Shown piece by piece: positions 1-64,000 of a DNA stretch of 64,000 bases (position 1 is its first letter; each line of letters starts with the position of its first letter). Origin of the DNA: Peribolospora baueri (lineage: Eukaryota); contig JAMDHS010000026.1 of NCBI GenBank assembly GCA_029717555.1, forward strand, positions 1 through 64,000, given 5' to 3'. Made by a program: the position numbers and the translations under genes. Under the pieces are notes generated by a model. That model was not told where the DNA came from. It saw only the letters and a list, made by a program, of their open reading frames with translations, and made no database searches.

Positions 1-35
1 CTTTCTTTCTTTCTTTTTTTTTTTTTTTTTTTTTT
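1..35. repeat. (CTTT)n plus poly-T run at window start
   Basis: ctttctttctttc followed by an uninterrupted T run to position 35. Confidence 0.9.
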
Positions 36-203
36 CATTTATGTGATTACTTCTGAATCTGTGACTTGGCAGGCGGCTGCTTCCATCAGTGTGTGCCCCA
101 TTGCGTGTGTGACCGGCAATGTGTGCATGTTTCGCTACGAAACCACCTCTCGCGCGATATAATGCGCACGAGCGTGACAGAAAGAACAGTCACTTGCTCG
201 ATT

Positions 204-2469
204 CTACTCGATCCTCTCTACCACCTTGCCTTCCTCCAGCCTGAGCAGACGGTTCAAGCTGAGCGGCCACTCTTCCTCATAGTGGCTTACCACCACCATC
301 GCCTTTCCATGCTCGCCGCCGTCCCCTCGTCCCCACCGCTCGTCCAAGAACCACCTCGTGCGCTCCACCATTGCGGCGCTCATGCCCTGGAAGGGCTCAT
401 CGAGAATGAGCAGCTGAGGGTCGTGAACGAGCGCCCGGAGGAGGAGCACGACGGCCTGCGAGCCGTGAGAGAGGGAGGCGAACGCCGTCTTCTCCAACTC
501 GAGCACGGCCTCTTCGCGAGCGCGCCTCGCCACCGCCTCGGTGCTCTCTCCTTCCGCCCCATTTCCTTGCCCGCCAGCGGACTCCGCCTCCGCCTTGCCA
601 TCGACACCACGTCCACAGCGCGTCGGCACGGCGCGAATGAGGTCAACAAACTCGCCCAGCAGCTCCGTCACCCTCCTCACCTGTCCGTCGTCCAGCTTGC
701 GGTAGCTGAACACGCCCCAGAACCCGGAGCCAACAGCCTCGGCGACGGTCAGACCGCCGCTCTCCAGTCGCCTTCGTGGGAAGGCGTTGAAGAGCTCCGG
801 GGAGAGGTGTCCGATGCGTTTCGCGAGGCCCGAGACGGAGTTGGAAGGGTGGGAGCGCGGCTGGGAGAAGAGCGTGAGGGGCACGGCAAAGGAGTGCGGG
901 TGCTCGCCGAGGAGGAGGGCGAGGAGCGTGGTTTTGCCGCTGCCGTTTGGTCCGACGAGGGCCCAGCGGTCACCTGGTTTTATCTTCCAGTGAACGTCCT
1001 GAGTTGAGAGCAAGAACAAGAGCGCGGATCGGGCAAAAAAGTCGGTTTGAGCGAGTGCAATTTAAAAGCTCCACTCGGGCGAGTACAAGGAGCGACGGGC
1101 CTGCGCAGAGGAGCCTTCACTCACCTGGAGGACCTTCTTGTCATTATATGCGATAGTAACACCGTCCATGCTGACCAGCTCTTTTCCTTGGCCGGCAGCG
1201 CGGCTCGTCTTAGCGTTCTGTAGCACAACTTTCTTCCCGCCTTTCGGCCTTCCGCTCTGTCCTCCAGCCCTGCCCAAGGAAGCATCCCTCTTCAACGCTT
1301 CCTCCTCTTCGCGAGAGCCAATGAAAGCGATATCCCCCTCCTCGTCTACTCGGAAGACGTGTGTCACGAACTCGGGTAGCGAATCTTGCGGGCGGAGAAC
1401 AAGAATGATGCGAGGCGACCGAGCGGAGTGGAGAGCGGCCAGAAGGCTCGAGAGCGAGGCGCGCGTTGCGGCATCGAGGCCGGCTAATGGCAAGCGGTGC
1501 AAGAAATATGGGTTCTACTACCTCAGCGGCCGTGCTGTCGCCAAGAACGTAGGGCGACTCACTGTAGGGTTCCTCGAGTAGCAACACCTCCGGCTCTGCC
1601 AGCAGCGCTCTCAAAATCCTTGCCCTCCTCGTCTGTCCGTTGCTGAGCGCGATGAGCGGCTTGGCCAAAAGATCTGGTCCGACGTTGAGCATTCGAGCCC
1701 ACTCGTTCATGCGCGCCTCCTCTATCGCCGCCTTCCCGTCATTCTCCTCTATGACAGCCGCTGACGCTGAACCGGTGTCCGAACCGGTGTCCTCCGCGGC
1801 GAAAGGAGATTCAGAAGGGTAGAGCTTGGTAGAATCCGGCTTCTCCATCCTCTTCTTTACATGTCCTACATATACACCCCTCGACTCCAACAAATGCTCT
1901 CTCAGCGTCGTCTTGTCCCCGTCCTCCCAGGCAGATCCGTAGCGGGTGGTGTAGTCGACAAAACCGGCACCGCCACCCCCTAGACGGGTGCCAAAGGACA
2001 CGTGGTGGATGGCGTCAGAGACAAGGCGATCCTTGGAGGTCAGAAAGGGGTGGAGAGGTGGGTGGACTGTCGGCGGCGTGGAGGAATCGGAGGACGAGAC
2101 GGATTGGACGAGGCCTGCGCGGCCAAGAAGCCCCTGAAGAAACGACAACAGTGGAAAACAGACAGAGGTCAAACCATCCGTATCCCAGCAAGCCTACTCT
2201 AGCGAGTGAGAACAAAGAAGAGAATGCAGCGCCGAATGGGGGCGCAACATGTGCCAACGAACCTGCACTATCGCCCGCTTTACCCTCCCCCCTTCCTCTC
2301 CAGATGGTCCAATAATGACCCAACACTCATCTCCCTCGTCTGCGATGGACCATGTGAGCCCTTCTTCTTGCTGTTGCCCCGCCTGTCCCTTTCTAGATGT
2401 TCGAGTCGATGACTTCATGGGCGACAGCGAAGGGATGACGGCGTTAGAGAGGCGGAAGAGCGGTGGCAT
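204..2469 (-). CDS. Soluble twin-NBD ABC ATPase without transmembrane domain (ModF/YDR061W-like), 4 exons
   Basis: ATG 2469 (MPPLFRL); GT-AG introns 2134-2262, 1484-1562, 999-1124; TAG at 204. NBD1 has LSNGQTRR and LLLEEPYTGLD. NBD2 has Walker A GPNGSGKT, LSHGSQ, LLILDEPFQG and H-loop VVSHY. Confidence 0.85.
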
Positions 2470-3582
2470 CGTCGTCGTCTTTGAGGCGGTGCAAAACAAT
2501 GAAGGAGAAGAAAAGGAAAACCATGCGCGTGTGGAAAGTTGAAAAGACGAATATTGAACGCCAACGAAGGTCCGTACGGGATGGGAGGACGTCGGTAGCC
2601 GAGGAAGACTACACCGACCCCCGTGAAGGAAACGGCCGACATTGCAAGGGGAGGTCGACATGGAAGAAACGCCGGTTCCTCCTCTCTTATGGATTCCGTG
2701 CACGGGTTGCGAGTCCAGCGCGCATTCCACCACGGTCGCCGACGGCTGCCGGACAACGACCGCCGTTCTGGTTGCTGACGCTCGGAACATGGTCGTTCGA
2801 GTGCTTGCGTCCGAGTTTCAGATGTCGAACAAAGGCACGCTTCTCGCCAGCCAGGCCTGCCAGTCTCTTTCCGTCGCCAAACGGTATCCAGAGGAGGATA
2901 TGTAGAGAGTGGACTGTCCTGTACGGGAAAGGCGAGGCCAGTGGGGAAGATTGCTCATCAGATAGGGATTGGCGCAGGAAGACTTTTTTGGTGCGAGGTG
3001 GAGGTGTCAGGAAGTTCGGAGGTTCGGCCGCCTACTTCCGATCGTCGCGCACGGGCCACTGCCGTTGCGGGCGGTTGGGCGACCGCAGCACAAGACTGTC
3101 ATAACCAGAACGATGGACCGGTGAGTGCTCCTCCCTCCCGTATACGCCTCATCCTTCCTTATATTCTTTCCTTTCGTCTTTCCTTCTGCCAAATCTCGGA
3201 GCATTTCACTTGCATGAATGGAGTCGACCGTGTTGACCGCTGGGCGTCAGAAGCCCCGGCAGCGTGCATCTACTTTACCTCTCGCACATCCCATATCTTA
3301 AATAACACAGTTTTCCGGAAGGAGCGAAGCGACCTCACCGGAACAAGAGTTCCTCAGCTTCATGGCCCTGCGACAATTTAAAGAGCATGGATAGGACATG
3401 TGCATCCAATCGCGGTCAAGGCCAAGGCAGAAATCCGCCGCTGGCGAGGGTAAAACGACGGCGCCGTCGCCATCAGTGATCGAGCCGTCGCAAATGCAGG
3501 TGCCAGCCTCTGGCATCGATCCGGGGATATCGTCGAGAACCCAATCAAGTCCAAGGTTCCAACGCTATACTTGACACATTCA

Positions 3583-4826
3583 ATGGCCAGAGGCTCCCCC
3601 TCGCCCTCGCCAAAGGTGACCGAGCCGATCCCTTCCATGCGCCCAATGGCGCTGGCGACGGCATCGCAGCGGACCCTGCAGGACTTGAACGATCGCCGCA
3701 GTGAATTAATCTGCCTCCTCCGCCCGCGTCTCCCCCATTGTCATCGTTCAAACGACAACCGGCGTCCCCTTTCTGAGTCCGCGCTCACTAGTCTTCTTAA
3801 TCTCCTTCCTGGGCCTTCCTTGCCTCCTCGTCAATACCCTTCCCTTTGCATCGTTATCCGTCGCTGCGGTCTACACTGGCACCTACCTCGCCGGCACCGC
3901 TTAGCCGGCGTCATCAGCACCGTCTCAGCGCTTTTGCGGCCGTCGGCGCCGGTCTCACAGCTAGTGCGGGTCGCGCCATTAGGCTGATCGTTGCAACGGT
4001 CGCCCCGCCTGGCAATATATCTTGCCCATCTGCCCATACGGGCACCTACATGACGCAACACGACCTCGGTCACACGTCCTCTGTCGTGCGCCGCGCTACC
4101 AGTATGTTTTTCGGTCCGGGTTATCTCTTTGTCGACGCGACTAATATCAAAACCCTGGCGGAAGCGACCCGGCTTTTGAGCACCCACTTTGATGATCCGA
4201 TCACCGTGGCGAACTCGATGGACAACCTGGGCGCGTCGACGCTGCAGCTCGTGAAGGCTCTCTCAGGCTCGTTGTGCAGTTCAAGAGCACTATGAGACAG
4301 CAGGTGAGACGGTACAAGCAGTTGCGGCTTGAAGATCGAGAAGGCGCAGCAGGGTGACTGCAGGGACAAAAAGGTTTGGCATATCGCGACTTTGAGGTCC
4401 TTGCCGACCATCTCAAGCATCTTCAAGCCTCCATTAGCATCACATACGCTATCGCATCGGATGCGGAGGGTCAAGCTCAAATTGAAAATAAGACTGCGAC
4501 GCACCAGTTGCGGCTCTCTCAAGATGCTCTGAAAATCCCACCACCGTTGTTACTACCGGACAGATCCAATGTCTCAGCCCCTTCCCCTTTCCTCTCTTGG
4601 TTCCCGACCTTCTGCTGCTTGCTTCCCTCTCTTGTTTCCAACAAGATCTCCGCATAGGTCTCGAACTGGCCTGTGCGGTGCTCGAGTGCGCGAGGCATTG
4701 GCGCGCGAAGTTGGAAAGCCGAGTCTGGGTCAGGACGGGTACGTCGAGGCACTGGCACAGGCTTCGAGGGAGCGTGTAAAGACTAAGTATTGTGGGCTGG
4801 GGGAAGGCCTGTTGGAGATCATATAA
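3583..4826 (+). pseudogene. Probable decayed gene for a membrane-associated protein (frameshifts and stops)
   Basis: Protein-like segments continue across frame changes: LVFLISFLGLPCLLVNTLPFASLSVAAVYTGTYLAGTA* / LAGVISTVSA / SAFAAVGAGLTASAGRAIRLIV...LFVDATNIKTLAEATRLL / GQKGLAYRDFEVLADHLKHL. One intron-like GTGAGA..CAG at about 4304-4363. No family recognised; boundaries approximate. Confidence 0.35.
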
Positions 4827-5349
4827 GTCGCTCCATGAGACGAGGAAGGTCATCCGGACTTGATGATCGGTGCCGCCCGTCGCCCATCACCGTTGAGCCT
4901 CGTCTTGGAGCTTCTCTTCATAGCGGCTCTCCTTGCCGTTCTGTTCATGAGATAGATACGTTCGTCGCACCACTCGTCGTGATAGCCGCTGATCACACAC
5001 CCCAGCCAGCCCCTTTCTGATTGTGTATGTATTTACCAACGATAGTAGAATTATCACAATCCTTTGATTCTTTTTGCTCTGCTCGACCACTGTGCTCGCT
5101 TCTGCTATTCTGAATTGACCCATCTGAAAATGCCCCGTGTCTCATTTCAGTCCTCTCGCTCCTCATTCCGATGGACAGAATCGCCTTCAGACGCGCATAT
5201 GGCGACGCTCGGTTAGTACCGCCGACGCAACAAATGACTGGATTCAATTGACAACCGCCTCGTTCGGACTTCTGGCGAACGGCCTAACCGGTACTCAACA
5301 TCGTCATCATACACGCATGTGCCAACGGACGCCCGCAACGAAACCAAGT

Positions 5350-6310
5350 TCAACCGCCGACCTGGATCTTCTTCTCCTCGGGCTGCTTCTGGGGCTTCTT
5401 TACCTCGATCGTAAGCACACCATCCTTGAGGTCTGCCTTGACGTCATTGGCAGTCACCTCTGAAGGGATGGGGAAGGTGCGCTGGAAGAAGCCGTAGCGG
5501 CGCTCAGAGAGGATATGCCTGTGCTTCTCGGCACCTTGAAGGGACGGGGGTACGAATGAGATGGGCTGGTCAGCTTCCTGGGGTGTATTAGCCTCACCAG
5601 GCCGGCCTGCACCAAGCAGGGGGCGCTCACCCTGTTCGCAAACCTGCCTCTGGCCTTTCTGTTGCACCTGCTTCTGCTTCTCCTGCTGACCTTCCTTCTT
5701 CTCCTGCTCACCCTCGGGCTCCTGTTGGTGGAACTCGGAGGCGAATTCACCTGAGACCGTCAGGCGATGGTTTTTCTCATCGACATTCACGTTGACGTTC
5801 TCTTTGTCCATGCCAGGCAGCTCAAGCTTCATCAGGATCTTGTCATCTTGCCTGGTAATGGAGGAAGGGGAGTGAGGAGGGCGATTGAGCAGATACGGTG
5901 GCGGCGGGTGCGATGACGGTGGCGAGCTCACTCGATCTGTGGGGTTTACATTGAGGGGAATGGCGACGACGAGGACAGCGTCAGATGCCCAGGCCGGGGG
6001 TTTTGGAGGGGGGACTGGAAAAGGACGCTTTTGGTCCATTTCAACGGACCGAACGATGGGCTAACTCACGATGTCCTTCGAAACGTTGTCCCGTCAAGTT
6101 GAACAAGACGGACGTCAGTTACCACGGCGGCAAAGCGGAAAGATCACACTTGTTCTGGGTCCCATAACTTACAGTCTTGGGCTGGATCATCTTCTGACCC
6201 CTCACGTCTCGCCTAGCTACCTGCTGAGGTGCGACCGCGGGCGTGACCATGTCCTCCAGGAGCGGCTCCATGAGGTCGAAGATGTCGGTGTTGGGGAAGA
6301 CGAGGGTCAT
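5350..6310 (-). CDS. Small heat-shock protein (Hsp20/alpha-crystallin domain), 5 exons including two microexons
   Basis: Exons 6173-6310, 6070-6075, 5932-5936, 5631-5851, 5350-5534. Spliced protein reads QPKTDIIEQDDKILMKLELPGMDKENVNVNV...SERRYGFFQRTFPIP...VKADLKDGVLTIEVKK...KKIQV, with the C-terminal IxV motif. Confidence 0.92.
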
Positions 6311-6802
6311 TGTGGGCTAGTGGTTCTGTCTGATAACAAATCTGCAGCTGTGTGAAGGACGCGAATGCAGAAAGCGAGAAAATAAGAGGCCTCGACAGGA
6401 CGACGACGTCTTTATGGCCTCGACGACCACCAAGGCGTGTTTTGGCGGAGTCAGCGTCGACGGTACGCAGAGATGATTAAGAAGCCAGTGCTTTGTCACC
6501 CTGCCATTTAACGTGCGTAGGATTCAAGATCCACCAAAGCAAGCGCTCTAGGAAGATTGACAAATCGGATCCTGGCGAGCGAGCTGCTCCTCGTCGCCCG
6601 TTCCTGCGCCCTGGTACTTTGCGGGAGAGGAAATCGACCGGCGGGAATGTCCATTCACGATGACTGAGCGCTGTCTAGGCGTGTTGTGCTTGCTTGCTCG
6701 AAGGCCAATGAAGGCGTCAGCGGGAGCCGCACCGTACCCGTGTCGGTAGACCGACCCATCGACAGCAAACTGCGCGGCTCGCAACTTGGCACTGAGTCGC
6801 CC

Positions 6803-6990
6803 GCAAGCAAGCAAGCAAGCGGGCGAGCGGACGAGCCAAACATACATACATACATCATACCATGATGACCCCCCCTCTCTTCACCTCCAACTCTGCCGCA
6901 GCAATGATTCGGGGAATATGCGCTGAACAGAAAGCGGCTGTTGAGAGCGGCAAGACGAGGAGCAAGGGCTGAGAAGAAGAAGAAGAAGAA
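6803..6990. repeat. Microsatellite cluster (GCAA)4, (CATA)n, (GAA)6
   Basis: Seen at 6803-6820, 6841-6855 and 6973-6990 in the Hsp20/Zn-cluster intergenic region. Confidence 0.85.
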
Positions 6991-7708
6991 GGAAGGCGGG
7001 CGCAAACAGGTTGGCGCTCGGAATCCTCTGCCGACAGAAGAGCTTCAAGTCAGGTCTGGCGTGTTCTGTCCGTCTGGTGTGCGCAACACGGTGGAGACAG
7101 ACGGCTCCACCTTTTTCAGCCAAACGGCGGGGGCTTGAGAGGGGAAACGAACATTCTTCGTGGACGAGCGAGGAGAAGCCGCCCATCGCCATGTCTCGCT
7201 CCCGTCCATCCGTCTCGCCCCAGGTGCCTATCGACGATCGACTATCGACCATCGACAATGCCCTCCTCTGTTGTGTCTCACCCGCTCTCGTCGAACCCAT
7301 GCTGTCTTTTGTCCGCCTCTCCATCATCAGCTCCGTCTTTACACCAAGCAAGTGGAGCCGCACGGTCGTGGGGTGGACCGCCGCTCTGGACAAAGTTTTT
7401 GGGGATTCTCAGACTGCGTAATACACCCGTCGTTCTTCCGCTCGGCCGGTGCCCCGAGCCGCGAAAATCGAATCCACACCACACATACGAGCACAGAAAG
7501 CGAGGTGGGACATCTAGATGCGCGTATAAACAAATGCCCATTCGAGCGAGCGGTTTGCCGCCTGGCCCCCTACCTATCTACCTATCATCCATGCAGCCAC
7601 GGCACGGCACTGGCGTAGCATGCTCGACGGCCGCGAGTATCGATGACGCGCAGATAACGCGACGGCCTCCACCATCGATCCCATCCATCATCCATCCATG
7701 CACGCGCT

Positions 7709-7737
7709 CTCCACTCCACTCCACTCCACTCCACTCC
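7709..7737. repeat. (CTCCA)5 pentanucleotide microsatellite
   Basis: ctccactccactccactccactccactcc. Confidence 0.9.
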
Positions 7738-9186
7738 TCACGCCGCGTCGCGCGCAGGCATCATGACAACCGCTGCGCCACAGCAAGTTGGCGTACCGAG
7801 GGTCGAAATGAAGATGGCGTTCTCGGTGGAGGCGTCGCCAAGGGCCAGCCAGGTAAACGAGGCAAGGTCGTACGTAGGTGGGGTGGGGTTAGGTGGAGCG
7901 TCCAATGTATGTATGTACATGTGAGGGCTGTGTGTATGTGCACCCCGATGGCCACCACAAGATGGCCAGGGAAGCTCTCTAGCTCTCTCGTCTCCTCTCG
8001 TCTCCTCTCCTCTCCCCCATGCCGGCCGACGCTCGATCCGAATTTTCTTTATCCTGGTCCGCCCCGCCCTCGGGCAACCCCCGGCGGACGGACGGCTGAA
8101 CGACCGAAACGACCCGGACGGGACGGAAACTTTTTTCGAGTCAGCGCGAGTTCCGCGCCGGCTTGCGGCATCTTAGCATCTTAGACGGAGACGACGACGG
8201 TGGGAGCAGGTGGATGCGGTCGGGGTGGGCGGGCGTCGGACGAGTCGAGAAATCATGTAGGCAGTACAGTAGTAGTAGTTCCGGGCGGAGCGATGGTAAC
8301 CCAAAGGACCTTTATTACCTCGCTCGCTGCTACACTGCACGTAACACAGTGCCACACATTGAAGCAGTACGGTATGGTAAGGTATGTGGGGTACATATGT
8401 GCCCTACCACGGCTCGTCCGCGCCTCGGCGGTCCTTTCGAATCGATCGACGCTGTGCGAGGTGGTGCGAGGTGGTCAGACACTGCCCTGAGCTTGTCTCG
8501 CTCGTCGCTGCTTGCTTCTCTCTCTCTCTCCTCTCACACACTTCATCCGCGCTCCCACCTTGCTCGCGTGCTGTGCTGGCCGTGCCTCGGCGTTTTCTCA
8601 CAAACGCCGGGTGCGATTGAAGGAGACCAGCGCAGGAACATTTACGTCGCTGTCCGTCGTCTCTGACGTACTTCGTCCTTCGTTCGTTCGCCTTTGGGCG
8701 GAGCCGTGGACAGCGTAGGACACAGTATTGTGTGCGCTGCGACGGACAGCTCGGCGGGGTTGGCGTGCAAGCCAAGCTGGGTCGGCTGTGAGCAGTAGTC
8801 AAGCAAGCGCCCGCGTCGGAGCAAAGCCGTCCTATCCTAATCCTCCCACTAACAAGTCGACTCGCACCTCGCACGGACGGACGAACGCTGCAAGCGCGCT
8901 CCACGACGGGAGCGAGTGCGTCGATGGATGGTGGGGGAGCGTCTCCCTCTTCCCCAAAAGTTCGTATGGAAGAGAAGGAAGAAGAAGAACCATCGCCGCC
9001 GCTTTTCCTTCTCTCCCTTTCTTCCTTCCTCCACCACTCCTACCCACGAACAGGACAGCGCTCCTTTAAAACACGCCCAGCGCCGAGCTGCCCCGCTCCT
9101 CGTTCCCCGTCCCGGAGAGACCAGATCGACCGACAGACCGACGATACACAGACCAGACCAGATCAGACAGGACCGACAGACTGTCC

Positions 9187-10855
9187 ATGCTCACCTCCAA
9201 GCCCGCTCGCCCCTTTCCTTCCCAACCCTTGCCACGCTTCATGCTCCCAAACAGTCTCCCCACTTCTTCTGATCCGCCCCCCTCTTCGTCCCTCGCTCCC
9301 TTGTCACGTCCTTCCCGCGACCCTCCGTCGCCCCCCTCACCGCCGTTTCTCCAAGGGCGACTTGATGGACAGCAGCAGCAGCAGCAGCAACCGTCGTACC
9401 TGGACCCTTGGATGAACTCGGCCTCGTCCTCCTCCCATTGGCCGCCCGTCCCCGCACTGCAGCTTCTCAACGCACCGATGCACTTCACCGCCGCATCTAA
9501 TCTCGCCACACAGCACACCCCTACCCCCGGTTTGCAGGGCCAAGTCAACGTCTCGCCCACCACTCAGCTAGCATCCCATCCTTGGTTCGACATTGGCCCC
9601 CTCGGTCCTCCATCATCAGCTCCATTACAACCTTCCCCAGCGCCACCACGCGGCCGCGTTTCCCTGCTCGCCAACGAAACCTCGGCTGACGACGTCGCTC
9701 GCCGCGCATCAGCCCCCTCCACTCTGCCCTCTCGCCGCGAATCCGCCTTTCCGTATTCAGTGGCTCCATTCGCATGGCCCGGCCCGTCTTTACAGCCCGC
9801 TCTCGGCACCAGACCCGCTTCCAGCGGACACGCCGAACAGGCCATCGTGGTCCCCTCGAGCGCCCCGCCGTTATCGTTATCGATATTGGGAGCGCAGACG
9901 TGGACGACCGGCGAGCGTGAGGCGGACGAACCGCCGACCACGCTCTCCGACTCCGGCGGACGCTTCGCCTTGCATCCCAACTTTGTTCCTTCTCTCTCAA
10001 CGACCGAGGCCGCCAGTGCCGGGGAGCCTTCGACGTTCCCTCGCTCAGGCGCCCCGCCATTCGCTTTTGCCTTTCCGACCGCCCAACAGCGCGCCGTCGC
10101 TGGTTCCTCCTCCTCGTCGTCGTCATCATCATCTTCTTCTTCTTTCCTCCACCCGTGGCAAGACCTGGGTGTTTGGGCCGGTCCCCCTGCGAACCTCGGC
10201 CGACTTGGCGGCGTCCTCTCTGGGTCTGCGCCAGCGGGCCCGTTTGGTGCCTTCCCGTCGGGAACCACGCCGTTGTATCCGCTGCCGCTGAGGAGGAGGA
10301 AGCAGGCTTGTCTCCCTTGCAGACGAAAAAAGGTGAGTTCTCCACTAATTTTTTTTTCCGGTCCGAAGTGCTCGCTTGCGCTCGGGATCCATCCACTGAT
10401 CCAACATCGCAACCCCCTTTCCTTTATCCCCGCTTCTCGGCACGACGGTACAGATGCGCTGCGATGGCGTTAAGCCGCTCTGCGGACAGTGTGCCCGTCT
10501 CTCCGCAGCCTCGCGGGCGATGTGTGCCTACGACGAGCCCAAGAGACCCGGCTTCCCGAGGGCGTCTCGTCGGCCCGTCTTGGACGCATCCAATCTTGCC
10601 AAGCTCCCTCGTGCGCGCGCTCGGCCTGGTGCTTGGGACGCCAGCGCAGGCAAGTCCGCAACGACGGCTTCGGGGGTGGATGACGAGGGGGAAGGGGAAG
10701 AGGGGAAAGCGTTCGAGTTGGCATTCGGAAGCTTGTACCACGGTTCGGAGGAGGGAGAGGATTTGGAGCGATTGACCGCCTCTGACGCTGCGACGAGCGA
10801 GGCGGAGGGTGAACGCGACTCCGCCGCCAAGGGCAAGGACAAGGCGACGAGCTAG
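9187..10855 (+). CDS. Zn(II)2Cys6 binuclear cluster transcription factor, 2 exons
   Basis: Removing intron 10333-10453 gives RRRKQACLPCRRKKMRCDGVKPLCGQCARLSAASRAMCAYDEP (six Cys, GAL4-type spacing). The N-terminus is Pro/Ser-rich with polyQ. Start could be 9187 or 9241. Confidence 0.85.
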
Positions 10856-12221
10856 CCAGCCGAGCCCGGCGTCCTCCTCCCTTCTGGTGCGTTTTCCCAG
10901 CCATCCCGGCTGAGAGAGCGGTAGCACCCATTCATTCCAAGTGTCTGTCTCACCACCATCGCTGGTCTGGCTTTGCTGCTTTACACAAGGCATGGATCGA
11001 CGTCGGCCTTTCTCTCATCATTCGTCCACGGCCCAACAGTACCTCCGCGACTTGACGTTGCCCCTTTCGGCCCCGCTCGTCCGTTGAGAACGCAAGGGTC
11101 GCTCAGACTTTGGAATGGCCAAGATGGCGCCGCGCTTATTTGGATATGAGCACCCATTCCGTCCCGTCTTGGCCTCGGTCTACGTCCATGGATAGCCGAG
11201 CCGACGGACAGAGACTGTCTGCGGTCAGATGAGGGAGGAGAGCCTCTCTGCGGTCAGATGGGGGAGGAGAGGCTTCCTCCCCCATCCCTCTTCCTTTAGA
11301 CACCTTTCCTTGGGCCACCATTTTGCGATCCCCGTTGACCGTATATATAAGTGACTGACCTCGTGATTCGCGAGCATTTTCCCAGTCGGCGCCATTGCTT
11401 GGGACCAGCCGGCGCCGGTCTCCTCAAAGCTGCTCCCGTCGAGACGACGAGACGATAGAACGGAACGGTTTCCGCACCCGACCCCGCTCTATTCTTTTTA
11501 TCTTCTTCATGCCTGCCGCCTTCCTTCCATCCCGCCGACGAAGACGCAGGATGGTTGGGCAGGGTAGAGTCGCCTCTTCCCCGTGCAGCCCCTGCCCCAA
11601 CAGCGTGTGCTGCCATTCGTCTACAGTACGTAGAGATCTGCGTTCATGCTCACTCGCGAACCGACACCTAATTTCTTAACCACGCGCACGCCCTCTCCCA
11701 CCCTGTATCGCAAGACACCCCGGTCCCCTGGAGGGTCACCGCCGTATTCGCCCTCGCATCTCGACACACTTATAGAGCGCCTCCCTCCCTCTGTTTCGCC
11801 TCATGTAGAATAGAATAAAAAAAAGTACGCTAACACGTCCGTGCACCCGCGCCCAGAGTAGCCAGTCCGTCCATGTCAGGAGGAGGGCGAGAGCATATTG
11901 CCAACGTCGTCCAGTCTCGTTCCATCAGGTAAGGGCCGGGCTGACCGGACGAAGAACGCAAGGCGGCACATCAGCCCAACGTCGAGCATATATATCGTAT
12001 GTCCATTTATACGCCCCCAACTTGCTGCGGCCAGGTCGCGTCTCGACACGCGCCGGCGATCGTCGCCTAGGCGGAAACATCTTGCGCATCACGACGAGCC
12101 GAGCCGATCGCGGATCGTCCGGGCACGAGACCCTGCTTCTGCTCTCCCAAGTCACAGCGCCTCTCCTCGTCCGCCGCCTCTACTGCACCGCATGCATCGC
12201 CGCGTGAAGGGCCCCGATGCC

Positions 12222-15200
12222 ATGTCCAGCGGCCCGTCGCGGAGACCGGATCCCCCCGCGAAGAGCGCCGCATCACGCAAGGCCGGGAAGGCGGAGGAAA
12301 GGCGGCGAGAGTGGCATGCGAGGGACCCGGACGTCCTCGACGACGACGACGACGACGACGATGACGACGACAAAAACGACCTTGCACAGCTTGCAAAGCA
12401 CATTGAGCGAGCGGAGATGGGAGGCTCTGAGCGTCAGGAGGCACTGCGCGACTTCTGGAGACGGGTCTTGAAGGAGGAACCGCTCGTCGGCGAGCATTGG
12501 CTCACATACGACCAGGGCACGTCGACGAAGGAACGGGCGACGGGACGAATGGGCAAGGGCGCCTGGGCTAAGGGCAGGAGGGCTTTCGACAGCAGCGACG
12601 ACTCCTTGTCCTCCTGGTCCTCGTCCTCCCCCCCTTCCGACACCGACGGCCGCCATTATGGCGCATCTTCCTCGAGACGCGCCCCGCGTCCCTCTTCACG
12701 CACTGCGTTGGCCCATTCGGCCGACGGATTCGTCCTCCGTGCTCTCATCCGGAAGCAGCGATCGGGAAGCGCTGATGAAAGGTACGCCGCGTTACTCGAA
12801 ATGCTGACCGCCAATCAGTACTGGAAAGAGCCGGGTGGATCCAACGCCGCGGCGGCGGCGGCAACATCGGGCGATGCCACGAAGGCGTTCGACCTCGACG
12901 TTCCCTCGACACTCGGTGAGCCTCCTCAGGGCGAAAAGAATTTGTGTTGCGCTGTGTCCCGGGACGATTGACCCGATTCTTACTGTATGTTCACACTTTT
13001 CGTAGGACCCTTGTCCGTGATGCTAGACCACGTCGACCGCCACGACAATGCATCTTCCGCCATCTTCATCGACGAAGTGTATGCGGTACGCGAGGCGCTC
13101 AGCGTGCTCCGAGGCAGCGAGAGCACGCTTTTTGTTCGATCGCCGGACCATCAACTGAGCAGAGTAGAGGTGCGTGCTTTGCGATTTCGACCAATGAACC
13201 ATGGCCATGCGTCACCAGAGGTCTCGAAGAACCTTTGTTTTTAGCTAACTGTCGCGCGGCGCTCTTCGGACGGTGCAGCCACGTGTGAATGCTCCATTTG
13301 TTAAGCACATGTCACCAGATTCCTACCGTGCGATCCTCTACTCGATCGCCCGCGTAGCGTCCATTCTCGGACGCATCCGGCATTTCGCTAGTCGCGCCCT
13401 CCACCCCGCCACGGCGAGCTCAGCTGGCGCGTCTCGCCGTGGCCGGAGGCCGTCCCCCGCGACGAGCAATAGGACTGTCGACGCCCTCGCAGAAGCGACC
13501 GCAGCTCAACTCGCTTCGTTCGAAAACTGGTGCGCAGCTCAGGAAGAAGCGCTCATGCGCCGTGGCGACTTGGATCGCTCGGACTACCCCACCGTTGCTT
13601 CTTTGATGCGTCTAGAGAGGGATGTGAAGGCGCAGACGCAGCATTTTGTCAGCCTGAACATTATATTAATGCGGGAAGGGATCGTCGTGGAAGACGGACA
13701 TGAGGAGGGGCACGCCGACCAGCAGGAGGCTCGCCTTCGACGTCTTCGAACCCCGTCGTCCACCTCCGCCGGTCTACTCGACTCTCTCCAGCAAGCCATC
13801 TCTACCCATGTCGCCATAGGTGACGCCTTCACGGCCGATGCCCTCTCGGCGCTCTTCCTCCACGCGGCAGGGCCGATGTGGGATGACGTCTGTGAATGGC
13901 TGACAAAGGGCATGGAGATTGCAGAATTCGACATATACGGCGACGACGAGTTCGATCTCGATCGCGGCTATCTCCTCTCCAGCTCTCCCTCTCCCTTCCC
14001 TGGTGGTGGAGCAGGGCGACCGAGGAACGTCTGCGCTGGCCTTGACGATGAGTTCTTCATTCGCCGCGATCGCGAAATTGAGAGCCCCTTCGATTCCGAT
14101 TTTTGGACTCGAGGGTTCGTCCTCCGTAGCTCTAGGTCTCCATCTGCTCGCGACGAAGAGCTTCATGCCAGTGCCCGGGATCAGTCTGGTCTAGGCGCCG
14201 AATACGCATCTGCTCTTTCTCCCGGTGCAGAAGAGCTCACCAGTGATGGCGCAGACGTACCGGAATTTTTGCGACCGCTAGCCGATGACATCCTCGTCGC
14301 CGGCAAAGCCGTGGGCTTACTCAGGGGCTTGGGTCTCACGGACGTGGTGCCGAAGAAAGCGTTGCGGGAGGGCGCCGGCGCCGACTGGTCATCCTTTCAA
14401 GACGTCATCGCCAATGCGACGCATGGCTTTGGCTCTGTCCATCATCTCCTCCCCGCGCCGACGGTCGGTCATTCGGCTTGGTCTCACCAGGGCTGCGTCG
14501 ACGAACAAGTCGTCAGGGGCGCCCATTTCGCCCATCAAACCAAGGAGGAGCTCGAAGTGGGGTCGAGCGACTCGCGGCCGTCCACCGCTTCGTCGTCGGC
14601 CCCCTCGACCTCCATCACGTCACCAGAACACACATCTTCCCTCCTCCCTCCTCCATCTGGCCCGCCGTCAGACGTGACCGTCCAAGCGCTTCCTTCCAAC
14701 CTCGACCGTCACCTCTCCACACGCCTTGAGCCATTGTTCAAGATCGTCCGCTTCAGGCTCTACGATGTTCTGACCGCCCCTGCATGGGAAGGGGGCTGTG
14801 ACCTATGTCTCCACCTTGAAACTGTGTGGGGAACTTACCTTATGAGGAGAGGCACTGAGATGGGACGCTTTGCGCAAAAGATTTGGGAAAGAGTGAGCGA
14901 ACGGTGTATAGGAGCTCCAGAGGTTGTCGAAGATCACTGCCGTCTATCCCCGTCTGATGCACTTTCTTCTCATCATCCTTTGCTTTCGCAGATCGACCGC
15001 TCTCAGCCATTTCTAGACGTCCATTTCCTCAACTCTGCGTATCGCGACACAGCGACCACGGTGGATGTCTCCTTGTACGACCGAGCCGCGCAGAACTTGT
15101 TCAAGGTCGCGCTCAAATCCGGCGCTCGGGTGTCACGTCGGCCGTCAGGGAGTAGCGTGGACTACTTGACCAACATTATTCTGGACTACCGGGTGAGGAC

Positions 15201-16310
15201 GGCCCGGCGGCGCTGTAGTCGGATGCTCTTCCAATGGTTCTGCTTACCCTTCTCCCTTCATGTCTCTCGCCGTCGTTTCTCATCAAAGGTGCCATGGCCG
15301 CTCAACTACCTGCTCTCTCCGGCGAATTTATCCAAATACTCGGTCCTTTTCACCTTCCTTTTGCAGATCTCGCGAGCAAAGTTCCTTCTTGACCGGCTAG
15401 GCCTCGTCAAAGACACAGGCGGCGGCCTTAGCGTTAGTTCAGAGAAGGCGGAAGGGGATATGCGAAAGTTCTTTGCCGTGAGGCGCAAGTTGGGATGGTT
15501 CGTCAACGAGTTTTGGACTTTTTTGATGGCCAACGTGAGCACAGTCCTCTGGTCTTAGTGCAGCTTGGCCGGCGCGTGGTGCTCACCTCTATGACGCCTA
15601 CGCTCTAGATCATTGAGACCCGGACGAACTCATTCCGCAGAACACTACAAGACCTCGCAGACTTTGACAGCACCCTACGGAGCCACGAAGTATATCTGCA
15701 GAGCCTCCTTCACCACTGCTTCCTTGATGAAAAGGCAAGTTCTCCTTTATCTTTAGTCTCGACTGAGATGGTCCCCGTTGACTTGACCCGTTGTTGTGAG
15801 CAGACCTCTGAGACGCACCGCAAGATTGTTTCTGTCCTGGACTTGTGCATGCAAACGTCGGACACGTACACAGCGTACATGGAGGACACCGCGACAGATC
15901 TTCCTCGGCCGCACCCGGTGCCTCATCGTCGCCACCGGTATCAGAGCGCTCGAAGACGTGCCAATCGGCTCGACAGCGATGACGACGACTCAGACTCCGA
16001 GGCCGACCCTGACGATCAAAGGGGTGCTTCCGGACAACCGGCGTCTGCCATCTCAGGGAACCACATCGATGCTTCAGTCTCGATTTCTTTCTTTGATGAG
16101 AGCTTTGGGGCTCGTCTTGACCGCATAGACAGGGAACTGGTCGTTGCCGTCGATTCCATCCAGCGCGATGTCGAGGAACTCGCCGCCAATCGACCATCGG
16201 AGGAGATGTTCGAGAGCCAAGTACATGGAGACCCGACGTCCGGAGCCCGAACCGGCCAGCACGTCAACACATTTCAGATTTTGTCCTTTCAGCTCGAGGC
16301 GTGGAATTGA
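12222..16310 (+). CDS. Gamma-tubulin ring complex component, Spc97/Spc98 family, GCP5-like; 7 exons
   Basis: GRIP-type motifs VPEFLRPLADDILVAGKAVGLL and VPWPLNYLLSPANLSKYSVLFTFLLQISRAK resemble GCP5. Introns start at about 12916, 13170, 14893, 15193, 15535 and 15735 (GC donor). Start could be 12192 or 12222. Confidence 0.8.
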
Positions 16311-16883
16311 AGGAAGACGTTATTTACCTAGTGAATTGCACGTGGACCCAACGTTTTTTTTTCACTACAGAGTTTGTTTCTCGTTCAACTCGACCACCTC
16401 ACCGAGTTTGGACGAGGCGCTCACGTCCGTCTCGTCCTGCTTTTCGGCCCAGCCACACCTCTATTCCCATCTCTACTCCACCATTATCCGACGTGACGCC
16501 GATCGCCCCACACAACTTTCTTTGGCGTCCACCTCCTCGATCGCATCAATAGGAAAGTGTTTAAATGTTTATATACGAAGCTGGCAAGCCTGCGTGGCCG
16601 ATAAGCTGCAGCCGACGAGTCGTAGGGAAGCTCGCTGGTTTGGAGCATCCCCGAGAAGGAGTCCGGTCACCCAACAGCTACAATGGATCGCATAAACTCC
16701 GCAGGTGTCTTCGGATGAATCGTATGGATTGATCGGACTATCGATTCTCTCGTTGTCTTCAGAAGCGCCATTGAAAGACGTCGAATCGGCAAGTGAACGA
16801 GGAAAGCGAACTGTCGCCGCCGTGGTGGAGCACTTGGTTCTCGTAGAGCCTGTGCGGCGACTCGGCGGTTTGATGATAGAGAA

Positions 16884-19800
16884 TTACCCTGACCCAGGAG
16901 GTTCGAGCAAGGATGAGCGCCTGGCGCGGGAGAGTGCTGAACGAGAGGAGAGCAAAGATGAGGAATCGCCATGGTTCGCCAGCAACTGTGTCGGTGGCTG
17001 CAGGCCTCCTCCGTCCACAGGAAACAGGGCTGCTCCTCTGTCCGCCGTTCCAGGTATAGACGTTGGGATAGGAGTAAGTCCGCCCGCGGGCAGAGCCGCG
17101 GCGGGCGTTAATGTGAACCTCGGCAGGGGGCCTTTAGCACTTGAAGACATCCGAAGAGGAGGGTCAAATCCAGCGTCGCCTAGCAAAAAGGCGGAGCTAG
17201 AGGAGGAGCCGTGACCGCGGCGCTCTTTGCCGCACGGTGCACGGGCTTCGGTGTCAAGGAAGGGGTTTGTGGAATCCGAGAGCCTGACAAGTGGCGCGCC
17301 GAAGCTGTCACTCGGGCCCGTCTGGGATCGAGCCCTCTCTACATTCTCTCTGTCGTCCGCTTTCCCCTTTTGCTCGTGCATCGTTCTCGCCGCTTGGCCT
17401 TTGTGATTGAACCACCATGCAAAGACGCCAGAAAGAGTCGATCCGGCTGGTCGGACGCCTTTGGTCCCGCTCATTCTGCTGCCCTTGCCATGTCGCCCTC
17501 TCCACGCAACGTATTTGTCTCGTCCGCCGGCATGCCAGAGGACAGCGACCAGAGCCATGAGGAGAACGAGCAGCCAAGCGCCGATGAACACCAGAAACAT
17601 GATTCGCTCCCGTTTGAGGTCGGCAACGTAGGCGTTGACAAGGTTGGCCACCACGCCTCCATTGCCACCCGCACCTCCTACGGCTGCTGAGCTTATCGGC
17701 TGTACGACCTCGTCGACGCGGGCAGGAGACAGCGTAAGCACGTCGTCCGGAACTGTCGGGAAGGTAACGTGTGCGTTGTCGTGGATCCACGTCAGCGCCG
17801 TCTCGATGCCGGCCACTTTTTGGCCGATCAGGCAGTTGACGAGCTCTTGCACGGGGTTCAAAAAAACTGTACCACTGAACGTCGACTGTAAGACAGGGTG
17901 ACGTTAAAAAGTCAAGAAGTTAAAGCGTCTGCAATAACGCTTTATCTGTAAGTGAGTTTGGAAGGACAAAGGCACGCACATTGACCGCACTGGTGATTCC
18001 GTCCATGAACTCATTGAGCGTGTTGTTCATCGTCGTCATTGTTATGTTGACCCTAGCAAAACGTTGGGTTTAAACAGTAGAGTCGCATCACAACAAGCCG
18101 CATGGCACTGAATGGAAACAGCCTTCGAAAGCAAAGCAAACGAAAAACTTACCATCCGAACAAATCATCGTTCATATTGTTCTGGACACCAGTGACTGCA
18201 ACGTTTGTGGATTTGGCGTACTCTGCCGACGCGTTGTACGCCTGAGCATTAATCTCGCTCCTGATAGTCGTGCCCAAATCGGAGAGACTGTTGTTGACTT
18301 CCTGAGAGGATGAAAGACAGAGAGGTAAGATCGGCGAACGGAGAGCTGCGTGAAACGACCAGCTGCTGGGTGGACTACTTTGAAGGAAACGGCATGGAGA
18401 TGCAAATTCACCTTGGAATATAGTCTTTCGATCGGCCCAACAGCCGCAAGCTGCACCTCGACGCTGACCAGACCCATCACTCCTATCGCCAGGGCAGCGA
18501 GAGCGCTGGGGTGAGTGATATAGGCGAGAAACCAGCGGAGATGTCTCCTCGCTTGTTCCGACTTGACACCTAGCGCGTGGCCGAAACGGATGACAAGGAG
18601 CGCGACGAGTGGGTGAGAGGAAAGGGAGAGCAGACTCATCAGAGACCGATCGCTGAGGAAATCTCTTTGCGGTTGTGCACATGGTTGATCGCCGCCGTTC
18701 CGCAAAGCTGGGACAGGTGCGCAGGCACCGATAACGACTAGGGGGGGCTCGTTGGCCAGCCATGCCTCCCTCGTCCTGCGTAGGTGATTGCACATGGCAT
18801 ACCATTCGTATCGAGCTAGTGCTGTGTTGGCGAGGACGAGCAGCAAAGCCAACACAGCCAATATACCGACTCCAATCTTGGCGACCTTGACAAGGTCGTT
18901 GCCGAGCCGGTCTAGAACAGACAGGTCGAGATCTGAGCAGAAGGTGACGGCGTTGCGCTTGGGGACAGGGAGTAGAGCGGAAGAGAAGTTATGGGAGGAG
19001 AGCGTGTTATTGACATCTTGTTTCATTTGCTCGAATGGGATCGATATGAGGTCGTCCAACCTGTGAGAGAAATGCGAGGTGCGCGGGTTTAGTCAGGTCC
19101 GGCAGTGCTTCGCTGGGACCCCAGCCTCAACGGGACTAAGCAACTATGACTCACTTCTGCTTCAGGTCTGCAAGAGTGGGCAGCGAATCGTTGAGGCTGA
19201 CGATGGCATTTTCGAAATCGGTGGGCAGGGTGATGTGGTCCAGGGCACCTAGACTAGGGATACTGAACTGAGGCACATCCAACTGCACATGCACCAACTG
19301 TACCGGTAGGAATCCGGGAAAAAGAGATCTTCTCAGCAGGAGGACTCGAATGTCGCATGAGAGTGCGTCGTGGCCAATATGCGTACCTTTGTGACATCGT
19401 TGATTTTGCTCACAGCGGATTGGATGGCGTTGTTAGCAGAGCTGATATCGCTTTGAATGCCAGATTTGATGGAGGCGGCCGTGGTGTTGACAAAGGATGA
19501 TACCTCCTGGACGCCACCAATCAATGCGGCCAAAGAACCGCGGACCGCGAACTCAATGAAACAGACTGAGAAATAAAGAGCGTGAGGGCGACGAAAGTGG
19601 AGCTGTGAGTGTCGGTAGGGAGTGCAGAGACGATACGAACTCTCTAGAGGCACAACGCCAGAGGGTACTTACGATAGAGAGAACGATACGTATCGACTAT
19701 GAAGATCGAGGTCTCCTCGATGGCAGTGATGCTGCAAGAGAAAGGGAACATTGGCGCAAAGTAGCGGTTAGCTCTTGTGATCAACAAGATTGACAAGTTG

Positions 19801-20261
19801 GACCCAACTTACGCAAGAATCAGTCCTCTCCCCAAGCCCTGCACGGTATCGTTGACCGCCTCCTGTGTCCGTCGATTCATACTGTCGGCCATAAAGTGAG
19901 GCATGCTGACAGCCATGCTCGCTGCGTTCTCCACGCCGCGGCAGCTGCTCTGCACGTCCTGCTTCGCGCTCGCCACCCGACCGTTCACGTCGGCGCTCGA
20001 AAGAAGCAATCGCACAGCGACAAATAGGACGGAAATTATTGTGGGGGAGAGCCAGGCCAAAGAAAGACGGGCTCGAAGGCCGAGGTACGGGTCCAGACGG
20101 GACGAAGACGAGGAGAGTGGCTTCGCATTTGAGAAGGCGCCCGGAAGATTGGGATGAGAGGGTGGCAAGGCCGGGCTGTGTATATGGTCGGGATAAGATG
20201 GTGGCGGCGGGTTAGAGCGAAAGACAGGTCCTTGTCTCCCAGCGCCGAGCAAGTTGGGCAT
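16884..20261 (-). CDS. PRM1: Pheromone-regulated plasma membrane fusion protein Prm1; 8 exons
   Basis: PYLGLRARLSLAWLS, C..VENAASMAVSMPHFMA, FIVDTYRSLYLCFIEFAVRGSL, DLFGWVN, CLIGQKVAGIETALTWIHDNAHVTFP, plus several hydrophobic TM segments. All junctions GT-AG and in frame. Confidence 0.92.
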
Positions 20262-20971
20262 CGTCTATGGGCCAGCCAAAGCTCCGAATCTAGGACCAGT
20301 AAGAAACGAGAAAGCAACGAGGAGAGGAAGACCCGTACGTCTCAAACCAGGAGACGCCGAGAGTTAACAAGTGCAGAAGTGAGAGAGGTGAACGAGAGTG
20401 ACGGTCCAGAGGTAGATGAGGGAAGTAAGGCAAGGGAGGCTAAGTCAATGCATGGTTCCCTTTTGAGGGTTGCTGAGACGCACGGACATTCACAGCCCCT
20501 GCTGCAAGAAAACGCTCCAAACAGACAGTTGCAGCCCTTTGAATACACGTAGAGAAGAAATCTGTGAGGACAAAAGGCGAAGGAGAGGGGCTATTGTGAG
20601 GCCTCCGTCACAAAAGGGATTGACAAAAGCGAGTGTACGTCTTGCTTGCGCATGGACGTCGCCACGCGCGGACCCGCTGAAACGAGCATTGAGGCAAATG
20701 TCAGCTATTAAAACGTTGGTGAGAGAAAGCGATCGTTCTCCAGAGGGCATGGAATGGGTAAGACAAGGCGGACAAGGTAAGCCGTTCTTCGTGGTCACCG
20801 TCCGAGACGCCTCAACCAGCTGCCGAAGGTCGAGAAGGACAATGGGCTTGCTCCACGTGATAGAAACACTGCGGTTGGTGGGAGTCTGATCGGTCTCCGC
20901 TTGTCCAGACCGACGCGACTTGGCTTCTTCCGAGGTGTCAAGAACGATCAACGTTCACCAAGTCGTGCGCC

Positions 20972-22086
20972 ATGGCAGAAGCACCCTCTCCTCGCGGGCG
21001 CTCTCGCTCTCCCAAGCCATTGTCCGCTTCCCCCCCGCCAGCCAAGGGTGGTGCGACTCTCTCGCGGTTGCGGTCGCGGTCGCGGTCGCGGTCGCCGTTG
21101 TCTCCAGTGCGGTCGCCGTCACGCTCCGCCTCGCCGCGCGGACGATCGTACTCTCGCTCGCTCTCGCCTAAGCGGTCGTATTCCCCTCGCCGTCGCAGCT
21201 ACTCCAGGTCTCCGTCTCGATCGCCGTATTACTCCCCTCCGCGGAGAAGAGGCGGCCGTGGAAGTTATGCGAGAAGCAGGAGCCGGTCCTTGAGCCCGGA
21301 AGAGAAAAAGACGGTATTGGTGAAGAAGCTCACGAAGAACGTCGCGGAACGGCATCTGGAGGAGATCTTTGGCGTGTATGGAGACATTCGGAGGATCGAT
21401 ATGCCAGTGTTTAGGAAGTGTGAGTTTCATTTTGTTGAACTGGTTTGTGCGACTCGCCCTCTCGTCCATGCACGCTCATTGCCTATACTCTCCGCCTTTC
21501 TCCCCGTCCAGCCGGCGAAAACCGCGGCATGGCGCACATCACCTACACCTCTCCGATGGCCGCGCAGAAGGCCGTCGCGCATATGGACCGAGGTCAGCTA
21601 GACGGCGCCTTTCTGATTGTCACCCTGGATGATCCATCGCGACGTCCTCCACCGCCCCGAGCGAACTCTCCTCCCCGCTACGGACGAGGTCCGCCGCCAC
21701 CGCCGCCGCGTGGCTACGGCCGGCTTCCACCGCCGCCGCGTGGCTACGGCCGGCCTCCACGTGGGTACGGTGGTCCTCGGTACGGCGGACGGTATCCGTC
21801 GCCCACGCGCTCGCGCTCACCTCCCATGCGACGCGGGGCCGAACGCGGAGCGCCCCGTCGACGCAGTCCGAGCATCGTCCGACGTTATTCGCCTAGTCAC
21901 AGTCGGAGCAGGAGCCCGCTACCAGCTAGGAGGAGGTATTCGCGTAGCTTGACGCCGATGAGCAGGAGCAGGAGCAGGAGCCCGATCCGAAGCCGGAGCC
22001 CGCTTTCTCCGCTTCCGAGCAGGAGCAAGAGCAGGAGCAGCAGGAGCAGGAGCAGGAGTTACAGCATGAGTCCGCCTCGGCGGTGA
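20972..22086 (+). CDS. RNPS1-like RS-rich RRM splicing/exon-junction-complex protein; 2 exons
   Basis: Intron 21420-21511. RRM VLVKKLTKNVAERHLEEIFGVYGDI..IDMPVFRKSGENRGMAHITY...AVAHMDRGQLDG is flanked by RS repeats. Confidence 0.88.
21697..21754 (+). repeat. 30-bp-period coding tandem repeat (PPPPRGYGR)
   Basis: ccaccgccgccgcgtggctacggccggc at 21697 and 21727, followed by a degenerate third copy. Confidence 0.85.
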
Positions 22087-22498
22087 AGGGGAACGGATGC
22101 GGGGTTTGTCATCTGGAGGTCTCCTTATCACGCTACAAATCGGAAGTGGACCGTCGAGAAGGGTTGTATCATCCATCGTACGCTGAGATGAAAAAATCGA
22201 ACGTTTTATGCGACATCGGAAGCCCGAACGGCAACTCCGAGGTCTCTGTCCCTCTTTCATGCTTGAGCTAGCCTCGTTCAGAGAAAAGAGGCGACCAAAA
22301 AAGGAGGCGAACAAGGAAGGGAAATCTGTTTTCGCCTTTGACGATTCGAGAGGGGGGGAGGAAGCCTTCTCGGCCGATCGGAGATTTCTTATGTACTCGT
22401 TGTAACTGGGTGGATGAGCGAACATATTCGGTTAAATTCTGTAATAGTGTTTACATCGACGTGAGGACCGCGGCTGGTACGCCGTTCGGTCAGGCGGA

Positions 22499-22985
22499 TC
22501 AAACGCGACCGATGTTGAGGATCGTCTCGAGGTCGGCGCGCAAAGCGAGCTGACGGTCCACCGCCTGTCTTTGTTCGTGGCCAAAGACGTCGTCGTAGAG
22601 GAAGCGCCTCAAGGGCTGCTCCGCCGCCACTCTTTGTTCGTGACCAAAGACGTCGTCGTAGAGGAAGCGCCTCAAAGGCTTCTCCCAGTCGTCGTCGTCG
22701 CGACTAAAAGCGAGATCCCTGGTGATGCCCTCGTTGTCCAGTTCGCGATACATAACTAAGTGGCGATTGCCGGGGAGCTTTCCGATGTTGGTGGGGACTG
22801 TGAGCTGCGTGCCGGGGGGGACGCGGATGGCTGGGAGCGAGGACGAGGTTTGATTTCGAGATGTCAGGCAAGCCACACAACACATACGACACGGCCTTGG
22901 CTCGATGGAAAAGACACTCACGGAGCGCGGCAGCACTGGCGGCGAGGGAAGCGGCGACGGCGACGGCGACGGCAGAGAACTTCAT
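22499..22985 (-). CDS. 131-aa secreted precursor with tandem dibasic-flanked peptide repeats (KEP-like)
   Basis: Exons 22922-22985 and 22499-22830 (intron GTGAGT..CCCAG). Protein: MKFSAVAVAVAASLAASAAALPIRV...DDDDWEKPLRRFLYDDVFGHEQRVAAEQPLRRFLYDDVFGHEQRQAVDRQLALRADLETILNIGRV*. Signal-peptide-like N-terminus. Confidence 0.8.
22568..22680. repeat. Direct repeat, two ~50-bp copies with 63-bp period
   Basis: Copies at 22568-22617 and 22631-22680 differ at two positions, both synonymous in the minus-strand frame (GGC/GGT and CCC/CCT). Confidence 0.95.
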
Positions 22986-24060
22986 GGCGAATCGACTTCC
23001 GGGTTTCGGTTTTCGTTGACGAAAAAAAAGGGGCTCGCGGGAGGCGGTTGGCGGTTGTGTGAGGGGGATGCGTATGCGTGGAACGAAAGAAGGGGGGACG
23101 TGGGGCACCAGGCGACGTCGATGATAAGACCAGAAGCGAAGCGAGAAAAGACGTGAAGCGGGAAGGCGTGGGGTTTAAAGATCTTTTCGCAGAAATAAAC
23201 GAGCGCACCAGGCGTGGAAGAAGTGGAAAGGAAGGGGGGGAGGTAGAGATGTGGGTGTCAGTTGGATTGGGAGGATGTGGATATGAAGAGAGCCAGTCAG
23301 TCATCAGTCGTCCATCGGCGCGGGCTTTAATAGCAGCTCTCCTCTCGATGACCCCCCGAGCCGAGCGAACGCCCCGGCCGGCTACAGCGGCCTTCTACTA
23401 ATCGCTGTGGCTCAGCTCATAAAGAGGGAGGAAGGAAATAAACTAGACGACGTGGATCGACGCCGCGAATGGGCGCAGAGAAGACCACGTGGGCCAGACC
23501 CGGGCGTTCTGGCGTCGACGCTCGCCGCAGCTGTCGAGGATCCTCTCTCTGCGTGCCACTCTTACGTTGGCTCGGGGAGCAGACGTGCAGATGAGGGAGG
23601 GGAACGCTTAAAAACCAAAGCATACGACTTGATACAGGCGGAAGAAATATCGGATGGTGAGGCGGGAGTCCGGGACGTGCCGGTGTAGTTTGGGGGGGAG
23701 GGGGGGACGCGAGGAAGGGAGCCAAGTTATTTTACGTTATGCAGAACGCTACGCTGAAAGAGGCGGGATGGGATGGGAGGGATGTCTCGGTGGGGAAGGT
23801 CAGAGCGCTGGGCCGGGAGGCGGTCCAGACGGGTGACGGTGGCGTAAGAGAGGGCAGAGGAAAAGCGGACAGAGTCAAAACGAGACCGGAGAGAGAGGAA
23901 GATGGAGGGGAGGGGCGGGGCGGGACGAGGTGACGGGGAAAAAGCATGGCAAATGAAATGGTCCCGGAAGGGCGACGGGGGTGTGCAAAATGGCAAAACC
24001 CCGAGCTATGGCATGACGGAAGGGACGACGGGCCCGAGAGAGGAGGGGTCATTCACGCGC

Positions 24061-26584
24061 TCAGTTGCCATTGGCAGCAGCGCTGGCCTCCTCTTTCTCA
24101 CCCTCCGCCGCCGCCGTCGCCGAAGCCACCGCCTCCTTCTTCTCGGCGCCGTCAGCGCTCGCGGCGGCCCCGCTCTCCTTCTTGCCCTCCTGCCCGGGCA
24201 TCTCGATTCCATACTTCTCCCTGACCGCCTCAAACGTCTTCAGCATCTTCCTCCTAGCCCCAAGCGCGGCCACGCCCTTCTTCTCCAAAGCGCCATCGTC
24301 CATGAGCACCATCTCGCGCCAGTTCGAGCCCTCAAAGTTGGGCGTGTACTTGTGCAGGCGCAGAGTCCGCAGCCAGGCGGGGACGTCATTGAGCGTGTTC
24401 ATGTCCGCCACCTCCTCCTCCCCGCCACCGCCGGCCTTGCCGCCGGGCGAAGTGACACCGCGGTTGTGGGGCAGCGGCGAGCGGCGGCCGCCAGAATTGG
24501 GTAGGCCAGGAGATAGACCGCCGTACCCGCTGCGACCGGAGCGACCGCCGGCGCTGGGGGGGGCGCCGAACATGCTCATGGCCGCCTGTTGCTGCAGTGC
24601 GACCAGATTGGCGGCGGACATGTTCATGTTGCCGAGACCGCCCATGGCGGCCATGGCGTTCATCATCTGCAGATTGCCGAGGTTGTTCATAGCGTTCAAA
24701 CCCGCCAGGCTGCCCATGCCGCCGGCGGCGGCAAAGTTGGCCATGCCGGCAGGCCCGTAAGAGGACAGGCCAGCCATCGAGCTCACGTCGCTCGCCGTGG
24801 GAGAGGCGAGGTAGCCTGTCTGCTGAGCGGCAAAGTGGCTATTGGCGGCAGGGCCGGGGCTGCGCCTGCCTCCGTCGGGACCCTTGCGCTGAGCGGAGGG
24901 AGCCTGGAGGTTGCCCTTGTCATCGTACATGCCGGTCAGCACGCCCTGGACGTTGGCAGAGGCCGCGGAGCCGGCGGCGCTGAGGCGGTCCGAGTTGGGA
25001 CGGCTGGAGCGACGGAACTTGCGCGCGTCGTCGAGGACCACCTTGCTACCCGGCTGTTGGTTGCTCATGCTCCAGTTGGCGAGCTTGGCAGCCGCGGCGT
25101 CGAGATTGTTCACCGATTGCTCGTCCTCCGCCTTGTTCTTCTCGGCGAACATGGGCACGAGCGGCGTGTTGACCATGCTCGCCCAGTTGGCGCCCGAAAC
25201 GAGCGGGCTGAGCTCGTCAAGCCCGCCGCTAACGCGAGGTGAGCGTCCGGCGAACTGAGGGCTGCTAAGATTGGTGAGGTCGGTACTCTTCGGGCGAGCT
25301 GCGTTGTTGCCGGCGCCTTGATCGATGGTGGGCGAGTGAGGACGAGGGCTGCTAGGCGAGGGAGGACCGCGTTCTATAACCTGGTCGAGCGTGGCGGACG
25401 TCTGGTTCCACAAGGGGCTGCGCGTGGCGTCGCCGGGGAGCTGACCGGGGGCGGAGATGCGGTTGGCCTTCATGCGAGCGCGCTGTTGGGCGGCGAGAGT
25501 GCTCGCATCGGCGTTGGCACTAGGCGAGAACATGGCCGAGTTGGGCGAGAGGAAGCCTTGAGGGTCGCCGACAGACTGACGGGCAAGATTGCGCCCGCCC
25601 GGAGAGGAGGGACCCTTGATGCCGGGCGACTTGAGGCCCATCTGAGCGAGCTTGTGCTCCATCTGCTCGGCCATGGAACCTGGGAAGAGACACAGGAAAG
25701 GAAAGAAAAATAAAGGCACGATAAGCGATCAAATCCGGCCAGTCCGCTCTCCACCGCTTGAAGAAGGCAGGTGACTCACTCTGCTGGGGGTTGTTAGGAC
25801 TGAGCAAAGCGGTCATGGGGTCACTCCTGGCCATCTGCTGGAGGACGGTGATGAAGAAGCGGATCTGCACCTGCGTGCTCTCCTGCAACAGACTGTACAG
25901 AGCGGCCGTGCGCTCGGCTTCGGAGAGGACACGGAACCCTGTAGCGCGGCACGGTACGAAGCGAAGCGAACGAGGGAACGCATGAGGATGAGATAGAACG
26001 GACGACGCGTCACCCGCCTTGCAATGACACGAGATGGAAGACTTGCTCACATTGCTCGATGGCGCTCAGTTCCTCTTTGAAGTTTTGGTCCAGCGAGGCT
26101 GCAGCCATCTCCTCCAGCGTCTGCTCATAATGCTGCAGGTCTTCGAACCACTTGTCGATGGCATCCGCTGAGAAGGGGAAGAGGCACCCACCGTCAGACT
26201 CAGTTCCAAGGAAATTCACACGGCTGCAGCGCTTACGAGCTACGAGGGCTCACATTCGGGGCTGACGGCATGGGCGATGTTGAGCAGTTGCTCGCTGCTA
26301 GGGCGGATGCCCCTAGTCCCGCCAGGGGTGCCGGGGTTTAATCCGGGGCTAGGGAGACCGGGGGACCTGGGCCCGTTGTCTTTGCCAGCCTGCTGCTGGA
26401 GACGAAGGACTTGCTCGGGAGGGGTGGACCCAGCTTTGAGGCTAAAGCGACCTGCGTTGGCGGAGCCGGGCGGGTTGCCGGCGGCGGGGGAAGAGGAGCG
26501 CTGGACATGGTGCGCGCCTCCGCCGCCGGCGCTGCTGGGAGGTTGGAGGTTTGAGAAGTCGGAGACGGGACGAGGGGAGGACAT
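24061..26584 (-). CDS. VTS1: Vts1/Smaug-family SAM-domain RNA-binding protein; 4 exons
   Basis: Exons 26254-26584, 26051-26167, 25780-25938, 24061-25679. Motifs [57 protein letters not shown] and SAM domain [15 protein letters not shown]...[13 protein letters not shown]. Confidence 0.95.
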
Positions 26585-27140
26585 GGCTGGACGTGATTGT
26601 CTCTCGGCTTGGCTTATCCTGTGAGTCGGAAGGACAGACGGATGTGTCTACGAGACGATGAGGATTTTTCGACCGGCGAGGGGCGAGGTTGAGGTGTGTG
26701 GGGAAGAGGGATGAGGAAAGGTTTGTGTTGTGGTGCTGTGTGAAATCGACGCTGTCGAGCGGGGCTAAAGGTTGAAGACGAGCGACGGATGACTTGTGGA
26801 GACCTTCCTGCGCGAGCTCGCACGACCAGAGGCCTCTCTTGTGTCACTTGTGGCCGTGCCCGGACGGATGTGGTACAAAGCCGATGAAGGTGGGGAAGAG
26901 GGACGCGCTGGCGCGGCGGAGATGAGAGCGACCGACGGACTGGGTCAGGTCGACGAGGAAGCGGATTGCAAAGTCGAATCGACGGCTCGGCCTGGTCGTT
27001 CGGGCGGGGAGGGAAGAGAAGGAGGCGGAAGGAGGGGTGGCGAAGACGGGAGACGGAGGGGTGGACGGGTCGAGGTGGACAGGGTCGAGGAGAGAGCGAG
27101 GGAGGGGATGAGCTGCCTCTGTGCTCTAGCTAGAGTCTTT

Positions 27141-27224
27141 GTTGTCGTCGTCGTCGTCGTCGTCGGTGGCGGTGGCGGCGGCGGCGTCAACGTCGGCGTC
27201 GTCTTCGTCTTCTTCTTCTTCTTC
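27141..27224. repeat. Compound trinucleotide microsatellite (GTC)n(GGY)n(TTC)n upstream of VTS1
   Basis: Directly visible; lies between divergent VTS1 and ENP1. Confidence 0.85.
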
Positions 27225-27909
27225 CTGTCTTCTTCCTGTCTTGTGGACGTCGTGGACGACGATGGAGGCGAGAAGGAAGAAGCGAGGCGGGCGACGATGG
27301 CGATGATGAGCGCCTTCTCTCTCTCGGTCCGCTGTGGGCGCCGGTGCGGCCGGTTGGAGCTGCTGCGGCAAGTTGCCAGCCTCCGCCCCAGTCCGGGGCC
27401 ATCGACCCAACGACTTGCTGGCGCATATCCGCCACGCTTGCGCCCGTCTCACCGCCCATATATCACACACACACAGCGGCGTACAGGCGGCGACAGAACC
27501 GTGTTTTACTCGGCTTCCGCGTCGTCCTCCGCTCTCCGCCATCCACACTCCCTCAGCACGCCGCACCGCTCGCTTCGCCCGCCGCGCCGCCCGCCCGACC
27601 AGCCACAGCAAAGGGAAGCTAAGCGGCTATCGATGCGATGGCTGGCGCGGCGAAACGCGGAGGAATCAGCCCTGCCGCAGCCGGTGCTCACGTGGCTCGA
27701 CTGCGGTCCAAATTTTTGGTTGACTGCGGCGGCAAGTCGTATTTGTGGCTCCTTCAGGAAGAAAGAAGACGGACCCGACCAGACTTGCCTTCGGCCAGAA
27801 CGTCAGACGCAGACGGGACAGACGCGCGCTCTCCTCTCGACCCCTCTCAGTGAGCGTCTCGTCTCGACGAATTCGGCACACCCGCCTTCTCGCTCCCCTC
27901 CATCCCGGC

Positions 27910-29996
27910 ATGCCTCGCGCAAAGTCAGCGGCCAAGGCCGTCGCGCCTCGCCACGACCCCCTCCACGTGCAGCTGCGCGAGGACGAGCTGCGCGAGAGGT
28001 TCGGCCACGTCTCCTCTCCAGGGCGCAGCAAGGCGTCGGCGAAGGGGAAAGGAAAGGATCGACTAGTAGATGAGGACGAGTTGGAGGATGGCGGGGACGG
28101 GACGGCGGGGAGGAGGGAGGGGTACGTTGACCCCAGGCTCAGCAGGAGGATCTTGGAGCTGGCGAGGGAACAGCAGGACGAACTGGAGGCGACAGAGGAG
28201 CTCGAGCTCGAGGACGAGGACGAGGAAGACGACGACGAAAGGTGACGTTTTACGTCACTCGCATTTGCTCCTTTCGTGGGACGACCGCTCAAGCTCACCG
28301 GTCGCCGACCTTCGTCTTCACAGGAGCATGACTAGACCGCGAAGGATGGGAGGGGCAGAGGAGGACTCTGAAGAAGAGGATGAAGGGGCGGAAGAGATAG
28401 AGGAATACGAAGAGCTGGTGAGCGAGCTTGCCTTTCTTTTCCTCTCTCCCTGCATTAGCCACGCGAATCCCAGAGGATGCATCCTCCTATTTTTATGTTT
28501 CAAGACGAGTTTGAGGGCTGATGCCCATGAAACCAATAGTTACTGGACTGATGGGATCCGTGCAGACTGACTTCCTAAATCGCGCGTACCGAACGCCCCG
28601 AGCTCACAGCCGCACTCCTTCTTTACTCCCATGGCTCGGGACAGGAAATTGACCCCCATGATCAATCCCTTCTCGACCGGTTCTTACCTTCCGCCGCCGC
28701 CGCCAAGGGAGGTCGCACGCTGGCCGACTTGATCATGGAGAAGATTGAGTCGGCCGACGCGGCCGGCGCTAATGGAGGCGGAGCGGCGACGTTCAACGTG
28801 GGAGATGCGGGTGAGGAGGGCCGAAATGGTGGCATGATGCTCCCGCCAGGCATGAGCCCAAAGGTCGTGGAGGTGTACACTAAGTGCGTTTACCCTCGTC
28901 GCTCTAGCATCAGGCCCCCTCGCTCACCACCTCTGCTTCGCTTTTTTCTACTCTCCTTCCCCCTCTTTTCGTATGCTCAGAGTCGGTCAACTATTGTCAC
29001 GCTACAAATCCGGCAAGCTCCCCAAGGCGTTCAAGATCATCCCTTCGCTGCCCAACTGGGAGGATGTCCTCTACCTGACCGACCCGCCATCCTGGACTCC
29101 GCACGCGACTTTTGAGGCGACAAAGATATTCGTCTCCAACCTCAAGGCCAAACAGAGCCAGCGCTTCTTCCAGCTCGTCCTCCTCGACAAGATCCGCGAC
29201 GAGATCCAAGACGAAGGCAAGGCTTCGTACCACACTTATGCCGCTATCAAAAAGGCCTTGTATAAGCCCGCCGCGTTCTTCAAGGGCATCCTCTTCCCTC
29301 TCTGCGAGGTGCGCGGTCTCTCGACGTGTTTCCTCCGTCCCACGCACAGCGTTGACCCGCTTTTCGTGCGTACGCCTTTCCCCAGAGCGGCACGTGCACG
29401 TTGAAAGAGGCGGCCATCGTCAGTTCCGTCCTCACCAAAGTCAGCGTCCCCGTCCTGCACTCGGCCGCCGCGCTGATGAGGCTCGCCGACATGGACTATA
29501 CCGGCCCCAACTCGCTCTTCATCCGTGTCCTGCTTGACAAGAAGTACGCCCTACCTTTCAAGGTCGTCGACGCCCTCGTCTTCCACTTTTTGAGATTTGC
29601 AAAGGACGAGAGGAGGATGCCGGTGCTGTGGCATCAAAGCTTGCTCGTCTTCTCTCAGAGGTCCGTGCCCATCCGTCCTTCTCTCCTCCGCTTTCTCGCA
29701 TATTTTTTTTTCGTCGTTCGAGACTCCTTCTCCCACTTCCAAAAAAAAAACCCGCGATCGCTCATCTTTCATCTTTCATCTCATTCTCTCCGTTCGCGTC
29801 ATCGACGGCTCGACTCCCATCTCACCCTCATGCACCTAGGTACAAACAAGATCTGACGCCCGATCAAAAATCGGCACTTCTCGACCTGCTCAAGCACCAG
29901 AAGCACGATGGCATCGGCCCCGAGATCAGGAGGGAGCTGGTCAACAGCGTCGCTAGGGGCGAGATGTTGCCGGAGGCGGACATGATGGACGTCTGA
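27910..29996 (+). CDS. ENP1: Bystin/Enp1, 40S ribosome biogenesis factor; 6 exons
   Basis: [106 protein letters not shown]. Confidence 0.95.
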
Positions 29997-30191
29997 GACG
30001 TTCTTCTTTTCTTTTGTTTTTTTTATCCATCCCTCCCCCGGCACTTGCTTCTCTCTTCGTCCATCGGCGTCTGCTTCTACGTGTACTTTATCACATCTGG
30101 CCTCCCGCCTTGGATATCCGATGATTAGACACGAGACGAGCCGCAGAAGAAAGTAAAACAGACGCGTGCGCGCGCCTTGACGGACAAAGAT

Positions 30192-30229
30192 CCAGCACCA
30201 GCACCAGCACCAGCTCCACCTCCACCTCC
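30192..30229. repeat. Hexanucleotide repeat (CCAGCA)/(CTCCAC) just past the GPI8 stop
   Basis: ccagcaccagcaccagcaccagctccacctccacctcc. Confidence 0.8.
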
Positions 30230-30239
30230 TTGCGTTCGT

Positions 30240-32089
30240 TTACTTGGCCAACCCGTTCGAAGCTTGGCTCGACGCCCGTCTTCGCCACGCACTCGCCCTC
30301 TTCCCTCGACCCGCCCAGGCCAAGAGGACGACCAGGAGCGGGACCGCTTTCCACGCGCGCAACGGCGACGCCTCTTCCGCTCCTCGCCTCTCGCGCCGCC
30401 CCGTTCCCATCCGCGCGAGCGCGCCTCTCGAACCTGAACCTGCCCCACGATCCTCCTCCTGCTCCTCCTCTTCTTGTGGATGGGAGGAGGTGTTCACATC
30501 TCGTCGCAGAGGGGAAGAAAGCGGCGCCGACGACGGAAAGGGAGGGACGTTGTGCTCGGAAAACTCGACCTGGGCGACGCCGCCGAAAAAATCGGTGATG
30601 CGTACCGTGTCTAGAGACCGGTTGAACAGGTCTGTCCGCACGCCCGGGTCCGAGTGAATCGCCGCCGGGTCGTAGCTGTCGAACTGCGGAGCGGACGAGT
30701 CGTCGGATTCGAGCGCGCGTTTCAAAGACGGTGCGGGTCAAGGTCAGAGAACGGGCCAGGCCCGGGACCGACGGACAGGACAGGAAGGGACCGCAGGGCG
30801 GTCTATATGCTCACAAGATCCTGCATCGTCGCGTTGCTCGTCTTGTCGATGTGCTCCAGATACTCAAGGACAAAGTGCGTGTACCGGTCGATTACCGCCA
30901 CGCCCAGATCGTTGTCGGCCGAATGCTGCAGCGCAAAGAAAGGTCAGCACAAACCAGCGGGACAGGCTGTATGGCCGTCAACTAACGCTCCCGGGCTAGA
31001 AGACGACTCACGGAGTAGGAGTTTTGATCAAGCTTGGAGGAGCCTGTGGCGAGCACGTTCGGGGAGTAGATCTTGGAGTACATGGTGTTGGCTTGGCAGG
31101 TGTCGATCATGAAGAAAAGCTCGTTGTACCTGCGAAAAAGATGAGAGTTCGAGTCCTTCTTAGCAAAAGCGAGTCCGGACGCAGCGGGGCCCGAACTGCG
31201 TACTGCCTACGCCGCCCACCTCTTCTTCTGCCACATCTGCTCGAAAGCATCGGCGAGGTCAAACGCGCTGATCTCCTCGTAGTCTTGGAACTTGAGGAAC
31301 TCGTTGCCCCCATGTCCGGTCATGTAGATGAAGACGTTCGAGCGGTCGTCTGTGTCCAGGCGCTTGGAATGGGGAGTTTCGGGGGAGACACGACCTGACG
31401 GACGGGAATTCCAACGACCAGTTCGTCAGCAGAGAGCTCCGAGCTCGAAAACGACTGAAGACTTGCTCACCTGTGAGCAGCCTTATGAAATTCTCCACCG
31501 TCACTTCATATCCTCGATAGTCCACCTCGATGTTCTCGCCGTACAGGTCGAGCTGCCGTCCATTGTTGCTGTACACCGTCCCCGGGAAAGCGTTGCGCGA
31601 ATTGCAAGCGGCATCGTCGGCGAGCATCAAAATGATGTTCGAGTCTGGAATGCCGAGCCGCTTGACTGTCCGATACCTGTAGCACAGGCAAGGCGGGACA
31701 ACTCGCCGTCGCTTCAGTCCCGGCCCTTGGCGCCGTAAGAAGATTGCAGGCAAGTCACTTACATTCCCAGCGCGTTGGCCATATGCTGGAGACAGAGAAC
31801 GCAAAGTAGAAAGCAACGAAGGAGTGAGCCCGTAACAGTAGACTCCCTTGTAAGCCTCGCCAAGACACTCCTTCACACCCACCCTGTAGTTGAACCAGAA
31901 TCTCGAAGCGCAGACGAGCACAGCCCAGTTATTGGTGTGCCCACCGACATGGTCAGCGTGCGAGTGGAAGAATTCCTCGGCCGCCGCCTCGTCTACCGGC
32001 GTCGCAGTACTCCAGAAAGAGGAGAAGCACGATAGCCAGATGGACAGGAGCACCAGGATGTGTGCCAACGGTCGGGGTGTGAAGATCAT
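30240..32089 (-). CDS. GPI8: GPI-anchor transamidase catalytic subunit (peptidase C13); 7 exons
   Basis: Signal peptide; [48 protein letters not shown] (includes a 23-nt exon at 31763-31785); catalytic His in YMTGHGG and Cys in IDTCQA; TDFFG; C-terminal hydrophobic stretch. Confidence 0.95.
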
Positions 32090-32238
32090 GTTCCGAGAAG
32101 GGCTGGTTTGGTGGGTCGTGGTTGAGAAAGCCGTCGTCCGGCCCGCTGCTGTTCGTTCAAGTGATCGGCGCTGCAGATGATACGACTTTGCCTTCCGCTT
32201 ACCATCTCGACCACCGTCCGCCTCGCCGTTCCATCGAC
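32090..32238. promoter_or_regulatory. Compact divergent (likely bidirectional) promoter between GPI8 and the HCNGP-like gene
   Basis: Only 149 bp separate the head-to-head start codons at 32089 (-) and 32239 (+). Confidence 0.6.
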
Positions 32239-33859
32239 ATGTCCTCCTTAAGAGGTAAGTAGACCTCGTTTCGGCCGCCGCACTTCCACAGGGACGCTCA
32301 TGCACCCATCCTTTATCAATCCTCCCTTTCATTTAGGCCTCGTAACGTACAGTGACGACGAGGAAGACAGCGGCAAGGGGACGACGACCAAGCTCTTCAA
32401 AGCTCACGCAGGACCGGCCACGCAAAGCAACGGAGAAGTAAGTCGCTATTCGTCGCATGCACCCCTTCTCCCAACGTGTTCGGAAGCTCCATCCAGTCTC
32501 CGCTTCACGGCCAGGTCGTTTCGGATGGCGGGGCGAAGGTGCCGGAAGGACGCGAACGCGGTAAGCGCTACTGGCGTGCGGCGATCGACAGACGGATGGA
32601 TGACGGAGAGCTAAGCTCGCCGCGTTCTTGCTCCTCCACCATCCGCCCTTAGCGCCTGACCCATCCGCCTCTTTGAGCAGCGCACATGGACAAGAAGAGT
32701 TGGTGCCTCCTACCCCTGAGCGGACGGAGCGCTTTCCCCGGCCAATGGACCATGCTTCTCATCCAAAGACGCGATGCACCGTCGCCAGCACGTCGCGGGT
32801 GACCATCGACGTTACTCCCAATACACCTGCTGCCAGCGACACCGTTCGAAGCGCAGAATCGGAACATGGGAGGGCTAACGGGAAGGCCAGGGAACGACCG
32901 GAGGCCTTGTCGGACGAGGATGCGAGGCTCAGAGAGCTCATGGCGCCCTTGCCAATTCCAGGAGTGGAGGATTGGGGCATCCCTCCAGAACCTGACACCC
33001 CCTGCGACCCTAGCTTGCAGGTGAGCTCCGTACCCAGAGAGACTCTATTTGTTGACGGGCAACGGAAATCAGGTCAAGCAGCTCATGTCTGACCATCCTA
33101 CATTCCCCACCGCAACCGCCCACTTCACTCGTCGCGTACAAGGCTAAACTTGAGAAGTTCCACGCGCTGAAGCAGCAAGGAATACATTTTAATGAGTCTC
33201 TTGCTCGAAACCGGTCCTTCCGGAATCCTCACATCTACGCCAAGTTGGTCCAATTTGTGGATATTGACGAGACGGCAAGCAATTTTCCGAAGGAGATTTG
33301 GGACCCGAAGGGTCTCCCTCCTGAAGGCTATGCGACCCATATAGGTAAGTCGACGAGGGAGACTGTCCGTCTAGGGACTTGTAAGTGGCAGAGCAACACA
33401 CTTGCCACCAAATGTTCCCCCCTTAGTAACTTCTATACTTAAACCACAAAGACCTTTTTTGTCACGCGCTTGTACGCCGCCGCCCGTTCAGCCGAGGTGC
33501 AAAAGCAGCAATCTGAGGCCCGTCAAGCCGCCCAAGCTGCAGGAAAGCGCGTCAACATCCCTTTCACCTCCGCCTCCTCAGCGCATCCGCACCAACACGA
33601 TCCATATTACACAGGCACCGCCAGTTCTCGTCAGCAGCACGTCCGCGAAAGCCTGGCGAAGCGCTCCAGCGGGCATGGGCACGGCGCGGAGGCATCGCGC
33701 CATCGGGATTCCGGTGGGACGGCGGAGAAGGAGCGAAGGAAAGGAAGCAGGTGGGACTCGAGGAGCAAGCCACCAGGGCACGATGTACGAACGCGGAGCA
33801 CGAGCCCTTCGTACCGCAGCCCGCCTCGTCATCGTAGCGAGCGAGACCGACGCCGATGA
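32239..33859 (+). CDS. HCNGP/SAP30BP-like protein; 6 exons
   Basis: [95 protein letters not shown]; basic tail with SRWD. Confidence 0.88.
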
Positions 33860-34036
33860 AGCGGGCAACCATCTCATTGGCGTTGTGCGTGCATGTACAA
33901 GTCGGGACAAGGTTAAAATCTCATTGTCACAATGGGCTGCAGGCGCCCTCTCACAGCCTCAGCCTGCTAAGAAATACAAGAGTACAAGTGGGCAAGAAGG
34001 GTATCATGCATCAATGCTGCCGACGGAGCCGCTGCA

Positions 34037-37000
34037 TCACTGGGGCCCTTTGTCGTTGCGGTCGTTAGACTTGTTGTTGTACGTGAGAGGCGGGTCCTCG
34101 GCAGCGTCGATTGCCCCAGGTACGAGGACCGACGGCGTGATCCACGCGTCCGGTGTCTGTGTAGACGGTAGCATTCCAGCTTCAGCCGTCCGCGTTTTCA
34201 AGAACAATCGCTCCAATAAAAACTCACCAGGACAAAGTACCGTTCCATGGACTCGCGGAAGCGCTGCAGCATGGTCAAAGCAGAAGCACTCAACCACCGA
34301 TACCCATTTCTCTGGCATGCAGATGACATGACCACTTACGTTCTTGTATTGCCTAGGAGTGACGATGGTAGGTTCGGCCTTGCCTCCGCCGCCCAAGAGA
34401 CCCGAGTCTTTGACGATACTCTCCACCCGCTTGTCCCAGGTGTAAGTTCGAATGAAGTCTGCGATTATAAACGGAGAATCCGATCAATTCCAGCTGTTTC
34501 CCTTGCGATTTTGACATATAGACTCACCGACGATGCCGACCACTAGCTCGTTCCTTGAAGTATCGATGCCAGCAACCAAACTGTAGTCCATGACGTTCAT
34601 GTTGGACAAAAAGAGAGAGTCGTTGTGGAGAGAAGCACGGAGGATACGCTTGGAATGGCTCCGGACAAAGAGCGGCGTCTGGTATGCGACTGTGGCGAAA
34701 GGGCAGTTCGTGTCAACTCGAGCCCGAAAGGAGTGGAAAGGTAATCCACTCACGTTCGACCAGGTTCTCGTCTAGAAGGACCTCGTTCTCTCTACCAGTG
34801 GACTGGACGTGACGATTTCGCATAGACCCTTTGAGGTCAAAAATCTAATATCGTATACGGCGAAATGGGTCAGTCTTCTGCCTGTCCAGGGTTGATCATG
34901 GAAAGAACCGGTCGTACCTTGGAGATCTGACGGTCATAGAAGAGATTCTCCATGACCACCACGTCTATGCGCATCTGCTTGCCGGTATGTCCATTCTTGC
35001 AAACGATGCGAAAACAGCCAAAAATCTTCGCTAGCGTCGTAGGTAGATCCCGCGAGAAGGCTTGGGAAAGATACGAGATGTACGCCGGCGCGAATTTCGA
35101 AAACGTGTCCATTTCCGAGCGCGAGAGCTGCTTGATGATGAGGCGGTTGTCTGCGAGAGTGCCGGAATCAAGTCGGACTCAGACAAGGTAATGCGGAAGA
35201 GCGGTCATTCATTCCTTAGCAAAATAAAACCCGCCTTTCGTTTTGAGGAAGGCAGATCCGCTCTTGCCCCCAGCCGAGTCCCACTTCACGCAGTGCGCCA
35301 GCGATTCAAGGAAGGTTCGCTCGCAGCCACACTTCCTTCGTAGAGCATCAAACTGTTCGGCGAAGAAGATTTTGCAAGAGAAGTACGAGGAGCCGGAGTC
35401 GAACTCTGGTGTTCGATTCAAGGTAAAAAAGATGAACTTGTAAGGCAACTAAGACCTAGATGCTGGCGGACATGGTCATGACGTACCGTATTTGAAGTGG
35501 GTCCCTCCGACCCGCTGGAGCGCATCCTCGATGTCCGCACCATCGTGGAAATCGACCATACCCCATCCGTCGGTAGATTGGGCATCGTCCGTCTCATTCG
35601 GCATAAATGCTTCGTCCTGCTCGCTGATCCTCGTATGCTTGTAATGTGTGTTACGTAGACGGTCCTCATACGCTTTCGAGCTGTGCAGGAGTCAAAGGAG
35701 ACATGTGGTGAGATTTTTTTCAAATGCCCTCGATTCGTTGAAAACCACGAACCTCAGCGTAAACGCAATAATGGTGCTAGGCTCATCCTCTCGGACAATA
35801 ACAGGATTGTCCGACCATAGATGTTCTCCTGCGAGTCTGTTAAGGTTAACGATATCGGATTAGCAACAAGCATGAAGAGAAACGGAGATAGAACAAGCAC
35901 CAGTCCTTAGCACTCACAGAGGATATTCCAATGGCACAAAGTCCATGTTACGATACGCCCAGAAGCCTGACAGAGTCTTCAAGAAGGACATCTTTTCCGT
36001 CCCAGAAGAAGCGAGCTCCCCTTCAGGCAGATGGGTCCCGGTTTGCATCTTCGAAGAGGTAGCGAAACCTTCGTTCTGGAGGGACGGCGTGGACAGCCCA
36101 GAAGCCAAGTTGGAGCGAACGACCATATCTCCAGTCGTGTCGCTCGCCGCAGGATCTATTTGCTGGAGTTCGCCAATTGGCCTGGGGCGCCCTTCCTCCC
36201 CGACTTGCGCCAGGCGTTCGTCCTGAGCACCTTTGAAAACAGAAGTCGTCCGTCCGTCCTTCGCCTTCGGTGAAGCGTCCACAGGGCCCGCCTGATCGTC
36301 TTCGCCACCACCTTCGTCGTCAGCGCCCACGCTTGATAACCTGTCGCTCTCCTCGTCAGAGTCTTCCTTCACGGCGTCCCGGAGGTCTTCGAACACCTCG
36401 ACCTTGGCTTTGGTGACCGTCACCGGCCTGGCGCGCCTGGCTCTCAAGGCCATCATCTGTCGGTGACGTTCCACCCTTTCGCGGTCTGCCTCCCGGGAGA
36501 GTCGGTCGAAGTGTCGAGCGATGGTGGAAACGCGACCTGATGTCGTCCTCTTGGAAACGGGAGATTGCGCTCCAGAAGGAGATACCGGTGGATGGGGGGC
36601 ACGAGAAGCGCGGGCCGACATTGGACCTTTGCCCTTGGACACGGTTCCGCGAGCCGTCGAAGCGCCCCTCACATGACTTCGCGTCCGGACCGGAACAGGG
36701 GATGTAGCCCTCATTGACCTGGATGCCGACGTCGACCGCATGAAACTGGGCGAGTTTGGTGCGTCCAAACGTTCCGAAGAGCTTTCGCGGAGATTCGACT
36801 CACGTCGATCCTTCACTGAGGTGAGAGCCCGGTGCCTTGCGGCAGCCCCGACCGGTATGCGACTGGACGGCGTCCGCACGCGGCCCTCGCGTCGTTTGGA
36901 CAAAGTGGACGTCGACTGTTGGCTCTCACTCTCAGAGAGGAAGTCGGACTGTTCGCTCCCGCCTAGCTTGCTCCCGTTCCTTTGTTCCTCCGTCCGACTT

Positions 37001-40000
37001 CGAGAAAGCTTGGGACGTAAACGGGGAGATTGGGATCCGCTGCGACCATACGGAGAAGGTTGACGCGGTAGTGTCCGGTACGAGGGGAGATCGCTTTTCG
37101 CGGCCGGACCACCAAAACGTTGAACGAGCTCAGCAACAGAATCGGGGGACTTGCCGAGATTTTCTGATCCGCCAGGTACCTCGCCATCGGTGACGGAGTC
37201 GGCATCCGACTGACGGACGGATGCAAGCTGTGCTAAAACATTCCCCTCGCTGCGTGTACGTAGAGGCCGTGGTGCGCTTTCGACCCTGTCAGCCGCTGCT
37301 GACGGCGTTGAAGACAAGGAGATATCTCCAGCGTCGGTACGGGACAGCATGGGACTGGTCGATTCAGTACCGGTCACCTCATTGCCAGCGACAGAATCCC
37401 CACCGTCCGTCTGCGTCTCTGCCTTTTCGCTGAATTCGTCGGCTGGTACCGATGCCGGCGGCGTGGCAATTGGCTTTTCCACCAGTGAGTCCTTCTCCAC
37501 AAACAAACGCTTGAGATGAGAGGCCGTCAGACGCCGAATGTCCTTCTCCGCCGGAAGATACGTCTTCTCAAAGTCGGCGAAATCGAGATCCCACTGCACG
37601 ACCTTCTCCTGAAGGAGCAGTCGGACCGAGGTGAGCGATAGAGTGTCCGTGACGGACGATCGTCGATACTCCTTGACTAATGCATCGTTCACCGTCCGCC
37701 TGTCATTCTCAAGTCGAGTAGTCATGTCGACCAGGAGGGAACGGGCCTTCTCGTCCTCCAGCCTCTCACGCCCAAGAGCTTTGATGCGAGCAACGACCGA
37801 GTCGAAGTAAGCAGCGGCTTTACGCGACACCCACATGTATTCGTCGTTCTTGATCCGGACGTCAGCGCGGACGCGCAACCGTGCTGGTGGGACCCGGACG
37901 TCCAGAATAGTGATGTTGTCGCTTTGAAATCGGACGGCCAGGTTGCGATATGCGAAGTAACGTACGTGTTCTCGCCGGACGTCGTGTGACTGTTCGACCA
38001 TGAAGGAAACAAGGTCAGGCACCCAATTCGTACTAGCCATCAAAAAAAGCTCCACTTACGCAGATGTCTGTCCGGCAAACACCGGCGGGGTGGAAAGTTA
38101 GATCCAAATACTTGGCGAAAGAGTATGCCCAAGTCTCCTCGCTCATGGGAACGATCGTGGTGGCGATCTCGCAGATGGTGCAATAGCTCCACATTAGGAT
38201 CCTGTCTTCCATTCCCGGAAGAGGGCAAACGAAACGCTCGGTGATGACCTGGACTCGGGTCGCCTCGTGAACGTAGTTGTAAAAGTGCAGCGCTCGAGGT
38301 CGATCGCACGTCTTGCTTGGACACGGCTTGCCAGCGTTGTCGCACAATCCTTCAAGATATTGTCCCAAAGTTTCGTCTCCGCGACCGTAAAAGTCAAAGC
38401 TCTTCATTAACGGGCCTTCACATGGACGGAGCGTGACGGCTGAAACGGTTGACACAAGCACCACGAGCTTTTGATGATCGAGCGGATCAATGTCCGGGAG
38501 CTTTCTTCGTTCCGTTGCCCACAGCTTCAGGTGCTGGGTGTATTGTTCTGCGACTGTGGCCACGTCGTCCCCATCGTCGACGTCCTCAGGTTTGAGGAGA
38601 ACGGAAGCCAGATCAACAGACGGCTGTGAATTAGCGCCATCCTTTGACGTAATGGTCGCGACCGACGACGCTGGCGACAGGGCTGGGCCTTGGCTGATAT
38701 CATCTGCCGCCTGAGACGCTGTGTCCCTAGGAAAGAACTGAAGACCAGAGCCGTCGACGACCACGGTGGCATCGCTGGCGAAAGACGCCTCGTTCGCGCC
38801 CGCCGCCCTCACAGATCCTCCCGCCGCGTCGATGGAGTCGCCATCGGATACTGATGAGCTCGCTGCAAAACTCAACTCCTCCCGAAGAATCCGGGCTGCT
38901 TCTTCCTCTTCATGCTTCCTCGTCACTTCGATCAGCCGTTCCTCTTCTTCGCGGGCGCGCACCAAGAGATGAGGAGGACCAGTGCGCACCAGCGCTGAAG
39001 CAGACAAGATGGTCTCTTCGAATGGACGAAGAGAGCAGTCCACGTCGACGCCGTTTATCTTGCGCTCAGCCAGCACACGCTGGGTGGCCGACAGGGATTG
39101 AGGCGAAGGACGACTTTGCAGCTGACCAGGCGAGGATGGAGCGGGTGCGCCACACATTAAGGACGAGACGGGTGGCATGATGGTGAGCTCGTCACGCATA
39201 AGGTGCGCCTCAAGCTTAAGGTTCCAGACTGCGAAGACGAGAAGATGCATGACGACCTTGACCCTCCTCAGCGTCTCCGAGTCGGCACCTCTGATGATCA
39301 GGGTACATCCAGACTTCCTCGGACAGCCCTCGAAGCGGATGAAAGATCTGCGCTTGGTGCCTTTGCCCTTCATGCGGTAAAGGTAGGTCTGCACGGAAAA
39401 GGACGAGCAGCGGCCAAGTCGCGGCTCGAGCGCAAGCCTATCTACGGATGAGATGATGTCGGCCTGCGTCGCGCGAGCCACCGCCTCGATCGTAGACGCT
39501 TTGACATCCTTGATAACGGAGACGTTGGCGTCGTTGAGGAAGTCGAGAGCGAGGCGAGAAACTTGCTTCTCCACCAGAACGAGGTGAGGGCGGAGAGCGA
39601 CAATGCGAGCGACGAGGCTCTGCAGATAGCTCCTCTCCTGGTTGAGCAACGCGTCCAAGCTCATGAGGCGCGGGTTGTCAGTCCGATGATAGTCGAGAGG
39701 GAAATTGAGAAGCATGATTCTAGGGTGGTGGATCTGCCGCGCCATTCGCTTCGAAGCAACATTCTTGGAGCTGACATATCCATTGACGTACTCGCTTTGC
39801 TCGACGGAGCCGCCAGGAATGCGTTTGATCTTGACGAAACGGCGGATATCGATGCTGTCTCCGCCTCGCACGTCTGGGCGCACGTTACGTGCAACCTGGA
39901 GCAGCAGGTTCATAAGAGGATCTTCCCATAAGGCGGCCTGCGAAACGCCAGCTCGTGAGAGGGCTTGGCGAACCATGCGCCTCAGGTGCTGCATGGAAGC

Positions 40001-41763
40001 GGGGCCTAGCTCGAACTCGCCGGACGCTGCTCCCAAGGCTCTAGAATCTCGTCGGGCACGTTCGGCAGCCTCTGCCAATGAGGGAGGAGCAGTCAACTCC
40101 TCGAAAGCGGCCGCCCTAGACGAGGTACGAGACCTCAGGCGAGACCGCTTGAATGCTCCGCCCCGCGCGTCGGAGTGCAGGCGCGACCTAGCCGGCGTGA
40201 TGTTAGGCAGATTATCGAAACCGTCTTCCTCTGCATCTTCTGCCTTGGGGAACGGAACGCTTGAGCTCGGCTCATCGCCAGCTCCAAACGGGATCTGGTT
40301 GAACGACCCTCCTTCCAAGTTGAGCTCCGGCCGAACGGCATGCTCGCCGCGGCTTTCCGTTACCGGAGAAGGACTGCCTTCCTCTCGCACGTCCGGAGTC
40401 TCGCTCAATTCCAGAGGCACCCGGTCCTCGTCTGCTAGGCTCCGTCGGAACGGTGCCGGTCCATCTGGCTTGCCCATTGTTGTAGAGCCGTCTGGCGGAG
40501 TGACAGGTACCGAGTCGAAGCCGTCCACGTCGCTTTCAATCTCGAGGGGATACGAGGACGAGAACAGGTTGGAAGCAGAGAACTGAGCGTGGGGTGATCG
40601 CACCTGGGCCTCTAGCGGCGCAGAAATGACCGGCCGAGACGATGTCCTAGGCCGGCTTGGGGCGATGGAGGCAGTGTCCGCGGTGGTATCCCGATCGTCG
40701 TCGTAATCCTCAATCATGCGCAGACAGAAGTTGCAAACTCTGATCATCTCGTCGTGACCGAACCGGGCGCCAGAAATGATGTTCGACGCGCATCGAGAAC
40801 AGAAGATTTGCCCGCATATTCGGCAGTCTGCCCGGCACATATACATGACGAGTCGGTGTTAGCTACGACCATCCTTCCGGCGTCGGCTATGAGTAACTTA
40901 ACTCACGATGTTTGCGGCGAAGAGGGGAGAAGACGCTCAGACTAGCCATGAAGCAAGGATAGTAAATCCAGTCAGCTTCCCGAGAATCAGCAGTCTTTAT
41001 GACAGTACTACATCACTTACCACTCCCTGCATTCCTTCGCAGCCTCGTCGGGCATCCAGAACTTCTTCGTCAGTCCCTCACGTCTAAGCTTGCGAATGAA
41101 GGCAGCCGAGCCCTGGTCCCTCTCTCTGGGGTTGATGGAAGAGACGGTGCGAACGCTCCGCGCGTCTTCCGCCAAAGTCTCCTTTGAGAGCGGGAAGCCG
41201 GGAATCGTGGAGAAGTTGCGGAAGAAAGGTAGATCGGAGGAGGTGAACGCGTCACCGGAGCGTGGCGAGGGAGGAACTTCGAAGGAAGCTTGATCAGGCG
41301 AGTAAGAAGGCTCAGTGGAGAGCACGGGCGAGCGTGCGAATGAGACGCTGTTGTTGGTGCGATGGCTCATGACGGGAGTCAGAGAAGCGACGGGGACGGC
41401 TGCCGCGATGGGCCGGGGCATGAGTGGACGCCTGGAAGCGAAGGCGGAGGACCGTGCGGTGGCCGAAGCGACCCGCTTGGGCGATGCAGCCGACTCGTCC
41501 TCCGTGCCACTCATTCCGCTCATGGCAGACATTGCACTGGCCTTCCTCGCGGCGATGAGAGACTTGTTCGTCGAGGAGGGGGAGGGGATAGGTGCTACAT
41601 CACCGGCTGAGCCTGGAGGTCCTTGGGCGAACGATTTGACCTTGGTTGACACGGCGGCCAGCAGGCTGCCGAGCTTGAAAGACGGCTCTGCTTCGTCATC
41701 CTCGGTGACGAAGCCGAAGGAGGTCAACGTCGGCCTTTCTTGGTCACTCGCCTCCGTCGACAT
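34037..41763 (-). CDS. FAB1: 1-phosphatidylinositol-3-phosphate 5-kinase Fab1/PIKfyve; 12 exons
   Basis: FYVE ([32 protein letters not shown]), CCT-like domain (VKIKRIPGG), Cys-rich region ([21 protein letters not shown]) and PIPK domain ([40 protein letters not shown]). Confidence 0.96.
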
Positions 41764-42158
41764 GGCGAGTGAACGGGTAAGCTGGCGAAGCTGAGAATCT
41801 ATCGCGATGGAGGTCCGACTCCAACCAGCCAACGTCCGCCGCCATCGTCGCCTCAACATGGCCCATGCTCCGCGCGCTCCTTGCCGCAGCCGATTGCCTC
41901 GTGCGGGGGTTGCTTTGTTGATCCTCGTTGCATCGTTTTCATCACGTCTTCCTACACACAGGTCCGCCGGGGCCCTACTCATCGGGTTCCTGCCCGTCTT
42001 CTTGAATGCCGCCTTCCATTTTCTTGTCTCATATATAGCCACTCGGTTCAGTTCACTCAGCTTGGGCGACCCTCTTGGCAGAGCATCGTCGGCGAGCTTG
42101 TTACTCCGACCACCACACCGACCGCCACACCCCTTCCCCCACGGTAGTCTCGTGCGAC

Positions 42159-44678
42159 ATGGGCGTCCCTGGTTTATGGAGAGAGTTGGAAGGGGCATCA
42201 GAAAAGCGAGTATTGTGACGCTATGCCTTTGCAATTGATACGCCGTCTGAGACTCTTATCTTCCCTCTCTTGGAAAACGCAGACAAGCTCTGGCCCGGAT
42301 CGCTCTCAATGCATTCGAGAAGAACGAGAATGGCATGCGTGGCTTGCGCATTGGAATCGATGCTTCTGTCTGGTTCTTTCACGCTGAGAAAGGCCAGAAC
42401 GGCGCGTGAGTCTGTAAGACCGCTGCTGAACATGCAGACGACGCGACTGAACCAAACTGTTCTCGTCGTTCTTTGCTCAGCGACCCCGCCCTCCGCGTGC
42501 TTTTTTTCCGTCTTTGCCGTCTTCTCTCCCTATCCGTCCTCCCTCTGTTTGTGTTTGACGGCCCCAAGCGGCCTATGTTCAAGCGTGGCAAGCAGATCAA
42601 GGTCTACTCTGATCCGCTCATTCCACCGTTCAAAGCCATGATCGCTGCATTCGGCTTCGAATGCCGGCAAGCGCCGGGAGAAGCAGAGGCAGAGCTTGCC
42701 TGGCTCGACATTATCAACGTCATTGACTGCGTTATGACGGACGACGTCGACGCGCTGGTGTTTGGGGCGAAGATGGTCATCCGAAAGTGGGTATTTGTGG
42801 TAAGAGGGCCCTTTTCCGGTACGAGGCTTACGAACCGCATTGTCTGTCGCCAGCTGGGGCGAAAGGCCGTCTGTTGCTAGAACGGCCACACCAGCTCGAA
42901 GAAAGGGAAAGATCACAGATGAACAGGCATCATTGGGCCTCAGAGATAACGCCACCAGCGAAGACGACCTCGACCTCGATATCGGCGCAACACAGGCTGC
43001 CGTCAAGCCAAAGGCCGACATCCACCAGGTCCGCACATATCGAGCCCTGGACGTTAAAGCCGTCACCGGTCTCTCTCGCTCCGGACTCATTTTGGTAGCT
43101 CTCATGTCGGGAGGCGACTATGACGTCGAAGGCCTCTTCCGGTGCGGGCCTAAAGTCGCCGTCGGCCTTGCTCAAGCGGGATTGGGAGAAAGTCTCATCG
43201 AAGCCTATGAGAAGTTCGGAGACCAGGCTGAGGAATGGGATATTTTCCTCGCAAAGTGGAGGGATGAGGTGCGACGAGAGCTGAAAACTAACTCGCGAGG
43301 ATGCCTCAGCAGGAAGGAGCCAAAGCTAGCGTCGAACCTTCCCGACACTTTCCTTTCTGCTGCTTCTCCTTCCACGCGGTCTATCCTGGAGGACTATGTC
43401 CGTCCGTTGACCTCGGGAAAAACACATCCGAACAGGTCGACGCCAACCTACTCATGGTCCGACCCTGACGTGACCGCTCTGGCGTCTTTCGCTCAACGCC
43501 ACTTTGACTGGAGCCCGATCTCAGTGCTCATGCGCTTTCGCTCCGTTCTATGGCCGGGAGTCGTCGTGCAGATGTTGAGGCGGAACGCATTGGAGAACGA
43601 GCGAGCGCCATGGGCAGAAGTCGCTCCTACCCCCGAGAAAGAACCAAGTTGTTCTTTGCCGTTGCAAGAGCGGCCGAAGAAATGGAACAAGAAGGACAAG
43701 AAGGACTGCCCGATGCATGCGTCTCCAAAAGCCACCCGTATCGCTAGCTTTTTTGCAAAAGTCAGCCTCGACACGGCAGCGAAGACTACGGAAACTGGAC
43801 AACGAGGTCGACACGATGCGTCCCGGACCGAGGTACCCGAAGAGGATACGCCATCTTCTCGTCCCTCTCAGAACAACCTTCTGATCGCAATTCATTCCTC
43901 GCGACAACACCCGAGCACTGGCGAGGTTCCGGAATATCGGGTCTCCATATGTCCGCAGTGTCTCGTGGACGCAGCGAAACGAGGAATCGACCGCTTCCCT
44001 CCTGAGGCGCTCCCCCAGTCTGATCTAGAAGACGTACCTTCAAGCGACGACGACAAAGGCAGAGACAGAAGGACAGATTCCGACGGCCGACCCATGAGCA
44101 GAGGCGAGACTAAGCGCCAAGTGCAACCGGGGGAACCACTGCGTCTTTGGGTCCCGATTGCATTGCTCGAGCGGGACGTCCGTGGTGCTGGACTGCGTCT
44201 GTGCAAAGCGTACCGCGCGAAGGGAGAGGAGAAGGAGGAGAAAAAGCGACGTGCGGCTGAGAAGAAGCGGCAGAGGGCGGCAGACAAGGCCTCGAAGGGA
44301 GGCCAGGCTGGCATGGCGCAAGCCACTCTCGATGCTTTTTTTTCCAAGGGCAAACCTTCTACGGCAAACACAGCGGCGCCTGCCTGCAATGTTGAGGCGA
44401 AGCGGACGCCGCGACGACTTCAGGAGACTCTTTTGCTACCTCCGAAGCGGCCCATCCCGTCCTCATCCGGGCCGTCCAACCGTTCTGACGTATGTCAATC
44501 GAGCCCCGAGTCGACGCCGCCATCGGAGTCGTTGAACAAACCAAGTCGCAAGTCTCTCCGTAAGAACAAGAAGGCGACGGCGCGGGACGGTGACTCTCGG
44601 ACTTCAAATGGCCCTTTAAGGGCCGCGTCGCCGTCCCCGTCGCAACGAAAAGCTTCTGCTGCACGCGCAGACGCATGA
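42159..44678 (+). CDS. XPG/Rad2-family nuclease, GEN1/Yen1-like Holliday-junction resolvase; 4 exons (frame continues to 44915 after a TGA)
   Basis: MGVPGLW, RIGIDASVW, LFVFDGPKRP, APGEAEAELA, MTDDVDALVFGA, ALMSGGDY..GLFRCGPKVA; the acidic catalytic residues are present. Introns 42206-42282 (GC donor), 42406-42480 and about 42787-42853. Confidence 0.88.
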
Positions 44679-45369
44679 GGGAGAACGCAGGCCGTGGGAC
44701 TAGAGACTCGGCCTATTCGCCGTGGCGGGCAGCGGAGGCTGGAACTGGCGTCGTCATCGCAGATAACGTCGCCAGTCCATCGCACGAAGGCTCCCCTCGC
44801 CGCCCTCGGTCTCGCGGTGAAGCCGAAGCCTCCGCCCTCCCCCATAATCACCAGCGCCGAGGTGGTCGTTATTACAGATAGCGAGGACGAAGTGGTGGAT
44901 CTGACGCAGCTGTGAGCAATCTTGCTTCCAGGGGAAGGCGTGCGGATGGCGAACGGAACCTACAGTAAGTAGCGCGGACAACGCTGAGGCTATGAAGAGC
45001 GCACTGGCCCCTCATATGTCGCTGAGGTTCATCCTCCTTATCATCCTTCCGTCTATCACGGTGAACGTGCATAGAAGGACGCGACGCCGTTCCTGTGCAC
45101 GTGCTTACCAGAACAACGCTGAATCGGACGGGACGGAGTTAAGGATTGGCGCGGCTTCGACCTCCCGATCGCTTCGGCCGAGAAATTTAGCCGCAGAAGC
45201 TTTGTCGACTTCCAGTGTTGACTTCCAGGGACGCTCGCTGGGAATATCCGGGCGACGATGGGTCCGTCATCTGCTTTAAAAGGCGGTCGCCATCAGGCAG
45301 GGAGGCCATTGCAATCTATTGTTTCGCCAGCGCACTCTCTCTCCTTCCCTACTTCTGCCGTATTCAGCC

Positions 45370-46729
45370 ATGTACAAGAACATCGTGGTCATAGGCGGAG
45401 GCTTCGCAGGTAGGCAGGCATCCTTGCTGACGTCGACGAGACACTAGCTTCGTCGCCCGCTCAATCGCTCCATCCCTTTTTTCTCCCTGTACCTGCAGGT
45501 GTTCACGCGGCCAAAGCACTTCAAAGCGCCAAACTCGGAGAAGGCTGGCGCATCATCGTCGTCGAGAAGAGAGAGTTCGCCCATACCCCGTGGGCCGACT
45601 TGCGAGCATCTGTTGTCCCGGGCGAAGGGTGGGAGGACAAGGCCGTGCACTCGTACGATGGTCTTTTCCCGTCTGGCTCGCCGCACGTCTTGTTGGCGGG
45701 GAACGAGGTGGTGGAGATCGGAGAAAGAGAAATTCAGCTGCGTCGGCCGGTCGAAGGAACTGACCTCGGCAACGGACCCGATCACGACAAGGTCTCGTTT
45801 GAATATCTCGTCCTCGCGACCGGTTCGTACGGACAAGCGCCTTTCGACGCCAAGGGGGACGTCAAAAGCGAAAATTTCGTCAATTCTCTTCGAACGGTGC
45901 AGGAGGAAGTGGCCCGCGCCAACAGCATCTTGATCGTCGGAGGTGGTCCTGTTGGAGTCGAGTTCGCAGGAGAGGTCACCGATTTCTACGACGGCAAGGG
46001 CCGACCTGCAAAGGAGATCACGCTGGTCGACTCGCACGAACGCTTGCTTCCCAACCTGAAACCCTCCGTTTCTCAACGTGCCCTTCGGGTCCTCGAGTCC
46101 AGAGGCGTTCATGTCCACCTGGGCGTCAAGGCTGACATTCATGGCCTCCAGTCCGGCCCTCAAGGCGAGAAGCGACGAATTGGCTTGAGCAATGGTAAGG
46201 ATGTGGAGGCGGATTACGTACTGGTGAGCCGAGGAGGGGCGGTGCCGAACAACGCGCTCGTAGAAAAGTTCGGGCGGGACATGCTCGATGCCAACGGAAG
46301 GGTGAAGGTGCGCCCAACCCTGCAAAGCGAGAAGTACGACCACATCTTTGTCGTGGGAGACATGACCGGCACGGATGAACGTGAGTGCTTCCATTTGCAT
46401 TTCCCGTCTCCTCCCTGTGCGCCCTTCTTACTCTCTGGCACCGTTGATTTGCATGTCTCTGTGTCGTCCATTTCGCTCTCACAGCAAAGGCCGCTATTCC
46501 GATCCGCGACCATGCCAAGGTGGTGGCCAACAACGTTGGTTCCCTCATCCTCGGCCGCGGCGCAACAGCGGAACATAAACCTGCGAGCTTCACGACCATG
46601 CTCCTCCCCTTCGGCAAACGCGACGGCTTTGGTCAGATTTTCGGCTGGACGCCGCCGATCTTTATGATCGTGTGGCTCAGAAAAATGGCGCTTGAAAGCT
46701 TTCCAAAGGCGATCAGTGCGAAGGCTTAA
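45370..46729 (+). CDS. AIF/AMID-like FAD/NAD(P)H-dependent oxidoreductase; 3 exons
   Basis: Introns 45410-45498 and 46381-46484. Motifs NIVVIGGGFAG, YLVLATGS, ILIVGGGPVGVEFAGE, VRPTLQ...IFVVGD. Confidence 0.9.
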
Positions 46730-47411
46730 TGATTGGAAAGAGAGGCTCGGACCGACGGTGGCGTTATGATGGCTCTGGCCATGATGTTGTTGTCTAATAG
46801 AGTTCCTTCGTCGGTCGCCCTTCAACTGTGATTTCACATACAACCTCGCCACAGACGGTGGCCATACCGTGGGAATTGGTCCGACTGCTGTGTAATACCA
46901 TTGCGTCCACGCTTCTTCCTGATGAATATATATCACGTTATCCTCTCAGTCATATTCCAAATCACACAACAACGCTCCTATATTTTAACACTTGTCGACA
47001 CTGCTTCACCCTGTCTAATTATAAACTTCTTTCTTGGGCTGTGGCCTTGTTCGGCCGCCCAGATCGAGCTTTGGTGCGGTAGCGTGCGAGCGTAAAGTCA
47101 ACTAACTGGACCGACGTCGAGCGCGAAAGGCAACCGGCGCCAAATTCACGGCGAGCACGACGAACGCAAAAAAAGCCGTGAGAACGATCTCGAGCTGTGT
47201 CTTCGACACCAGATAAGAACTGCGACTGCGGATGATAGAGTCTGCTGCGGCGACCTCATGAACCCTCGAGAAACACGGTTCTGGTTGAGCAAGGCTCGAT
47301 CAGACACAGGGACGTCAAGGACGACGACGCTGACGACCGGAGCGAAATGTTCCTTGTCGACACACATTCTCCATATTTCCATAGACGAGCGAATACCGTG
47401 CCACCACTAGC

Positions 47412-50400
47412 ATGCTCTCAATCACTGAACACGCCTCTTCCTCTCGCAATCCTTCCCACCCCAGCGACTTGCACGCCCACGCGCTTCTCCAACTCCGCAC
47501 GCTCTTCCCAACGGCCGATCCAGACTACCTCATCCACGCTCTCTCCTTCTACCGCTCCACCGCGAAGAGCGTGGATAACCTCGTCTCCCGAGTGAGCGAG
47601 AAGGTGCTAGAGGGAAATTTTGGCGTGTTTCCGACTGTCGTTTTGGATAGGCAGGGTCGGGTTGATGAGACGAGAACGAGGAATAGAGATCTGTGAGCGG
47701 CGCCGGCGGTCTCCTTCTGCGGACGGTTCAAGGGCTAGTTATACGTTCCGCTGAAGCACTCACGAGCCTCTATATCCTCTCTTACAGTCTCACCCTCAAT
47801 GAACTCTTCGGCCACCTGCCTGTCTCCCTCCTGCGAAGGACTCTTCTCGACGTCCCTCACAGCGGCGTCTACGCCGCCGTGCGCCAAATCACGTATCTTC
47901 TTTCAAACCCGAAATCTCATCATTCCCGGAAGAGGAGCTCTGCTTCGACCGCTCAAGGCCCAAAGAGGTCCAAGGGAAAGCAGAGAGCTCTCGACCATCG
48001 CGACGAGGAAGAGATCGACATGTGGGCGTTCCTCGAGGACGATCTCGGACTTGAAGACCAGGAACTTCGAGCGAACGCACAAAGGTTTATTGAAAAGGGA
48101 GCCATTGATGCTGGAGAGGCATCTACATCTTCTCGTGGGACCGTCTCCAAATCCGTCTTTGCAGGCTTTCTACAGCTCTTCCCCGCCAACGTTCTCCCTC
48201 GAAGCGCTCTCACTCCTCGTTCCTCAATCCCCCTGCGCTCCAAACCCGGCTCTCTCCACCGCGTCGACCTTTTCCGATCGTCGTCTTATGTCTCTGCTTG
48301 CCTCTCTTTGCTCTCTTACGAATTCCCTTCCCTGAGCATCGACACCATTCGAGGCGTGATGACAGAGGCGGGAGATGACTACTCGACGAGCTGGCAGCAA
48401 TGTGACACGATGGAAGAGGGGAATGGGGCGAGGACGAGCGGGTGGTTGAGAGGGTGGACGAGGTGGTTCGGAAACGTCACGGAGGGCAACCCAGAGGTGA
48501 TTCAGAGAGCTCACACGCATCGAGGCAGCAAGCCGGACCGAGCGTGGTCGGAATTCGTCATTGATGACAGAGAGCTGGAAAGAGAAGTTTGGGAAGCGCG
48601 TGCAGCGGAAAGGACGAACATGGTCATCGCGGATGAGGAGTTTGCGAGGGTGAGGTTTAGGCTTTCCTTCCCGTTTCGCCACGCAGTTACATACTGAAGC
48701 TGATAAACCACGTTTTTCGCTCCCCCGTCCGTCGCTGGACGACCACTTTTTTTTTTCTTAAAGGAGCTCAACCGAACCCCTCTCTATACACCTCACCTGC
48801 TCGAATGTGAATGCTGCTTCGGCGATTACGCTTTTGAAGACCTCGTGGCGTGCACCACAGGATCCCATCTCTTTTGCCTCGACTGCGTGTCCCGCCACGT
48901 GCGAGAAATCGTCTTTGGTCAGGGCAAGGGTCGACCCGTTGCGCCTGTCATTCGCGGGTCTGCTCCCCAGCGTCGAGGCAACGCAGGCAACGCAGGCGAA
49001 GGTGACGGAGATGAAAGTATTCATTCTGGATGGATCGGCTGCATGTCCGCCAATGCAAACTTGGAATGCGGCGGTACGTTCAGCGATCTCGCCCTCCGCC
49101 GTGCGCTCCCTCCAGACGTCTACGTGGCTTACGAACGGGCTCTGGCGCAGAGGGAGATCGATGCCTTATGCGATGGCCCAGGCGGTGCCGCCGAGGTTGT
49201 CGAGGGCAACTCGAAGACGATACAGAAAGTTCAATGCCCTTTCTGTCCTTATGCAGAGCTCGACGACGAGGATGTCATGTCCCTTATGCGGTGGGGAAGA
49301 CGAGGCGCTTCGTCCCTGGCCTGCAAAGCCGAAAGCGGATCTGCATACGACGGAGACAATGACGACTTCAACTCGGCTTTGCTCCACCTCTGCGATATTA
49401 TCCTGCGACCACTCGCCTTAAGCACGCTATGCGCCGTCCTAGCCGCACTCGTCATGCTTTTTGCGCCGCTCTACACGCTGCTGGTCGGTGACGCCCTCTT
49501 CCCTTCCGCCTCGTCTCCGAAGTCGTCCTTGTTCTACCTCCTTCCAGAGCACTCTACTTCCTTCTCTCTCGACCACCTGAACGGCCTATTGTCACAGGCC
49601 TTCAACCCTAGGCTTGTTTTCACACGCGTGTGCAGGTATCTGGACAACATTTCCAGGCGCGTGCTGAGGGCTAGAAGGGGGACCATCTTCAGATGTCGCA
49701 ACCTACCTCAAGGCGCTGAGGCATTGCCGGCCGAAGACGGCCAGACGGGCGAGCTCGCGAAAGACTCCGCTCGCGCCACGTCGATGTATCCGCACACCAT
49801 CCCACTGTGGTCGTCTGTCTACCCTTCCTTCATACCGCCCGAGGCTTTCCCCACCGCCTCCAACACGGTCACGTACTGTGGCCGTCTCTCCTGCCTCCGC
49901 TGCTCTCGGGAGTACCAAGGTCCCTCGCACACGTGCTTTGAGGACGAGGGACAGGCCCTCCGTCTGGCGGTTGAAAAGGCCATGGCAGAGGCTGTCAAAA
50001 GAGTTTGTCCCAGGTGTGGTGTTTCTTTCGTTAAGAGCGATGGATGTGAGTGACCTCCGCTTCCGTTTGTCAGCGCCTTGCGTTCTCCTGTCCCGTGGGC
50101 CATCCTGCACACGACATGGACGCAATCTCACCTTGCTGTTCCCTTCCTTTCTTAACTATCCTCGACCGCTGACCGACTCACCCACTTCCTATGAATCCTC
50201 CTCCGGGCTATGGTCCGTCCACAACACATCCTTTCCTCCTCGTATTCAACGGTTGAACAGGCAACAAGATGGTCTGTCGTTGCGGCTTAGCGATGTGCTA
50301 CGTCTGTCGATCACCCTTGACAAACGGGTACAAGCACTTTTGTCAACACTTCCGCCCGCGGCCTGGGCCTTGTCTCATGTGCGATAAGTGGGTTCGACTT

Positions 50401-50910
50401 TAACCTCCTCCGTGATTCCATCATTCTCGGCAACGTTTTTCATACTTTTTGTTCCTCATCTTACCCCTCCTTTTCTCACCCAACATCTATGTGCACTCCA
50501 GATGCGATCTATACAAGACGGAGAACGAAGACGAAGCGGTCCGAGCGGCGGCGCGACGCGCTAAGATCGAGTTCCTGCGCGAACATCCCAGTGCGCTCGA
50601 GGCCGTGAAGAATGTCGTCGATGACGCAGGCTTTCTGGAGTCGCTCGAACTGGGACGGCCTGGGGCTTCCAGAGGGAGTGAGTCTATCCACATTTTTGTG
50701 CGGAGGTTGAGCGAGTACGGAGCGGAGCAAAGCGATTTGAAGATGAAAAGAGAAGAGCATGACGGTTTTGTGTTGACCTGCCGATTGCGACTTTATCTAT
50801 CTTACTTTTCCTCTTCTCCCGCCTGGCCTGGGACGGAAATAGTGTGGCGATGGCTGGAGGAGGGCGTGGACGCCTGCGTGGCAGGCGTCGTAGATCTGTT
50901 GTTGCCGTGA
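47412..50910 (+). CDS. RBR E3 ubiquitin ligase, RNF216/TRIAD3-like, with CUE-like N-terminal repeats; about 6 exons
   Basis: LRTLFPTADPDYL and LSYEFPSLSIDTIR (CUE-like); RING1 ECECCFGD..ACTTGSHLFCLDC; IBR CPFC...SCLRC..HTC; RING2 [39 protein letters not shown]. Confidence 0.85.
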
Positions 50911-51179
50911 AAGGAGGCCTCACGTCGTCTTTCCCGCTCGCCCTTCTCCTCTACCAGGTGGTCGTGTGTGCATACCCGTAGCAGATACGTCCGTCGCCAT
51001 CGACAGGCTGCGCCGCCTTTCCCTTGCCATCTTCCCTTGTAAGCAGACGTGCGAACATGGCTTGCTTCAATATGACAACATCGTCTTCCTGCCTTCATTG
51101 AGACTCCGGTCGTCGCCAGACAAGCCTTGGAAAAGTGGGCCGATTGGGGTTTGGATTCCGTGACAAGGTGGGAGATGGG

Positions 51180-51560
51180 GAAGTAAGACAAAAGAGGATG
51201 GCAGACATAGGAGGGAGGGCCGAGGAAAGGAATGACAGGGGGAGGGCAGAGGAAAGGGAAGACAGGGGGTAAAGCGGAAGGGAGGAAGGAAGGACAAAAA
51301 AAAAGGAAGGACGGAAGGAGAAAGAAAGAAAGAAAGAAAGAGGAAGGGAGGACACAGGAGGAAACAATGGAAAGGTGCTTCTTCTTACAACGAGGCGACG
51401 TGAGTCTCTCAAAAGGGGAAAGGTCGAAGAAAGGGGGAGGTGGTGGAAGGGACGTCGGACGTGGTAGTATATATGCGCCGAAGGGGAAGAGGAGAGGGAA
51501 AGGATACAAGAACCCAGACGGAGGAGCGAAGATAAGACGGAAGAAAAATCGCGACGTCTC
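51180..51560. repeat. Strongly purine-biased low-complexity tract (A/G on +), probably 3' UTR or intergenic
   Basis: Long GGA/GAAA/AAAG runs between the convergent RBR and C2H2 genes. Confidence 0.6.
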
Positions 51561-52190
51561 GTGGGACGACGCTCTTTTGACGCCGTTCGGTGGTGAGGCG
51601 AATGCACGGTGCGAGTAGGCCTGTTTGGACTGTGAAAGCCTCGCCGAGATCAGGTCGTCGTCGAGTCGATACGATGTGCGCGTCTATCCGAGCGGAGCGA
51701 GCGACCGAGCGACGCCGAATTGAGAAAGGCAGGTCCGAAGTCGTCTGCGCCTCGCCGAGTCGAGCTGAGCAAGATGGATGCGATGTGTTTGCCATCGAGA
51801 GACGAGGAAAGGAGAAGGGGGATGAATGGAGAACGTCCAACAGGTGTTCAATTTGGAGGTGACAGAAGGCGAAGTGAAAGACGGAGCAAGGCGTGGGAAG
51901 AGCGGCGGTTGAAGGATGGGTGGCCGGAGGGACGAAACGTAGACAGGAAAAGAGAAAGGGAGAGGAAAGAGAAAACAGAAGGCGCGCGTTGCACCTCATC
52001 CCAATCGATCGATTGAACCTCTCCCTTCGTCACTGCGACCACGATATCGAAAGCCGAGGAGCCTACGTCGTGAAGCCGAAGCCGAGATCGAGACGAGGTG
52101 GAGTAAGTGTCGAGGCCGAACTGCGACGCTCGTCCACCCGACGACCTAACGACGGCGCCCGGCTCATCCCCTCCCATCCCATCCGACCTT

Positions 52191-54594
52191 CTACTGGTCC
52201 ATCTCCATGTCCATCGCAAAATCGTCGTCCTCCGTCTCCTCGTCGTCCATCATCTCCTCGTCCCGCTCTGCCGCCTTCCCCTCACGTTGGGACCCGCCCC
52301 TGCCCTGCCTCCCACGCCCCTCGTCCTCCTCTTCCTCGTTCTTATCATCCTTATCCTCTTCATTCTCCTCATCCTCGTCCTCCTTCTCATCCTCATCCTC
52401 ATCACCTTCCTCCTCGTCCTCTTCCACCAGATCCCCATCAGGAAGGTGCCGACCGGACTGAGAAAGCGACTGGCCATACTGGTGGAAAGAGGGACGACCG
52501 TGATAAGGCGAGGTTCCAACGGCGGCAAAGCCTCCCCCAGCGACGTAGCGGGCCCCACCGTCTCCTCTTTGGACGGCAACGACGCCGTTGACAAGCTTGG
52601 CGTGCTCGAGGGAGAGCTGACTCAGCCCGACGAGAGGGCTTAACGTCATCGACGAGGACGGCGCGGAGGACACCCCGCCGCCGCCGTAGATGGGCACAGG
52701 CGCCGTTCCATTGGGTTGGGCCCGACTCGACGACGACTCGGGCACGTTTGAGAAGTCCTCGGCGGCAGCGCTGCCGCTCCTGCTCCCTCCGCTGCCGCTG
52801 TTGCTCGTCCCACTGACAGATGGGCCGGCACTGCCCTCTCGACCCGCACACGGCTCCCATCCATTCGGACCAAGGTGGTGATGATGGTGCTGGTGGTGGT
52901 GAGGTTGATGATCGTGATCCATCATGACGCCGTTTTCGCCATCGAACACGTCCCCGTGCGCAACACCCTTGCCATTGGCAGCGCTCTTAGTCGGCGTGGT
53001 GGGTTCGAAGCTCTGCGAGCGCGCTCGGTCCTGGTTGTTGCGTTTCAGTTCCATCAATAGGTCCCAGTTGAGCTTGTCCGAACCTAGAAGTCCCGATGAA
53101 GGGGGCGACACGGCAGCCGGCCAGTACGCTTTCTCGTCCTGAGGACGAGGAGGCAAAGCGAGCGAGTAGGCGAGAACGCGCGCAAGTCAACGAGAGCGCC
53201 ACAGGACAGACGGGCCGTCAAAGGGACCCTATATGTCTGAGAGAACAAAGTCTAAACTCACAGGCAACGACTTGGCCTGAGCGTCCATGCCGAAGAGGAT
53301 GGCGGCCGCCTCGAGCAGCTGCACCTGCTGGTGCTTCGACATGAGGAACTTGCTGGCCTCTTTCCAGTGGATGGTGTGCTCCCAACGGTGCTTGACGAGA
53401 CACGAAGGATGGCGATAAACCTTTGCACAGGACTCGCACTAGATGAGTGAATGGGGAAGGGGAGAGATCGAACGCACGAGCACACCAGTTAGGTCAGCGA
53501 CGCCGACCAGCGTCGGAACACGTGTGATCGAGAAGATGACCGACTTTGTGCAAGAGCTGATTGTTGGCAGAAGCGGAGCTCGCTCTCCTCGCACCAGCGC
53601 CGGTCCCATTGGGGAACTTGACCTCACCGTCAGTGCCGTCCTCGACGACGCTCGAACGGCGCCGGAAGTCCGGGAAGCCGTTCATCATCGACGTCGTCGT
53701 CGCCGAGGCGGACGCTGGGGTGAAGCCTAGCGCCGAAGCTACCGTTCCGCCGCCGCCGCCGAACCGGTCCAGGCCACCAGCGGAAGAGCTGAGCATGGAA
53801 AGGCCGGCCATGGGCGGCGAACCAGGGTGGAGATGCGGAGGGTGCGGGCCAGGCCCTGGTTGGGTAAGCGTGCTTTGTCGCGGGTGCGGGTGGGCGCCAC
53901 TGCTGAAAGGTGGAGGGGACGTCAGGCTGAGCGCTTCGGCGGCGGCAGTCAGCGAGGTGGAGAGCGAGGCGACGCTGTATGCGGGCGAAGGCACCGAACC
54001 AGCGGCCGACGTGGGCAGTCCGCTGGACACGTTCCCGGCACCCGTAGCGCGTGGAGCCTGCCTCGCCAACGAGTGTAAAGCAGCATCCACGCCTCCGGCG
54101 GCCGCCACCGTGGTGGACTCGGACAGCCTACGACGCACGTTGGTGCTGCTCATCCTCCTCGTCTTTCCACCGAACGACGAGGAGGCTGGAGCGGGCGAGC
54201 CGGTCGTGCCGGAAGGTATTTCGGGCGGCATGGGGAAGACCGAGTCGGAGTCGGCTATCGCGTTCGCTCCTCCCCCTCCACGAACGGGGAAGGAGCCGAC
54301 GGTGGGTGAACCTCTCCAAGATGAGCCAAAGCCATTGCCGTTGCCGTTGCCGTTGCCGTTGCGATCATCGGACACGGACTGAGGGGTGGCGCCGAGGGCG
54401 AGCGAAGTTCGATTGGCGGCGCCAGCGCCCTTTCCGGAGTTGGATATGGCGATGGGCGCTGAGCCGCCTGATCCAGCAGCGACCATGGGCGCTGACGCTA
54501 GAAAGCCGTCCTCGACCTTGGGCCCCGTCGCTAAATGGGCACGCGAGTCATTTTCGACCGCCATTCCGGCGGGCGACGCAGCTTCGGCAGTCAT
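52191..54594 (-). CDS. Fungal single-C2H2 zinc-finger protein with acidic tail; 3 coding exons
   Basis: Spliced NQLLHKCESCAKVYRHPSCLVKHRWEHTIHWKEASKFLMSKHQQVQLLEAAAIL...LPDEKAYWPAAVSPP. The middle exon (about 53262-53438) lies in a frame missing from the ORF track. Poly-His and D/E-rich C-terminus. Confidence 0.85.
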
Positions 54595-54633
54595 ATGTCG
54601 TTTCAGATAAAGCAGGAGCTAGCGTGTATGACG

Positions 54634-54870
54634 CTGTAGGCGTGTGGAATGAAGGGAAGCAGAGGGTCAACGGCAGGCGTTGGCCGCCAGGCCAACACGA
54701 AGAGGATGAGCAAGTAGACGTCAGCCGGCGGTCGTCGTCCTATCCCTCTCCATCGCGGCAACTCCCGAATACATCATCCGACAGGGAGACATCCCTGCCC
54801 CATTTCCCTCGACGTTCGCCATGTCCAGGAAACGCTCGGAGCGGCTACGACGCCTGGGACGGATGCTCAC
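54634..54870 (-). other. Probable 5' UTR intron of the C2H2 gene
   Basis: AAG|GTGAGC donor at 54870; TTGAC branch-like site, pyrimidine tract and CTACAG acceptor at 54634. An in-frame TAG lies between the acceptor and ATG 54594. Confidence 0.5.
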
Positions 54871-56204
54871 CTTGCTCCTGCCCTCTTCTCCCTCTCTCGA
54901 GCGCTTGCTCGACGGGGAAATCACAGAGGCGCGCACCACGCCTCCCGATCAGGGCGCCTTTCTGTCTGTCTGCCTGCCTACTCTGACTTCCCTCTGCCCC
55001 ACCGAGGGTGCCGGCCCCAAAGGGTCGGACAATCGAGCGTAGATCGGAGAAGAAAAAGCGTAGCAAGGACCGAGGCAAGGAAGCGGCTCGCCTGGTGGTC
55101 TCGAGAAGAAGACGTAAAGAGTGTGTAGGCGTGCGTGGGGACCTGGGTTGGGAGGTCGGGGTGCGGGGGTTAAGAAAAAAGCCTCCTGTTCTCCGGAAAG
55201 CTGGTGCGTCAGTCAGGGACGACGACCGGCTGCCCGTTTCCGTCCTCGAAGGGGGAGGCTCTCTCTTTTGCTCGGTGGGCTTCTGAGGGCGTGACAAGGC
55301 AGCGAAACGATGGGAGCAAGCGAGACGTTGGCGTGGTAGAGGAAGAAGTGGGCCGAGAAAGAAGGCCAAGATGTGCGAGCGAGAGGAAGTGTGAGTGAGG
55401 GCTGGCCGGACGAGCGCCTTCGCCAGCTGGCTAGCTGCCTGCCTCGCAGCTCGCTCACTCACCCACTCACGAGCGACGAAAAGGCAACGTCGAGAGCGCG
55501 GCCGGGCGAAACGACCGAGGGCTCGGGTTTGCAAAGAAGAAAGATGGAGTGGGGAGAGGAAGAGAAGAGAGAGAAGTCCGCCGACGGCCCGTCCGTCGAA
55601 CTCGGACTCGTGCGCTCGCTCGCTCGCTGGCCGCGGCAGGGATTGGGGGGCGAGCGTATTATTTGCTTGCCGCAGCTTTTCAGATTTCGTCCGAGTCCCA
55701 CTTTTTTTTGCCAGGGACCGCAACAAGTCCCGTGCGGGGGCTGGCTGCCGGATTACAATCCGCATTTGCTTGGCTTGTAGCCCATTTGTATTGTACGCCC
55801 GCTCCATTGGATCGACGGAAAGCACGGCACGCAGGAGTGGATCTCCTGTGGGAAAAATGGCAACAAACATCGAATCTCTAGTCTCGAGTGTTATACAGCG
55901 CCCGGTTCTCCGACAAAGGGAAGGGAAGAAATTGCGGTAGGAAGGGGAAGGCGAGCTCGTGGATGACGGATGAAAGGAAGGCGAAAGACGAAGAAGGGAT
56001 GGAATTGGGGACGGGGGCGAGGATGCGAAGCGGTCAGAGGTCGAGCGGGTGAAGCGGGATGGAGATGGAAAAGGTCAAAAAAGAGAGGAGGGAAAAGGAA
56101 GATGGGAGATGGGATGCAAGGCATCGAAGGACATGATACAGGCGTCGGTGATTGGGGGGACAAAATACCTCCAAGTCGGTTGGGGCTCAGATGAAGTGAA
56201 ACGA

Positions 56205-58630
56205 TCAGTCCAGAGACACGTTCCAGCGCCACCTAGACGAACGAGAGATAGGATCGAAGTGAGCGTGTCAGTAAGGAAACCTGCAGCCGAGGGAGGCACA
56301 CACTTCGAGTCTAGTCTGCGTCGACGTCGATCCTTACCTGTCCTCTTGAAACCCTTGCGCGGTGTCGGCCAGCATGATCTGGATGAAGGAAGAGCCATGC
56401 TCGTCGAGTGAGAAGACCGACGTCTCCAGGGAGGTGGGCGGCGTACGATGGGGAGATGGCTCACCTCTCGCCTCTTCTGGACATACACCGTCAGATCGGT
56501 GACCTTCTGTCGCAAGCCCGGAATCGTCTGTGGATCGATGGGCTTCTCCAGTTGCTCTGAAAGGTCTTCCACCGCTCGCTCTAGATCACTGTGATGCGAC
56601 GACGAAAGAAGAGACAGGGCGACTCCGATGAGAACCGGCTTCGACGATGGCCCAGCCGTCAAGACAAAGGCGTGGCCGAAGGCACGCTCGCGCTCACCGC
56701 TGGTTGTCTTCGAACAGCTCGGTCATATTGTCCCTCGCGAGATAGAACGCCATGCAGTATGTCCACTTGAGCGTGGAGCGACACTGTCCGAGCATGTCAA
56801 CGGCCTTCTTGAGGAACTGCACCTCGATCCACGTCAGATCGGACGTGAGCTGCATCTCCTCCATCTTCTTCTCCGTGCGCGAGTACAGTTCCCTCTCCAG
56901 CCTCGCCGACTGCTCGTGGTTCGCCCACCGGTTGAAATAGTGCAGGTACCTCTCCAAGCTCGCTCGGCTCTTCGCCTGCGAGTCCCGTGCCTCGGCCCCA
57001 GATTTTTCGTCGAACCGGTTGCACTTGTACCAGTTCGTCCCGTGCTCCGACCACGGGCCCGAGCAGATCCAGCACCACTCGTGCCGGCAGTGTCGGCACG
57101 TCATGTGATTGCACCCGCCGTTCTTCTCGATCGTCGAGCTGCACTTCGGGCACTCCTTCGTGTGAGCATGGACCCAATTGGCCTGTCGTATTCCACGCGA
57201 CGCGACCAGGAAGCGCGAACGTCAGCAAAGGAACGGCGCGTACAAGGTGCCCAAACCATCGACGACTCACCGTCTCCGAATCGTCCTCGCACTTCTTCAC
57301 CCACTTCCTCACGATTTTACAAACCACAGGCTGGTGATCCGTGACAGCGCATCCGAAGCAGAATCGAAGGCCGCATGCGCATTGCACGGAGGGAACGACG
57401 CGGTTGAGCGACTTGGAAGTGACGTGGCATTCGATGGCGTGCTCGCAGTTGGGAGCTGGACACCATCGCATGAAGGAAGAGTCATCGACGTAGGTTCGAT
57501 TGAGAAGGCGGAGGTATCTAGGTGGAGAAAAAGAGCAATACGAGTGCGCTCAGTCGCACGTCGTCGTCGCGAGCGCACTCGACCATAGCGGCCGCCCCCA
57601 CGTTGGGAGGGACATTCGACTCACCGGCAGAAGGTATCTTCATCGACGAGTAAGCTGACCGTCCTCTCATCCAAGATGGCATTGCATCCTTCCGCCATAC
57701 ACTGCACACGCCTGCTCTCGCCCTCCTCCTTGACCTTCTGAATGACATAATACCTGTAGCAGTCCTTGCAGAAGCGGTGACCGCACGCCAAAGCGAGAGT
57801 GTCCAGCCCTTGACCTTCGGAGCCGAACGGCTCCTTTCCCCCGCCCGTCCCGGCACCTTTCGTCTTTCCTTTCCAGCGGCCAGACGACGACGAAGAAGGT
57901 TCCACGCCGTCGGCTTCGGAGAAGCAGATATCGCACACGAAGCCAGAGTCGGCGTAGAGGCGCTGGATTCGGGGCGCGTTCGGACTGTCGATGTCGCACA
58001 CGCCGGCTTCGAGCGATACCCGTTCTGGTGCGTCCATGTACCGCTCTATAAGTCGTTCCTTGTTCCAGGAGAAGTGGCGGAGGAGTATGGCGGCGTCGGT
58101 ATCCTGTGAGGTAAGATCGCGGAGGAAGCGGAGAAAAGGGACGGTTAGGTCAGTAAAGCCGCGAGGGGGCGTAAAAGAGCCTCTGGACCGTGACCGCTTA
58201 CCTTGAGCATAAACATGCCAGCCACATGGGCGACCTCCTGTTTCTGCGCCCTCACAATGTCGTCCGCGTCCAAGACCTTGAAGTCGACCTCGTAGCTCTT
58301 CTTCCTCGCGCGGTCCGCGGACAAGTCGACGTCGAAACCCCCCGCTTCGACGTCGTCATCGTCCGCGTCCTCGTGGGCCAGGTTGTCGTCGTCGTCGTCG
58401 AAATCGTTCAAGCCGACCTCGTCGTCGTCATCGTCGTCGTCGCTGTAGTTGTCCGGACCAGAGCCGACGCTGTCCTCGTCCATGGTGTCCAACATCTCAT
58501 CGTCCTCGAGATACTTTGCGTGGCGAGCGACGACAAGAGAAGAGCGGGGAGTTTGAGAACGGCCTTTCGTTCGGGAAACGGTCGATCAGTAAATGCGAGC
58601 GTCACTCACACGATCCGACGAGGAGGACAT
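56205..58630 (-). CDS. Ariadne-family RBR E3 ubiquitin ligase (ARIH1/Hel1/Dbl4-like); 8 exons
   Basis: Acidic N-terminus; [113 protein letters not shown]; ends RWRWNVSLD*. Confidence 0.95.
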
Positions 58631-59084
58631 TCTCTCGGCTGTCCAACGTCAACTGTTCGACGAGGCCCAATCGGTGGGTGTACGGGGTTGAGGGGGCAAG
58701 ACAAGTGCGCGGGTGGTAGCAAGTGGTAGACCGTCAGGGCGACGGAAAGGCAAGGACAAGCGGCGGGCTATGGGAGGGAGGAAGCGAAAAGTTTGGAGGA
58801 GGTGAGTGGAGGAAAGAGATGGGCGAGAGGCAGCCGGGTCGGGAAAAGGATGGTAGAGTTGTCGTAGTTGGACGTCAAGAGGGTTGTCGGCGGGCAAGCC
58901 GGAGCGCAACTGACGTACGATCCGACGCTCGTCCTTGCCGCAGCAACGCATCCCAAGTGCCGGCGACCCGGGACGGGTGGAGGACAACGATCAGACGACG
59001 GAAGCAAGGCTTTGTGATCACCACTCGCAAGCGCTATCTACATGGACGGCGGCAACGGAAGGCGCGAGTTGTCACGAGGTGCGT

Positions 59085-59148
59085 GAGAGAGAGAGAGTGT
59101 GTGTGTGTTGTGTGAATGTGAAAAAGAGTGAGAGAGAGAGAGAGAGAG
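59085..59148. repeat. Compound (GA)n(GT)n...(GA)n microsatellite
   Basis: Directly visible in the divergent Ariadne/coiled-coil intergenic region. Confidence 0.9.
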
Positions 59149-59459
59149 TTTAGAGGACAGGCTGACTAACAGTCATCGGCTCCAAAGAGTGGTGGCAGGC
59201 AAGCTCACTTCCTCACCCGGCCAGCGCGCGCTGGAACGCCCAACCTTCTCAGCACAAAATCATCCTCGATGTCAGCTTGCCTTATAAGTACTCGTCGGTG
59301 ACATGCTACCCTCCCATGCAATCATGCGACAGTTCTTTCTTCCTTGACCCTTCCGTCTTTCGCACTTTTCTCACCGTCCAACGTCTTTGCACTCTCAGCT
59401 GTTCTTGCCTCTGGTGGACCGACGCTCTTCCTTAGTTCTCGACAGTGGACGCATCGCTC

Positions 59460-62400
59460 ATGGTGATCCACAAACATCGGCAGGGCAGGGGTCTCACCTA
59501 CGCCGAGCGTGAGCTTCTCGAGCTGGCACGAGTAGCCCCTTGGCCGCCGACCCTACTCATATGTCGTGCACGCGTTCTCGTCCGAACGGCTCTCCCTCCC
59601 TTCCAGGCGTCCTTGGCGCTCTGTCCCACTTGCACCACCGTAACCACCACAAGAATGAGTTCCATCACGCCACTATCCGAAGAGAAAGTGAGGGACATCT
59701 CTTTGTTATGACGCCACTGGACACCGCCCATCGTCCGCCATATTGATGCCCCGTGCCTCGAACGCAATTGCGTTTCAGTCCGTGAGATTGCAGGGACCCG
59801 GAAGGACGCGCTGTCCCAGCAGTGGAGTGCACATGTTTCAGTGAGATCCACCAGCGATATAGCGAAATAGGCAGTGCCACTGCTGTGTACAACAGCGCCT
59901 CCTCACCCGTCCCCACTACTTCCCCTTACCCTTTCAACACAGAATGCCCTTCACAAGCTCGCAAGCACGCCATTGGTCCACTCCGAGGGGCACCAAATCT
60001 ATGGCTTGACACCGGTGGCAAAGCGCTCCATCCAGTCCCGCCGCCATAGGCTCCATCTGGCAAAGGAGGAAATGCGGAGAATCACGCGAGGGACGGACGT
60101 ACCTGAAGAAGATCGGATCTGGTCAGAGGTGCTGGATGAAGTGGGCGAGGAAGGAGGGACACTCGGTGTGAGGAGGGAAAAGAAGAGAAAGAGAGCTGCG
60201 GGGGAAACTGAGAAGACCGATAAGAGCAGGACGCCAGGGCGGCGCACGCGCAAGGCGACGGCTGCGAAGGTATCGATAAAGGCAAAGAAGGCATCCAAGA
60301 CCTCAAAGCCAGGAGCAGCCAAATTACTTGCAGCGACTCGGCGTCACAAAGCGCGTGTGGTCCGGAAAGAAGCTGGTCCAAGTCGAGGACGAGGACGCGC
60401 CGGAGCAGCAAAGACCGGCGGTACGCGTCGCAAACGTGACGAGCAAAGGACGACAACCGTGGCACGGAGAAGAGCGAGGAGCGTCTCGCCAGCATCTTCC
60501 ACACCGCCTCTGTCCGAGGCGGCGTCAAGTGCGGCGTCTTCTTCCGTGGCTTCGCCTGTCGAGTCTGAGGTAGGAGAGGAAGCGGGGTCCACCGCTGCGC
60601 AGCTTCCGTCTCCTGGATCCGCGGTGGACGGTATCGAGGTCGAGATGCAAGGACGCGGTGGTCCGTCAGGCAAGGGCGCACGGAGAGAAAGAGTGAAGGA
60701 CTCGGCGACGATGCGTCCAGGGGGACTGAGCAGATTGAAAAAGCCCGAGGTAAGCTAGCTTCCTCTTCACGCTACCCACGACGCAGCCCTTATCTCTCAC
60801 GCCCTCGCTCGCTCGCTTCCATCCTTATAGCTTCTCGATCTGGTCAAAGAATTGCACGGTCAAGTGGCCGACAAGGACAAGTCCATCCAGAGCTTCCGGG
60901 CTCAGTCGAAAGACAAGGCAAGTTCCGGACAATTTTTGAATGGTGACTTTGAAAGGATCACTGAGCGACCGCGTTCACCTAACAGGACGACATCATCGCT
61001 GATTTGCGGGAGCAACTTTCATCCAGCCATTGGGAGGCGCTCAGCTCCGGCTGTCAAGCCTCTACTATTGGCATAGGTCTGATTGAGGAGGCCAGAGAGT
61101 TGGAGAAAGTCCGTCTGGAGCTGGAGAAGGCCAAAATGCGAAACGTGGGCACTTCTTCCTGGAATGATGCAGCCGTAGACGTGAGCACCTCGACGCCCGG
61201 GCAAGTACCTCCCCTGGCGGATGAAGGACAGGGAGCCAGTGCCGTGGATTCAGGCGATGGGCATCCGGGATTCGACCTGACTGATCTAGTGACCGGCAGC
61301 CCGCTGAGCGTCGATGCTGGTGCCGGTGAGATCGAAGTTGCTGGCGCGGACGTTGAGATGCGTGTGGACGTCGAGCCGAGCGGTGCAGGCGAGGATGCCC
61401 AAGCGACGGCGCGTGGCGAAAGGGCGGAGTCGCCAGGCACGTTCGGAACGACTGTGCCCGTTGTGGCCAACACACTCCTGGAAAAATTAACTCCCTGGAG
61501 CAGTGCTTCGCCGTCAATAGCTCTGACGGAGAGCGACAAAGAGGCCGAGGCGCAAGGTCATTTTGGCCTAGACGTGACTATGGAGGGTCGCCGTAGAGCC
61601 GAGGCCAAGGTCGTCGTCTTGGAGAAGAGCCTCGCGGATGCTCGGATGCGTGTCGAGGAACTCGGCATCGAGGTCGACACTCTCCGAACGCATGCCATCG
61701 CAGAGGAGGATGAACGGGCAGACTTGTTGCAAAGGTTGGACGAGCGCGCGAAGGAGAACGTGACGATCGGGGAAAAGTTTCGAGACCTCGTCGCGGGTCT
61801 CGCAGGCGTGGCCCGTGAGCATAAGGAAGGTGGTGACGAGTCGGTTCCAGAAGGGAACGACGCGAACGACTACGCGGCCACGCATGCTCGCGGCGCTGGG
61901 CTGATGGGCTTCATAGGCTCGAAAATTTCATCGTTGAAGGAGGCATGTCGCAAGCTCCGGGACAGCAGAGACGATCTCGAGGAGCGACAACGAAAGGAAG
62001 TGGAGGCAAGACAAGCCAGCGTGAAGGTCGGCAATGAGGCTATGGCGGAAAAGGAGAGGACGGACGAAAAGCTTGCCCAGCAAACCGGTGACCTCGTGGA
62101 GTTGAGACAGGAGAGGGACGAGCTGAAAGCAGAGGTAGAGCGGCTAGAAACGAGCGCGGCGCAGCTGGCGAAAGAGCATGTCGAAAGGATCACGCAGCTA
62201 GAGACAGAACTGGTCGAAGGGAGGCAGAAAGTGAGGAAGGCTTTTGAAGAGAGGGACCGAGCTGTGCTGGAGCAAAAGGATATGGAGAGGGCATTACAGG
62301 AAGCGCGAGAAAAGCTCGAACTGCTGGAGAAGGAGAAAGGTGAGTCTTGTCCGTATTGCAGTCTCCCGCATCACTGACCTTGCAACGTGCTCTTGAAATC

Positions 62401-64000
62401 ACACAGAAGAGGCAGATGCCTCAAAACTCAATGAATTGCAGTCTCTGCGCGAACAAGCCGTTCACACCTCTGCCCGGCTCGAAGGGCTCGAAAAACGGGC
62501 AGCGTCTACTGCAGCAGAGAAGGTCGCTTTCGAGGTGCAGCTTGAGGAGGCAAGGATCAAGCTGTTGGCAGCACAGGAAGCAGAGCGCAATGCCACAGAT
62601 GAACTAGCATCAGCAAAGGAGGAGGCCGCTCGTGCTGTACACAAGCTGAAGGAAGAGGTGGAAGACGCTCGTCGAGAAGCAAGAGATGCTGAAGCAGCCC
62701 GAGTCAAGATGGCGCAAGAGATCGAAGCGGCAGACAAGCTGAGGAAAGAGGTGGAGGATGCCCACGAAAAAGCGAGAAACTCTGAAGCGGCACGAGCCAA
62801 GGCGGTCCAAGAGCTTGAAAAACTGCAAGAAATGCACCAAGCGACGGTGGAGACCGTCTCTCAACTCGAAGGTGAGCTGCCAGGGCTCAAGGTGGACCTT
62901 GCACTGGCGCTTGAGCAGAGAGATTTGGCAGTGTTTGCGCTGAAAGAGAAGGAGGAGGACATGACCCAGAAGGTTGAGGAAGCGGAGATTGTAAAGCGGA
63001 AGGAGCTAAATGAGCTCAAGGAGAGATTTGAGGAGGAGAGGGCCAGCTTGAAGGCCGAAGTTGCCGAGAAGGAAACACAATGTGAGCTCTCAGGACATCA
63101 GGGATTGATTCATAATTGACTTATCCCTATGTCGCATCTGTTTTGCTCCTTCAGTGAAATCCGTCCAAGAAAAGCTTGCAATGCATGAAGAGCGCCTTGT
63201 AAAGGCAGAGGAAGAGCTCAAGGAGAGGAGCACGCTGGTGGCAGAGCTGGAGGTAGAACTGGCCGGTACATCTGCATTGCGCAGGTCCCGAGAGATCGAC
63301 TTCAAGATGGCCCTAGAGGCCAAGGACTCCATGAGTGAGCTGCGTTCACTATGAAATGTGAAGTCGCTTACAGCTGACACCCGTGATGGCTGTAACAATT
63401 CAAAATCTGTGCCCTCAAGTTGAGTGCTGGGAAGAAGAGGCGAAACGTCTTCAAACGCAGGCGGCGACGCACCGGGAGGAGCTTGGAAGGATGCAGTCGG
63501 AGCTCGTGGAGGTGAAGGCGAGGTCAGAGGCTCTGCAAGAGAAGGTTTATGAGAAGGAGAAAGAAGCGGTCAAGGCAAAAGAGGACTTGAGGCTGACGGA
63601 TGGGAGGCTAGCAGAAATCATGTTGAGATTCGGAGAGGTGTGAGTGAATGACCGCTTCTTTACGCTCTTTGCCCCGCCGCCGCTCTTCTTGACATTATTG
63701 ACTTGGGATGCTTGCCTAAACTACAGAGAGGCTGATCATGCCAAGGTGGTCGAGTCCAACAATGTGCTCACTACCGAGCTCGAGTCCATTCGGCTTGCGC
63801 ATGCCACATCCCTCACGGAGATGCAGGAGCTGCATGCTGAGGCGGTGCAGATCCTCCGAGCAGAAATAAAGGCGCTGAAGGGAAGCTTGGAGGTAGCACA
63901 GAGAGAATTGGAGGAGGAGAGGCAGGGGTGGGGGCAGGAGAGAGAGCGACGAAAGGAAGCAGAAGAAGGCAGGCAGAAAGCTAGAGATGAGGTGGAAAGG
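59460..64000 (+). CDS. Large protein with putative winged-helix (H15-like) N-terminus, K/R-rich linker and long coiled coil; 3'-truncated by the window
   Basis: Exons 59460-59508, 59607-59687, 59779-59840, 59943-60749, 60831-60917, 60986 to about 62339 and four more, all joining in frame. E/K/A/L/R-rich heptad-like sequence from about 61590 to the window end. Start codon is tentative. Confidence 0.75.

Follow-up and report, generated by a model that had tools for sequence, protein, structure and literature searches.

Lamins and other intermediate-filament proteins are recognised by an intermediate-filament rod, and by an Ig-fold and a CaaX box at the C-terminus. To our knowledge, fungi have no lamins, and the anchoring of fungal chromatin beyond the pore basket and the inner-membrane proteins is only partly known. 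Among other long coiled-coil proteins, Tpr and Mlp1/Mlp2 carry no N-terminal basic head and linker, the proteins of the Zip1/SYCP1 type (about 800-1000 aa) have their basic DNA-binding end at the C-terminus, and SMC and Rad50 open with an ATPase head that carries a Walker A motif and flanks their coiled coil. Tpr/Mlp proteins, spindle-pole-body spacers and transverse filaments evolve fast and keep their architecture rather than their sequence. In proteins of the Hop2-Mnd1 type, an N-terminal DNA-binding winged helix is followed by a coiled coil, but these proteins are only about 200-230 aa long and form short zippers. In linker histones, the globular H15 domain is a winged helix of three helices whose beta-hairpin wing comes after helix 3. 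The C-terminal tail directly follows this domain and is dominated by Lys (K/A/P-rich, Arg-poor), and we know of no canonical H1 with a rod as long as 700 aa. Likewise, we know of no folded N-terminal head with a basic linker described for plant CRWN/NMCP or trypanosome NUP-1/NUP-2. These last proteins are described (PMC5159534, PMC4010787) as lineage-restricted long coiled coils with an NLS and no sequence relation to lamins.

The gene compared here with these systems lies at the end of a 64,000-nucleotide stretch of Peribolospora baueri DNA (the window), on the + strand. It starts at 59460, runs off the window end at 64000 and comprises 10 predicted exons with at least 1263 codons; a contig of run X1 extends 1428 nt past 64000. 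An Ariadne-type E3 gene is its neighbour on one side. The start codon, the first ATG downstream of an in-frame stop, opens exon 1 (59460-59508; aa 1-16 plus 1 nt; donor gtgagc), in which the head begins. It is followed by exon 2 (59607-59687; aa 17-43; acceptor ccag, donor gtgagg), exon 3 (59779-59840; aa 44-64; acceptor ttcag, donor gtgaga) and exon 4 (59943-60749; aa 65-333), which completes the head (at about 60050) and encodes helices and a basic linker. A short helical or coiled-coil segment begins in exon 5 (60831-60917; aa 334-362). Exon 6 (60986-62339; aa 363-813) encodes helices at aa 364-416, an acidic spacer and, from aa 561, the first part of the rod, which continues through exons 7 (62407-63081; aa 814-1038), 8 (63155-63334; aa 1039-1098), 9 (63420-63639; aa 1099-1171; AAG acceptor) and 10 (63727-64000; aa 1172-1263 onward), with the frame still open at the window end. 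When exons 1-4 were spliced by their coordinates, the four-exon head peptide of the original prediction was recovered without a difference, at aa 12-94 of the model. Its joining of these exons to the coiled-coil exons in one gene was also supported. One frame stayed open through exons 5-10 to 64000.

The splice sites of the model are canonical: introns 1-3 were all of the form GTGAG...YAG, and intron 5 (60918-60985) was of the GC-AG type. Of the only four GTRAG words in 59166-59942, three serve as predicted donors. Among 200 mononucleotide shuffles, 16 contained a comparable open chain from an ATG to exon 4, and the same splice words also permit 10 alternative open chains. Codon-usage log-odds in the predicted frame of exons 4-10 ranged from +12 to +108 bits, with the maximum in exon 6, whereas the other two frames were negative. 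Exons 1-3 jointly scored +3.3 bits in the predicted frame versus -9.8 and -12.1 in the others, which is weak on its own, and exon 3 alone scored -2.0. The frame of exon 4 is open upstream of Met108 as far as the acceptor. Antisense ORFs were considered as real genes and set aside, as their codon scores were around zero or negative, and no Rfam family matched over 58000-64000. The locus is a genuine protein-coding gene, rich in introns and with predicted exon joins, from a fungal-type eukaryote whose lineage is poorly sampled.

The head of the protein (aa 1-100) is basic and His-rich, with a pI of 11.6. Exon 2 encodes a putative helix 1 and a loop in which eight of the residues at aa 24-37 are His, and exon 3 a putative helix 2 and the beginning of helix 3; a His-rich insertion of 14 residues separates putative helices 1 and 2. 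Hydrophobic-moment peaks at about aa 12-22, 41-45 and 65-68, a heuristic signal only, were compatible with three helices and coincided with helices 1-3 as placed in the original prediction. In the AlphaFold2 model of the exon-4 fragment (aa 65-164), a confident helix at aa 88-113 was followed by an acidic one at aa 120-134. The putative wing was unstructured, with no beta-hairpin and a pLDDT of about 55 over aa 65-84, in a fragment that lacks helices 1 and 2 and two thirds of the domain. Neither Linker_histone (PF00538) nor any winged-helix family of Pfam matched the exon pieces at E<=10, a search that had almost no power with pieces of 20-100 aa. A PDB sequence search with aa 65-164 gave just a chance-level likeness to HDAC4 (E 0.16), and residues 1-90 of exon 4 had no usable match in the Atlas. 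By eye, a possible likeness of the head to the winged-helix families HARE-HTH, DEK_C and Hop2 was also considered and set aside.

About 40 aa past the head, beyond the acidic helix at aa 120-134, begins a basic disordered linker (aa 141-333; 60171-60749) with a net charge of +32. A motif scan located in it the monopartite NLS-like motif KKRKR at aa 144-148 (60180-60194), as had been predicted after the head, and a second basic cluster, RRKR, at aa 226-229. The predicted basic segment corresponds to a 24-aa stretch rich in K/A/S/T at aa 168-191 (60252-60323), the sole part of the linker that resembles an H1 tail. The linker as a whole does not: its 193 residues include 21 Lys, 29 Arg, 30 Ala and 12 Pro, so that Arg exceeds Lys, and the acidic helix intervenes between it and the head. 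No GRP core of an AT-hook was seen when the translation of the linker was read by eye.

A helix of the pattern LSRL...KEL follows at aa 326-341 and is interrupted by intron 4. SAP (PF02037), a helix-loop-helix motif of 35 aa, matched neither half of this intron-split motif at E<=10 in Pfam, while the exon-5 half weakly matched the coiled-coil family PKcGMP_CC (14.5 bits), and the heptad periodicity reached z = 2.7 in the window starting at aa 337. The helix, which had been compared to SAP/HeH motifs for its LKK.EL-type pattern, is more simply read as the probable start of a short coiled coil. Readings of aa 320-370 as a bZIP or as centrosomin motif 1 were dropped, as they were without Pfam support. 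The acidic spacer at aa 416-560 (61145-61579) has a net charge of -20, and AlphaFold2 indicated disorder over aa 415-560. The rod then extends from aa 561 to the window end. It contains two Pro in 703 aa, consists to 68% of A/E/L/K/R/Q, and its hydrophobic residues recur with a 3.5-residue period (z up to 4.3); AlphaFold2 folded its exon-6 part into long helices (aa 561-643 and aa 655-812; pLDDT as high as 96). The several hundred residues of coiled-coil-like sequence in the original prediction are borne out as a helical rod by periodicity, composition and the exon-6 structure model. Within exon 7, a tandem duplication of 93 nt (31 aa) is present at 62641-62813.

Independent support for the gene model came from contigs of a related organism (run X3), which differed by 115 substitutions in 4701 nt (about 2.5%). 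All 10 indels fell in predicted introns (2, 3, 6, 8 and 9) and none in exons, in a compared stretch of which only about 19% is non-exonic. Those at 59748, 59765, 59869 and 59906 lie in the introns flanking exon 3, and that at 63407 inside the intron preceding exon 9. Exons 1-3, exon 1 included, had no substitutions and no indels, in comparison to two substitutions and four indels in their three introns. The substitution classes were drawn from 40 of the 115 substitutions, 34 of which were exonic. These 34 comprised 22 non-synonymous and 12 synonymous changes, distributed over codon positions as 8/12/14, and their density (34 in 2049 nt) was not below that of the intronic changes (5 in 440 nt). 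Together, this density and the mostly non-synonymous changes indicate weak protein constraint outside the head. The head, with one of the 34 in about 300 coding nt as against 33 in the other approximately 1750 exonic nt, is the best-conserved part of the protein. The protein is fast-evolving.

Searches for relatives were empty. No Pfam family reached its cut-off on any single exon, and a word-indexed protein search yielded no match for exon 4 among proteins of 472-2000 aa and none for exon 6 among proteins of 791-2255 aa. HMMER found no match at E<=0.001 for exon 4 in 1.84 billion representative proteins, and of 371 patterns that exon 6 matched in a metagenome scan, none was confirmed. As a control, the adjoining Yen1/GEN1 ORF found 51 relatives, the best of them 34-37% identical over about one third of the query. 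Since this neighbour finds only such distant relatives, the lineage is poorly sampled and the empty homologue searches say little. The nearest Atlas clusters of exon 6 were generic long coiled-coil families (TPR-like, TMF, Bre1 and centrosomin), with 116-129 of 256 features shared. Foldseek gave no PDB match at E<=0.001 for the exon-6 model; its weak top rows, with E above 2, were cytoskeletal (cilia doublet, and vimentin with E 3.2). The literature searches turned up no description of a fungal protein that joins a head of the H15 or winged-helix type to a long coiled coil. The winged-helix passages of one preprint (10.64898/2026.01.19.700424) concern that domain of Rec8 and are not relevant here.

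Each of the described systems shares some features with this protein and differs in others. The likeness to H1/H5 lies in an N-terminal module that is small (about 80-100 aa), basic and marked by three helix-like segments, and in the basic low-complexity region after it, with its 24-aa K/A/S/T stretch. However, here the head has a His-rich insertion, an acidic helix precedes a basic region in which Arg is at least as frequent as Lys, and PF00538 is unmatched on the short exon pieces. With Zip1/SYCP1, the protein shares a long coiled coil flanked by a basic, presumably DNA-binding region, and very fast evolution with undetected orthologues, but its basic end is N-terminal and its length already exceeds 1263 aa. 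The order of parts would be that of Hop2-Mnd1 if the head is a winged helix; those proteins are, however, far shorter than the 1263 aa or more found here, and the TBPIP and Mnd1 models of Pfam did not match the exon pieces. The SMC/Rad50 layout is not apparent: the head is only 100 aa long, and no SMC_N or AAA family matched (best AAA_lid_13, 12.8 bits versus a cut-off of 27). The Filament model of Pfam (the intermediate-filament rod) gave no match at E<=1 with exons 4 and 6-10, and the C-terminus of the protein lies beyond 64000. The likeness to CRWN/NMCP and NUP-1/NUP-2 is one of architecture only, and the presumably folded head with its basic linker sets the present protein apart.

We consider the chances about even that the gene encodes a nuclear coiled-coil scaffold that is lineage-restricted and fast-evolving, measures at least 1263 aa and binds nucleic acid through its N-terminal region, its nuclear location being predicted from short basic motifs. 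In such a scaffold, KKRKR and RRKR together with the strongly basic disordered linker would bring the protein into the nucleus, where the linker may contact DNA or RNA non-specifically. The head would be a folded helical module that gives more specific contact, putatively of the winged-helix type. The nearly proline-free rod of at least 700 aa would pair with a second chain into a coiled coil whose length, at a rise of about 0.15 nm per residue, would be on the order of 100 nm, and which could space or bridge whatever the C-terminus of the protein binds.

Rather unlikely, yet ahead of the other alternatives, is that the protein has diverged from within a known class of nuclear or spindle-pole coiled coils and is, for example, a nuclear-basket filament of the Tpr/Mlp type, a spindle-pole-body spacer or a transverse filament of the synaptonemal complex. 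Such proteins typically diverge fast and mostly by non-synonymous changes, as this one does, and a basic DNA-binding-like region beside a long coiled coil resembles the transverse filament layout. With Tpr and Mlp1/Mlp2, the protein shares a very long acidic coiled coil and a presumed nuclear location. The top Atlas clusters of exon 6 were TPR-like (score 0.93), ahead of TMF, Bre1 and centrosomin, but the 123-129 of 256 features shared are in the range for chance or distant matches. Exon 10 matched TPR_MLP1_2 (PF07926) weakly, with 17.7 bits (E 0.0037), half of the 36-bit cut-off, in a domain that is possibly cut by the exon 9/10 junction and the window end. No other Tpr model matched exons 4 and 6-10 at E<=1, which leaves exons 6-9 with no Tpr/Mlp family match, and centrosomin motif 1 was likewise unmatched. 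Furthermore, Tpr/Mlp proteins open directly with the coiled coil, whereas here a basic head and linker precede it.

Less probable than this is a cytoplasmic long coiled-coil protein, for instance a golgin, a cytoskeletal linker or a motor adaptor, whose head binds membrane, a small GTPase or the cytoskeleton and whose basic region is not a nuclear signal. Most long coiled-coil proteins are indeed cytoplasmic, no DNA-binding domain was detected by Pfam on the exon pieces, and the cytoskeletal rows of Foldseek, with E above 2, point weakly in the same direction. Nevertheless, a linker of +32 with KKRKR and RRKR, and a head with a pI of 11.6, are more typical of nuclear or nucleolar proteins, and the golgin, GRIP, CH and CAP-Gly families all remained below their cut-offs.

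The original prediction, made by eye, went further than the nuclear scaffold that we favour. Taken in full, it would make the head a true H15 winged helix with an H1-like tail, joined to a chromatin-binding rod that would serve as a nucleoskeletal tether and fungal analogue of lamin. The three amphipathic-helix signals lie where helices 1-3 were placed, the head is basic and the most conserved part of the protein, the 24-aa K/A/S/T stretch and the NLS-like motifs come after it, and the long rod is confirmed. These observations are countered by the lack of a Linker_histone, SAP or other winged-helix match in Pfam on the exon pieces at E<=10 (with low power), by the excess of Arg over Lys in the linker and the acidic helix before it, and by the 14-residue His-rich insertion between putative helices 1 and 2. 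The AlphaFold2 model of aa 65-164, a partial domain, is also without the hairpin, and for the lamin-analogue part, exons 4 and 6-10 gave no Filament match at E<=1. We therefore regard this reading as improbable, somewhat more so than a cytoplasmic protein.

Still more doubtful is that the head is an annotation artefact, with exons 1-3 untranslated or outside the transcript and the protein starting at Met108: the low joint codon score of exons 1-3 (negative for exon 3) and the 10 alternative open chains would allow it, but three strong GTGAG donors stand in phase-compatible order, any such chain arose in few of the shuffles, these exons lack the substitutions and indels that their introns carry, and the exon-4 frame remains open upstream of Met108 to its acceptor.

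In the boldest form, the protein would be the fungal lineage's own chromatin-anchored nucleoskeletal filament, in which an H1-like winged-helix head, a DNA-binding linker and a rod of about 100 nm tether chromatin to the nuclear envelope, the pores or itself, as a functional analogue of lamin. We give this the lowest probability of all, and a nucleoskeletal or chromatin-tether function is purely conjectural. The present evidence supports the ordinary reading only, an orphan coiled-coil protein that evolves fast, has a basic N-terminus of nuclear type and belongs to a poorly sampled lineage, and the practical value of the analysis lies in a well-supported gene model. Should the head prove to bind chromatin and the rod to form filaments, a fungus would have in this protein a nuclear scaffold specific to its lineage.

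The sequence 59460-64000 (+), spliced by scripted coordinates, forms a single intron-rich gene. Its ten predicted exons (59460-59508, 59607-59687, 59779-59840, 59943-60749, 60831-60917, 60986-62339, 62407-63081, 63155-63334, 63420-63639 and 63727-64000, all on the + strand) gave at least 1263 codons in one frame, with no stop; in exon 10 this frame runs open up to the window end. Predicted introns number nine and span 67-102 nt; GT donors occur in eight of them (GTGAG in most), and all other than introns 5 and 8 are of the GT...YAG form. Predicted intron 5 (60918-60985) has a GC donor, AAG/gcaagt, and predicted intron 8 (63335-63419) has an AAG acceptor. With codon log-odds trained on five Pfam-supported ORFs within the window, the predicted frame of exons 4-10 scored +12 to +108 bits, the other two frames were negative, and antisense ORFs were about zero or negative. 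The strongest support for the predicted gene model comes from the indels that separate the window from X3, a sequencing run of a related organism. The X3 contigs span the whole gene stretch with 115 substitutions (about 2.5%), and all 10 indels fall in predicted introns 2, 3, 6, 8 and 9; none is exonic, although non-exonic sequence accounts for only about 19% of the stretch compared. The contigs of another run, X1, were 100% identical to the window and may come from its own source, so they gave no independent support.

Substitution classes were taken from 40 of the 115 X3 substitutions, at positions up to 61948. Among these 40, 34 were exonic (12 synonymous and 22 non-synonymous; codon positions 8/12/14), and their density was not lower in exons (34 in 2049 nt) than in introns (5 in 440 nt). 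Divergence was even higher in the distal rod, with 66 differences in 1792 nt, while the proximal part had 51 in 2938 nt. The protein thus holds its frame while its residues change fast.

The predicted protein starts with a head (aa 1-100; pI 11.6, 14 His) with hydrophobic-moment peaks around aa 12-22, 41-45 and 65-68. Exon 2 (59607-59687) encodes a His-rich loop (8 His in 14 residues, aa 24-37), which could serve in metal binding or pH sensing, or may be mere low complexity. A helix at aa 88-113, confidently predicted by AlphaFold2 (pLDDT 75-90), and an acidic helix (aa 120-134) precede a disordered basic linker (aa 141-333; net charge +32; 21 Lys, 29 Arg), which includes a 24-aa K/A/S/T stretch (aa 168-191). 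The linker is followed by a short segment of helical character (aa 334-416), with a heptad z of 2.7 and two helices in the AlphaFold2 model (aa 364-381 and 387-416), and then by a disordered acidic spacer (aa 416-560; net charge -20; pLDDT below 50). The rod, from aa 561 to at least 1263, is helical: it has 2 Pro in 703 aa, 68% A/E/L/K/R/Q, a 3.5-residue periodicity (z up to 4.3) and AlphaFold2 helices at aa 561-643 and 655-812 (pLDDT up to 96). A tandem duplication at 62641-62813 (93-nt unit, 1.9 copies, 75% matches) gives the rod a 31-aa internal repeat. Another rod-coding stretch of about 47 nt in exon 6, 62212-62258, is found again where another contig, of 36 kb, ends in both X1 and X3, with no further copy within the window; this, together with a word depth about doubled, indicates that it is present twice in the genome. 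The second copy could be a paralogue fragment, a gene conversion or a small repeat.

We see about an even chance that the protein is a long coiled-coil scaffold of the nucleus, probably dimeric; the gene structure, domain layout and helical rod come from the results above, whereas nuclear localisation, nucleic-acid binding and rod pairing are what we infer. A diverged protein of the Tpr/Mlp, spindle-pole or synaptonemal-complex type is possible, if rather unlikely. No Pfam family reached its cut-off on any single exon, and the top scores, among them TPR_MLP1_2 (17.7 bits, cut-off 36) and DivIC (17.3), were coiled-coil noise. In Atlas, a protein-cluster feature comparison, the nearest neighbours of exon 6 were generic clusters of long coiled coils (TPR-like, TMF, Bre1, centrosomin), with 116-129 of 256 features in common, in the chance/distant range. 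A cytoplasmic coiled-coil protein we consider improbable beside a basic linker carrying KKRKR at aa 144 and RRKR at aa 226.

The original prediction, a nucleoskeletal tether with a true H15 head, is more doubtful still. Its architecture stood, and its head peptide matched spliced exons 1-4 letter for letter (aa 12-94); its domain identities are at best putative. Pfam found no Linker_histone, SAP, Filament, SMC or other DNA-binding family on the separate exons, a weak search for the head, which was seen as unspliced pieces of 16, 27, 21 and about 36 residues. Neither the putative helix 3 nor the putative wing took on structure when AlphaFold2 modelled the exon-4 fragment (aa 65-164), which lacks two thirds of the domain and so makes no fair test of it. 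The supposed H1 tail is contradicted by composition, with Arg at least as frequent as Lys, and the acidic helix separates it from the head; for the supposed SAP helix, the beginning of a short coiled coil is the simpler reading. Where they could be assessed, no defining features of H1, SAP, Tpr/Mlp, lamins or SMC were seen, and the part of the literature available describes no fungal protein pairing a winged-helix or H15 head with a long coiled coil. Residues 73-140 (59967-60170) show a chance-level resemblance to part of the catalytic domain of human HDAC4 (its residues 67-133; 15.6 bits, E 0.16), with a VHSE.H..YG word at its centre; this likeness is too weak and too short for a deacetylase fold.

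Least probable is that the head was mis-modelled and translation really begins at Met108. In favour of this, exons 1-3 jointly scored only +3.3 bits (vs -9.8 and -12.1 in the other frames), and the real sequence permits ten alternative chains. Against it, three of the four GTRAG words in 59166-59942 are predicted donors, and an open ATG-to-exon-4 chain of such words arose in only 16 of 200 shuffles. The head is the exception to fast change, with one substitution (S72N) in about 300 coding nt vs X3.

No relatives were found by a word-indexed protein search with exons 4 and 6, by HMMER with exon 4 against 1.84 billion representatives, or, for the coiled-coil protein, among metagenome contigs. 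As a control, the Yen1/GEN1 ORF 15 kb upstream gave 51 relatives among fungi; even the best of them, from Dothideomycetes and Sporobolomyces alike, shared just 34-37% identity across a third of the query. These low identities show a poorly sampled lineage, one in which a coiled-coil protein that evolves fast would be expected to appear orphan.

The upstream neighbour, divergently transcribed, is an Ariadne-type RBR E3 ubiquitin ligase gene (56797-58585, - strand; IBR, UBA_ARI1 and RING matches) with a D/E-rich N-terminal ORF. The 0.9-kb intergenic region common to both genes holds an (AG)12 microsatellite (59125-59148), and 58000-64000 contains no RNA families. Within 38033-46667 lie a Fab1/PIKfyve-like ORF (-; FYVE and Cpn60_TCP1), the Yen1/GEN1 resolvase ORF (+) and a pyridine-nucleotide-disulphide oxidoreductase ORF (+). 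Pfam gave no family at E<=0.001 for several long ORFs in 47687-56722 (47687-48697, 48707-50053, 50802-51683, 52191-53186, 53494-54618, 54845-56074 and 56075-56722); these could belong, as exons, to lineage-specific genes, or could be high-GC ORFs that do not code.

In the proposed scaffold, the basic N-terminal region (head and linker) would be the part that contacts nucleic acid or chromatin, and the C-terminus beyond 64000 would set what the rod connects to. As far as the available accounts of plant CRWN/NMCP and trypanosome NUP-1 describe these lineage-specific nuclear coiled-coil proteins, the likeness is in architecture only. The protein would belong with the nuclear-type long coiled-coil proteins, a known kind.
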